Shown piece after piece: positions 1 through 64,000 of a DNA stretch of 64,000 nt. The stretch comes from Octopus vulgaris (taxonomy: Eukaryota): the NCBI GenBank assembly GCA_951406725.2, contig OX597833.1:24800001-24864000 (forward strand). The letters run 5' to 3'. Every line of letters begins with the position of its first letter. The stretch's first letter is position 1. A program made the position numbers and the translations under genes. The notes below the pieces were generated by a model. It saw only the letters and a list, made by a program, of their open reading frames with translations. It had not been told where the DNA came from and searched no databases.

Positions 1-819
1 TAACAACTGCCGTTAGTTAACACCACGAATAAATTAACATCCTAAATGGGAATTATTGGAAAATATGGTTTAAATATGGTCTTCATTAAGATGAAATTTT
101 AAAAACTTGTCGTGTCTGATGGATTTAACTTTGTCAAACCATGTAAAGACAGTTTTCTGATTTCTTTAACGGCTTAAGAAGTTTGACTTAATGCAAGAGA
201 AAGGAAAAATAATTGAATTGAGATTATGATAACTTTTGAGTGAGAGTCACATAGCTGAGCAGTGTAATGATCAAAGGCGATCAAACCATTAACCGTCCTG
301 CGTCCTGACGGTTATGTAGGAATACATTATCCAAAGTACTTTGCCTTAACTTAAGACAGTGGAGCATCATTTGAGGAATATTTTACTGCTATTTCTAACA
401 GAAAGATATACTATATACAATCTCCTGCTTCGACTCAGAATTGTTCGTGGTGGTGGAGCTGATCTGGTATAATGTGTTGATGAGGGATATACATTGAATA
501 ATATGTGAAACGGATGTTCCAGGACGCACATGAATGGTAGTGCATGTGAGGTTAAAATGGACCACACCACGGGAAGGTATGATCAAACCCTTAATGTAGA
601 TCAGAGTGACGGCATAGTTTTTATAAGTGACTAGCATTAAAGACCCGTCGTTGCCGGGTCATAGTGCTAGTGCATGTACATATGTGTATATATATGTGTA
701 CATATTACATGTACATCTATATATATACATCTAAACATAAAATACAAAATACAAAGTTATATCTTGATATCGCTAGTGATAACAATACTCAAAATATGTA
801 ACAGACTGGAATTGTTAGC

Positions 820-1120
820 CCGTCTCTTGTAATTTCAATCAATTGTATATTGTCCTCCCTCTTGTATAGGAGTGTGGCTACAATCCAGCCTACCTCTACT
901 TCTGGAGGTGGGGGGGCATTTAAATTTTTTTCCGGGACGTCCTACGTCCCAAGTATATAGGTAGAAATAAAATATTTCCACTTTGCAAGTTCGAGTCGAG
1001 TACTGCCTTACACGCTCCGTTGACTCGAACCTTGCTTTTATTGGGGCGAATTTACCGCCTCTGATTAGATATCTTTCATAGTCACACCAAGACACTTTTC
1101 GAAGGTGCTTTCCTCCATGT
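820..1120 (-). pseudogene. U0: degenerate, truncated ORF1 relic of the same family
   Basis: Minus-strand translation across frameshifts gives MEESTFEKCLG..., YLIRGGKFAPIKARFESTE, ILFLPIYLGRRTSR and PPEVEVGWIVATLL. These align with IEKCLG, YVSRGKKFGTVEVR, LLPTYLNRR and PPNVEAEWIVAAVI of the intact ORF1s. Confidence 0.75.
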
Positions 1121-1170
1121 TGTTTTATTATTACCCACAAGGGGCGAACACAGATGGGACAATACAATCT
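1121..1170 (-). terminator. Shared 3'-terminal motif (small stem-loop CCC-N-GGG plus AATAAA-like tail); also at about 6376, 8155, 9833, 11583, 13276, 14992, 16655 and in the SINE at 48037
   Basis: Plus-strand TTACCCAC.AGGGGC(G/T)A...GGACA is seen with its core at 1131, 6386, 8165, 9843, 11594, 13286, 15002 and 16663. The minus strand reads GCCCCT(T)NGTGGGTAATAA(TAAAA/AGAAA). Confidence 0.7.
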
Positions 1171-1366
1171 GATGATGGGGTCAGACAAACGAATGGGTTT
1201 TTACAATAAATCGGGTTTAAAAATTTTCATGAATAACAATAAATGGACAGAAATCGAGTGATAGGACAGACCGGAAGACATTACGGGTGGAGTGGGTGCG
1301 GGTTTAGCTCGGACCCCACGAGCCCCGCCTCCCCACTGATACTTTTGGTTGCACTTGGTATTACAT

Positions 1367-4300
1367 TTATGTTGTAACTTTCATTCGCAACTTCCGTGCT
1401 ACATCCTTCCATCGTTCTTCATACGCTCTCCTAGTCAGGCATATTCTCTCCAGCCCTATCTTCCTTTTCAGGTGAAAGATGAAATAATTCATCAAACCAG
1501 GGCCGGAGATGAACTTGCCTGACTGTAAACCTTTCATTCTCGTCTTCCATATCACCTCTTTCGCGATTGCTACTACAACGAGAAAACGAAACTTACCTTC
1601 ATTCACGAGGAAATCCGGTGGGTCAATTTTTGTAATCGACTCAGTCGACAGCTGTACTCTTCGTGTACCTGACAACAGGTGTTCGGCATAAACCCACACC
1701 TCAGACACGTCCGGACAATGAACAATCGCGTGCGGGACGGTTTCCCTATCCCGCCCGCATCTTGGACATATCGGACTGTCTTGGCCACCGTGCCTTGCGA
1801 GTTTATCCCGAACAGGTAGAGCTCCTCTGTAGCATTGCCATGCCAGAGACTTCTGGAAGTTGTCCAGTGTCCTTGGCTCGAACGTACGTCGGAACAGACT
1901 GGCCAGCTGGTTATCGTCGAGACCTAGGGTTTCCCCAAGGTATCTTCACATTCCGCCTCTACCAACCCTCTATAGAAGAAAGTGGTGGAACCCCCACCGC
2001 AGGCGTTGCCCGAGCGACGGAATAGCAGGAGAGCCTTGCGACACTCCGTGTACCAAGTACCAAGTTTCGATCTACGATTCAGCTAGGTTTCCCATCCACC
2101 GAAACTAGTGAACTTGGGAAACATCAGTTTTGCCAGCGAAGACCACACCCGTTCACCATCCAGGTAGAGCCACAGATGTCTTAACCTCAGCGCATGTCTG
2201 CGCATCATCAGCCAAGGCATCCCTAGCCCACCCTTTAACGGTTGTTGACAGCAAGTAGAGCGTTTCACAAGTGGTTTCCCGCCCTTCCACAAGAAGTAGA
2301 AGAGCTGTCTTTCCAACTTGATCAACCACGAATCAGGGCAAGGAACGACGGAAAGGCGGTAGGTGATAACCGATGCGATAAACACATTGGCCACCTCCGC
2401 CCTCCCTTTCAGGGATAGCCACCGCCAAGACCAGGTCTTGGCTACTGCAGCCACCTTGCTCGTTACCTCGCCCCAATTCTTCTCTATTTGGAGGTCTGGA
2501 CCGAACCAGACCCCTAGCAGTTTAATCGGACCCTCCGTCCAACGTCCCACGACGCTGTCAGGAGGCATCGACTTGCCTCTCCAGGTGCCGAGTTGCAAGC
2601 CGACTGACTTTTCGCGATTAACTTTTGCTCCTGTCACCGTCTCGTACACCTCTATGGCCTTGCCTACTTTACATAGGTGGTCCATTTCGGTTACGATGAT
2701 GGTGATGTCATCCGCGTACGCTGACACTGATTTTCCATTACCTGGCTGTCTCGGGATGCCGCTCAGTTTTCGCAGTAATGGCTCAAGAGCCATCACGTAC
2801 AAAAGCGGGGAGAGCGGACACCCTTGACGAACCGAGCGTTTGATTTTGAACGGCTTCGACAAGAAGCCGTTCACCCGAACTACCGAGTCGATGTTATCAT
2901 AAATTTCGATAATCCACCTGAGGAATCCAAGGCTCAGCCCGAACTGTGCCAGGGCAGATACCAGGTAACGATGGTCGACCCTATCAAAAGCTTTAGATTG
3001 GTCTAAATGGACCAGTGCCCCACCCTTGCCAGAATCACTATTAAACCCCTCTATAGTGTACCGCATTAGATGGAGATTATCCTGAATGGATCTGCCCGGA
3101 ACGGCACATGTCTGTGCCCCTCCGATCAGACCATCCGCGACACGCGCCAATCTTTTCGATAACACTTTGGCCAAAATCTTCAACTCTGTGTTTAGCAGAG
3201 TGATGGGCCTGAAATTATCAATGCACTCCCCCTTGCTCGGGTCCTTTCTGACGAGAGTCACTACTCCCCGGCGCACAGATCTGGGTATAAGCCCGTTCTG
3301 CTGCCAGTTCGCGTAGACCTCCGCCAGTAGGTGCCCGAACAAGTCTGGCATACTCTTATATAACTCATAGGGTAGACCATCCAAACCCGGCGCCTTGCCC
3401 GCACCGCAGTCCGCCATTGCCTCAACCACCTCCTCAGGCGTGATTGGCCCCTCACAGCCCTCCGCATCTCGCCCCGATAAGCGCGGCAGACCGTCGAGTA
3501 GGTCCGTAAAGGCCCTCCTCCTATCCAGTCCGCCGCACTCACCGAAAAGCTGAGCGAAGTGCTCCTGAAAGGCCTCACACATCTCCTCGGGTTCGTTTAT
3601 CAACTCACCTTGTTGGTTCGTCAAAGATCGAATCGTGGCATCGTTACCACGCTGAGCTTCCACCACTCGGGCCCATCTCACGGCGTTGATTCCTTCACAT
3701 CCCATATGACGGATTCTAGCCCTGACAATGCAGCCCATGTGTTTGGCCTCGAGGTGCTGGTTTAACACCAGTCTCTTGGCCGCCACCTGAGCCGCAGAGC
3801 CAGTTTTCATGGCTTCCTCTAATTCCTTAACTAGAGTAGTTTCCCTTCTAGCCTCTCTAGCCACTACTCCTATGCTATATCTAATAGACTCAAACTTGAT
3901 GGCTCGTTTGAGGGCGTACCACCATTTGTTATTAATGATGGTACCAGATAGTGCCCTCTGAATTATATTCCTAATCCGGTCTTTGTACTCCTTAATCGCC
4001 AAAAGGGACGTATTAAGTTTCCAGTAACCGGATCCTCTATTTTTAACCTTATCTATGTCAAGCTTACAAGTGACCATTTTATGATCACTGTAGCTGATCG
4101 GGTAAAACTGTGGACACTTAGCTATTTTACTGTCTACTTTTCTAATTAGTATTCTATCTAGATACGACCTGGAAGATCCGTCGCTGTTTGACCATGTCCA
4201 CAATGGAGCGTTCGGAAATTCCAGCCTATAAGGATCTGCTAGCTCAAAGCGGCTTAGCAGTTCCATGAAGCCACTGTTGCCTTTTCTATCTGGACACGAG

Positions 4301-4761
4301 CCAACATAATCTACATCCGCTTTGCAAATTGTGTTAAAGTCTCCTAGCACCACTAATGAATGCGAAGTACCAAGAAAGTTTTCTAGTTCACGAAAATAAT
4401 CACTTTGCCCTGTATGGTTGGGTGCGTAAATTGCAACCAGTCTGATAACTTTACCATTACTGAACGTCAAATCCATGACGACCAGCCTACCTTCTGGATC
4501 TGCAAAAATTAACTTTTTCTCAGAAACCCGGTTTCTTTTTAATAGGACCAACACCCCACTCCCGCCTGTAGGACTGCCAGGAGAGAAAAAACTCTCGTAG
4601 CCGTCAAACAGCGGGAGTAGACCTCTTGGCCCCTCTAGCCGGGTTTCTGTAGCAACAATAACATCTAAATTACGCGACCTGATATCATGCAGGAAGCGAC
4701 CTTGCTTCCAGCCTGCTCCCAGGCCGCGCACATTTAAACAACCAACATAAATGTAATCCAT
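1367..4761 (-). CDS. ORF2 polyprotein (AP endonuclease + reverse transcriptase + C-terminal CCHC finger), about 1130 aa; interrupted by one in-frame TAG (2083-2085) and one frameshift (about 1933-1936)
   Basis: EN motifs LNVRGL, ETRL, GDFN, LDRIL, SDH; YWKLN; RT motifs PGLDG, FRPITLLN, LDQSKAFDRV, RQGCPLSPLL, AYADD; FLWKG...GGLGMP. Reading continues in frame past the TAG (LNRRSKLGTWYTECRKALL). After a G-run frameshift it gives LAWQCYRGALPV...CPRCGRDRETVPHAIVHC and joins ORF 1367..1708. Confidence 0.93.
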
Positions 4762-6146
4762 TACTTACCTTTATATCAGTGGTTCGGTTTTTTCTTCTAC
4801 TTCCTTCTCTTTTTCTGGGCCTCGTGGGGGAGTCTGACGTAGGCCCTCGAATATATGTGGAGATGTTACATCCAACCTAAGTGGGCCTACGTCATGGAAG
4901 AATTCTGACTTTATCCGCCCGTAATCCTTCCGGTCTATTTTGTAAATTACAAAGTCATTTTTTTTCTCTACTCTCTTCACATTGGCCATGGCTGCCAACA
5001 CGTTTCCGAGTCTGCTATTTGATGCTTTTACGGCCATATATGAGTTCATTGACTCTTTTTTCTTTTTTAAAATTACTCTGGGAGGGGTGGTTTCCGTTTT
5101 TCTTTTTTTTTTTTCCGATAATTTTTGCCCACCCCTCCTCATTTATCTTTTCCTCGCTCTTTTTTTCTCCGCCGCTGGTTCTGCTGTTACCATCACCTCC
5201 ACACCTTCAGTCTTCCCTTCTGGGCCGTCTGACGCTGCTTCTGGTGACACATTGTCTTCTTTTTCTTTTGGCTTAGGTGCTTCCTGCGGTTTGGGTTGGG
5301 GCTGGCATTCCGCCCTTACATGCCCCTTCTTACCGCAGCCGAAGCACCTCGGCTTTCTGCCCTCTACGAAGACTGTGACTCTTTCATCTTCGCTTATCCT
5401 TAGAGTCTCTGGGATCTCTTCCAGAGTTTGTACTTCTGCTTGTATGGCTATTATTATCTTTTGCCCTTTCCAGAATTCTTCTTCTTCTACGGTGGCCTGG
5501 AGGATGTTTATTTTTTCCTCCAGGCCTACCATAACTGCTGCCACTAGGACTTCGGCATCCGCTTCTGGCGGGATGTTGTTCATTGTGATCTTGGAAGTTC
5601 TCTTGCCTTTATACAGGGGTAGGAGAACAATATCCTCCGCTTTTATGGGTTCCATGGATAGCTTCTTCGCTACCTCCTCTGACGTGAATCTCACCTCCAC
5701 TGTGCCGTATTTCTTCCCTCGATTGATATACGTAATTTTATCCATTATTGGCTTTAAGCAGTTTTCAATCTTTTTCTCCTCTATTTTTTGGATTGCTGTT
5801 TGTTATACTGAATGTCTTATAGATTATTCTCCTATTCGAAATATCCTCCTGTATTTGGGCGTTTGAAGCCACGGTTACTTCCGTGCCCTCTTTTGACACA
5901 CAGTCCGCATGTTTTCCCAGGTTGTCCACGTTAATTTTTTTAATTTTCTTCCCAGCCACTTCAGCGAATTTTTTTGCTGGAGTTGATGCTGGTACTGGTT
6001 TTACCATTTTCTTGGGCGACGCCGCCTCTTTTTCTTCGGCGACAGCGCCTCTTTTTTCTTGGCGACAACGCCTCTTTTTTACTTGGCGACAACGCCGGGT
6101 ATTCATCCTCGCTCGTCACGGGCGAATAAGTGATGGGGGACTCCAT
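4761..6146 (-). CDS. ORF1 of U1 (RNA-binding, single CX2CX4HX4C knuckle), split by several frameshifts at homopolymer runs
   Basis: ORF pieces 5961..6155, 5765..6106, 5143..5745 and 4771..5142 form one protein from ATG 6146 (MESPITYSP). Motifs RGKKYGTVEV, LLPLY and VEGRKPRCFGCGKKGHVRAEC. Confidence 0.85.
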
Positions 6147-6618
6147 CTTGAACAAATGGCTTTAACAAGCCTTTGGTAATCTAAATTGATTGTAGTTTTC
6201 CCCCACTGAGGGGGAACACCAACGCGAAGTCTTCGCGCGAAGGTTGACTTCGTCCGTTAGACAACAATGGACAAAAAAAGGTAGACCAACAGTATATAAT
6301 AACAGAGATAAGTAGTATGAGAGCAAAAATATATATCAACTTACTAATAACGCAATAAATTGATTTCCTCCATGTGATTTTATTATTACCCACGAGGGGC
6401 GAACATAGAGGGGACAGTACAATCGGGGAACTTAAAATAAGAAAGCGAAATGACAAGAAAAGGAAAAAATAAAAATAAAAATGACAAATGAAAGAATATT
6501 TACAATGAGATGCAAATGCCCACTCGATCCCCGGAATCGAGAGGTTACATTTTCGTCACATATAGTTCACAATTTTTTTTTTCTTTTTCTCTTCTTTCTT
6601 CTCTCTCCTCTCACAATC

Positions 6619-8018
6619 TCACACGTATTCCATAATACCTTTCAAGTCTCTAAAGTCAATCACTGAGCCCTCAGGCAGCCGCTCTTTCATTCGAACACCC
6701 GTGTAAAAAATTACACTCTCTCCAGCTGCTCTGAGGAACTCAGCGACTCTTTCTTCGGGGATCAGAGCAGTCTCCTGCCACTGATCAGTCATCCTGTTGA
6801 CCCACACATGTCCCTCCGTACTACATGTCAATTCCTTCATTTCGGGGCTGAAATGGAAGGTTATTAACTTGTAGTAATCTTGTTTCCGTCCTACGTTTTC
6901 TCTCGTTTTTCTTTTCGGGCTTACTTCTTCCTTGTTCTCCTCTCTTTGTTTCTCTCTTTCTCTCTTTTTGCCTTCTTTTCTTTCTTCTTCCTTCTCTTGT
7001 CTTTTTGGTTCTTTGTCTGTTCTCTCTTTCTCTCGTGTTTTATGTTCCTTTTCTTTTTCTTTTTGTGTGCCGTCTTTTCTTTTCGTTTGATTCTGATCTC
7101 TCTCTTGTTTTTTTCCTGTTGTTTCTTTTTCCTTTTTCTTTTCCTGACTCTGTTTTGGTTCTATTTCTTTCTTTTCTTTTATTTCTTTTTCCTTCGTTGA
7201 CTTATTATTTCCTTTCTCTTGTTGTTTTGTCTCCTTTTCTATGTTTTCTTTTTCATTTACCGTATTCTTCTTTTCTTCAAGTTCCTTCTCATACTCCGCT
7301 ATGAATTCGTATAACGGGCACTCTTTTTTAATGTGCCCCCTTGTCCCGCACAAGTAGCAGTTTGGCTTTCTTCCCTCTACAATTACACTGAGGGTTTTCT
7401 CGTCTTCGATTTCTATTCTATAGGGGAACCTTTCAATGTCCTCTTTTGTGGCCATCAAACACAGTTCTACCCCATATCCTCTCCAATTTACTGCGTTGGA
7501 CTCCTTAAAGGATTCCACCTCCACTTCCTCTTCTGCTGCTCCTAGAATAGCTGTTGCCAGCCATTCTGTTTTTACTTCTGGGGGTATATTCGGGATTTTA
7601 ACCCGGACCCCTCTTCTTCCCTTGTATGAGGGCCACATTATAAATGTTTCCGCTCTTAGAACAGTGGTAGCCAGTGAGGCTGCAATTTCTTCCGTTGCAC
7701 ATCTCACCTCCACCGTACCAAATTTTTTTCCTCTACTCACGTAGGTCGATTTATCCATTATGTCTCCCAGACATTTTTCGATCTCTGCTATCTCCACTCT
7801 TGCCAGTTTCTTTGTACTTTTGTCCTGGGTTCTATACGTTACAGTTTTGTTTTCTTTGTCCTCTTTTGCTTTCGCGGGGGGATTAGCTTCACGCTATCAC
7901 CCTCCCTTTTGAATAGTTTTTCATATTCTTTGAGTTTACTCTTCTCAAAGAAAACATCCTTCACGATTATTGCCGAATCATTATTATTCTTTCCCGTGAC
8001 CCCCGCGTAAGTCGCCAT
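6619..8018 (-). CDS. U2 ORF1-only cassette protein (type B), one frameshift near 7876-7881
   Basis: ATG 8018 gives MATYAGVTGK (the TYAG motif is shared with the other ORF1s) and joins ORF 6619..7797 with RGKKFGTVEV, VEGRKPNCYLCGTRGHIKKEC, a long K/E-rich linker and a C-terminal domain. The unit spans about 6376-8154. No ORF2 follows. Confidence 0.85.
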
Positions 8019-8279
8019 GACTAGAGGGTCAATTCACCTTCTTCGGAAGGTTTCCAAACGTGGAGGCAAATGCCTCGCGCGATATTAATCACTTTACACA
8101 ACAAAATTTCAACGTCTAATCACAGATAACAACACGTATAGATTTTCTCCATGTTATTTCTTTATTACCCACCAGGGGCTACGAAGAATGGCGGACATAA
8201 CAAAACATGGGGGACATAGAACAATATGATTAAATTTATGAGCAAATGAAAATGAAAAAATGATAATATGAAAGCGATG

Positions 8280-9665
8280 CTAACGGCCCCCTCCGCCAGC
8301 ATCACTTACCTGTCCTTTTGTTTTCACTGTCACCTGAATGTTCTTTCCAATACGAAGACCATCCATATCCATTCTTACTCCGAAACTGTCCTCCATATAT
8401 TCCACGAATTCATCGCTCATTCTTGTATCTTTCACCTCCCAATTCTCCCTTTCACACCTCAACACAAACTCATCTATATTCTTCTTTTCCAGCACTGCAT
8501 ATCTGATCCCATCCATTTCATACCATTCATACTCCTCCATTACCCTTTCAACCTCTTTCTGTTCAGTCACAATATAAATGTTCGGCCTGGGTTCGTTTTC
8601 AAACTCTTGTCTGTCTGTATTATTATTTTTCTTTTGTTTTCTTGTTGGAGGGGAGCGGGTGGGTTCACTGTCTGCAGGGGAAGGGTGGGATTCAGAGGGT
8701 GCGGGTGGTGTTGGGGTGGGTTGGGGCTTCGCACAGTTTTTCTTTTTCTTTCTTTTTCTCTTTTTTCTTCCTTCTTCCCACTCTTGTTGCATCTCCTCTT
8801 CTTCTGTCGTTTCTTTTTCCCTTTGATTCTCTTTGGTTTCTTCCTCTTTTGGGGCTTCCGCGACGATTTCCTTTTCTTTTTCCTTTGGTGGGGGAGGGCA
8901 GTAGGCTCTTATGTGACCCCTCAGGCCACACTTGTAGCACCTGGGCGCCCTACCCTCCACCCACACTCTCATAATAATATTTCCAGTTTTTATACTGTCC
9001 GTAAGCTTTTCTATAACTTCCGCCTCCGTCTGTATGTTCATTACTAGTGTGGCACCTTTCACGCCTTCATATTTCATAATGGCGTGGAGGATGTCCACTT
9101 TATCTTCATTTCCTTTGATAACCGCAGCCGTTATTAATTCGCCCTCTAGGTGTGGAGGTATTCCTTCCACCCTAATTCTGGTGGTCCTTCTATTCAAATA
9201 CGAAGGGAACAAGTAAAACTTTTCTGTACTCACCACCTTGGCTGCTATATTCCTGGCTGCTTTCTCACTTTTAAATTGTACCATTATGGTTCCATATTCT
9301 AATCCTTTTGTCATGTACACAATTTCTTCTCCTGTCTGTTTGAAAGCCTCTTCAATTGCTTCCATGTTAATCACTTCCATTTTTCTACCTCCATTCATAA
9401 ATACTTTATATTTAATGGTTCTACGATGGAACCAGTCTCCGCGCCCTGCTAGAGGCAACAGCTCAACCTCTCCGTTCTCCTCCTCCTTCATGAACTCCTG
9501 GAAGTCCGTCAACTTAGCCAGGTCTATTTCTTTTTCTGTTGACTTCTTCGTTATACCTGCGTATGTGCTTTCCATTTTTTTCACCGCCAACTCCTCCTCA
9601 GATGTCGACGAATTTTCAGAGAAATTTCTCCCTTCCATCTCATCCGTTTGGTAGAGGCGGCTCAT
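8280..9665 (-). CDS. U3 ORF1-only cassette protein (type C), open ORF of about 461 aa
   Basis: First ATG at 9665 (MSRLYQ); motifs TYAGITKK, KGLEYGTIMV and VEGRAPRCYKCGLRGHIRAYC. The unit spans about 8155-9832. Confidence 0.88.
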   Translation of the reverse strand: MSRLYQTDEMEGRNFSENSSTSEEELAVKKMESTYAGITKKSTEKEIDLAKLTDFQEFMKEEENGEVELLPLAGRGDWFHRRTIKYKVFMNGGRKMEVINMEAIEEAFKQTGEEIVYMTKGLEYGTIMVQFKSEKAARNIAAKVVSTEKFYLFPSYLNRRTTRIRVEGIPPHLEGELITAAVIKGNEDKVDILHAIMKYEGVKGATLVMNIQTEAEVIEKLTDSIKTGNIIMRVWVEGRAPRCYKCGLRGHIRAYCPPPPKEKEKEIVAEAPKEEETKENQREKETTEEEEMQQEWEEGRKKRKRKKKKNCAKPQPTPTPPAPSESHPSPADSEPTRSPPTRKQKKNNNTDRQEFENEPRPNIYIVTEQKEVERVMEEYEWYEMDGIRYAVLEKKNIDEFVLRCERENWEVKDTRMSDEFVEYMEDSFGVRMDMDGLRIGKNIQVTVKTKGQVSDAGGGGR

Positions 9666-9986
9666 AGTCGCCTCAGACCGAAAAACGGCCTCCCGAACAG
9701 AAAACGTGCGACGTACAGAACCAGTGTGACGCGAAACCACACCAACTGACGTTCCAATTCTGCAACCACAATTCACTTTTTGTTCTTTTTTCTTTTTTAA
9801 CCGAATTTTACAGAGCCCAAAAAAAAAACGCGTATTTCTTTATTACCCACTAAGGGGCTACGAAGAATGGCGGACATCACAAAACATGGGGACACAGAAC
9901 ATTATAATTAAACTTTATGAACATGAATTGTTAAACGAAAAAAAATGATAAAATGAAAGCGATACCAACGGCCCCGTCCGTCAGCA

Positions 9987-11405
9987 TCACTTACCTGTCC
10001 TTTGTTTTTCATAGTCACTTGAATGTTCTTTGTCAATACGAATAAATTCCATATCCATTCTTACTCCGAAATACTCATCCATATTTTCCACGAATTCATC
10101 GCTCATTCTTATATCTTTCACCTCCCAATTCTCCCTTTCACACCTCCCCATAAACTCACCTATGTTCTTCTTTTCAATCACAGCATACCTAGTCTCTCCA
10201 ACATCATACCATTTATACTCTTCCATTAGACTTTTAACTTCTTTCTGTTCAGTCATAGTACAAATGTACGGCCTGGGTTCGATTTCAATCTCTTGTGTGT
10301 GTGTATTCTTTTTTTTCTTTTGTTTTCTTGTTGGGGGGGAGCGGGTGGGTTCAATGTCTGCATGGATAGGGTGGGACTCAGAGGGTGTGGGAGGTTTTGG
10401 GGTAGATTGGAGTTCCATATTATTTTCTTTTTTTCCACATATTCTTCTCTTCCTCTTACTTCCAGCTTCCTTCCATTTCTGTGTATTCTCTTCCTCTGTT
10501 TCCTTCTCCTCTGGTTTCTGCTTCTCTCTCTCTGGTTCGGAATCCGTTTCTTTCCCTGGGGGAGGGCAGAAGGCTCTTATGTGACCCCTCAGGCCACACT
10601 TGTAACAACGTGGAGCCCTGCCCTCCACCCACACTCTCATGACCACGTCTCCCAGTCTGATGCTTTCCGTCAGGTCCACCAGTACCTCGGTCTCTGCCTG
10701 TACGTTCAGCTCCACTGTTACGCCTCTCCAGCCCTCGGACTTAACCGAGGCATGGAGAATATCCACTTCGTCCTCGTGGCCGCTGATCACAGCCGCCACA
10801 ATCCATTCTGCCTCCACGTTTGGTGGCACTCCCTCCACCCTTATTCGTGTAATCCTCCTGTTTAAATACGTAGGTAACAGTGTTACCTTTTCCGACTTCA
10901 CCGCCTTCGCTGCCATCTTCCTCGCTGCAGATTCACTTTTAAAGTGCACAACTACGGTCCCGTACTTGGATCCTCGAGTCAGAAAATTTATTTCCTCCTC
11001 AGTTCTTCGCAGGGCTTCCTCTATCCATTCCATGGATACAACTTCTACCTTCTTCCTTTCGTTTGCGCACACCCTGTAAACAATGGTCCTCTTATCATAC
11101 CATTCTTTTCTCCTGGGTGTCGGTGATAGTTCCACCTCACCGCTTTCCTTTTTCATGTATTTCTGGTAACTTGGCAACTTGGCCATGTCGACCCCTTTCT
11201 CTTCCGCCTTCTTGGTTACACCGGCATAGGTATAACTCAGCTTGTCTTCCAATTTCCTTGCTGCCATTTCTAGCTCCTTCTCAGACGTAGGCAAGTCTGA
11301 TAAAGACTCGAAAACTCCAGCCTTTTCCTCCATCAGCTTCACTGCAATTGCCTGTTCCAGTTCCTCATCCGTCGTGGACAAGTCTGTCAGAGACTCATAG
11401 TCCAT
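9987..11405 (-). CDS. U4 ORF1-only cassette protein (type D, long N-terminus), intact, 472 aa
   Basis: ATG 11405 (MDYESL); motifs RGSKYGTVVV and VEGRAPRCYKCGLRGHIRAFC; ends RTGK*. Unit about 9833-11582. Confidence 0.9.
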   Translation of the reverse strand: MDYESLTDLSTTDEELEQAIAVKLMEEKAGVFESLSDLPTSEKELEMAARKLEDKLSYTYAGVTKKAEEKGVDMAKLPSYQKYMKKESGEVELSPTPRRKEWYDKRTIVYRVCANERKKVEVVSMEWIEEALRRTEEEINFLTRGSKYGTVVVHFKSESAARKMAAKAVKSEKVTLLPTYLNRRITRIRVEGVPPNVEAEWIVAAVISGHEDEVDILHASVKSEGWRGVTVELNVQAETEVLVDLTESIRLGDVVMRVWVEGRAPRCYKCGLRGHIRAFCPPPGKETDSEPEREKQKPEEKETEEENTQKWKEAGSKRKRRICGKKENNMELQSTPKPPTPSESHPIHADIEPTRSPPTRKQKKKKNTHTQEIEIEPRPYICTMTEQKEVKSLMEEYKWYDVGETRYAVIEKKNIGEFMGRCERENWEVKDIRMSDEFVENMDEYFGVRMDMEFIRIDKEHSSDYEKQRTGK

Positions 11406-11738
11406 TTCCTTCTGTCTGACAGACCGAAAACGGCCGCCAACAGAAAAAGTGTAACGCGCTGAACGAGCGAAACGCGAAACCGCGTCAACGCCGTTCAGAA
11501 TTTCCACAACAACAACAACGCTTTTTGTTCTTTTTTACCGAATTTTCAGGAGCCGAAAAAAACACGGAGCCGAAAAAAACGCTTATTTCTTTATTACCCA
11601 CTAAGGGGCTACGAAGAATGGCGGACATAACAAAACATGGGGACATAGAACATTATAATTAAACTATATGAACATGAATTGTTAAACGAAAAAAAAATGA
11701 TAAAATGAAAGCGATACCAACGGCCCCGTCCGTCAGCA

Positions 11739-13104
11739 TCACTTACCTGTCCTTTGTTTTTCATAGTCACTTGAATGTTCTTTGTCAATACGAATAAATT
11801 CCATATCCATTCTTACTCCGAAATACTCATCCATATTTTCCACGAATTCATCGCTCATTCTTATATCTTTCACCTCCCAATTCTCCCTTTCACACCTCCC
11901 CATAAACTCACCTATGTTCTTCTTTTCAATCACAGCATACCTAGTCTCTCCAACATCATACCATTTATACTCTTCCATTAGACTTTTAACTTCTTTCTGT
12001 TCAGTCATAGTACAAATGTACGGCCTGGGTTCGATTTCAATCTCTTGTGTGTATGTATTCTTTTTTTTCTTTTGTTTTCTTGTTGGGGGGGAGCGGGTGG
12101 GTTCAATGTCTGCATGGATAGGGTGGGACTCAGAGGGTGTGGGAGGTTTTGGGGTAGATTGGAGTTCCATATTATTTTCTTTTTTTCCACATATTCTTCT
12201 CTTCCTCTTACTTCCAGCTTCCTTCCATTTCTGTGTATTCTCTTCCTCTGTTTCCTTCTCCTCTGGTTTCTGCTTCTCTCTCTCTGGTTCGGAATCCATT
12301 TCTTTCCCTGGGGGAGGGCAGAAGGCTCTTATGTGACCCCTCAGGCCACACTTGTAACAACGTGGAGCCCTGCCCTCCACCCACACTCTCATGACCACGT
12401 TCTCCCAGTCTGATGCTTTCCGTCAGGTCCACCAGTACCTCGGTCTCTGCCTGTACGTTCAGCTCCACTGTTACGCCTCTCCAGCCCTCGGACTTAACCG
12501 AGGCATGGAGAATATCCACTTCGTCCTCGTGGCCGCTGATCACAGCCGCCACAATCCATTCTGCCTCCACGTTTGGTGGCACTCCCTCCACCCTTATTCG
12601 TGTAATCCTCCTGTTTAAATACGTAGGTAACAGTGTTACCTTTTCCGACTTCACCGCCTTCGCTGCCATCTTCCTCGCTGCAGATTCACTTTTAAAGTGC
12701 ACAACTACGGTCCCGTACTTGGATCCTCGAGTCAGAAAATTTATTTCCTCCTCAGTTCTTCGCAGGGCTTCCTCTATCCATTCCATGGATACAACTTCTA
12801 CCCTCTTCCTTTCGTTTGCGCACACCCTGTAAACAATGGTCCTCTTGTCATACCATTCTTTTCTCCTGGGTGTCGGTGATAGTTCCACCTCACCGCTTTC
12901 CTTTTTCATGTATTTCTGGTAACTTGGCAACTTGGCCATGTCGACCCCTTTCTCTTCCGCCTTCTTGGTTACACCGGCATAGGTATAACCCAGCTTCTGA
13001 TCCATTTTCCTCACTGCTATTTCTAGCTCCTCCTCAGACGTAGACAAGTCTGTTAAAGACTCAAAAACTGCAGCCGTATCTCCCATCAGGTAGGGGTTGT
13101 CCAT
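11739..13104 (-). CDS. U5 ORF1-only cassette protein (type D, short N-terminus), 1-nt frameshift near 12400
   Basis: ORFs 12208..13104 and 11739..12398 join. ATGACCACGTTCTCCC has one extra base relative to the sister copies. Unit about 11583-13275. Confidence 0.85.
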
Positions 13105-13424
13105 TTCCTTCTGTCTGACAGACCGAAAACGGCCGCCAAAACAGAAAAAGTGTAACGCGCTGAACGAGCGAAACGCGAAACCGCGTCAACGCCGTTCAGA
13201 ATTTCCACAACAACAACAACGCTTTTTGTTCTTTTTTACCGAATTTTCAGGAGCCGAAAACAAAAAACACGGAGCTTTTTCTTTATTACCCACTAGGGGC
13301 GACACAGAGGGGGACACCACGAAACATGGGGACATATAACATTATAATTAAACTTTATGAAGATGAATTGTTAAACGAAAAAATGATTAAATGAAAGCGA
13401 TACCAACGGCCCCGTCCGTCAGCA

Positions 13425-14840
13425 TCACTTACCTGTCCTTTGTTTTTCATAGTCACTTGAATGTTCTTTGCCAATACGAATAAATTCCATATCCATTCTT
13501 ACTCCGAAATACTCATCCATATTTTCCACGAATTCATCGCTCATTCTTATATCTTTCACCTCCCAATTCTCGCATTCACACATCACCATAAAGTCACCTA
13601 TGTTCTTCTTTTCAATCACAGCATACCTAGTCTCACCAACATCATACCATTTATACTCTTCCATTAGACTTTTAACTTCTTTCTGTTCAGTCATAGTACA
13701 AATGTACGGCCTGATATCGATTTCAATCTCTTGTGTGTGTGTATTCTTTTTTTTCTTTTGTTTTCTTGTTGGGGGGGAGCGGGTGGGTTCAATGTCTGCA
13801 TGGATAGGGTGGGACTCAGAGGGCGTGGGTGGTTTTGGGGTGGATTGGAGTTCCATATTATTTTCTTTTCCACGTATTCTTCTCTTCCTCTTACTTCCAG
13901 CTTCCTTCCATTTCTGTGTATTCTCTTCCTCTGTTTCCTTCTCCTCTGGTTTCTGCTTCTCTTTCTCTGGTTCGGGATCCATTTCTTTCCCTGGGGGAGG
14001 GCAGAAGGCTCTTATGTGACCCCTCAGGCCACACTTGTAACAACGTGGAGCCCTGCCCTCCACCCACACTCTCATGATCACTTCTCCCAGTCTGATGCTT
14101 TCCGTCAGGTCCACCAGTACCTCGGTCTCTGCCTGTACGTTCAGCTCCACTGTTATGCCTCTCCAGCCCTCGGACTTAACCGAGGCATGGAGAATATCCA
14201 CTTCGTCCTCGTGGCCGCTGATCACAGCCGCCACAATCCATTCTGCCTCCACGTTTGGTGGCACTCCCTCCACCCTTATTCGTGTAATCCTCCTGTTTAA
14301 ATACGTAGGTAACAGTGTTACCTTTTCCGACTTCACCGCCTTCGCTGCCATCTTCCTCGCTGCAGATTCACTTTTAAAGTGCACAACTACGGTCCCGTAC
14401 TTGGATCCTCGAGTCAGAAAGTTTATTTCCTCCTCAGTTCTTCGCAGGGCTTCCTCTATCCATTCCATGGATACAACTTCTACCCTCTTCCTTTCGTTTG
14501 CGCACACCCTGTAAACAATGGTCCTCTTATCATACCATTCTTTTCTCCTGGGTGTCGGTGATAGTTCCACCTCACCGCTTTCCTTTTCCATGTATTTCTG
14601 GTAACTTGGCAACTTGGCCATGTCGACCCCTTTCTCTTCCGCCTTCTTGGTTACACCGGCATAGGTATAACTCAGCTTGTCTTCCAATTTCCTTGCTGCC
14701 ATTTCTAGCCCCTTCTCAGACGTAGGCAAGTCTGATAAAGACTCGAAAACTCCAGCCTTTTCCTCCATCAGCTTCACTGCAATTGCCTGTTCCAGTTCCT
14801 CATCCGTCGTGGACAAGTCTGTTAGAGACTCATAGTCCAT
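13425..14840 (-). CDS. U6 ORF1-only cassette protein (type D, long N-terminus), intact, 471 aa
   Basis: Open ORF nearly identical to U4. Unit about 13276-14991. Confidence 0.9.
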   Translation of the reverse strand: MDYESLTDLSTTDEELEQAIAVKLMEEKAGVFESLSDLPTSEKGLEMAARKLEDKLSYTYAGVTKKAEEKGVDMAKLPSYQKYMEKESGEVELSPTPRRKEWYDKRTIVYRVCANERKRVEVVSMEWIEEALRRTEEEINFLTRGSKYGTVVVHFKSESAARKMAAKAVKSEKVTLLPTYLNRRITRIRVEGVPPNVEAEWIVAAVISGHEDEVDILHASVKSEGWRGITVELNVQAETEVLVDLTESIRLGEVIMRVWVEGRAPRCYKCGLRGHIRAFCPPPGKEMDPEPEKEKQKPEEKETEEENTQKWKEAGSKRKRRIRGKENNMELQSTPKPPTPSESHPIHADIEPTRSPPTRKQKKKKNTHTQEIEIDIRPYICTMTEQKEVKSLMEEYKWYDVGETRYAVIEKKNIGDFMVMCECENWEVKDIRMSDEFVENMDEYFGVRMDMEFIRIGKEHSSDYEKQRTGK

Positions 14841-15140
14841 TTCCTTCTGTCTGACAGACCGAAAACGGCCGCCAAAACAGAAAAAGTGTAACGCGCTGAA
14901 CGAGCGAAACGCGAAACCGCGTCAACGCCGTTCAGAATTTCCACAACAACAACAACGCTTTTTGTTCTTTTTTACCGAATTTTCAGGAGCCTTTTTCTTT
15001 ATTACCCACTAGGGGCGACACAGAGGGGGACACCAAGAGACATGGGGACATATAACATTATAATTAAACTTTATGAACATGAGTTGTTAAACGAAAAAAT
15101 GATTAAATGAAAGCGATACCAACGGCCCCATCCGTCAGCA

Positions 15141-16503
15141 TCACTTACCTGTCCTTTGTTTTTCATAGTCACTTGAATGTTCTTTGCCAATACGAATAAA
15201 TTCCATATCCATTCTTACTCCGAAATACTCATCCATATTTTCCACGAATTCATCGCTCATTCTTATATCTTTTACCTCCCAATTCTCGCATTCACACATC
15301 ACCATAAAGTCACCTATGTTCTTCTTTTCAATCACAGCATACCTAGTCTCACCAACATCATACCATTTATACTCTTCCATTAGACTTTTAACTTCTTTCT
15401 GTTCAGTCATAGTACAAATGTACGGCCTGATATCGATTTCAATCTCTTGTGTGTGTGTATTCTTTTTTTTCTTTTGTTTTCTTGTTGGGGGGGGAGCGGG
15501 TGGGTTCAATGTCTGCATGGATAGGGTGGGACTCAGAGGGCGTGGGTGGTTTTGGGGTGGATTGGAATTCCATATTATTTTCTTTTCCACGTATTCTTCT
15601 CTTCCTCTTACTTCCAGCTTCCTTCCATTTCTGTGTATTCTCTTCCTCTGTTTCCTTCTCCTCTGGTTTCTGCTTCTCTCTCTCTGGTTCGGGATCCATT
15701 TCTTTCCCTGGGGGAGGGCAGAAGGCTCTTATGTGACCCCTCAGGCCACACTTGTAACAACGTGGAGCCCTGCCCTCCACCCACACTCTCATGATCACTT
15801 CTCCCAGTCTGATGCTTTCCGTCAGGTCCACCAGTACCTCGGTCTCTGCCTGTACGTTCAGCTCCACTGTTACGCCTCTCCAGCCCTCGGACTTAACCGA
15901 GGCATGGAGAATATCCACTTCGTCCTCGTGGCCGCTGATCACAGCCGCCACAATCCATTCTGCCTCCACGTTTGGTGGCACTCCCTCCACCCTTATTCGT
16001 GTAATCCTCCTGTTTAAATACGTAGGTAACAGTGTTACCTTTTCCGACTTCACCGCCTTCGCTGCCATCTTCCTCGCTGCCGATTCACTTTTAAAGTGCA
16101 CAACTACGGTCCCGTACTTGGATCCTCGAGTCAGAAAATTTATTTCCTCCTCAGTTCTTCGCAGGGCTTCCTCTATCCATTCCATGGATACAACTTCTAC
16201 CCTCTTCCTTTCGTTTGCGCACACCCTGTAAACAATGGTCCTCTTATCATACCATTCTTTTCTCCTGGGTGTCGGTGATAGTTCCACCTCACCGCTTTCC
16301 TTTTTCATGTATTTCTGGTAACTTGGCAACTTGACCATGTCGACCCCTTTCTCTTCCGCCTTCTTGGTTACACCGGCATAGGTATAACCCAGCTTCTGAT
16401 CCATTTTCCTCACTGCTATTTCTAGCTCCTCCTCAGACGTAGACAAGTCTGTTAAAGACTCAAAAACTGCAGCCGTATCTCCCATCAGGTAGGTGCTGTC
16501 CAT
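15141..16503 (-). CDS. U7 ORF1-only cassette protein (type D, short N-terminus), frameshift in G run
   Basis: G8 at 15487-15494 versus G7 in the intact copies; ORFs 15439..16503 and 15141..15590 join. Unit about 14992-16652. Confidence 0.85.
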
Positions 16504-16804
16504 CTCCTTCTGTCTGACAGACCGAAAACGGCCGCCAAAACAGAAAAAGTGTAACGCGCTGAACGAGCGAAACGCGAAACCGCGTCAACGCCGTTCAGAA
16601 TTTCCACAACAACAACAACGCTTTTTGTTCTTTTTTACCGAATTTCAGGAGCTGATTTTTTATTACCCACTAAGGGGCGACACAGAGGGGGACAACAAAA
16701 GACATGGGGACATAGAACATTATAATTAAACTTTATGAACATGTATTGTTAAACGAAAAAAAATGATAAAATGAAAGCGATACCAACGGCCCCGTCCGTC
16801 AGCA

Positions 16805-18219
16805 TCACTTACCTGTCCTTTGTTTTTCATAGTCACTTGAATGTTCTTTGCCAATACGAATAAATTCCATATCCATTCTTACTCCGAAATACTCATTCAT
16901 ATTTTCCACGAATTCATCGCTCATTCTTATATCTTTCACCTCCCAATTCTCCCTTTCACACCTCCCCATAAACTCACCTATGTTCTTCTTTTCAATCACA
17001 GCATACCTAGTCTCTCCAACATCATACCATTTATACCCTTCCATTAGACTTTTAACTTCCCTCTGTTCAGTCATAGTACAAATGTACGGCCTGGGTTCGA
17101 TTTCAATCTCTTGTGTGTGTGTATTCTTTTTTTTCTTTTGTTTTCTTGTTGGGGGGAGCGGGTGGGTTCAATGTCTGCATGGATAGGGTGGGACTCAGAG
17201 GGTGTGGGTGGTTTTGGGGTAGATTGGAGTTCCATATTATTTTCTTTTCCACGAATTCTTCTCTTCCTCTTACTTCCAGCTTCCTTCCATTTCTGTGTAT
17301 TCTCTTCCTCTGTTTCCTTCTCCTCTGGTTTCTGCTTCTCTCTCTCTGGTTCGGAATCCGTTTCTTTCCCTGGGGGAGGGCAGAAGGCTCTTATGTGACC
17401 CCTCAGGCCACACTTGTAACAACGTGGAGCCCTGCCCTCCACCCACACTCTCATGATCACTTCTCCCAGTCTGATGCTTTCCGTCAGGTCCACCAGTACC
17501 TCGGTCTCTGCCTGTACGTTCAGCTCCACTGTTACGCCTCTCCAGCCCTCGGACTTAACCGAGGCATGGAGAATATCCACTTCGTCCTCGTGGCCGCTGA
17601 TCACAGCCGCCACAATCCATTCTGCCTCCACGTTTGGTGGCACTCCCTCCACCCTCATTCGTGCAATCCTCCTGTTCAAATACGTAGGCAACAGTGTTAC
17701 CCTTTCCGACCTCACCGCCCTCGCTGCCACCTTCCCCGCTGCAGATTCACTTTTAAAGTGCACAACTACGGTCCCGTACTTGGATCCTCGAGTCAGAAAA
17801 TTTATTTCCTCCTCAGTTCTTCGCAGGGCTTCCTCTATCCATTCCATGGATACAACTTCTACCCTCTTCCTTTCGTTTGCGCACACCCTGTAAACAATGG
17901 TCCTCTTATCATACCATTCTTTTCTCCTGGGTGTCGGTGATAGTTCCACCTCACCGCTTTCCTTTTCCATGTATTTCTGGTAACTTGGCAACTTGGCCAT
18001 GTCGACCCCTTTCTCTTCCGCCTTCTTGGTTACACCGGCATAGGTATAACTCAGCTTGTCTTCCAATTTCCTTGCTGCCATTTCTAGCCCCTTCTCAGAC
18101 GTAGGCAAGTCTGATAAAGACTCGAAAACTCCAGCCTTTTCCTCCATCAGCTTCACTGCAATTGCCTGTTCCAGTTCCTCATCCGTCGTGGACAAGTCTG
18201 TTAGAGACTCATAGTCCAT
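16805..18219 (-). CDS. U8 ORF1-only cassette protein (type D, long N-terminus), frameshift in G run, with A-to-G cluster
   Basis: G6 at 17151-17156 versus G7; ORFs 17071..18219 and 16805..17074 join. Unit about 16653-18383. Confidence 0.85.
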
Positions 18220-18239
18220 TTCCTTCTGTCTGACAGACC

Positions 18240-18383
18240 GAAAACGGCCGCCAAAACAGAAAAAGTGTAACGCGCTGAACGAGCGAAACGCGAAACCGCG
18301 TCAACGCCGTTCAGAATTTCCACAACAACAACAACGCTTTTTGTTCTTTTTTACCGAATTTCAGGAGCCGAAAAAAACGCGAC
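18240..18383 (-). promoter_or_regulatory. Candidate internal promoter / 5' UTR of cassette (CpG-rich TTTCGCG motifs); equivalents at the 5' end of each unit
   Basis: A CpG-dense patch lies upstream of every ORF1 ATG: 6221-6243 (includes the palindrome CTTCGCGCGAAG), 8072-8085, 9680-9740, 11425-11495 and so on. Promoter function is inferred from L1-clade biology. Confidence 0.4.
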
Positions 18384-18574
18384 CTTTCTCTACATTGTAT
18401 ACTTTATAGACAATAGTCTTTTCTTTATTTTAATTTTTTATTATCCATCTGGACTATTCCATTTCTGCACGCTAAATTTTATTTTATTCCCATTCACGTG
18501 AAACCACTTATTCAAGATCAAGTCATTCATGCAATTTTATACCAATTGCTATTTTTACTTTTTTTATGTTACGA

Positions 18575-19023
18575 TTATATTATACTTTAGTTTGATTTTA
18601 ATAATTACTTACTACGTATAATTCAATTGTTATTATTATTTTATTGTTAAAGTAAAAGTATCTGACATAAAATAGAGAAATGTGTTTGTTTCACTTTTAA
18701 CACGTAATACTGAAATAGTGGGGAAGATATGATATTGCTATGGGCTCGCTCTAGGCAAGAAGTTGAACATTTTTTTTGCCCATGAACCTACAAGGACCCA
18801 AAGTATTATATTATACTTTAGTTTGATTTTAATTATTATTTACTACGTATAATTCAATTGTTATTATTATTTCTATTGTTAAAGTGAAAGCATCTGACAT
18901 AAAATAGAGAAATATTTTTGTTTCACTTTTAAATAGTGGAGAAAATATGATATTGCTATGGGCTCGCTCTAGGCAAGAAATTGAACATTTTTTTGCCCAT
19001 AAAACTACATGGACCCTAAGTAA
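18575..19023. repeat. Two-copy tandem repeat (about 225 bp) inside the Helitron 5' arm
   Basis: ATTATATTATACTTTAGTTTGATTTTAAT...GCTATGGGCTCGCTCTAGGCAAGAA occurs twice (about 18575-18803 and 18805-19023). Confidence 0.9.
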
Positions 19024-19077
19024 GGCATGTGTAAAATTTGAATGAAATTGGTTGTGTAGTTCTCAAGTTTTAGGGAA

Positions 19078-19108
<31 letters not shown>

Positions 19109-19386
19109 CACATTCTCAGTTTTATATATATAAAGATGACAGACATAAGGAGACACCTCGGTGGACAGCTTAGATATGAGTAGAAGTCACCTCATTTTCT
19201 CATGACTGGAAGAATTTAAAATTACACTCGTTTAAGAATAGATGCTGAACAGAGGCGGGATGAGTTATGGGGTTTTCAGAAACAAATTCTTGTGTGTTTA
19301 TGAGGCATATTTGTACTTATATATATGTATACATATTTATGTTTGTGTAAATTTACATCTATATACATTTAGGAATATATATATAT

Positions 19387-19431
<45 letters not shown>

Positions 19432-19644
19432 TTCTTACATATAAATACATATATTGGAAGCTACATAGATTTATCTATCTATATATCTGTCTGCCTGTCT
19501 GTCTGTTAGTATGTATGTATGTATGTGTATATGCATATGTACATATCTATTTTTTAAAAATTATTTTTCCTTCGTAGAATTCAAGCCGGCCGCTAAAACG
19601 GTGCTATAACGAATGTATAAGTGTGTGAATACATGCACATAAGT

Positions 19645-19702
<58 letters not shown>

Positions 19703-20761
19703 TGCACGTATTTTTGTCAGTGAACAGGTCGCGGTCTTAAAGCGACGAAAATATTTTGACAAATTAAACTTAAATGTGGAAGTGAATCGAACAGCTTTTG
19801 TGTGTTTCTTAAATGGCTTTCAAATACCTTCCACGCTGCAATTGTTTTCGTTTCAGCACGCGATCTCAGATCAAATCACTTGCTATGCAAGTACATCTCC
19901 TATATATATATATATATATATATATAAGAGTACCTATGTATGCTCGTAAGATCGTATGTATGTATGTATGCATGTATGTATGTATGTATGCATGTATGTA
20001 TGTATGTATGTATGTATGTATGTATGTATGTATGCATGTATGTATGTATGTATGTATGTATGTATGTATGCATATATGCATGTATGTATGTATGTATGTA
20101 TGCATGCATGCATGCATGTATGTATGTATGTATGTATGTACGTATGTATGTACGTATGTATGTATGTACGTATGTATGTATTTTATAGTTAGAAGGAACA
20201 AAGCTGGTAAGAAATGCCGAGACTATTTCACTGTGGGTGTGCTACTTAAAAAGCCATTTTCGTAGAGGGATAAACTAGAGACAATAGGAAACTACCTCAG
20301 CAATTGTACATTTCCTCATACTAAAGGATCAGAAGTAAGTGCTGCGGTACGACAGGCAAGTGAAATCGCAGGTTGTGCGCTGCACAATAAGCCACATTAG
20401 ACTTCGTAGTAATCGTTTTGCAAATATTGTGGTAGTACTGATGGAGGTGGTGGTGGTGGGTAACACTTTCCCGTAGGCGATTGCCAAACGATTTCCTTTC
20501 CGGCGCTATATATAAGGAATATTCTTCTCGTATACTGAAGTATTGCAGCTGCGAATTAACTGGCGGGAAATAATTGTTTTAGTGTTGGTGCAGGTGTTAA
20601 AAGTGTGAAGTTACTTTGCAACAGCAGGTATAGAATGGAAATCTAGGTATTTATGACAATGAACTCGTCCAATCAGTTGTCTGGAAGTAGAATAACACTA
20701 TGTATATGTAAACACACACGCACAACACACATACATATATATATATGTATATATATATATG

Positions 20762-20792
<31 letters not shown>

Positions 20793-20823
20793 GTATATAT
20801 ATATGTATATATATATATGAGTA

Positions 20824-20871
<48 letters not shown>

Positions 20872-21284
20872 CATGCACACATATTTGTATACATCATTAA
20901 ATAAGGTTGGGAGAACGGTTTGAATAAGCATATAAAAGCTAACATTCTATTATGGGAAATATATATGTCGATAGTTGGTCGAGTTAGATATATTTTCCCC
21001 ACGACTGAATACTTTTAAACACGGTAGGAATACAGTAAAATGATGCCAACTGACGATACCAGTTTTTTTGGATTGCACCAAGCTGTGCCTATGTAATTTA
21101 GGATGATCCTTGGATGGAATATAAAATATAACATGTATGTACAGGGTGCTGTGAATAAATTGTCGTCTAAATTACGGAAAAATGAAAATAACGCTGATAT
21201 CTCATTTTAACAGATATTTTTACCAACATATCTTGAAATACTTAACATTAGTTGGTCTTAATATTAGTTAGTAAGAATAGACCC

Positions 21285-21495
21285 CCTTTTGTTTGTAATT
21301 GGCTATCCTGTTGCAGGTTCAATCCGAGGAATATTGAAATAATATCTATCTTGTCCGGAGAGCATCACAAGAGGGATGAGTGTGTGAAACACGTTTAAGG
21401 CTGTTGTCTTGAACACGAATGAGAATATCATGATTTTCAATGGGATCACAAACCATAAGGATGGCTTCTTCATTAGATGTGGGCTCATTAAAACA
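21285..21495 (-). pseudogene. Helitron RepHel fragment
   Basis: Translation FNEPTSNEEAILMV...HDILIRVQDNSLKRVSHTHPSCDAL, then GQDRYYFNIPRIEPATG. This resembles the FNAPT.NEVA...RISE.HRSYDALQYP...G.DGY segment of Helitron Rep proteins (recalled pattern). Confidence 0.7.
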
Positions 21496-22575
21496 GCATA
21501 AAATGCTTTTACTATAGTTTATTATAGATGTAACGAACGCAGAAACACACACATACACTCATAGAATTGATAAAATTGAAAACAGTAAAACATACACATA
21601 AGAAGTTCAAGTGAGACATAATGTAGTGAATAGAGTTACAAAACATTCTTTCTGTAGCATAGTTATGCTATAAAAAAATGGTAAGTCACTAATTTAGCGA
21701 AAGTTAGTATGCATCACCAATGTAAGAAAGTACAGAAAGTCAACATTTATTTGGAACATGTACTAAATGTTATGAAACTCACGATTGAATGAATATCACG
21801 GTGGAGAAATTGAAAGTCCAAGAAAATTCAGAAAGCATAATTCAATTTCTTACACAATAATAATTTATTTTACAAATTTGAAATAAATGCTGAACCAAGT
21901 TAGAAAGAGTGGAAAAGAGCTGCTGAGGCTTTCTACTTCACCAAGTTTCCGAATTTGTTATAATATCCAGAGTAAGATTTTTTTTAGATATACTTTCGAG
22001 TATTGTGAGTGCTGTTAAATCAGCCAAACATTCATGTTGGTAGTACTTGAAAGTGGACGTTGTTTATTTGGAGTCCAAGCCGCAAGTAAACTTTCGATAT
22101 CGGAGCATTTCACTGTTGTGCGAGGAGTTACATTCATAAAGTAACACACACACACACGTGCATTAACGCATACGTAAATCCTATCTCTGTCCCTCTGTGC
22201 GTCTGTCTCTGTCTTTAGATGTGTGTGTGTGTATGCGTCAGACGTCCCAAAAATGTATTTATACTAACCGACAGAAACTCTGTCACACACATACTTGTCA
22301 GTCATTAGCCTAACGTACGTAACGAACGCGCAAACGCATAGAATATGTGACGTCATCATCGTTATGGTAGTAGTATATGATGTTCACAATAGGTGACTAA
22401 AAGAAAAATGACTATCTTGAATCTTTGTAATGTAAAAAAGTGAGTGAGAAAGTTTCGTTGGTAGCCAAAAGCTTACTGAATCTTTTGATACCCACACGTC
22501 AAACACGGCAACTCGCTTTTGGAATGCATAAAGAACATACGCACACACACACATACAAACTTTCTTTTATATATA

Positions 22576-22626
<51 letters not shown>

Positions 22627-23052
22627 GTGGCTGCTGTTTTTTTGCTGAACAAGTTCATCTCTTCAATTAGTAAATACCGTCCTGTGCTTTCATATGACTA
22701 CCATGTACAGCTTTGGACAAGCAGACCATATTGTAATTATATTTTTGAGAACGGAGTATCCGTTCCTAGTTCAATTCAATGGGTTTCAAATGCTTTGCAA
22801 CCATCGGAAATCATTTCTCTGCAAACCGATCGACGTTCCGTCATCTTGTCCCATATATATATATATATCGATAGCCAATGGGAGACAATCCTCTTTGTTG
22901 ACATTAAGTAGCGAGCTCCTTTCATCCTCCATATTCTATAGAAGCCAGTCACTAGAGAAGCCTTTATCCAACAGGTTTTGGGATCTGATGATACGTCATA
23001 AAGCCAGGCCCTTTATGGACGTGAAACTGAAGGTAAACCCATAAACCGGCCT

Positions 23053-23332
<280 letters not shown>

Positions 23333-23369
23333 CAAAATATTCTATACAATGCTTCATTGTAATTATTCC

Positions 23370-23420
<51 letters not shown>

Positions 23421-24170
23421 GTGTGTATGTGTGTATTTTAATGAAATTAAGATTTTGTTTATATAGACATGATTAGAACGAGTGCTATGACGAAACAAAA
23501 AATATTATTATATATGCAACGTAGTAATAGACAAAGAAAGCGTAAGGAAAACTAAATATATCTCAATGAAACTATTATATATATATTCATATATATGTAT
23601 GTGGTTGTATATATATATGTGTGTATATATATATATATCATTTTGACCAAGTGTTTAAGTCGTTAATCTCATGGTTGTTAAGTGCTGGGTTTGATTGTCG
23701 GACCAGACGGCATTTTCTCTAAGCAGTAGCTTTCCTTCTGCTTCTGCTTAATCAAACCCCGTATAAACTCTGCGCACACGACCCTAGAGTGAAAGTATCC
23801 TTTTTACACACACACATACACACACACATGTATGCATGCATGTGTGTGCGTGCATATGTATGTGTATAAATACGCGTTTGTGTATATCTCTTGGTTTGTG
23901 TGCATGCATTAACGCGTTCAAAAACACAACTATGCAAACACACTCGCATATGCACAGTCACACACAAACGAATGAATTTTGTGTGTGTGTGTATGAGAGA
24001 GAGAGAGAGAGGGAGATAGAGATAGAGTAAGAGAAGCGGTAAGACTGTTATCTTTAGATGTTCTTTCCATCCTCTCTCGGTACATACATATCTGCGCGTG
24101 CATGCGTGTGTGTGTATGTATGTATGTATGTACCTATGTATGTGTATATATATATAGATATATACATACA

Positions 24171-24260
<90 letters not shown>

Positions 24261-24639
24261 CACAGCATTTTTACAATTACACACTTGCACACACCATACG
24301 CTCCCAAAGACACACACACATAATTGTGGATCCGCAAGTCGCAGCCAATGAGATGGCATATACGAAATGTCTGGTGCTGGGTTTGGAGTTCACTATTATT
24401 TTAACATTTCACACTCTCTAGTCAGTACCCATGACTTTAGTAAATCAACTTCTTTACTTCCTGTATCAATTTATCATTAAAAAAAAAATATATATGCTGA
24501 TGTCGGTGTTTGTGGTATTCATAAACATGATGGTGTTGCTACTGCTGCTGTTTTTTTGGTTTAGCCCCGAGTCAGGCAAATATAAGATCAATAGGTATTA
24601 AATCCGTGATCATGGCTTGCAAATATGGCTTTCTGGTGC

Positions 24640-24774
24640 AGAAAATTGCTTTGCAACCCCATATTTTGGGATAGAATCCCGCTGTGCGTCACTGGTCAAG
24701 TGTCTTCTACGAAAGCACCGGGCCAATACTTTGTTAGTGAATTTGGTAGACGTGAATTGTGTGGTAACCCGTCG

Positions 24775-24868
<94 letters not shown>

Positions 24869-25075
24869 CATGTTTGTTCGTATGTGTAGGTGTGCGTGTG
24901 GTTATGTTTCTCCTCACTCCCACCACTCGCACAACTGGACATCGTTTGTTTACGTCTCTATAACCCACTGACTCGTCCAAAGGGACGGACAGAATAAGTA
25001 CCAGACTTATAAACTGGGGTCGTTTTATTCCACTAAAACATTCAACCCGAGTGCCCCAGCATGTTCGCAGTTCAA
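24640..25075 (+). mobile_element. Degenerate copy of tRNA-derived SINE family A (as at 47085)
   Basis: Shares GTGAATTTGGTAGACG, a central microsatellite, AGAATAAGTACCAG and CCAGCATG..CGCAGT with the 47085 copy. Confidence 0.6.
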
Positions 25076-25500
25076 TTTCATATTTTATTTTATTTTTCAA
25101 GCCTTGCGTAACCTGCTCTGCGATATCAAATTCAATCTCATTTGATAATGTGCATTTTACGGAAATCTTGGCTGCTATTTCAAATGCCTTGAGAGACCAT
25201 GAAGGGAATCCTTGGGTTACTGGTGGTTTCTAAGTATGATGAGTGGTTGGTGAGTGGGGATTTTCATCTGAATTATGTAGCATTTACTTTTTGATCTGTG
25301 AGTGTGTTTGCGTGTGTGTTTTTTGTGCTGTGTATGTGCCCTTGTTTGCCTGCACATGTGTGCAGTTCGACTGTCGCATTATCTTTTTTCTGTCTGTCTG
25401 TCTCTCCCACCCTCTCTCTCTATGTATGTATGAATGTATATATGTATGTATAAATGTATGTACACACATATATATATATATATAAATATATATATAAATA

Positions 25501-25683
25501 CAGGGTGTCCCAGAAGTTGCGCACTACCCTAGATTTATAAAAATAATACACCCTAATTGATTTCAAAAACACTTTTTCAAAATAATCATAAATGCTTAAA
25601 TTGAGCAGCCTCTGCAATAAAAAAATGCATCAGTTATAAAAGTAAAATGAATTGCGTGAAAAAACCAGACTTCTGGGACACTC

Positions 25684-25685
<2 letters not shown>
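25501..25685. mobile_element. Tc1/mariner-type MITE
   Basis: TA|CAGGGTGTCCCAGAAGT ... ACTTCTGGGACACTCTG terminal inverted repeats in a TA context. Confidence 0.75.
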
Positions 25686-25729
<44 letters not shown>

Positions 25730-26059
25730 ATAGGGGTTTAGTTCACAGGTGATCTAAAACGATTAGGCACGCTAGGTAAGTACTGTAACGGATTACTAAG
25801 GCTCCAAGGTTATAGCCGAGACGGTAGTTATGGAGACATTGCAAATTTCCGATGCAGCGGATATATAATTGCTATCCAATAATAATGTGTCAAAGTGTCT
25901 TGAGATGCTCGCCTTGCTTTAACGTGTGTTGTCCTTTTTAACAATTCTGTCTCTATATATATCGTTGCTATTATGCGAAAGTGTTGTAAGTCTGAAACGT
26001 TGCTTTTCAAAGAACGAAAAAATAGATTTACTGTTCCATTTTATTAGCAATAGTTATAC

Positions 26060-26166
<107 letters not shown>

Positions 26167-26397
26167 AAAGAGAGAGAGGTTGTTAGATATATGAAATTGT
26201 ATATTAGCAGCAGTTACATATATATATATATATATATATAAATATAACTTACTTGTAAAAGGATGCGTGGCGTTCGATCATATAATAATATAAATAATAT
26301 ATAAATATATGCATATATACATACATACATACATACATACATGTACATACCTACATATATATGTATATATACATGCATATATGGGTACAAGACATAA

Positions 26398-26564
26398 AAT
26401 TAAGGGTAGAAATTGATATTTATCAATTAAGACCAGTGGTCTAGCATATTAAAAAGAATCCGAAGATTAAAATATTTATATATAAATATTTTAATCTTCG
26501 GATTCTTTTTTAATATGCTAGACCACTGGTCTTAATTGATAAATATCAATTTCTACCCTTAATT
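26398..26564. repeat. Near-perfect palindrome (about 83-bp arms) with a third copy of the arm at about 26987-27070
   Basis: AATTAAGGGTAGAAATTGATATTTATCAATTAAGACCAGTGGTCTAGC... is followed immediately by its reverse complement. The direct plus inverted arrangement resembles Penelope pLTR ends. Confidence 0.9.
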
Positions 26565-27087
26565 AATTTTATATAAATAAATATGTTCTCTAACCGATAA
26601 ATTGACTGCTGCTAATTATTAGCTGCAGGCTAGTTTTCTCGGGTTTCAACGCGCCAAAGTAAAGGCATTTGAAAGATATATTCAAATGTAATAGGCTGAA
26701 CTCCATGCACGCGATATTTCGGTATCGTGTTTGCATCTAGTCCAGCAAATTGCATTTATAACGGACCATGCTGATGATGGCTGCAGTTTTCCTTGCGGAA
26801 AATAACAGCTGAAACTAATTAGTACATGGGTAATTATTTTATTTCGTATATTTTTCACTTGTTTATTGCTATGGTTTTGTGTTGAGTTTGATCTGAGAAC
26901 ATAATCTTTTGTGGTGAATGGCGATTTGACGTCTATATCTAGCATGTTGACTGTCCACTTTTCGTGTTCAGTCCTTAATTGGTATATATAAATATTTTAA
27001 TCTTCGGATTCTTTTTTAATATGCTAGACCACTGGTCTTAATTGATAAATATCAATTTCTACCCTTAATTAATTTTATATATACATA

Positions 27088-27174
<87 letters not shown>

Positions 27175-27180
<6 letters not shown>

Positions 27181-28089
27181 GTTGTATACTGTCAATCTAA
27201 CAAGAACGTGACAGTAGGGGGTACACCACCGCTGTATAGCCCTAGGAAGCATCGAACGCCTCCTGATAGCTTTGACACATTTTTTCCCTGTGTCCTTATA
27301 TACATATACGAAGGGGAGACAAACACCTCCGGCTGCCGGAACTGCATCTAGGGACACCGTGTTTCAGGATCGTTGTCCTTCATCGGCCTAGAGTAGCAGA
27401 CACCGGTACACTTTAAAAATGAAAATGAAGCAAGAAAGAATGCGACAAAAATTCTGAAATCTGAAAGTTGGACTTTATTACCTAGTTACTGCGGAAAGAG
27501 GGCAGAATAAGAATTAGTAGGATTTCGCCCGAACTTAACATGGAGAGGATATTAGCGGCAGTAGTTTTCAACTGCAAGGAAAGTGTGGAGGTGGTGAAGG
27601 TGGAAAAGTCAACAGAACGTCCAATATAAAAGAACTGGAATATATGTAATATTAATATGTAAAATTGTAAATTGTAAAATTGTATTTTAAACGAAACTGC
27701 GAGTTTTGGGGGCTCGTAAGCCGTTCCATCTAACTCATTACACATAATTCATCTTTATTTCATATTTTATTTTTTACTTTATGTACCCCACGTCCCGTCT
27801 TGTAATGTCCTCTCTGCATTCGGGCCATCGTGCCCATAATAAAGATATAATATCACCAGCTGACCGGTGTCTGCTACTCTAGGCCGATGAAGGACAACGA
27901 TCCTGAAACACGGTGTCCCTAGATGCAGTTCCGCCAGCCGGAGGTGTTTGTCTCCCCTTCGTATATGTATATAAGGACACAGGGAAAAAATGTGTCAAAG
28001 CTATCAGGAGGCGTTCGATGCTTCCTAGGGCTATACAGCGATGGTGTACCCCCTACTGTCACGTTCTTGTTAGACTGACAGTATACAAC

Positions 28090-28095
<6 letters not shown>
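27175..28095. repeat. 233-bp inverted repeat pair (27175-27407 / 27863-28095) flanked by (TA)n; Penelope-like or retrozyme-like
   Basis: Mirror ORFs 27052..27357(-) and 27913..28233(+) are nearly identical, and each arm contains a hammerhead motif. Confidence 0.9.
27879..27922 (+). ncRNA. Type I hammerhead ribozyme candidate (mirror copy 27348-27391, minus)
   Basis: CTAGG-CCGATGA-AGGA(caacga)TCCT-GAA-ACAC(g)GTGT-C-CCTAG. All three stems pair, the cleavage triplet is GUC, and the core has CCGA instead of CUGA. Confidence 0.65.
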
Positions 28096-28168
<73 letters not shown>

Positions 28169-30169
28169 TGCATACATACATATATATATACACTTCTACA
28201 CAGTTCTTGTCTGCAAAATTCACTTATAAGTAAGTAATTACTAAACAATAATCAACCCAGAATTAGAAACATAAATCTTAATTAAAGAACATAAACCAAT
28301 AGACATTGCTACATAACAATCTATAACTTTTGAAATACGGAAACATAATTAAACAAACCAAACGTAAATTAAAGAATAACATAACGCGCTTAGCTATCAG
28401 GCAGCTATCGATTCGACATGGGAATAAAGAAGTCTAGACCAATATCTCTTGAAAATAAACCTTGATTATAGAAAATATACTTGGATGAATATTTCCATCT
28501 AAAAATATATAAATAATATGAAATAACTAAAACACCCACATCGTAATGAAAATTTTCACTAACATATTTAAAGCATTAAAACATAATTAAAACGAGTTAA
28601 TGTACACCAACGGAATAACACATCGCTTTAACTATCCGGTATCAATTATCTTTAGCATGGGAATAAATTGACGTAGATCTATAACTACTATATAGAAATT
28701 TAAACCAATATTTTAACAGTAAGTACGACATATATACAATACAACATCGACTGAATCAAACAAAACGTAGCGAAAATATTCGTTATACAAAAGCATCATG
28801 GTGCCTACGTACTTCGAATAAAGCCGCTTAATCGCTGTACGGCCACAAGATTGTAATCTGTAAGTGGAAGTCCAGAATTACTCTTTAACAGAAGTGACGA
28901 TGAATACAACACAATAGAGCAATATATACCATAAACTATAAGACAACGACATTACATTTAATACTACTTAAAACTAGTCGTCCTGTACTAAGTCATAAAC
29001 AAGAAATGACTCAGAACTTGTAATTTCGTAGTCTCTCCTAAGTTAAGAATTGAAACGTTTATCTCATTTTCCTAACGTAACCTTGTTTTCCATATGCATG
29101 ATTAACCTTTTAAATGTTACCCAAATTACACCAAACTTATAGCTTACTCTTAGCGGAATTCTCCTGTCTCTGGCTCTCCGTCGGTTACGACTACAAGTGT
29201 TCCAGTCGATCTGGTTAACGGAACTGTGAAGTTAACATGCGAGTGGCTGAGCACTCTACAACTACGTATATCTTTAACAAGATCCAGCGTGACACAGGCC
29301 CCTTGAAACACAGGTACCACTCCAGCGTGACACAGGCCCTTTAAATTACAGGTAGCAGTCAATTTTGATAGCTGAGTGAACTGAAGCAACGTGAAATAAA
29401 GTGTTTTGTTGAAGGGCACAACGCGCTGCCGGGAATGGAACTCACCACCTTACGATCGTGTGCCGAATACTCTAACCACTAATCCAGGTGCCTTGGCAAA
29501 TCTACTCAGTATTTGCGAAAATTAAAGTTACCAGTTTTATTATAAATATTACAGCCTTTTTATCCCCACAAATTATCTTAACAGTTCACCTCATCTGCCG
29601 AGTCACCATTTCTATTCGCTTAGAGATGTTCTGGATATATTCTACCAAGTAAATATTCAAAGTTATTGTTAAGTATATATGCAGTTAATTCTAAGCTGTT
29701 TGATTTAATTCATCTTCCTTAATAATAAATCCCAAGATAACAAAGCTCATATGAAGACAATTATACATCGGATAATAAAAGGCTAAAATTACCACCGATT
29801 GGAATACACTAACATGTTTACATATCCTCTCCACTTAAGCAATATCTGTGCAGTCAACCATAATGCTAACCATCTCTGTTTTGCTATTACTTAAACAAAT
29901 AAAACCATTATATCTACATTTGGATAATAACAAAAATAACTTCACCGTTTCCAACGGAAATATATTTATAACATTTATGAAACGCTATATCAATAACTTT
30001 AAAAATACCGTCTTCTGTCCTTTTCAAATCGAGATTAGTATACAGTATAGAAATAGCATATACATGCTTACCCCGAACTACTTTATATTTGCGGCTTGCT
30101 TTAAAATTGTTTACTCGACCTCATATTACTAAATAAGTCAACAGCAAAGTTTTTAGAATACGGAGGTGC

Positions 30170-30398
30170 AGATGGTAAAGGTAGATGATGTTGAAAGTAA
30201 TTAGATTTTCAGAGAAGAGGAAGGTGGCACCGAAACATGCGTCGATATAACGGACTATGGCTCTGATGATGTACCAGAATACTGGAAGTAGGTTTGGGAC
30301 TAAACGTAGTCGAGAAATAAACAAGCGTAGTTGGTTCCCATTCTCATCTCAATGGTCATTCCAGGGAGCAGTTCATACATCTCACCGTCAAAGGAAAA

Positions 30399-30400
<2 letters not shown>
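30170..30400 (-). pseudogene. Penelope-like RT fragment
   Basis: FSFDGEMYE...GMTIEMRMGTNYACLF and VRYIDACFGA resemble the G.AMG.RMGP.YA.LF and RYIDD motifs. Confidence 0.6.
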
Positions 30401-30437
<37 letters not shown>

Positions 30438-30741
30438 CATACACACATAGACTACTAAGGCTTTGAAAAGTACAGATACGTCAGGAGGCAATGATGATGG
30501 AAGACTTATATGATCTTTTTTGCGTACTAGAAATAACACTCAAAGTTCCTCAAATCACATCCTACAATCTTAACAATGGATATATTCAATTATATTGTTC
30601 TGGCTTCGTTAAATAAATAAGGTCTTTGACTGTGGATCTCTTTAGCCAGGGCATATCTGTCGCTGATCGATAACAAATAGCATATATACACACACGCGCG
30701 CGCGCGCTCTGGAAATACATACGGTAATGCATCTTCGTAGA

Positions 30742-30952
30742 TATTGTTTTCATATTTTGGCACAAGGCCAGCAAGTTCGAGGAGAGGATAAATCGATTAC
30801 ATCGACCTCAGTGTTCAACTACTACTTATTTAACCGGCCATGAAAGGATGAAAGGCAAAATCAACCTCGGCGAAATTTGAACTCAGAACGCAAAGACAAA
30901 ATGCCGCCAAACATTTTGCTTGGCGTGCTAACGACATTGGCAGCTCGCAGCC
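30742..30952 (-). mobile_element. tRNA-derived SINE family B, degenerate
   Basis: Shares GAAAGGATGAAAGGCAAA..CCTCGGCG.AATTTGAACTCAGAAC and GCGTGCTAACG with the 48037-48267 copy. Confidence 0.75.
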
Positions 30953-31865
30953 GTATTCATACGCATACATATTAACATGCACTCTCTCAAAGAAATCCAC
31001 TTAAAAAATCACCCGCACACACACACACACGGTAGTACTCACATTTATAAAAATACAATCACACACAGTTACACGAGAACAGCACGTGCAACACAAAGAA
31101 ACCACTTACACATGTACACTAAATAAACACACAGACACTCTAATACAGGAAACGACACACGCACATTACACATAGAATCCCCCCGACACATACATTGTTA
31201 TGGGCCAACGGACAAACCTTTATGTTGTTGCTCGGCATAAGCTGCCATATCTTGCTAAATTTTATATTGTACGTCATTTTTGTATCTGGCTTGCAAGATT
31301 TTTTATGTGAATTTTTGTTTTGAAACAAATTTTGTTGTGTCTGGGGAGAGTCAAAGTGCCGTGATACCTTAATATTTATCACACTACCAGTTCAATTTCC
31401 TCTCATTTATTATTTATATATATATATTTCCCAACATTTTCGTTGTTTTTGCAACCTTGCCAATAGATATTGACTCTGACCGTTATCGGAGCTGCGTTTT
31501 TAATTTTTTATTTAAAGAATGCCTCGCGTAATGTCGTATATACAATTTGTCTGAGGAAGAAAAGGAGATTTTTTAGTTGGAGCATCTTTCATTATATTCT
31601 ACTCCATCCAGACACATCAACGCGGACAGCAAACTAATAGACACTAAACAGGAATATATAAGCCAAAAAAAAAAAAATCATATTAGCACATCTGTTAACA
31701 TACCAAGTTTACACACACAAAAGCAAGTATAAAAGATGCACGGGAACAGACACAGTCAAAGATTTTCGTATATCAAACGAACTTGTCTAAAAGCATACGT
31801 TAGGATACTCGTAAATGCATGCAAACATTCATAGCCACGCATTTTCACTTGCGCATACATACATA

Positions 31866-32160
31866 GGTGGAGGCACATGGCCTAGTGATTAGAGCAGCGG
31901 ACTCGCGGTCGAGGGATCGCAGGTTCGAATCTCAGACCGGGCGATGTGTGTGTTTATGAGCGAAACACCTAATCTCCGGCAGAAAGTAATGGCGAACTTC
32001 TGCTGACTCTTTTGCCACAACTTTGTCTCACTATTTGCTCCTACAACTTGCAGCGCATATGCGATGGACCGGCGTCCCATCCAGGTGGGAAACCTATACG
32101 ACAAATGAGCCGGCAAACCGGCCCTTATGAGCCAGGCATGGCTCGAGAAGGAACAAACAT
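31866..32160 (+). mobile_element. tRNA-derived SINE family C
   Basis: A-box-like TGGCCTAGTGATTAG, B-box GGTTCGAATCT, a non-tRNA body, and an end in (ACAT)n. Confidence 0.75.
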
Positions 32161-33243
32161 ACATACATAGACACATATATGCATAAATGCATAAACATAT
32201 TTTCATACTCACACGTCCAGACACATACACGAGCACGGGCGCGCGCGCACACATACATACAATCACACGCACTCACGCACACACACGCACACACACACAC
32301 ACACATATATATGCATACATAGGGACCTACATGCATAAATTATTATATATTTATGTATGTATGTACATACATACATTTTAAATACATACAAAATACACAC
32401 AAACATACATACATACAAACATACATACATACATACATACATACATACATACATACATACATACATACGTACGTACATACATGCCTATCCTAAAAATGTA
32501 CTTATCATGTAATGAAATATCCAATAACAAAACCGAACCTTGGGAAGGAAAATGACTTTAGGAATTTATTTTAATGCAATACGATCTATTAATTTTAAAT
32601 AGTCTTACATTCTTCGTCGGTTGTGACGATGAGCATATATCTGCTAAACCAGCTAAATCTATATTTATGGAGCTAGTGTATACGCGGCAGAATATATTCT
32701 GCAGATACTTTTTAAGCTTAACAGAACTATCAGGTATGATTAACGTGACGCAATATGACAAGGCCAAATATTTGAATTACAAGAAGAATTCAAGATAGAG
32801 AAGGGAAGGAGTGAGAGGAAGGGAGAAATGGAGAGGGAGAGAAAGAGAGGGAGAGAAAGGGAGAGAGAGAGAACAAGAAGAGACCACCTGAGTTATAACT
32901 GGTATTTTATTTATCGACCCCGAAATGCTGAAAGGCAATACTGATCTCAACGGGATAAATCTTGGCTAAAATTAGTTCCGGATGATATGAATATACCAAG
33001 CTATCTTATACAACGCTCTGACGGAAGTCGACTTTTTTGGAAAAGTAGCAGTTAACAGATTATACTAAAAGAAACCAATACCGAAATAGAGAAACAAATA
33101 TATAATTAAGTGTAACATAACTCAACTAATGCATAAATATTTAAATGTAAGAATATAGTGACTCGCGTATACGTGTTCTACTTTCACTACTTATATTATA
33201 TATAGCATTTAATTTCCAGGCGTTTGATTCTCCCATTTATTAG

Positions 33244-33341
<98 letters not shown>

Positions 33342-33376
33342 CATATACATACATATATATAGATGTATATATATAT

Positions 33377-33493
<117 letters not shown>

Positions 33494-33841
33494 ATATATA
33501 TAGATGTGTGTGTGTGTGTGTACATACATACACACCTATATTTATATCTGTATCTATCTCTATGTATACATGTACACGCAAACATATATATATATATATA
33601 TATTTGTACATATACACAGACTCTCACGTACGAATATGCTCGCTCATCCACACATACGAACTCATACTTTCAACCTGTCACTGAATCAACTAGATACGGT
33701 TTATAGCTGAATAAGTTTGGCGACAAAATGTCTCGCAATATAGCAAAAAGATACTTATATATTCCAGTAAATAATAAAATTACGAAGTGGTAGATTTAAG
33801 GAAGTAAAATGACTGACCTTACGTTTGGGAATTACGATTTT

Positions 33842-33926
<85 letters not shown>

Positions 33927-33943
33927 TCATACATGCATACCTC

Positions 33944-33998
<55 letters not shown>

Positions 33999-34001
33999 TT
34001 T

Positions 34002-34035
<34 letters not shown>

Positions 34036-34988
34036 CATGTATTTACGAGCTTTGCTGGAAACGTAAAACATCCTTTCACTCCTTCTCTGAGCGTCTTATT
34101 AATACTTTGCATGTACCACGTCTTCGTGTTGTTTTTTGCTTCCTGTCCTATTTTCTCCGATTCTTTCTTATTAATTTTATATACATTCATACATACATAC
34201 ATACATACATACATACACACATACTTACATACATATATACATATATACATACATATGCATATACATATATATATATATATATATGTACGTACTGTGTATA
34301 TATTGTTCGATTGTAATATATATATGCGCACACATATAAACCTATTGTCACACAAACACACTTACACAGGAACACGCAGACACACAACACACAAACGCAC
34401 ACTTACACACAGAGATACATACACATATCTATTTACACACATACAACTTGGTAAGCTGCCAAAATTCTTACAATCGGCTGGTTGAACTACAAAAATGTTA
34501 AAAATCAGTGTTCCTGTATAATGATTCCGGATTCAGCAATAAAAATTCGCTTCATTTCAATACCTCTCCATTAATCTATTAAAATACGATATGATGAAGG
34601 AAAGTGGAGGTGGTCTATGTATGAATAAATCAGAAAATATGAAGTTAGGAGGAATGGTAATATTATTTGCCACCAGGATTTTACAATATAACGCTTCATT
34701 TCTCCAGCGATTCGTGTGTGGGTGAGAGAACTTGAGCCGAAAATTGATGTTGGATTTGGTGCAGAATAGATAGTGGAGAAAGATTAGTCGAGAATGAGCG
34801 GTTCAAATTGTCGTGAAGGGCATACGGGATCATCTCGTTTCACATGCACTATCTGAAAAAATAGAGAGCTGAACCAGACGAATATCATCCAAACGATATT
34901 CGTCTGGATGATACGATATTGTGTTTGGAACGAATCAAAAATGTCATTCTTTCCTTCGTTGTATATATTTGTAGTAGCTATTGTTGTT

Positions 34989-35021
<33 letters not shown>

Positions 35022-35069
35022 CTTCTTCTTCTTCTTCTTCTTCTTCTTCTTCTTCTTCTTCTTCTTCTT

Positions 35070-35556
35070 CTTCTTTCAATCAGGATTCACACCATTAGCC
35101 ACAAAGAATAATTTCTAATTCGAGTCTACTCTAACCTACTAAGAATGCGTGTGGCAACTTGAAGATCCACCCACCACACGCGATAGACTGGCGATTGCAC
35201 GGGTGCGAAAGCTACGTTGTTATCTTCATTCCGTAAACGATGGCTTTTAAGGAGCTGAGAGCTGAACCATCCTGGGGTACATAGGATTCGCAATCTAGAC
35301 TAGGGTCTGAAGGTTTACCACATCATAGTGGGTTACACCATGGTTCCTCTGCTTTGTGGCAGAAGTAGGAAGAAAGAGTGAGAGAAAGTTGTGGTGAAGG
35401 AGTGCAGCGGGATTCACCCCCACCCCCGCCGGAGTCTCGTGGAGCTAAACTGTTTTTGCTCAATAAACACTTACACTGCCCGGTCTGGGAATTGAAACCG
35501 CATTCATACGTTCAGCGAGTCCGCTGCCCTAACCACTGGGCCATTGAGCCTCCACA
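35070..35556 (-). mobile_element. tRNA-headed SINE related to family C with a longer tail ending in (AAG)n
   Basis: The minus strand begins GGAGGCTCAATGGCCCAGTGGTTAGGGCAGCGGACTCGC...CAGACCGGGC, matching the 31866 head. The extent of the tail is inferred. Confidence 0.6.
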
Positions 35557-35591
35557 GTAGCTTTTGTCTCACGCTGCAGGAAAAATCAGTG

Positions 35592-35697
<106 letters not shown>

Positions 35698-35742
35698 CCT
35701 CTTTGTCAGCCTGCCTGCCTGCCTGTCTGTCTGCCTACCTAC

Positions 35743-35814
<72 letters not shown>

Positions 35815-35869
35815 TTACCAATCTATCTACCTATCTATCTATCACTCTGTCTGTCTCTCTCTACATGTA

Positions 35870-35900
<31 letters not shown>

Positions 35901-35970
35901 TCATACATATTTTTACATAGTTAATTATATATGTGTGTGTGTATATATATATATACACACACACACACAC

Positions 35971-36189
35971 AGAAGTGTGTGCTGAAAAATTCCTGGCTTT
36001 AAATGTATCGTGAAAGATCTGGTTGGAGCCCAAACATTCCAAGTTGTTTTACAGGGCTTAGAAAACTAGCATTACCGCTGCAATAAGTGTGTGAATCTGA
36101 CAGGGGAAAACGTTGAATAAAATCATTATTAACTGATCCTCCTGGGTTTTCTTTTACCCAAAGCCATGAACGTTACAGCACCATTCATA
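35971..36189. mobile_element. Mariner-derived MITE
   Basis: Imperfect TIRs GTGCTGAAAAATTCCTGGCTTT / AAAGCCATGAACGTTACAGCAC in a TA/CA microsatellite context. Confidence 0.65.
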
Positions 36190-36318
36190 TATACATATAT
36201 ATATATATACATATATAGTTAATCCAAAACATGAAAACACAAAGAGAAAACACAACAACGCGAGGATGTGGAACAAATATAGTATTATTGGACGCTCAGG
36301 AAAGAAGGAAAGAAGGAG

Positions 36319-36354
36319 GGTTTAACGTTTCGAGCGGAGCTCTTCGTCAGAAAC
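36319..36354 (-). ncRNA. Minimal hammerhead ribozyme candidate within a short Penelope-like repeat (about 36220-36420); degenerate relative at about 41435-41470
   Basis: Minus strand GTTT-CTGACGA-AGAGC(tcc)GCTC-GAAACGTTA-AAC has an intact CUGANGA/GAAA core and a palindromic ACGT stem III, as in Penelope pLTR hammerheads. Confidence 0.6.
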
Positions 36355-36423
36355 ATAGGAAAAGGAAAGATCCAAAGAAGGGAAGACGGAAGAAAAAAAA
36401 ATCGCCAACTGTACACACGCGGT

Positions 36424-36507
<84 letters not shown>

Positions 36508-36823
36508 ATAAATGACAGAGAAATAGTTTGATGAACATTTATTTAACAATAGCAAAATTAAAATATAATGAAAAATTGTTTCATAACTTAAAACATGGGA
36601 ATAATTTATATTATCATATTTGATAATAAAGAAATTACTTACGTGCCTACATTAATGAAAAACGCAAAAGATCTTTCTGAATTATGCTCAGCTTAAGCTA
36701 CGTCCTCATATACTCATTATTTTCTCTTGGATCGTTCTAATTATGCCATATGTTTTGTAGAAAGATACATTAAGAAGTTTTTTTATGATTACTGACACAT
36801 TGCTTGAATCCATATGCTGTGAC

Positions 36824-36880
<57 letters not shown>

Positions 36881-38125
36881 CCTGATGTTGTTCATAATCC
36901 AGAAACGCGAACTCGGCGTTACCCATCGGAAGGTTCATTCACGCTTAGTATTACTAACCTGGGACATACCAGAGAGCTACTCCACTACTCGCCTGGATGA
37001 TTTTATTCCTACACGCACACACACAAACACACATGCACACACACACACACATACAAACACACACACACACACACATACACATACACTCACACACTCACTC
37101 ACACACGCACACATACACACACACACAATTGTCACCAAATATGACTAGGTTGTTAGAACACCTACATTGCTAGAAATAAGAGCTAAAAAGCACTAATGCA
37201 GGATTTAAAGCACACGATTGTATGCATATGTACTGAGAGTGACTGTAATTGCCGATTGAGAATTCCCTATACTAATCGGTCAGTTTCGGCTAATTTCGTA
37301 GTCTCATAAGGGACCACTCGACTTAGCTGATTCGAGATTTAATTCTCTGACAGTATATATGTATTGAACATAAAAGTCAATGGATAAGTGTTCTAACACC
37401 CTAGCTATGTTTGCTATGTTTAGTGACAATAATAGTTTTCTTTTTTGTTAAAACATTGCGCACGGCTGTCTATATTAATTTTTTGCATACAGATTAGCAC
37501 TTCGCTAAATCATACATATTTTGAAACGAAGTAACAATTTATAGAACAGTGAAGGAACCCAAACAAACAAACGAACACACCGATGTTTAAGATGATACAC
37601 ACTATAACAACAGAAACAGTGAAAAATTCCCCAAAGGAGGGTAGTAGTAATCAATTCGATCAACAATCCCAACTGTATAGCAGCTGACCAATCTGTTGGA
37701 TTCAGAATTTATTGAGAAGAGTCACATCTTGAACGGAATAGAACAATGTATTGTACTGCCATCGTTAAATCTGCTGAATGAATGGCCATCCTTAAAATTT
37801 GCATATTACCATCACTCCTTCTTCTATTCCCATTACCTACCCACCCGAGCAAGTACACACAGAAATATCCGCATAGCTAGATTGATCTTCATACTGGCAA
37901 GAAGCGATAATCATTCCTCTGTGATTCATCCACTAATGTAGTATCGCCTGTTGAAATGAATGAATGATGATGATCAAACGGATGCCCAAGGATAATACGG
38001 GTATACTGTATTTATCCAAAGGATACGGACTCTGATGTCAATGTTATGTGATTTGTGAAAACGCGCGTAGCGATGTGTTAAATGTTTATAAATACCATCC
38101 TAGAATTATTATTATTATTATTATT

Positions 38126-38555
38126 GAGTGAGCGAGCAGAGCATGCCATCAAAGTGACACTGGGGTAAAATATACGAAGCCCAGTATACCCATCATGACT
38201 ACCCGTCTGATAAGGGTACACCAGGCACATGCATCACAACCATGTGTGCGCGACATGGTGCTCTCATATCAAGATAAATAGCACATGACCTTGCAGGTGG
38301 AGCCCAGTTAGAATTTTCTTCAGATCGAGTAACCCATCCCGCTCAAAAGGTCCCTGAATAAGGGTTGTTTAAGGACGTTGAACGAAACACCCATGTTTCC
38401 AGAGGTGAATTATTCAAACCCCAAAGAATCCTTCTCAACACATGGCTATGATGCTCCCCCACTACTTCTGCTCGTGATCAGAGATGCACATATCGTCAGC
38501 CACTAAGGGACATGCTCAACTGGTTAAGGTCAAACAACTGACAAGCAAATCTGTG

Positions 38556-38556
<1 letters not shown>
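38126..38556. mobile_element. Non-coding 430-bp interspersed element inserted in (TAA)n
   Basis: Complex sequence bounded on both sides by (ATT)n (38105-38125 and 38557-38606), adjacent to the RLE LINE fragment. Confidence 0.45.
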
Positions 38557-38606
<50 letters not shown>

Positions 38607-39685
38607 TAGTAGTTTTATTTTTATAGCGTGCTTTCACTTCACTACCGAGCGCAGCTCTGTGTGCCTTGGGTATGTGCTGTGATTTGTTGTGATGCTCTGA
38701 TTGTTATTGTTTGGAAATTGTTCTGCGTAGGATGTGTGCAGTGCTTAGTAGTGCAATTTTCTGTATGTTATATGTGTTTGTAAGTCCTGGTGTTTTTGTT
38801 ATGTATTTGTCTGAATATTTTTTAATCATGCCTAATGCACCTACTATGATAGGGATTGTTTCTGTTTTTAGATTCCACATTCTGGTTACCTCTATTTCCA
38901 GGTCTTTGTATTTTGAAAGTTTCTCCATTTCTTTTAGAGACATGTTGTCATCTGCCGGTATTGATACATCAATTAGAAAGCATTTTTTTTCTCTGACAAC
39001 TATATCTGGTCTGTTGGCCTTAATTTCTCTATCTGTGTGTATCGGCATATCCCAGAGTATGGTTGCTTTCTCGTTTACTGTGACCTTTCCTGGTGTGTGC
39101 CTATACCATCTTTTTTCTGTTGTTACTCAATAATATTGGCATAGCTTCCAGTGTATGTAGGTTCCAACTCTGTCATGTCTGTGAATATATTCCTTCTTAG
39201 CCAGGACTGGGCAGCTAGAGATAATATGATTTATTGTTTCTTGTCATATTTCTTTTTATTACATGTTTTTGGTAATTTCTGGTGGGGAGGCTTTGGTCTT
39301 GTGCTGCAATTAAAAATCCCTCTGTCTCTGCTTTGAGTCCTGAGCTTCTCAATCATTGCTGGGATTTTTCTTTGTCTATTTCTTTTGCGTTTAGTTTAGT
39401 CCAGTATTTACCATGAAGGGGCTTTTCTTGCCATCGTCTTATCATGGTTCGTTGCTGTTCTATTTTTAGTTTGGATTTCATTTGTTTTATAGCTTTTGTT
39501 GTTTCTTCTTCTTCTTCTTCTTCTTCTTCTTCTTCTTCTTCTTCTTCTTCTTCTTCTTCTTCTTCTTCTTCTTCTTCTTCTTCTTCTTCTTCTTCTTCTT
39601 CTTCTTCATATTTGTTAGGTGGTATGATTTCTTGTTTGTATTTGTCAGCTTCCTTAAATACTGAGAACAGTTTTTTGTTTTGTTC

Positions 39686-39686
<1 letters not shown>
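38607..39686 (-). mobile_element. 5'-truncated RLE-type non-LTR retrotransposon (Dong/R4-like)
   Basis: Motifs WQEKPLHGKY, GLKAETEGFLIAAQDQSLPT and RPDIVV...LIDVSIP...EKLSKYKDL (restriction-like endonuclease). Both ends abut (TAA)n, the known Dong target. Confidence 0.85.
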
Positions 39687-39729
<43 letters not shown>

Positions 39730-39735
39730 CATTAT

Positions 39736-39778
<43 letters not shown>

Positions 39779-39789
39779 TATGTCAGGTC

Positions 39790-40250
39790 ACTTTCGAGTA
39801 CTACTAGTAACATGTAACCCAGTACAACCTGTTGCACGGTCGGGTCGTCGGTGACTAAACCGGCAACTCCACCAAGCTTGCTTGGTGAGGAGGGTGTTTA
39901 TTCGACACCCTGCGGGATGAAAAACAAAAAAAAAAACCCGTCAAAGGGCGGAGGAACTCTTGAGAGTGAACGGCCATCAAATAAATGTCTTAAGGTTGTA
40001 TCATGCGCGGGGCATAGAAATAATCGGACTGAATACCCAATCACGCGGTTAAACCATTGGGAGTGAAGGACTCCTAGCCTTTGTTAGGGTATCCTTCTAG
40101 GAGAAGGTAACTCAGGTAACTGGGATAACTCCGACATAAATCTGCGGCTCAGTGGTTACCGATGATGTCGATTTGTTCTTCTTTTCGGATTATGGCTGCT
40201 GTCGCTTAGTGAGTGGGATTGACTCAGTGCACAGCCTTTCCTCACTTAAA
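39790..40250 (+). mobile_element. Probable LINE (RTE-like) 5' UTR fragment
   Basis: GC-richer non-coding island containing GGGTATCCTTCTAGGAGAAGGTAACTC, similar to RTE-clade 5' regions as I recall them; no ORF. Confidence 0.35.
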
Positions 40251-40386
40251 AAAAAAATGTTTGCACAGGCATTACACGATAACAATATTGATTAAGCTTC
40301 GTGCAAATATCCATACTCTATAACGAGGGGGCAGCCACCATGTATGTATGTATGTATGTGTGTATGTATGTATGTATGTATACATA

Positions 40387-40444
<58 letters not shown>

Positions 40445-40461
40445 TATGCACATGTATATTT

Positions 40462-40522
<61 letters not shown>

Positions 40523-40861
40523 TGTATGTATGTATGTATATATGTCATATATGTTTTGTGCTGGATGTGTATATATAGCTATATATACTTTTTTCTAAAA
40601 TTCATATGTCATTCAACAAGTTTGTCTATGGACTACGGCAATACAGGGACTCCGCTTTGAAGGTTTTAATCAATCAAATCAACTTCAGTAGTAATTTCAT
40701 TCTGTCGGGCTCTCTTTGCCGAGCTGCTCATGTATTGGGAAGTAAACAAAACAACGCCTAATGGCTGTCAAGCGATGAAAGACAAGGACATACACACATA
40801 AACACACATACAGGTATATATGTGCCTGAGTGTTTTCCTCTGTCACTCCATCTGTTTCCAC

Positions 40862-40905
<44 letters not shown>

Positions 40906-41225
40906 CTTTACTGAAATTGCAATATCATTCAACTTACCAAGCTTCAATATATTGTACTTGATGAACCCGTTTTCTAACTGTCACATAAAATATTCCACTG
41001 CTTCCACAATAACAACAACAACAATAAACGATGTTGATGATGATGATGACGACGACAGCAATACTTATATTAATAATAATGTAATGAAATCTATTCGGTT
41101 TTTATTACCGAGAACAAAGAACAGGAAAGAATTCAAATATTACAAAGACTAACATGAGTAATAGAAAGGGCGTGGTATTCTATGTGTGCGTGTGTTCATG
41201 TATGTATGTATGTATGATTGTACGT

Positions 41226-41315
<90 letters not shown>

Positions 41316-41574
41316 AATTCAAATACGCAAACAATTGAAATAAACGGATAAGAACCGAAAAAAAAGGAGAAAAACAGCGAACGTGAAAACATGCACAAAA
41401 TGTATAATAGCTTGACGCTCAGTGAAAGGAGAGAGTTTCACTTTTCGAGCATAGCTCGTCGTCGGAAAGGAGAAATGGAAAAGTCCGAAGAAGGAGGATG
41501 AGTCCAAATCGCCAACGGGCAACGTGTAGTTACGTTACTGAAGTGACAGGAAGGGAGAGAGAGGGAGAGAGAGG

Positions 41575-41611
<37 letters not shown>

Positions 41612-41877
41612 GAAGTGGGAATGCGTTGGATAGTGATTAGTGTGTTGCAATCACGATCGCGAGACCGTGGGCCGTGTTCGTCAACTCGGTGACAATACTG
41701 ATATCTGACCTCTGACAACATCGTTCTCCGGTACAGAAAAAATCGGTTTGACAGAGGGGCTGAGCTAATATTCAGCACCAACATTTGGTCACTATAATCG
41801 AGCAGATTGTTCAACAAGAAATTGCAGAACCGTCCTCATCGGAATCGAGAGATGCCCAACTGTGTGTGCGTGAGTGT

Positions 41878-41970
<93 letters not shown>

Positions 41971-42027
41971 TGCGTGCGAGTGTGTGTGCGTGAATGTCGA
42001 ATATCGAATGGTGTTCGTCTCCATTTT

Positions 42028-42065
<38 letters not shown>

Positions 42066-42066
42066 G

Positions 42067-43324
42067 TATCAGGTCATTAAGAATGAAATGTCCGATTTTG
42101 GACTGAAAGTTTATTTTACTTTATCTCAGCAAAATGCAATGCAGTTAATCAAAGTATGCCCCTAAATTAACACAATTTGGCCATTTTATTGATAGCTGAT
42201 TTATACTGGGGGCGAAGAATTCTGAGCTAAAGAGTTGTCTAATGCCTGAAAAACACGATAGTCAGTTGGTGCAAGGTCTGGTGAATACGGTGGATAACAG
42301 AGTACTTCCAAGTTCAGTTCTAGCAGCTTGATTTGAGTTCTTTGTGCAGCATGCGGTCGAGCATTGTTTTGCAAGAGAATTGGCTTGCCTCTATTGATCA
42401 ATCTCGGTTGTTTAATTGCAAGTTCACTCATCATTTTATCCAGTCGGTTGATGTATACATCCGCTGAAATTGAGTTACCAGGTCTCATGAAGCTGTTGTG
42501 GATGATACCAGCGCTGGACCACAAAACATACACATTAGCATTTTTAGTGAATATACTTCTTTGGATTGTGTTTTGGCACTTCATCTCTATCCAGCAACCA
42601 TGCAGAACGCTTTGTTGAAAAGAATCCATTTTTCATCACACGTAACGATACTATGCAAATATGATTCGCTTCTATGCTGTGACAGCAAAGTACAACAAGT
42701 TTCAAGACGACGTGTCATTTGATGCTCATGTGGTACCCACTTGCCCAGCTTCAGTTCATGTGGTACCCACTTGTCCAGCTTCGGTTCATGTGGTACCCAC
42801 TTGTCCAGCTTCTTTACCTTGCTGATTTGTATCAGATGGGCCAATACAGTTGGAATCGAAACATCAAAGTTTGCTGCTAACTCACGCGTAGTTTGAGATA
42901 TATCCACTTCCACTACAGTTTCCAGCTCATCATTATCCACCTTGGTCTTAGATCTACCATGGGGCTGATTTTCAAGAGTAAAGTCACCAGACTGGAACTT
43001 CTCCAACCACCGACATACAGTACGCTCATTTGCCACACCTCATTGATGTTTCGAGGTGTGTGGGATGCATTGGTTCAACGTCGGAACTCATAAACAACAC
43101 TCATATTCATAAACAACACGAATTTTTGATCTATCCATAGGTTCACAGAAATTGATTTACAAGAGAAAACTCAAAATATAATCAGACACCTTGAATTGCA
43201 TTTCAAAAATTCATGATGTAACCCTTCAATGTTGTAAAACAAAGAATTGTCAGGATAAAACATTAGAGTTAACAACTGTCAAACTTGGTGCATAAAAAAA
43301 TTTGGACCTTTCATTCTTAATAAC

Positions 43325-43330
<6 letters not shown>
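42067..43330 (-). mobile_element. Full-length mariner element (about 1.26 kb) with inactivated transposase
   Basis: TIRs TATCAGGTCATTAAGAATGAAATGTCC / GGACCTTTCATTCTTAATAACCTGATA. ORF pieces 42587..43036 and 42201..42629 carry WVPHEL, VTCDEKW, QNNARPH (second catalytic D mutated) and YSPDLAPTDY. Confidence 0.93.
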
Positions 43331-43419
<89 letters not shown>

Positions 43420-43591
43420 CAAATAAAATACAAAATGGGACCAGACCGCAAAACATCCGGCAAACTCGGTGATATATAAGGGGACAACAAAGCATCCAGA
43501 TAGACGATACAAAAAACAAGGACGGGTCATGTGTGTGTGTATGTGTGAAAGCAAACATATATATACACATAAGTAGGACAGACACTCACAA

Positions 43592-43623
<32 letters not shown>

Positions 43624-43682
43624 ACGTAGATATAATATATATTTTTATGTATGCATTGTATACGCCAATGTTTATAACTATT

Positions 43683-43721
<39 letters not shown>

Positions 43722-44362
43722 TTATTTATGCATATATATTCGTGATATCATATACTAACATCTATCAGTATAGATATGTATACACAAGCAGACGCACATA
43801 CACACACGCCCCACCACACAAACATACACACACACGCACATATTACATACACACTCTCTCACACACACGCGCACACATACACACGCAGGCACGTACACGC
43901 ACACACGCACGCAGGCACATACACAGAAACTGTATGTACATAGACATTAAAGGAATTGTTAGTCATTTTTACGCAAAATATTAGCAGAGAGTAAACATTA
44001 AACACTGCTTGATAAAAGAAGGGTGATATATACTGAAATAAAATATACGCAGCAAAATGAAATCGTGTATTCTTATAAGTGAGCGTCCTTCCGTGAAAGT
44101 GCTGCACCAAATAATTTGTTTTCCATAGGCAATGAAAGAAAACACCGCCAGGATGTAAATAACATTTGTCTTCTTACATAAAGAAGATTGGAATGAAATC
44201 CGACGTTCTAAATTAGAAAGGAACCCAATTTGATGACGTATTATAACTAATTACTTATATCTGGACATTATGGTGGGAAATGCAGTTATCCATTACATAT
44301 GCAGATATATGTGTATGTGTGTGTATGTGTATGTGTGTGTATGTGTATGTGCGTGTGCAAGT

Positions 44363-44410
<48 letters not shown>

Positions 44411-44631
44411 GAACTTTTTCTCACGTTTAGTTGTTCCATTTATTAGCCAGCAGCCATGCTGGGCTCTGCTTTCAAAATTTTAATCGACCATATCGAAATG
44501 AGTTCTTTTTAAAGTCTAGATCTTATTTTAGGAATTATTATTTTTCGAACTTCTAGAATAAATCACATAAATTAACAATCGTAAACACCGACATGGATGC
44601 ACACAGAAGCACTTCACTCACGCATATATGT

Positions 44632-44685
<54 letters not shown>

Positions 44686-44686
44686 A

Positions 44687-44726
<40 letters not shown>

Positions 44727-45084
44727 TATAGGAGACCAAAAGTGTACATACGTTGCATCAAAAAGGTTAAGATAAATTTACTTGGAAATGGATGCGTGGC
44801 GTTCAATTAAATAATAATGTAAATAATATATATATATATATGCATATATAGGTACAGGATGTCATCAATAGTAAACAACATGAAATACGAAAGCAAATGA
44901 GTTAAATACAATGCAAATAACGAGCGAAAAAAAGGAAAAGTAATATAAAGAATGACCTTCACCAGCTGTCGGCTGTATATCTATTCCCCATTTCGCACTC
45001 TCAACGATAATATGAGTCTCGAAGACAAGGCGATGCTACAGCATGGCCGCAGTCATATGACTAAAACAAGTAAAAGAATATAAG

Positions 45085-45134
<50 letters not shown>

Positions 45135-45257
45135 TAAATTCCTGGGTAGCAAAAAAATTAAGAAAATTTCTTTGCTACCAATGGTATAGCGAGAAGAAAA
45201 ACTAGTCAATAGACTATATATTATTCATATAAAAATTCAGTGTACATTTAAACACAT

Positions 45258-45550
45258 AAGAGATGGCCATAACAGGACATCTGACTCGCTAGAAGGAGTA
45301 GTTAAACTCCAAAACCACTATTAGGGGTAATTTCGAAAGGGAATGAAAAATAAAGCATTTACCCTCTATTTCCTATACCATGGTTTCAAGCTATCTTCAG
45401 TAAATAAAATAATTTACCTTGGCAAAGGTCTCGTCAGTAGGGAAGCCAAGTTTAACATTTATTTTTCATTCCCTTTAGAAATTACACCTAATAGTGGTTT
45501 GGAGTTTAAATACTCCTTCTAGCGGGTCAGATGTCCTGTTATGGCTATCT

Positions 45551-45554
<4 letters not shown>
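45258..45554. repeat. Inverted repeat (about 97-bp arms, about 100-bp spacer) ending at (TA)n
   Basis: TAAGAGATGGCCATAACAGGACATCTGAC... is mirrored by ...GTCAGATGTCCTGTTATGGCTATCTCTTA. Confidence 0.85.
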
Positions 45555-45597
<43 letters not shown>

Positions 45598-45754
45598 TAA
45601 GACGTTTTCTATCGATTCAAGCTAATCATCAGCTTGTGATGTCCAAATACAATCGCTTACATACAAGTCATCTGAAGCAGGTGAATTCTATCGTTCAACA
45701 CTATAAATATCTGAAACCCTTTCTAATTCATGTACCTTCAACAACCTCTTGAGC

Positions 45755-46043
45755 TAACGGTATACATAGACACTTGTAAAATAATTATATGCAAATATGT
45801 GTACAAAAAAATCTCCTTTTAGCGTACAATTATCATATATTAGAAATTTGAGTTTGTTGAGATGTGTTCAGATAAATCTGTTCGTTCAATAAACACTTTT
45901 CATTGTATCATGTCGCATGAATTATTTATTTCGCCATAACAAGAAATGCGATCCTCGCTGGCGCACTCACTTCCACACACGCATGTACAAGCATGAAGTG
46001 CGCACGATTGGAAATACATACCTACATTCATACGCACATATCT

Positions 46044-46115
<72 letters not shown>

Positions 46116-46259
46116 GTGTATGTATGTGAGAGAGAGAGTGAGTTTATATGTGTGTATTAGGTGACACGGGCATACAGTATATGTATATAGAGTATATGTA
46201 GCCATACATAGATATATACATACATACATATATATATCTGTATACATACGTACACACAG

Positions 46260-46330
<71 letters not shown>

Positions 46331-46597
46331 GCATATATAGATATACATTCATACATGAATGTGTGTGTATGCCTGTGTTTATGTGTGGTTGTATCTGCGT
46401 TTGCTCTTATCGCGTTTCTTTTAATAAATCATTTGTCGCGATAGATGAAGAAAAAGTGTTTATTGAACGAACAAATTTATCTCAAGACATTTCAACAAAC
46501 TCAAATTTCTAATATATGCTAATTGTTCGGTTAAACCAAAATTAATTTTGCACAAATTTGCATAAAATTACTGTATAACCGTCAATGTACATCGTTA
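45755..46597. repeat. Degenerate inverted repeat (about 190-bp arms) around a microsatellite core; MITE-like
   Basis: ATATTAGAAATTTGAGTTTGTTGA...GTTCGTTCAATAAACACTTTT versus AAAAGTGTTTATTGAACGAAC...TCAACAAACTCAAATTTCTAATAT. Confidence 0.75.
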
Positions 46598-47082
46598 CGT
46601 ATGTATGTATATATTCACATATGCGCTTACTCACACATATATATTTATATATGCTTATACGCATGTGTATGTTTTTATATACGTGTGTAGATTTTTGAGC
46701 GCACGCGTATATGTGTACGTGTGTGCGTATATATGCAGTACTTTGAAAAGGTCAATCTTCCAATAAAAACGCACAAGCCGTTTGTACTTCACTCTTCTTA
46801 CATAATTTATTAATTAATCGCAAAAAATACAATTGAACTGCGAAATACCTCCCAACGTTCAGTAGTATCTATTTCAACAGACATAAGCAAATGTACATAA
46901 GTATTCTTCTGTTTCAACTTTAATGCTTCCTGTTATTACACGTAGAATAATTTTGCTTACTAATTGTAGGGTAAAGATCTACCGATGCTCAGTTGTAAGA
47001 ACCTTGGTAGCAAGGTTATGAAGGAAAGTATCTTGGTTTAACCATTATCCTTTAAATCTTCAGAAAGTTTTGCAATATGTTT

Positions 47083-47237
47083 TGTGGCTGCGTGGTAAGT
47101 AGCTTGCTTACGAACCACATGGTTCCGGGTTCAGCCCCACTGCGTGGCGCCTTGGGCGAGTGTTTTCTACTATAGCCTCGGGCCGACCAAAGCCTTGTGA
47201 GTGGATTTGGTAGACGGAAACTGAAAGAAGCCCGTCG

Positions 47238-47270
<33 letters not shown>

Positions 47271-47500
47271 AAATGCTTGTGTTTCTATGTTTGTCTGTTT
47301 GTCCCCCCAACATCACTTGACAACCGATGCTGGTGTGTTTACGTTCCTGTAACTTAGAGGTTCGGCGAAAGAGACCGATAGAATAAGTACTAGGCTTACA
47401 AAGAATAAGTCCTGAGGTCGATTTGCTCGACTAAAAGCGGTACTCCAGTATGGCCACAGTCAAATGACTGAAACAAGTAAAAGAGTAAAAGAGCAAAAGA
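47083..47500 (+). mobile_element. tRNA-derived SINE family A, near full length; further fragments at about 40640-40790, 50384-50495, 53270-53450, 54455-54605, 54640-54870 and 57565-57945
   Basis: Head TGGCTGCGTGGTAAG...GGTTCAGCCCC, an internal (TA)n/(TG)n, and tail ATGACTGAAACAAGTAAAAGAG repeated elsewhere in the window. Confidence 0.8.
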
Positions 47501-47534
47501 GATATCGTGGTCATTTGTAGTATATGAATTAATG

Positions 47535-47755
47535 ATTTGCGTTCTCTTCCCAAGATTCAAAGTTCAGCCATGCTTTGCTCCAAACGGGTTGGTATGTATC
47601 CTGGTGCTCCAATAATAATATGTATGAAGCTGAAAGTGTATCTTGGGTACTGGATTTGCAAATTCCTTATCGATGGCCCATATATGTTGTGTTTCTTTTG
47701 GATTTTTGTAAGGACATTGTTGTCCAGAGGGCAGCTTATTTCCACAATAGAACAT
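47535..47755 (-). pseudogene. RLE endonuclease fragment of a second non-LTR family
   Basis: EISCPLDNNV..K..K...YGP...L...YP.Y.F...IIIGAPGY resembles the RLE C-terminus seen at 38704-39048. Confidence 0.6.
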
Positions 47756-48036
47756 ATGTGTGTGTATGTATGTATGTATGTATGTATGTATGTATGTATG
47801 TATTTGATGAACTTACATTGGAGTTTTTAACACCTCTCTCCTAAAGCGAGAATATTTCTTCATGGCAGTCTCTTTTAATTTAACATTTTGAATAAATTGG
47901 TGAGCTCCCTTTTAACATTCTGTAACTATCAGAACTAGGACGCAACTAGTACTTAATTTATCGATCTCGAAAGGATGAAAGGCAAAGTCGACCTCGGCGG
48001 AATTTGAACTCAGAACATAATGACAGACGAAATACC

Positions 48037-48267
48037 TATTTCTTTACTACCCACAAGGGGCTAAACACAGAGAGGACAAACAAGGACAGACAGACGGATT
48101 AAGCCGATTATATCGATTCCAATGCGTAACTGGTACTTATTTAATCGACCCCGAAAGGATGAAAGGCAAAGTTCACCTCGGCGGAATTTGAACTCAGAAC
48201 GTAGCGGCAACAAAATGCCGCTAAGCATTTCGCCCGGCGTGCTAACGATTCTGCCAGCTCGCCGCCT
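48037..48267 (-). mobile_element. tRNA-derived SINE family B with Tx1-like 3' tail, joined head-to-tail to a 5'-clipped family B copy (47944-48036)
   Basis: Head GGCGGCGAGCTGGCAGAATCGTTAGC...GAGTTCAAATTCC (A and B boxes), core GCCTTTCATCCTTTCGGGGTCGAT, tail TGTGTTTAGCCCCTTGTGGGTAGTAAAGAAATA. Confidence 0.85.
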
Positions 48268-48453
48268 TACAACTATTAGATATTAAAAAGAAGAATCGTG
48301 CATCATAATTGCAGATTATGATCTCTGCAAAGTGTAATCACGTTCCAAGTATACCAAAGATTCATAATTCTATGACTTTATAATCCTGAACTTCATCGTA
48401 TTTTCCTATGGCTACTGCAAAGTCAGCTTAATAATTCATTATACAAATGCAAC

Positions 48454-48656
48454 AAGGTGGCAGAATCGCTAGCACGCCGGACAAAATGCTTAGTGGCATT
48501 TCGTCCGTCTTTACGGACTGAGTTCAAATTCCATCGAGGTCGACTATTCCTTTTATCCTTTCCGGGTCCATGAAATAAGTACCAGTTGAATACTGTAATC
48601 GATTTACCTACTCTCCTGGAATTGCTGGACTTGTATGAAAATTGGAAACCAATATT
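48454..48656 (+). mobile_element. tRNA-derived SINE family B with a different tail
   Basis: TGGCAGAATCGCTAGCACGCCGG...GAGTTCAAATTCC...AAATAAGTACCAG, ending CTTGTATGAAAATTGGAAACCAATATT like the 30742 copy. Confidence 0.75.
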
Positions 48657-48902
48657 TCATTATAGAAACAAATCTTGACATAAAAGTATTAAACCTGGAG
48701 TTATTTAGAAACATGTCCGCTCAATAGCTCCTATTAGTAAGATTTTCAATTCTTGGAGTTGCAGGGGTGTGGTGAAGGAACTCTGGCCGAAATGGGATTA
48801 AGATTAATGTAAAAAATAAATAACGCTGAAGCAAAGTAACACCAAATATATAGTGCATGTGTTTTTATTGGCTAAACTGGCAAAATGACCATTCCTAAAT
48901 AT

Positions 48903-48944
<42 letters not shown>

Positions 48945-48947
<3 letters not shown>

Positions 48948-50380
48948 AGAAAATAGTAAAGAGTGAAAAAACGACAGAAGGCTTAAATGTTAAAAAATAT
49001 ATATATTTGCGTCAAAATGTCTGGAGAATATTGGAAAAATTTTTTTCCCTCCTTAAAATGACATAATTTTATAATTTTTAAAGAAATACCGGTTTCGCAG
49101 TTAGCTCTTCAAATTTCTTGTGACTTAATGTTTATTTTTAATAACGTAATCCTTGTATTTTTGCTACGGAGAGTTCTAAATAAGGGAAAGTAGTGAGTGA
49201 TTTCTTCCGGTGTAAGGGAGATAATCGCTTAAAAAAATTTTTTCCTTTAGTGTGAATTTCTCTGTATTATTGAGTTCGGATAGTTGAGTCTGGGTTTGTA
49301 CTTTTCAATGAAGAATGTTTCCTTATTTAGTCTAATTTGTGATGATGATCCGAAAGCACATTGGTAAAATGGAAAGATTAAAAATTGTGGTTGTAGTTGC
49401 TTTGCGCATTTCTCAATGTGCTCACTAAAAGGTATCATTCTATATTCTGGGAATGCAATCTGTTGTCGATGCAGTGTGCATCTACGTCTGAGTGATAGTC
49501 CCGTGGACCCCACGTAGTCTTGGTGGCAGCCCGAGCATTTAATGACATAAATTATGTTTTCAGAGGCACAAGTAAAGTTAGATTTGATCTTGAATTTCTG
49601 TCCCTCTTTAAAGAAGAATTCTGATCCTTCCAATAGGTTAGGACATGTTGCACAGTTCGATCTACCACATTTTTTTACTTTTGCATCCGTAATTTTAGAA
49701 GACAATTTTGCCTTTGTGAGAATCTTTTTAAGTGATTTAGGCTGTTTGTAGCTTTTAATGATTTGGTGTATGTTTAGAATTTCCTTTAATTTGGGGTTTT
49801 TATGAAGTATTGGTAAATTCTGGGTTATGATGGTGAAAGCTTCTTTGTTTCTGGGGTTGTATGTAGATACAAGGTAGTATTTTCGGGGAAGGTGTGTTGT
49901 TGTGTTGAACTTTTCTTAAAGTTTCTATGTTGATTTCTGTTGCACGTCTGATCCCATCCTCTATGAGTTGAGTTGGGTAATGTCTGTCAATTAAGGTGTT
50001 TTTGAGTTCTTGCAGTCTGAAGTTCCTGGTATTTTGTTCTGACACTATTGTGCATATCCTTCTTGCAAGGTTGAAGGGGATGTTTGTTTTAGTGTGTCTT
50101 GGGTGGCATGAACTAAAAAGAAGGTATTGTTTGGCGTCTGTGGCTTTGTAGAAAATGTCTGTTTCTATTTTAAGGTTAATTTTTTTAATTAGTATATCCA
50201 AGAACGGGAGTTCCTTTTGGTTGTATTCCATTGTGAACTGTATATTTGGGTTTATGCTGTTCAATAGGTTTTTAAATTTTAAGAGTTTATCTGTGTTTTC
50301 ATTCCAGAGAATAAAACAATCGTCCAAGAATCGTTTCCAGTTCTCTTTTATGTATTGAGAGAGGGGGTTTCCAAAGATTG
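48945..50380 (-). mobile_element. 5'-truncated Penelope-like element (RT C-terminus + GIY-YIG endonuclease)
   Basis: RFLDDCF, QFTMEY, LPFLDI, YL.FSSCHP.H (ORF 49800..50327). A frameshift near 49860 leads to CGRSNCATC and NIIYVIKC..C...YVGSTG..L..R...H (ORF 49247..49705). Confidence 0.9.
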
Positions 50381-50500
50381 ATAAGAGACCGATAAGTACT
50401 GGGCTTACAAAGAATAAGTCCCGGGGTCGATTTGCTCGACTAAAGGCGGTGCTCCAGCATGGCCGCAGTCAAATGACTGAAACAAGTAAAAGAGTATACA

Positions 50501-50577
<77 letters not shown>

Positions 50578-50960
50578 AATCACGTGCTCTTGCAGGAAAA
50601 CGGAAAGTAAACTATGAATGTTAATCTTAATTTTGATTTCAATTATTTTATTAATAGCTCTTTTCTCTCTACATTTTCCATTTTCGTACATATTTTTGAT
50701 AAGGTTTTTCAAAAATCGAAACATGTAAAAGGAAAATTAAAATGTACCCAATTTTAAGAAAGTAGTATTTTCGTTCTTGTTTTTTTATAACTATGTACTT
50801 ACTCGTGTGTCACCTCTACACATCTTTTCAAAAAAATAAAAAATATATATGTGCATATGTACACACTCATATATGTATTACATATCCATACGCACATATA
50901 TTTACACATGTCCCTTGCACACATTCATTTTGGTGTGTGTGTATGTATGTATATATATAT

Positions 50961-51007
<47 letters not shown>

Positions 51008-51364
51008 CTTATTAATATTTAGCAGAAGTAACAGAGTAACTCAAGGGCCAAGAATTGCGTTGGACATTGAATCACACTGTTGCTTCTGCTAAATATTAAT
51101 AAAAGCCTTGTGTATGAGTGCGGTAGATGGAAACTGAAAGAAGCTCATCGTATATGTGTGTGTTTATACGCACACATATATGTATACATTTACATACATC
51201 TATACATACACACGCATCCCCCCAGACACACATATATCGATGTCTTCCGGGGATCTACAGCTTCTGTTCGCCACGTCACCACATAGTAACATCTACTTTT
51301 ACCACCCACCACCTTCTTCTCCACACAACACCCACTGTTCGTGACCAGGTCAAATTTCATAAGT

Positions 51365-51486
51365 ATGAGAACAACAGGTACAGGATATACAAATCAAAAA
51401 TCATTAATGTGAAATGAAAGCGATAGATATTATTGCTTATTACAGCCGTCACACGACGTTTTGTCACAGTTGACTATAACTATACG

Positions 51487-51567
<81 letters not shown>

Positions 51568-51608
51568 CCTCCATCCATCCGTCCATCCATCCATCCATCC
51601 ATCCATAC

Positions 51609-51666
<58 letters not shown>

Positions 51667-52258
51667 ATATCTATCTATCTATCTATCTATATATCTATCT
51701 ATCTATCTATTTGTCTGAATGCCTGTCTATGTATGTATGTATGTATGTATGTATGTATGTGTATGTATGTATGTATGTATGTATGTATGTATGTATGTAT
51801 GTATGTATGTATGTATGTGTGTATGTATGAATTTATGCATGTATGTATGTATGCTTGTATGTATGTATGAATCTATCTATTTATCTATTCTTGGAAATGA
51901 AGTCTTACGGCAGAGATACAAAACTATCACAAACACAGGGAATTCTTCCCTGTGTTTGTGAAAGCTCCGTATCTCTGCCGTAAGGCTTCATTTCAACACA
52001 CACCAGCTGAATTCAATTCGTCCCCAGTCGAAAGACATCTGTTGTTATGTCCTGTTATTAATATCATTTTTATTGTATTTTGTATTTATATTTGTGTAAC
52101 ATCGTCTGTTTTTCCGTCCTTGTTTTTGTATACATTTGATGCTTTCTTCGAAGGAATCTAATGGTCCTAGCGTCGTGTGACGGCTGTAATAAGCAATAAT
52201 ATCTATCGCTTTCATTTCACATTAATGATTTTTGATTTGTATATCCTGTACCTGTTGT

Positions 52259-52264
<6 letters not shown>
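51365..52264. repeat. Nested fold-back: perfect 94-bp outer arms (51365-51458 / 52171-52264) and an inner hairpin at about 51896-51993
   Basis: ATGAGAACAACAGGTACAGG...GTCACACGACG is mirrored exactly. The inner pair is CTTACGGCAGAGATAC...CACAAACACAGGGAA / TTCCCTGTGTTTGTG...GTATCTCTGCCGTAAG. Confidence 0.9.
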
Positions 52265-52299
<35 letters not shown>

Positions 52300-52854
52300 C
52301 ATACATATGCATAGATACATACATATAGAAACTTCTGTACTTCATATATCTGAAAAAGAAGCACATTCTAAAGCATTAGGGTGGCAGTCAATATTTTAGG
52401 ACGTTAAATATTATGCCTGCTCATAGCCATCATAGTTTTCTCTCCTATAAAGCACTTAGCAGTATAGGCAGCTCGTCAAACTCAAATAACCGAAGGCGCA
52501 TAAACTCTCTGCAAGTTGAGGAGGAAACACGTCACGACCAGTTAGTTTTCTAACCAAAAAAGTATTTGCAACGTTACTACCAGTTCGAATATGCAAGTGC
52601 CGCATTTGACCCTGTAAAGAAGCTATTCACTGTGTTTTGTCGCGGAGAAAATATCTGGGGGTTCGAAAGCGCCATTGGTATATTCGAACTTGTAATAGCA
52701 TTGCATTTAAGCATATTACTGCTTAGCGGGCCCAACCCTCAAAAAATATTTGTCCATGGTGCAGGCGTGACGAAGTTCTCGCTCTTACATCGGCTCTGGT
52801 TGTGATAATATTCCAGGAGTTACAGCAGTCTATTCAACGAATGAGCAATTCTAA

Positions 52855-53190
52855 GTTTGTATTAGGAAACGTTTTAGATGCGGACAATGTTTAAGCTCTG
52901 CTTTATTGGAGTTCAAAAAGTCTCTGGGATTAAATGTTTTTAGGATTTTTGCCCTCTCTGCCAAACAAAGCTTACACCGTTTGCTCCCTTTTATATAAAC
53001 CCTGTCTCATCTGCAGCTCAGACAAATAGTTTTGTCTACTATAGTAACTGACCATGAGACACTTCTTCCTCCACTTGTAGAGAAATTATGTGTCTTCAGC
53101 CATTTGTGTGTCGAGTCATCTATACCGCTAAGTGCGTTGCAGAGATGAAAACAATGATCCTTTATGACCTATCATAACTTTTAAATTCTT
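52855..53190 (-). pseudogene. Penelope-like GIY-YIG C-terminal relic
   Basis: KGSKRCKLCLAERAKILK....FLNSNKAELKHCPH resembles the C.LCL.EK..IL...LLN.R.E....CRH terminus of PLE ORFs. Confidence 0.55.
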
Positions 53191-53209
53191 AATACACAGA
53201 CACACAGGC

Positions 53210-53253
<44 letters not shown>

Positions 53254-53467
53254 TTTTTTCAGTCAAAATCCGGCCATGCCATGTTGGGGCACCGCCTTGA
53301 ACTTTATCGCCGAAAGAATCGACCTCATTGCTTCTTAAACCTGGTACTTTTTTAACGGCTTCCTCTGGCAAACCGCTACCTTACGAGGACACAAACATGC
53401 CATCACCGACTGTCAAGTGTTGATGGGAGGACAAATACAGACACAAAGATACACACATAAATATAAA

Positions 53468-53508
<41 letters not shown>

Positions 53509-54239
53509 GATGAACAAACTAATATCAGTGTGTCAGTGTGTCACATTTTGACCTCGTCTCTCCTTATTCAATGACACTTCTACTATTCTTCATGATGGAA
53601 TGAGAGTAATAGTAAGCATAGTAACATGCTGGAATGAAGAATTTAGAAATATAGATTAGGTGGTTGGACAGGTCAGTGCTTAGTAGCAGAAGAAAATAAA
53701 TATGTGAAGATGTATACAGATGCATATATTAGAGATGTATATACATATTTATACAGATATTTATACAAATCAATATCTACATATAAAATTCGTACTCATA
53801 TGTATATGTATATATACACATGCACATCCATATATACGTGTAGCTGTATGTATTATCGCCCCTGTACACGCAGGTATATATACTTGGCATACACACACAT
53901 CCACACATACACACACATACATATAAACGCACATATGTATGCACACATATACATACAAATATAATTAGATGGTTGTGACATTCGAGTTTGAGTGAGATTA
54001 GGAGTTAAAATGTTGATTTATAAGGTTATTAGGATTACCTAAGGGGTATTGTGAAACATACTGTATGGTCGTTTAGGCATTTGGATTTGTGGTAGAATTT
54101 GTGAAAAAAGCGGTGGTTGCATGTGTTTAGTGCCTCGTTATGTTTATTTAGCAGTGCTGGAGAGTTGTGGTTTAATATGTGAAGTGTCTCCTTCAGGCAA
54201 AACTTGCAGGTTAGCCTTGGTTTTCTTTATCTCATTCTG

Positions 54240-54297
<58 letters not shown>

Positions 54298-54871
54298 GCC
54301 GATATATGACCGACGTTGGACTCCTTATTCGCACAATCACCAAACCTGGAGCTTAACTATGGTCTATCCATAGCACTTACTCAGCATTACCTGACACTTT
54401 TGTTTCTTATTGACACCATTACCTCTCATAGCCTCTCTCTATATATACATATATATGACGGGCTTCTTTCAGTTTCGGTCTACCAAGACCACTACAAAGA
54501 CTTTGGTGGGTCCGAGGCCATAGTAGAAGATATTTCCCCAAGGTGCCCTGCAGTGGGACTCGAAACCATGTGGTTGAGAAGCTAGCTTCTTACCACACAG
54601 CTACATCTTTTATTTCTTTTATCTTTTACTGATTTCAGTAATTTGAATGCGGCCATGTAGGGTCATCTCTTGCTGTTTACTTGTTTCACTCATTACACTG
54701 CGGATGAGCAGTTATATCACATTGAGGAACTTTACTCAAATGAATTGATCTTATCACCTACGTTTTTAAGCCTGTTGGTCTTTTTGTCAAATTCGCAAAA
54801 TTATGGGGATGTAAATATACTAACACTGGTTTTCAGGAGATGGTGGGAGACAGACACAAACACAAAGACAC

Positions 54872-56460
<1,589 letters not shown>

Positions 56461-56523
56461 AGAAGCTTATTTCTATCAAGAATGCTTATTTCTATCAAAG
56501 ATAGAAATAAGCATTCTTGACTT

Positions 56524-56648
<125 letters not shown>

Positions 56649-57989
56649 GGGTGTGCTTCTTTCAGTTTCCTTCTTTTCCAAATCCACTGGGAGCAAACTT
56701 CTTTTCACATAGCCACACGTGCACATATATGTGTGTGTTTTTATGAATGTATCTATTATCTATCTATCTATCCGTCTGTCTGTCAATCCATGTATTATAC
56801 AGTATAAAGACCCTACTTAAGTGCATATGTATTTTTGTCACCCTTCTTGCCGCCCCCGTTTGACTACTCTACACAAACCCGCGCGAACCTATTTCTGTAC
56901 ACAGGCATATTAATACACCATTCGTGCTATATAAACCCTCATACAAACGCACAAAACATATCTGTGTGTTTTATTTATTGTTTGATCGTGAGCTTGCTTG
57001 TGTGTCTGCATGTCTGTCTTTCTGTGTGTAGGTGGAGAGAAAGAGAGAAAGAAAGAGATGGGAAGAGACATGTATACGGGTAAATCAATCGCTTTTACAC
57101 GTTACGTTCGAATGACACCATAACGTTCCTTTATGGAGGCATTAGTCATTAAAACAAGTTAAGTGTAATAATATTCGTCGCGGAACACCTTAACAGCAAC
57201 AACAACAACAACAACAACACTTCGAAGTAAGGAAACCCAGCGGGAGACATCTTTATTAAACCTTTGTTATTGATGTCTCATACTTTGGTTCATTTGTAAG
57301 TGTATTTACGTTTGTTTCCGCTCCTCTCCTTCTCTTTCTTACACTCTTGTCATAAAATTCTTGGAAGTTTTATTAAGTTTGAGCGGAATAATAATTGCTT
57401 CTTTCCTTTTCTATTATTTTTTCTTTTTGTACAGTATTTGATGCTTCTGTCGGAAATACCAAGAATTTACCAAATTTAATTAGATATATTTATTGTTGGT
57501 TCACCTAGGTTTGATTAAGCCCAAGTAAACAGAGGAACAGGTAAGGCTGCATCCGTTAATAAGTTAGGATGGAATCCATTGAGTTCCTGGTTCGATCCTA
57601 CTGCTCGGCACCTTGGGTAAGTGTCTTCTATAGAACACTCGTGTTTACAAATGGCTTATATGTGAAACTTACAAAGCGGAAAAAGTATATCCTGTATATT
57701 CATATATATATGCATATATACATAAAAACTCAGCACAAACGGAAGGGTGCGCGCACACCCACACAACACACACAAAAACACACACATATATATACAACTG
57801 GCTTCCATGTTTCCATACATTTTCCGTATATCAAATTTACTCCGAAGGCATTGGTTGACCAGAGGCTACAGTACAAGACACTTGCCTAAGGTGCCGCAAA
57901 GTGTGACCGAACCCGATACCATGTAGTTGCAAAACGAGTTTCTCAAAAGGAAGCTAGAACAAAGCTTAAAGTACGCAATAACATAATTA

Positions 57990-58640
<651 letters not shown>

Positions 58641-59254
58641 TCCTCATCTCTTAAATATAGATCTGTATAATTAATTGTGTTTTAAAAAAAGAGTCTATAT
58701 TTTCGTATAAAGTCTAAAACCAGAATTCCAAAATGTGCGGTCCCTAAAATGTCGTAATTCGTAGGTTCGACCATCATTCATTGGAAAAATATTAGGTAAC
58801 GTTAGAATAAAGCACGATGCAACAGATTGGACAAAGAAATTGAAATTCCTTACCTCCACGTCATATATTACAGTTTTCATTGATACTATTCGTAAAATAT
58901 GAAACAGAAAAATCTCGCAACCAAAGTGGAGGTTTCTAGCATCGAAATCGCCATTAAATCATATGACTTTTTAATGAAAGAACGACATATATGGTAACAT
59001 ACTTCTAGATATATAGTACTGGATAAAGAATGAAATGGTCACAGTTGCATCACACCGATTGATTATACGGAATCTGAAAGTGATGTAAAAAGAATGCATT
59101 TTTAGAAAACCGAAAAATTAAACAATGAGCAGCCAATAGGAATGAAAACTGCTTTTAACATGTCGCTGTTATTAACGTACCACGTATTCGCACTGAATAC
59201 GTGGCAGAGTGGAAACAGATTACTAATAAGTATGTCTTTCTAATGTGACTGCCT

Positions 59255-59483
59255 TTAACGCTTTCATTACCAACACAGCTAAAACCGGCTCTGGTTCTTT
59301 AGTATAAATGTCTTGTTCTCATAAGTTTTGAATTAAAATCTTCCACTAAACCTTAATCACAATTTATGTTCCTAACACTAGCTGAATGATAACTAAGTTA
59401 TTTTACTAAATTCTTTGTTATATTTAAAATAATCGAAAGAAACACAGAGCATCTCAAAATAAATACAGTAATGAAAGGGTTAA
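59255..59483. mobile_element. piggyBac-type MITE
   Basis: TTAA-CGCTTTCATTAC ... GTAATGAAAGGG-TTAA. Confidence 0.75.
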
Positions 59484-59957
59484 TCCCTTAGCATTTAAAC
59501 CAATGTGTCTCAACCATTTTTTTTTTACCTATGGACCTCCTTTGATTTCTATTCTACTCAGAAGGATCTTCCTAGGCATTTGACTTTTTAAAAAAATCCA
59601 GTTATATTTCTATAATTAAATATTATTAGAAAATGTATAAACATTGCCAAAATATTCCGTCTATTATAGAAATATAACCAATTTATTACACATAAGTTTT
59701 AAGGACAAAATGTCATGAGAACCCTGTTGAGAACCACTGATTTAAGTATTCTATATTCGGCCCAAATATTCTACATGATTTTTTCCTTTTTATTTTTTGT
59801 CAAATTGGTCAAGTCTCACATCTCAACTACCGTATCAATCTAAAAACAAATAATCATATCATCCAAATTTTTAAGCTACAAAATAAGGCATGATAAATAC
59901 AAAATAATTCTAATAAGTATTATATTTAGTTGAGTATTATGAATGCTGAAGTGTTAA
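59480..59957. mobile_element. Second piggyBac-type MITE sharing the TTAA site, interrupted by a hAT MITE
   Basis: TTAATCCCTTAGCATT ... AATGCTGAAGTGTTAA. Confidence 0.55.
59501..59739. mobile_element. hAT (Charlie-like) MITE; a second related copy at about 60050-60251
   Basis: CAATGTGTCTCAACC ... GTTGAGAACCACTG with an imperfect 8-bp TSD ATTTAAAC/ATTTAAGT. Confidence 0.65.
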
Positions 59958-60744
59958 CCCTGTATTCATAATGTTTTCTAGTTGAGCTATGTTTAGGAAA
60001 TGTATAGTTTGTCCCGTGCTTGTGGATGCTGATGGTAATTCGTTTAGAGCAATGGTTGCCAACCGGGGTCCATATAGACCTTAGGGTTCACAAACACTTT
60101 TTTTTTTAACAATTTATTAAATACAAATCCTGGTGATATATAATCATAAAAAGATAATAGGGGCTTTTAGACATCGAATTGCAAGGAGGGTCACGTAGAG
60201 TAAAATAGGCATCAAAGGGGTTCAAAAGTAAAATTTAGTTGAAAACCAGTGTTAGAGTTTCTGTAACAAGTTTTCAAGGTCATTCCATTGCTGCTGAAAT
60301 TGATGCAGTTGACTTTTATTCCGATAGAACATCGACAGATCGATAACGTAAAAAAAAAAGAACGAAAATAATATGTGAGAAGAACACTAGAAACCTAGCT
60401 TTGAGGAGGTCCTAGGAGGGATAGTGAGGCGTTTCTAGTAAACTTGGGATGTGAAACTTTCTTATAGTAACATAGAATGATGGTAGTTGAGAGCTATCTT
60501 ATGTGGTGTGGGTATATAACTAGCAAGTTCAAACGACAAAGACGAAGAACGTTCTTACAAATTGTTCATATTGATATCGGTTGTGTCGGTAAACTACACG
60601 TTAGCTTTTATTCAGTGGACATTACTTCAAACAGTGATCTTCCCGTCTTTTCCACGTCTTTACAGTATCTAAACTTCAATTGTCAAATATTTGCCCTAGA
60701 GTATCATTTCGAGGAAATAGGTTATAATAGGGAAATGTACACTG

Positions 60745-60779
<35 letters not shown>

Positions 60780-60846
60780 TGTATGTATGTATGTATGTAT
60801 GTATGTATGTATGTATGTATGTATGTATGTATGTATGTATGTATAT

Positions 60847-60909
<63 letters not shown>

Positions 60910-61122
60910 CATGACATGTCGCCTATTTACAAATACATTTGCGTACCGATGGGAGAGAAAAAGAGATTTAAGAAAGATATGTCCGTATGTATATGCATAA
61001 ATACATATACAGGTGAAATTGCACAAATGGAACAAGGAGTTAGTGGGTAAGAGACGGACAGATAGACAACGTGAGAGATTACACTAGGCAGATGAAAATT
61101 CGGAAAGTGATGGGCAAAATGT

Positions 61123-61157
<35 letters not shown>

Positions 61158-62297
61158 CGCATAAACACACATTTGTATTTGTGTGTCCGTGCGCGCGTTT
61201 GTCAACGAGAGTATATTTTGTATATACACAGTCATATACACAATTACATACACTCACAACCATATATGTATATATACGTACATATATAATGATATATAAT
61301 ATTCACGTAAAAATGAATGATCTATAAAAGTAATGTATATACATTTATATATTGATAACTACATGTATATATTAAGACACATATGCGTACGTGTATGTAT
61401 TTGAAAGTTAGGGGCATAGAGTTGAATATAAACATTACAAAAATATGTAGTGGAACCAACGGACTATTCAAAGTAAAGCAAACAATAATATGTAAATACG
61501 TATGTTTGCAATTAAATATAATTTTCTACACTTTAATATGTTTTTAACTTTAATAGTGTTTATCTTATATTTATCTCGAACGAAGACAATTTACAAACGC
61601 AAATGTTAAAAATAATGCAATAGAAAAGGAAGTAAATAGAAAAAATAACGAATAAATTAAAGAGACATGCGCATTCTCTCAATTACTCAACGTACCAGAG
61701 GACATTGGTATTTTGTATGTTTCATTATCACTTTCAATATACCTGCGTTCTGTGAAAATATTTACAGACATTATTAAAAGGAACGAAACACCTGTGTGCA
61801 TATGGCGTGTATTTACACACCCACACATCCATTCAAACACACACAGACACACGCACATATATACATGTACGTATGTATTTATGTGTGTATGGGTGTGTAT
61901 GTATATATGTATGTATGCATGTAAGCATGATATAGCCTGCTCCGTCTATAAATGCGGGGAATATGTTTATCGTAGTTACATATATTGAAAATCATAACGA
62001 AATATATTTAAAATAAAACTGTCCTCTGGTGCAATGTATAAGGAAGAGTTTTTATCTCGTTCACTCTCTCTTTCTGTGTCTCTTTCCGTCTCTCTCTGTC
62101 TCTCTCTGTCTCTCTCTTTCTCTCTGTGTGGTTAAGAAAGCAAATAGGAAAACAGAACTGAAACTGATATACACATGCAAATACAAAATATGTGTACATG
62201 TCGTACACGTGCACCTGCTTGATTGCTTGTAGATACATTTATGTGTGAACGTGAATACACACACAGACACACACGCACACACACGCACGTACATGCA

Positions 62298-62342
<45 letters not shown>

Positions 62343-62552
62343 ATACATATATATATATATATATATGTGTGTATGCATATGTGTGTGTGTGTTTTGTGTC
62401 TAGGGACAAACGAAGTGTGTATGTATATATATTTATATAGTCTTTTCCTTGTTTATTATTTATATGTGTGTGAGTATGTTTCTGTTTGTGTATTTATATA
62501 TCTATGTGAGTGTGCGTGTGCCCGTATACAATGTAAATATATAATTACATCG

Positions 62553-62631
<79 letters not shown>

Positions 62632-63071
62632 TGTGTCTGCAGGTATGTATACTACACCGCATGCCAAAGTATCCGACTGTTATGGTAGCGCACTGAATGA
62701 TTCGCCAAAAAAAGAATTTTAAAAACAATCCACAGTCATGCAACTCTTGAACCTCGCTTGACCTTCGGTCAGTCTGGCATGTTAGTTGACATCTTTGATA
62801 GTACGGATTTCACTATGATATCAATTATCGCGGATCATATGATACGCATTCCACTTTAACTTATGTCTGTTCCTCTCTCTCTTCAGAATTTGACTGCAGA
62901 TATTTTAGGAGAAACGTAAGACGCAAACACGTAGACAGGTAAATGTCTAACTTAAAATAAAATAAACAAAATAAAATAGAAATAAAAATAATTCGTAGTT
63001 AGTCACATACATGTCATACCTGACCTGCACTACCGAACTTCCTACTTACATACTTACGTACTACATTCATA

Positions 63072-63123
<52 letters not shown>

Positions 63124-63328
63124 CACAAGCACACGTGTATACATACATATACATATAATTATATTTATATATGCAACATACACATCATGAACGCACGCAT
63201 TTATACGTAATGCATACATATATTATTTTCTTGGTTTATTTGTTATAGAATTCGGACTGTGGCCATGCTTGGGCATCACATTCAAGAATTTTTTTAGTCG
63301 ACCAAGGGTGGTGCCTATTCTTTCATTT

Positions 63329-63411
<83 letters not shown>

Positions 63412-63428
63412 GTCTATCTATCTGTCTG

Positions 63429-63536
<108 letters not shown>

Positions 63537-63545
63537 CACACACAC

Positions 63546-63586
<41 letters not shown>

Positions 63587-64000
63587 TATATATATATATA
63601 CATACACACACACACAGACATATATATATGTGTACGTTAAAGACTTTCTCATTTTCCCGAGCGTCAAACACCTGTCTTCGTCTTTTGTTTCTCTGTAAAT
63701 TTCAGGGAGATCGCTAACCACTACACGTTCTTTATTTTCTCTCCCGCAAGCAAATTAAATAAAATTTGGGATTTTGCACCGGGTTACAATTGGTAATACC
63801 AATATATATAATTTGCTTTGCAGAAGCAACGGTTTTATCGAAGGCGTATATTATTGTTAAATGCCCGAAATACGAGACTAGAAAAACTGCCAACAGCTGA
63901 TGAAGGGTCCTTCTTCATATTGTTTGTTTTGTTTTCCATTTGTGTCTTTTGTTGTTCGAAAGAATAGTTCAAATTCCCTGCACTCATGCTCTTTTTTTGT

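Follow-up and report, generated by a model that had tools for sequence, protein, structure and literature searches.

Organization of the Locus

The window analysed here is a 64,000-nt stretch of the Octopus vulgaris genome (contig OX597833.1, positions 24,800,001–24,864,000); the element names used below (U1, fam2–fam10, N6, cas2–4, A1/A2/B) are labels coined in this analysis. A SINE of the tRNA type, the 230-bp tail-A1 unit, occupies positions 48037–48266 on the minus strand and consists of a head, a body, and a 3′ tail at 48037–48110 (minus strand), in which the stretch 48037–48101 was recognized as Tx1-derived by alignment. The tail contains a 4-bp stem, GCCC/GGGT, around the loop CTTGT (48049–48061, minus strand), with the insertion junction 12 nt downstream. 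The head carries an A-box-like motif at 48256–48246 and a B-box-like motif at 48195–48186, both detected by regular expression; Rfam and ARAGORN gave no tRNA match for it, and no family name was obtained from Rfam, ARAGORN, or ESM Atlas searches. The element is flanked by target-site duplications (TSDs) and abundant, with 40 tail-A copies per 500 kb. Four consecutive T residues are absent from the majority sequence of the SINE, and Pol III transcription would therefore continue into the following unit. Directly after the tail-A unit lies a second, partial SINE unit starting with GGTATTTCGTC (47935–48036, minus strand), which we read as a host SINE, the older of the two, that received the tail-A unit as an insertion, on the strength of the age test of other dimers described below.

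Two further SINE copies in the window belong to family B, which combines the same head with another tail. One lies at 48448–48650 on the plus strand and has a degenerate hairpin, and the other lies at 30742–30952 on the minus strand. The head and body of family B are 79–80% identical to those of the tail-A SINE over positions 1–155 and diverge at the tail, as the initial annotation had described for the copies near 30742 and 48454. A 4-bp stem around CTTGT is present in the family B tail as well (TGGC/GCCA at 30770–30758, minus strand), and random loci yielded similar stems; in this copy and at L084, L092, L102, and L105 they are TGGC/GCCA, AGGC/GCCT, or GGGC/GCCT. Several family B tails are followed by ATT repeats. 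The octopus SINEs OR1, OR2, and OK (Ohshima and Okada 1994, as cited in PMC4824008 and PMC4758252) are tRNA-derived, and the SINE in the window may belong among these. The window also contains inverted and direct repeats, with no relation to the SINE, at 26398–28094, 45243–45568, 51364–52265, and 55027–56500.

The LINE of the window, U1, is full length (1121–6363, minus strand) with both ORFs broken: ORF1 contains frameshifts, and ORF2 is interrupted near 2083 by a stop and near 1950 by a frameshift. Intact ORF2 frames of 1132 amino acids were found in many U1 copies elsewhere, among the 150 matches listed. According to Pfam, the U1 ORF2 comprises an APE endonuclease, a reverse transcriptase (RT), and a zf-RVT domain, and its best PDB match was human L1 ORF2p (E = 5e-65, vs 5e-26 for R2). 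U1 thus has the features of the L1 group, namely ORF1 together with an ORF2 that carries an APE endonuclease, an RT, and a C-terminal zinc motif and is nearest to L1 ORF2p. Close ORF2 relatives occur in Argonauta hians and Octopus sinensis. We provisionally call the clade Tx1 on the basis of architecture and site specificity; sequence-specific insertion into repeats or microsatellites, characteristic of Tx1, was found for U1, fam2, and fam5.

U1 is bounded by the 12-bp TSD ACATGGAGGAAA at 1109–1120 (minus strand), and other copies of it lie at 6364–6375 and, with one base different, at 8143–8154. Among the best 30 copies of U1, 27 have their 3′ end joined to ACATGGAGGAAA. The target is carried by a host repeat, whose 5′ part lies at 18382–19137 (minus strand) and whose 3′ part, with a short hairpin and CTAG at its end, lies at 630–1108 (minus strand). 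This repeat, presumably Helitron-like to judge from its end motifs, is abundant, with matches in 4 of 50 random loci. Also at the locus are cassettes that contain only ORF1: cas2 with a zinc knuckle and the tail GCCCCTCGTGGGT (6376–8142, minus strand), cas3 (8155–9832, minus strand), and five head-to-tail units of the cas4 type, each with a hairpin tail (9833–18381, minus strand).

Within the U1 group, the ORF2s of subfamilies with different targets are 87–97% identical in the endonuclease, compared with 94–99% in the RT. The difference among the 30 best U1 copies was 0.19%, a value biased low by the sampling of best matches, and older subfamilies of the group exist. At two loci (L026 and L027), U1 ends are joined off target to ACATGGCCCC, the start of what appears to be another tRNA-type SINE, with ACATGG in common. 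Locus L077 (G000:C58) has an ORF2 identical to that of U1 with the 3′ UTR and junction of another subfamily, and is possibly a recombinant or an assembly chimera. A U1-group ORF2 lies inside a 2499-aa open frame, a possible fusion, at L255 (G000:C9:119208838).

A Hairpin Tail Shared across the Tx1-Like Clade

The proposal that the SINE, the LINE, and the cassettes share a 3′ tail was borne out by alignment. Locally aligned, the SINE and U1 tails were identical at 35 of 40 positions with a score of 48, against a mean of 14.4 and a maximum of 24 in 300 shuffles. The pattern GCCCCTTGTGGGTA, with up to two mismatches, matched the window six times, compared with 0.19 expected, and none of 100 shuffles yielded as many; when 1-nt indels were allowed, nine tails were recovered, comprising the U1 end (1122–1145), seven cassette ends, and the SINE. 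The SINE 3′ end is therefore homologous to a LINE 3′ end, as in a stringent SINE–LINE pair, and these alignments support a Tx1 derivation of the SINE tail. However, the tails of N6 (score 75, 49/55) and fam9 (55) scored higher against the SINE than that of U1 (48), with fam10 scoring 37. Because the tail is clade-wide, its identity alone cannot name the partner. The common tail is real but not specific to U1, since many Tx1-like families carry variants of it.

Each of the other Tx1-like families combines its tail variant with its own insertion site. The site of fam2 is (ATT)n, that of fam5 is mostly (CT)n, and of the two fam3 copies one lies at (ATCT)n; fam6 is mostly found at GGAT, and N6, a dispersed ORF1-only family, mostly at CGAG or CGAA. 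Variants of the tail also occur in fam7 and fam8, and several U1-group subfamilies carry the hairpin tail at unrelated sites. A tree of 14 rows resolved the families, with their branching order left unresolved. Tandem organization was also seen: fam2 forms arrays of 5.87-kb units with short (ATT)n runs between them, with up to 10 units on contig C50 (L128–L150), and a 144-bp tandem array is made of the N6 tail (L331–L358; G000:C21:42753776-42757475).

When 21 tails were aligned with plain MAFFT, the 4-bp stem was 92.9% paired and none of 500 shuffles reached its score, although the rows are related sequences chosen partly by hairpin-like patterns, which may beat a shuffle control even without structure. 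In three of the four pairs both bases vary; pair 2, for example, is CG in 11 tails, GC in four, UA in two, AU in one, and GU in one. Stems slid along the same alignment as controls were 15–46% paired, and the stem was 90.8% paired in an earlier set of 19 tails. Conservation of the stem across copies, on which the initial annotation had staked its proposal, was therefore observed, with the compensatory changes of a stringent SINE–LINE pair. The energy is weak: the hairpin was not supported when sequences were folded singly, with the SINE tail folding no better than shuffles (z = 0.94) and the U1 tail adopting a different fold at minimum energy. In most families, in the SINE and the LINEs alike, the stem is located about 12 nt from the junction, the junctions are exact, with no poly(A), and in most LINEs AATAAA occurs 3′ of the stem.

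Target Sites and Ages of the SINE

The insertion sites of the SINE were determined in unselected DNA, namely 500 kb at round coordinates plus two neighbours of the window, in which 43 tail matches gave 41 usable rows, one of them a LINE tail. GGTA directly follows 24 of the 40 SINE tails and AGAA follows five, against a background of 0.27% for GGTA, and the site classes are GGTA, AGAA, and TATA/ATAT. TSDs, with a median length of 16 bp, were identified in 26 of 48 non-nested full-length copies (3/300 in the control); these 48, out of 117, are the full-length copies without SINE sequence following them, in a set that includes pattern-selected loci. In 14 of the 26, the duplication begins with GGT on both sides and so in the 5′ copy too, indicating that GGTA is target sequence. 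The TSD lengths resemble those of the Tx1 families. The tail variant also tracks the site, with GGTA following 23 of 36 tails with GGGT and 3 of 22 with GGGC (p = 3e-4).

The SINE copies differ from their majority sequence by a median of 5.8% (range 2.7–13.2%, n = 66). In 14 SINE dimers, the head had diverged by 6.1%, the first body by 3.5%, and the second body by 6.9% (p = 0.024 and 7e-4 for the contrasts), whereas 24 monomers were even, at 4.6% and 4.7%. We infer that dimers arose when younger copies landed in the heads of older SINEs. A single composite source gene for the dimers was disfavoured, the second units being variable and older.

The comparison of ages and target sites that the initial annotation called for separated the SINE from U1. 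None of the 100 junctions listed, of 103 at the U1 target, had a SINE tail, and pattern searches for U1-type ends at the SINE sites yielded 0 and 0 matches. The SINE is also far older, with a median divergence of 5.8% against 0.19% among the best U1 copies. U1 was consequently rejected as the driver of the SINE on both site and age.

ORF1-Only Cassettes at the U1 Target

A genome-wide pattern search for hairpin tails joined to the 3′ side of the U1 target gave 103 matches. Counted by eye, the 100 listed comprised 63 tails of the LINE type and 37 of cassettes (21 cas3, 11 cas4, and 5 cas2), which indicates that each cassette reached the U1 site by copying that began at its own 3′ end. The possibility that cassettes simply ride along as 5′ read-through on the LINE RNA was rejected on the same count. 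In having ORF1 alone, a LINE 3′ end, and independent insertion, the cassettes are HAL1-like, and arrays of cassettes with the LINE were present in 8 of the 19 U1-group regions examined. U1, through its ORF2, is thus likely to copy the cassettes. The suggestion that the ORF2 of U1 drives the LINE, the cassettes, and the SINE is therefore supported for the cassettes but not for the SINE.

Two fam9 elements, L435 (about 620–890, minus strand) and L436 (4185–4424), have ORF2 residues 4–30 fused to residues about 1066–1131 and are ORF1-only elements caught in the making. The cas3 and cas4 tails (window positions 8155–11581) are nearer to the fam9-group LINE tail, with its ATTCTTCGT block (L447–L456), than to that of U1, yet they are at the U1 target, which suggests cross-family riding. 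At L448, a fam9-group LINE is followed by a cas4-like start.

Candidate Partner LINEs

With a search pattern from which the stem of the SINE itself was excluded, 33 matches were obtained, most of them SINE-like by their matched letters, and eight were examined. Three of these (L457–L459) are copies of a LINE family, fam10, and all three lie within a SINE, where they abut GGTATTTCG or GGTATCTCG. A cas2-like element (L462) is found at a GGTAT site, and the other four are damaged SINEs. L457 and L458 were assigned to fam10 by ORF2 matches and L459 by DNA similarity. Compared with U1, fam10 is 74% identical in the RT and 56–58% identical at the C-terminus, and its LINE parts are 83–88% alike, an age comparable to that of the SINE. 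As GGTAT was required by the search pattern, the finding of all three copies at this site is no measure of fam10 specificity. These three copies are all broken or truncated, and neither an intact ORF2 nor an endonuclease was seen among them.

A second site of the SINE is shared with fam9. L435 and L436, which contain ORF1 and the internally deleted ORF2, are inserted at the SINE A-box site AGAAACGTTAGC, and two of five further fam9-type tails are at AGAAAC. The autonomous copies of the fam9 group had mixed flanks, with none of 20 LINE ends at AGAAAC or GGTA. No LINE was matched to the TATA/ATAT class, and four pattern searches for LINE tails of the U1, fam8, and fam9 types at the GGTA site found none. 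Further pattern searches for a partner LINE recovered SINEs alone (8/8; 30/30 of those examined out of 74; 32 of SINE type by matched letters) or had no matches. When outside queries were used, protein searches led to fam2, fam5, or the U1 group.

Mechanism and Alternative Explanations

The SINE lands at the sites of sister families rather than at that of U1, and the sister enzymes therefore likely copy it. We consider it probable that sister families such as fam10 and fam9 have copied the SINE and that U1 copies only itself and the cassettes; the verdict is that the partner of the SINE is the clade, not the ORF2 in the window. We infer that the SINE is transcribed by Pol III, and its RNA would display the clade hairpin, to which the ORF2 proteins of the sister families are predicted to bind. 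Reverse transcription would begin about 12 nt downstream of the 4-bp hairpin, and the SINE would be inserted by target-primed reverse transcription at a site set by the endonuclease of that family.

A different division of labour, in which an ORF2 of the U1 type, or of any member of the clade, copies the SINE and the read-through bases of the RNA (GGTA…, AGAA…, or ACATGG…) choose the site by annealing to nicked DNA, would make the SINE's different site uninformative about the enzyme. The missing four-T run in the SINE majority sequence fits such steering, as does the fact that a source copy lying within a SINE head would bring GGTATTTCG or AGAAACG with it. It also draws on the U1-group subfamilies whose ORF2 domains are 87–99% identical with unrelated targets, on L077, where a U1-like ORF2 lies in an array with the tail and junction of another subfamily, and on the tail variant of the SINE tracking the site. 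Nevertheless, changes in the endonuclease go along with changes in the target, endonuclease swaps are reported to switch targets in SART1/TRAS1 (PMC7265360), most SINE copies are older than U1, and non-nested copies match just four to five target bases; we regard this explanation as unlikely. The same small chance is accorded to its general form, in which the 4-bp hairpin is a clade-wide docking signal by which any passenger RNA can use any Tx1 ORF2, with the read-through bases steering the site.

One extinct or unfound partner with a relaxed endonuclease, such as the autonomous parent of N6, might instead have driven all tail-A SINEs, with fam10 and fam9 merely sharing sites. The N6 tail is indeed the closest to that of the SINE (49/55, score 75), the preferences of N6 and fam6 are for short, SINE-like sites (CGAG and GGAT), and tails of the U1, fam8, and fam9 types were absent from the GGTA site in the four pattern searches. 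However, the difference in site among the SINE subfamilies (p = 3e-4) is poorly explained by one enzyme, and N6 differs from the SINE by a pair swap in the stem and in its site, which makes a single partner quite improbable. It is more improbable still that the tail is common by descent only, for example through a single capture of an AATAAA signal, with the hairpin unread and the SINE driven by a non-Tx1 LINE such as RTE, CR1, or Dong-R4. PMC13282606 lists these three as recently active in Octopus vulgaris, the weak fold does not surpass shuffles, and AATAAA follows the stem in most LINEs; but such descent is at odds with the compensatory changes in the stem, the equal 12-nt distance from stem to junction in the SINE and the LINEs, the similarity in TSD length to Tx1 families, and the presence of a Tx1 family at the exact SINE site. 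Copying by the sister families thus remains our preferred reading.

Comparison with Known SINE–LINE Pairs

UnaSINE and UnaL2 reportedly form a pair of the L2 clade in which recruitment in trans was demonstrated by assay, whereas the octopus case is argued from sequence. In UnaSINE/UnaL2 and the other stringent pairs listed in PMC3747384, recruitment of the LINE RT in trans is attributed to the 3′ stem-loop, as proposed here. Stringent pairs within the L1 clade are represented by ZmSINE2/3 and LINE1-1_ZM in maize and SINEX-3_CR and L1-1_CR in Chlamydomonas (PMC3747384, PMC3472496), in which an L1-group LINE has a tail of about 50 nt in common with a tRNA SINE and a compensatory hairpin, as here. 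The octopus case differs from these plant and algal pairs in belonging to an animal, Tx1-type branch that is site-selective and has many families on one hairpin; Table 1 of PMC3747384 includes neither a Tx1 pair nor an octopus pair.

The nearest parallel is provided by SINEU and Tx1-Mar of crocodilians (Kojima 2015, PMC4494074), where a SINE is likewise tied to Tx1 families by a common target. The SINE families there differ in the Tx1 family that they follow, insertions are in tandem, and targets lie inside another transposon, features that have counterparts here (PMC4494074). SINEU, however, has U1 or U2 snRNA heads and poly(A), in contrast to the tRNA-type head and poly(A)-free end of the octopus SINE, and PMC4494074 reports that no LINE was found with the 3′ terminus of SINEU-1. 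A homologous hairpin tail and the SINE itself as a target further set the octopus system apart. The cassettes resemble HAL1, HeT-A, and Ag-Sponge, which have kept ORF1 and the LINE 3′ end and lost ORF2 (PMC5786205, PMC5753468), and differ in their Tx1-like origin and in being stacked at one site with an autonomous LINE.

The literature covered, in part as excerpts, holds Tx1-driven SINEs without a common tail (SINEU) and L1-clade pairs in plants and an alga, with no tRNA SINE bearing a Tx1 tail, which Repbase, Dfam, or SINEBase may record. The same excerpts contain no octopus SINE–LINE pair, and one may be held in those databases or in Ohshima and Okada 1994. Whether the ancestry of the L1 group was stringent (3′ structure) or relaxed (poly(A)) is treated as an open question in the part of PMC3747384 covered, where the L1-clade pairs are plant and algal only. 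An animal clade of the L1/Tx1 type with a covarying hairpin, no poly(A), and intact young ORF2 copies makes this question testable, and it offers three passenger classes, different targets, and proteins about 90% identical between which domains could be exchanged. If the hairpin were a docking signal for any Tx1 ORF2 and the read-through bases steered the site, the SINE would specify where it lands through copies nested in SINE heads, and an L1 relative would have given rise to a natural integrase that is steered by RNA and open to reprogramming. The copy number of the SINE, extrapolated from 40 per 500 kb, is about 2e5, and riding on the clade hairpin would explain both its spread and its pile-up into dimers.
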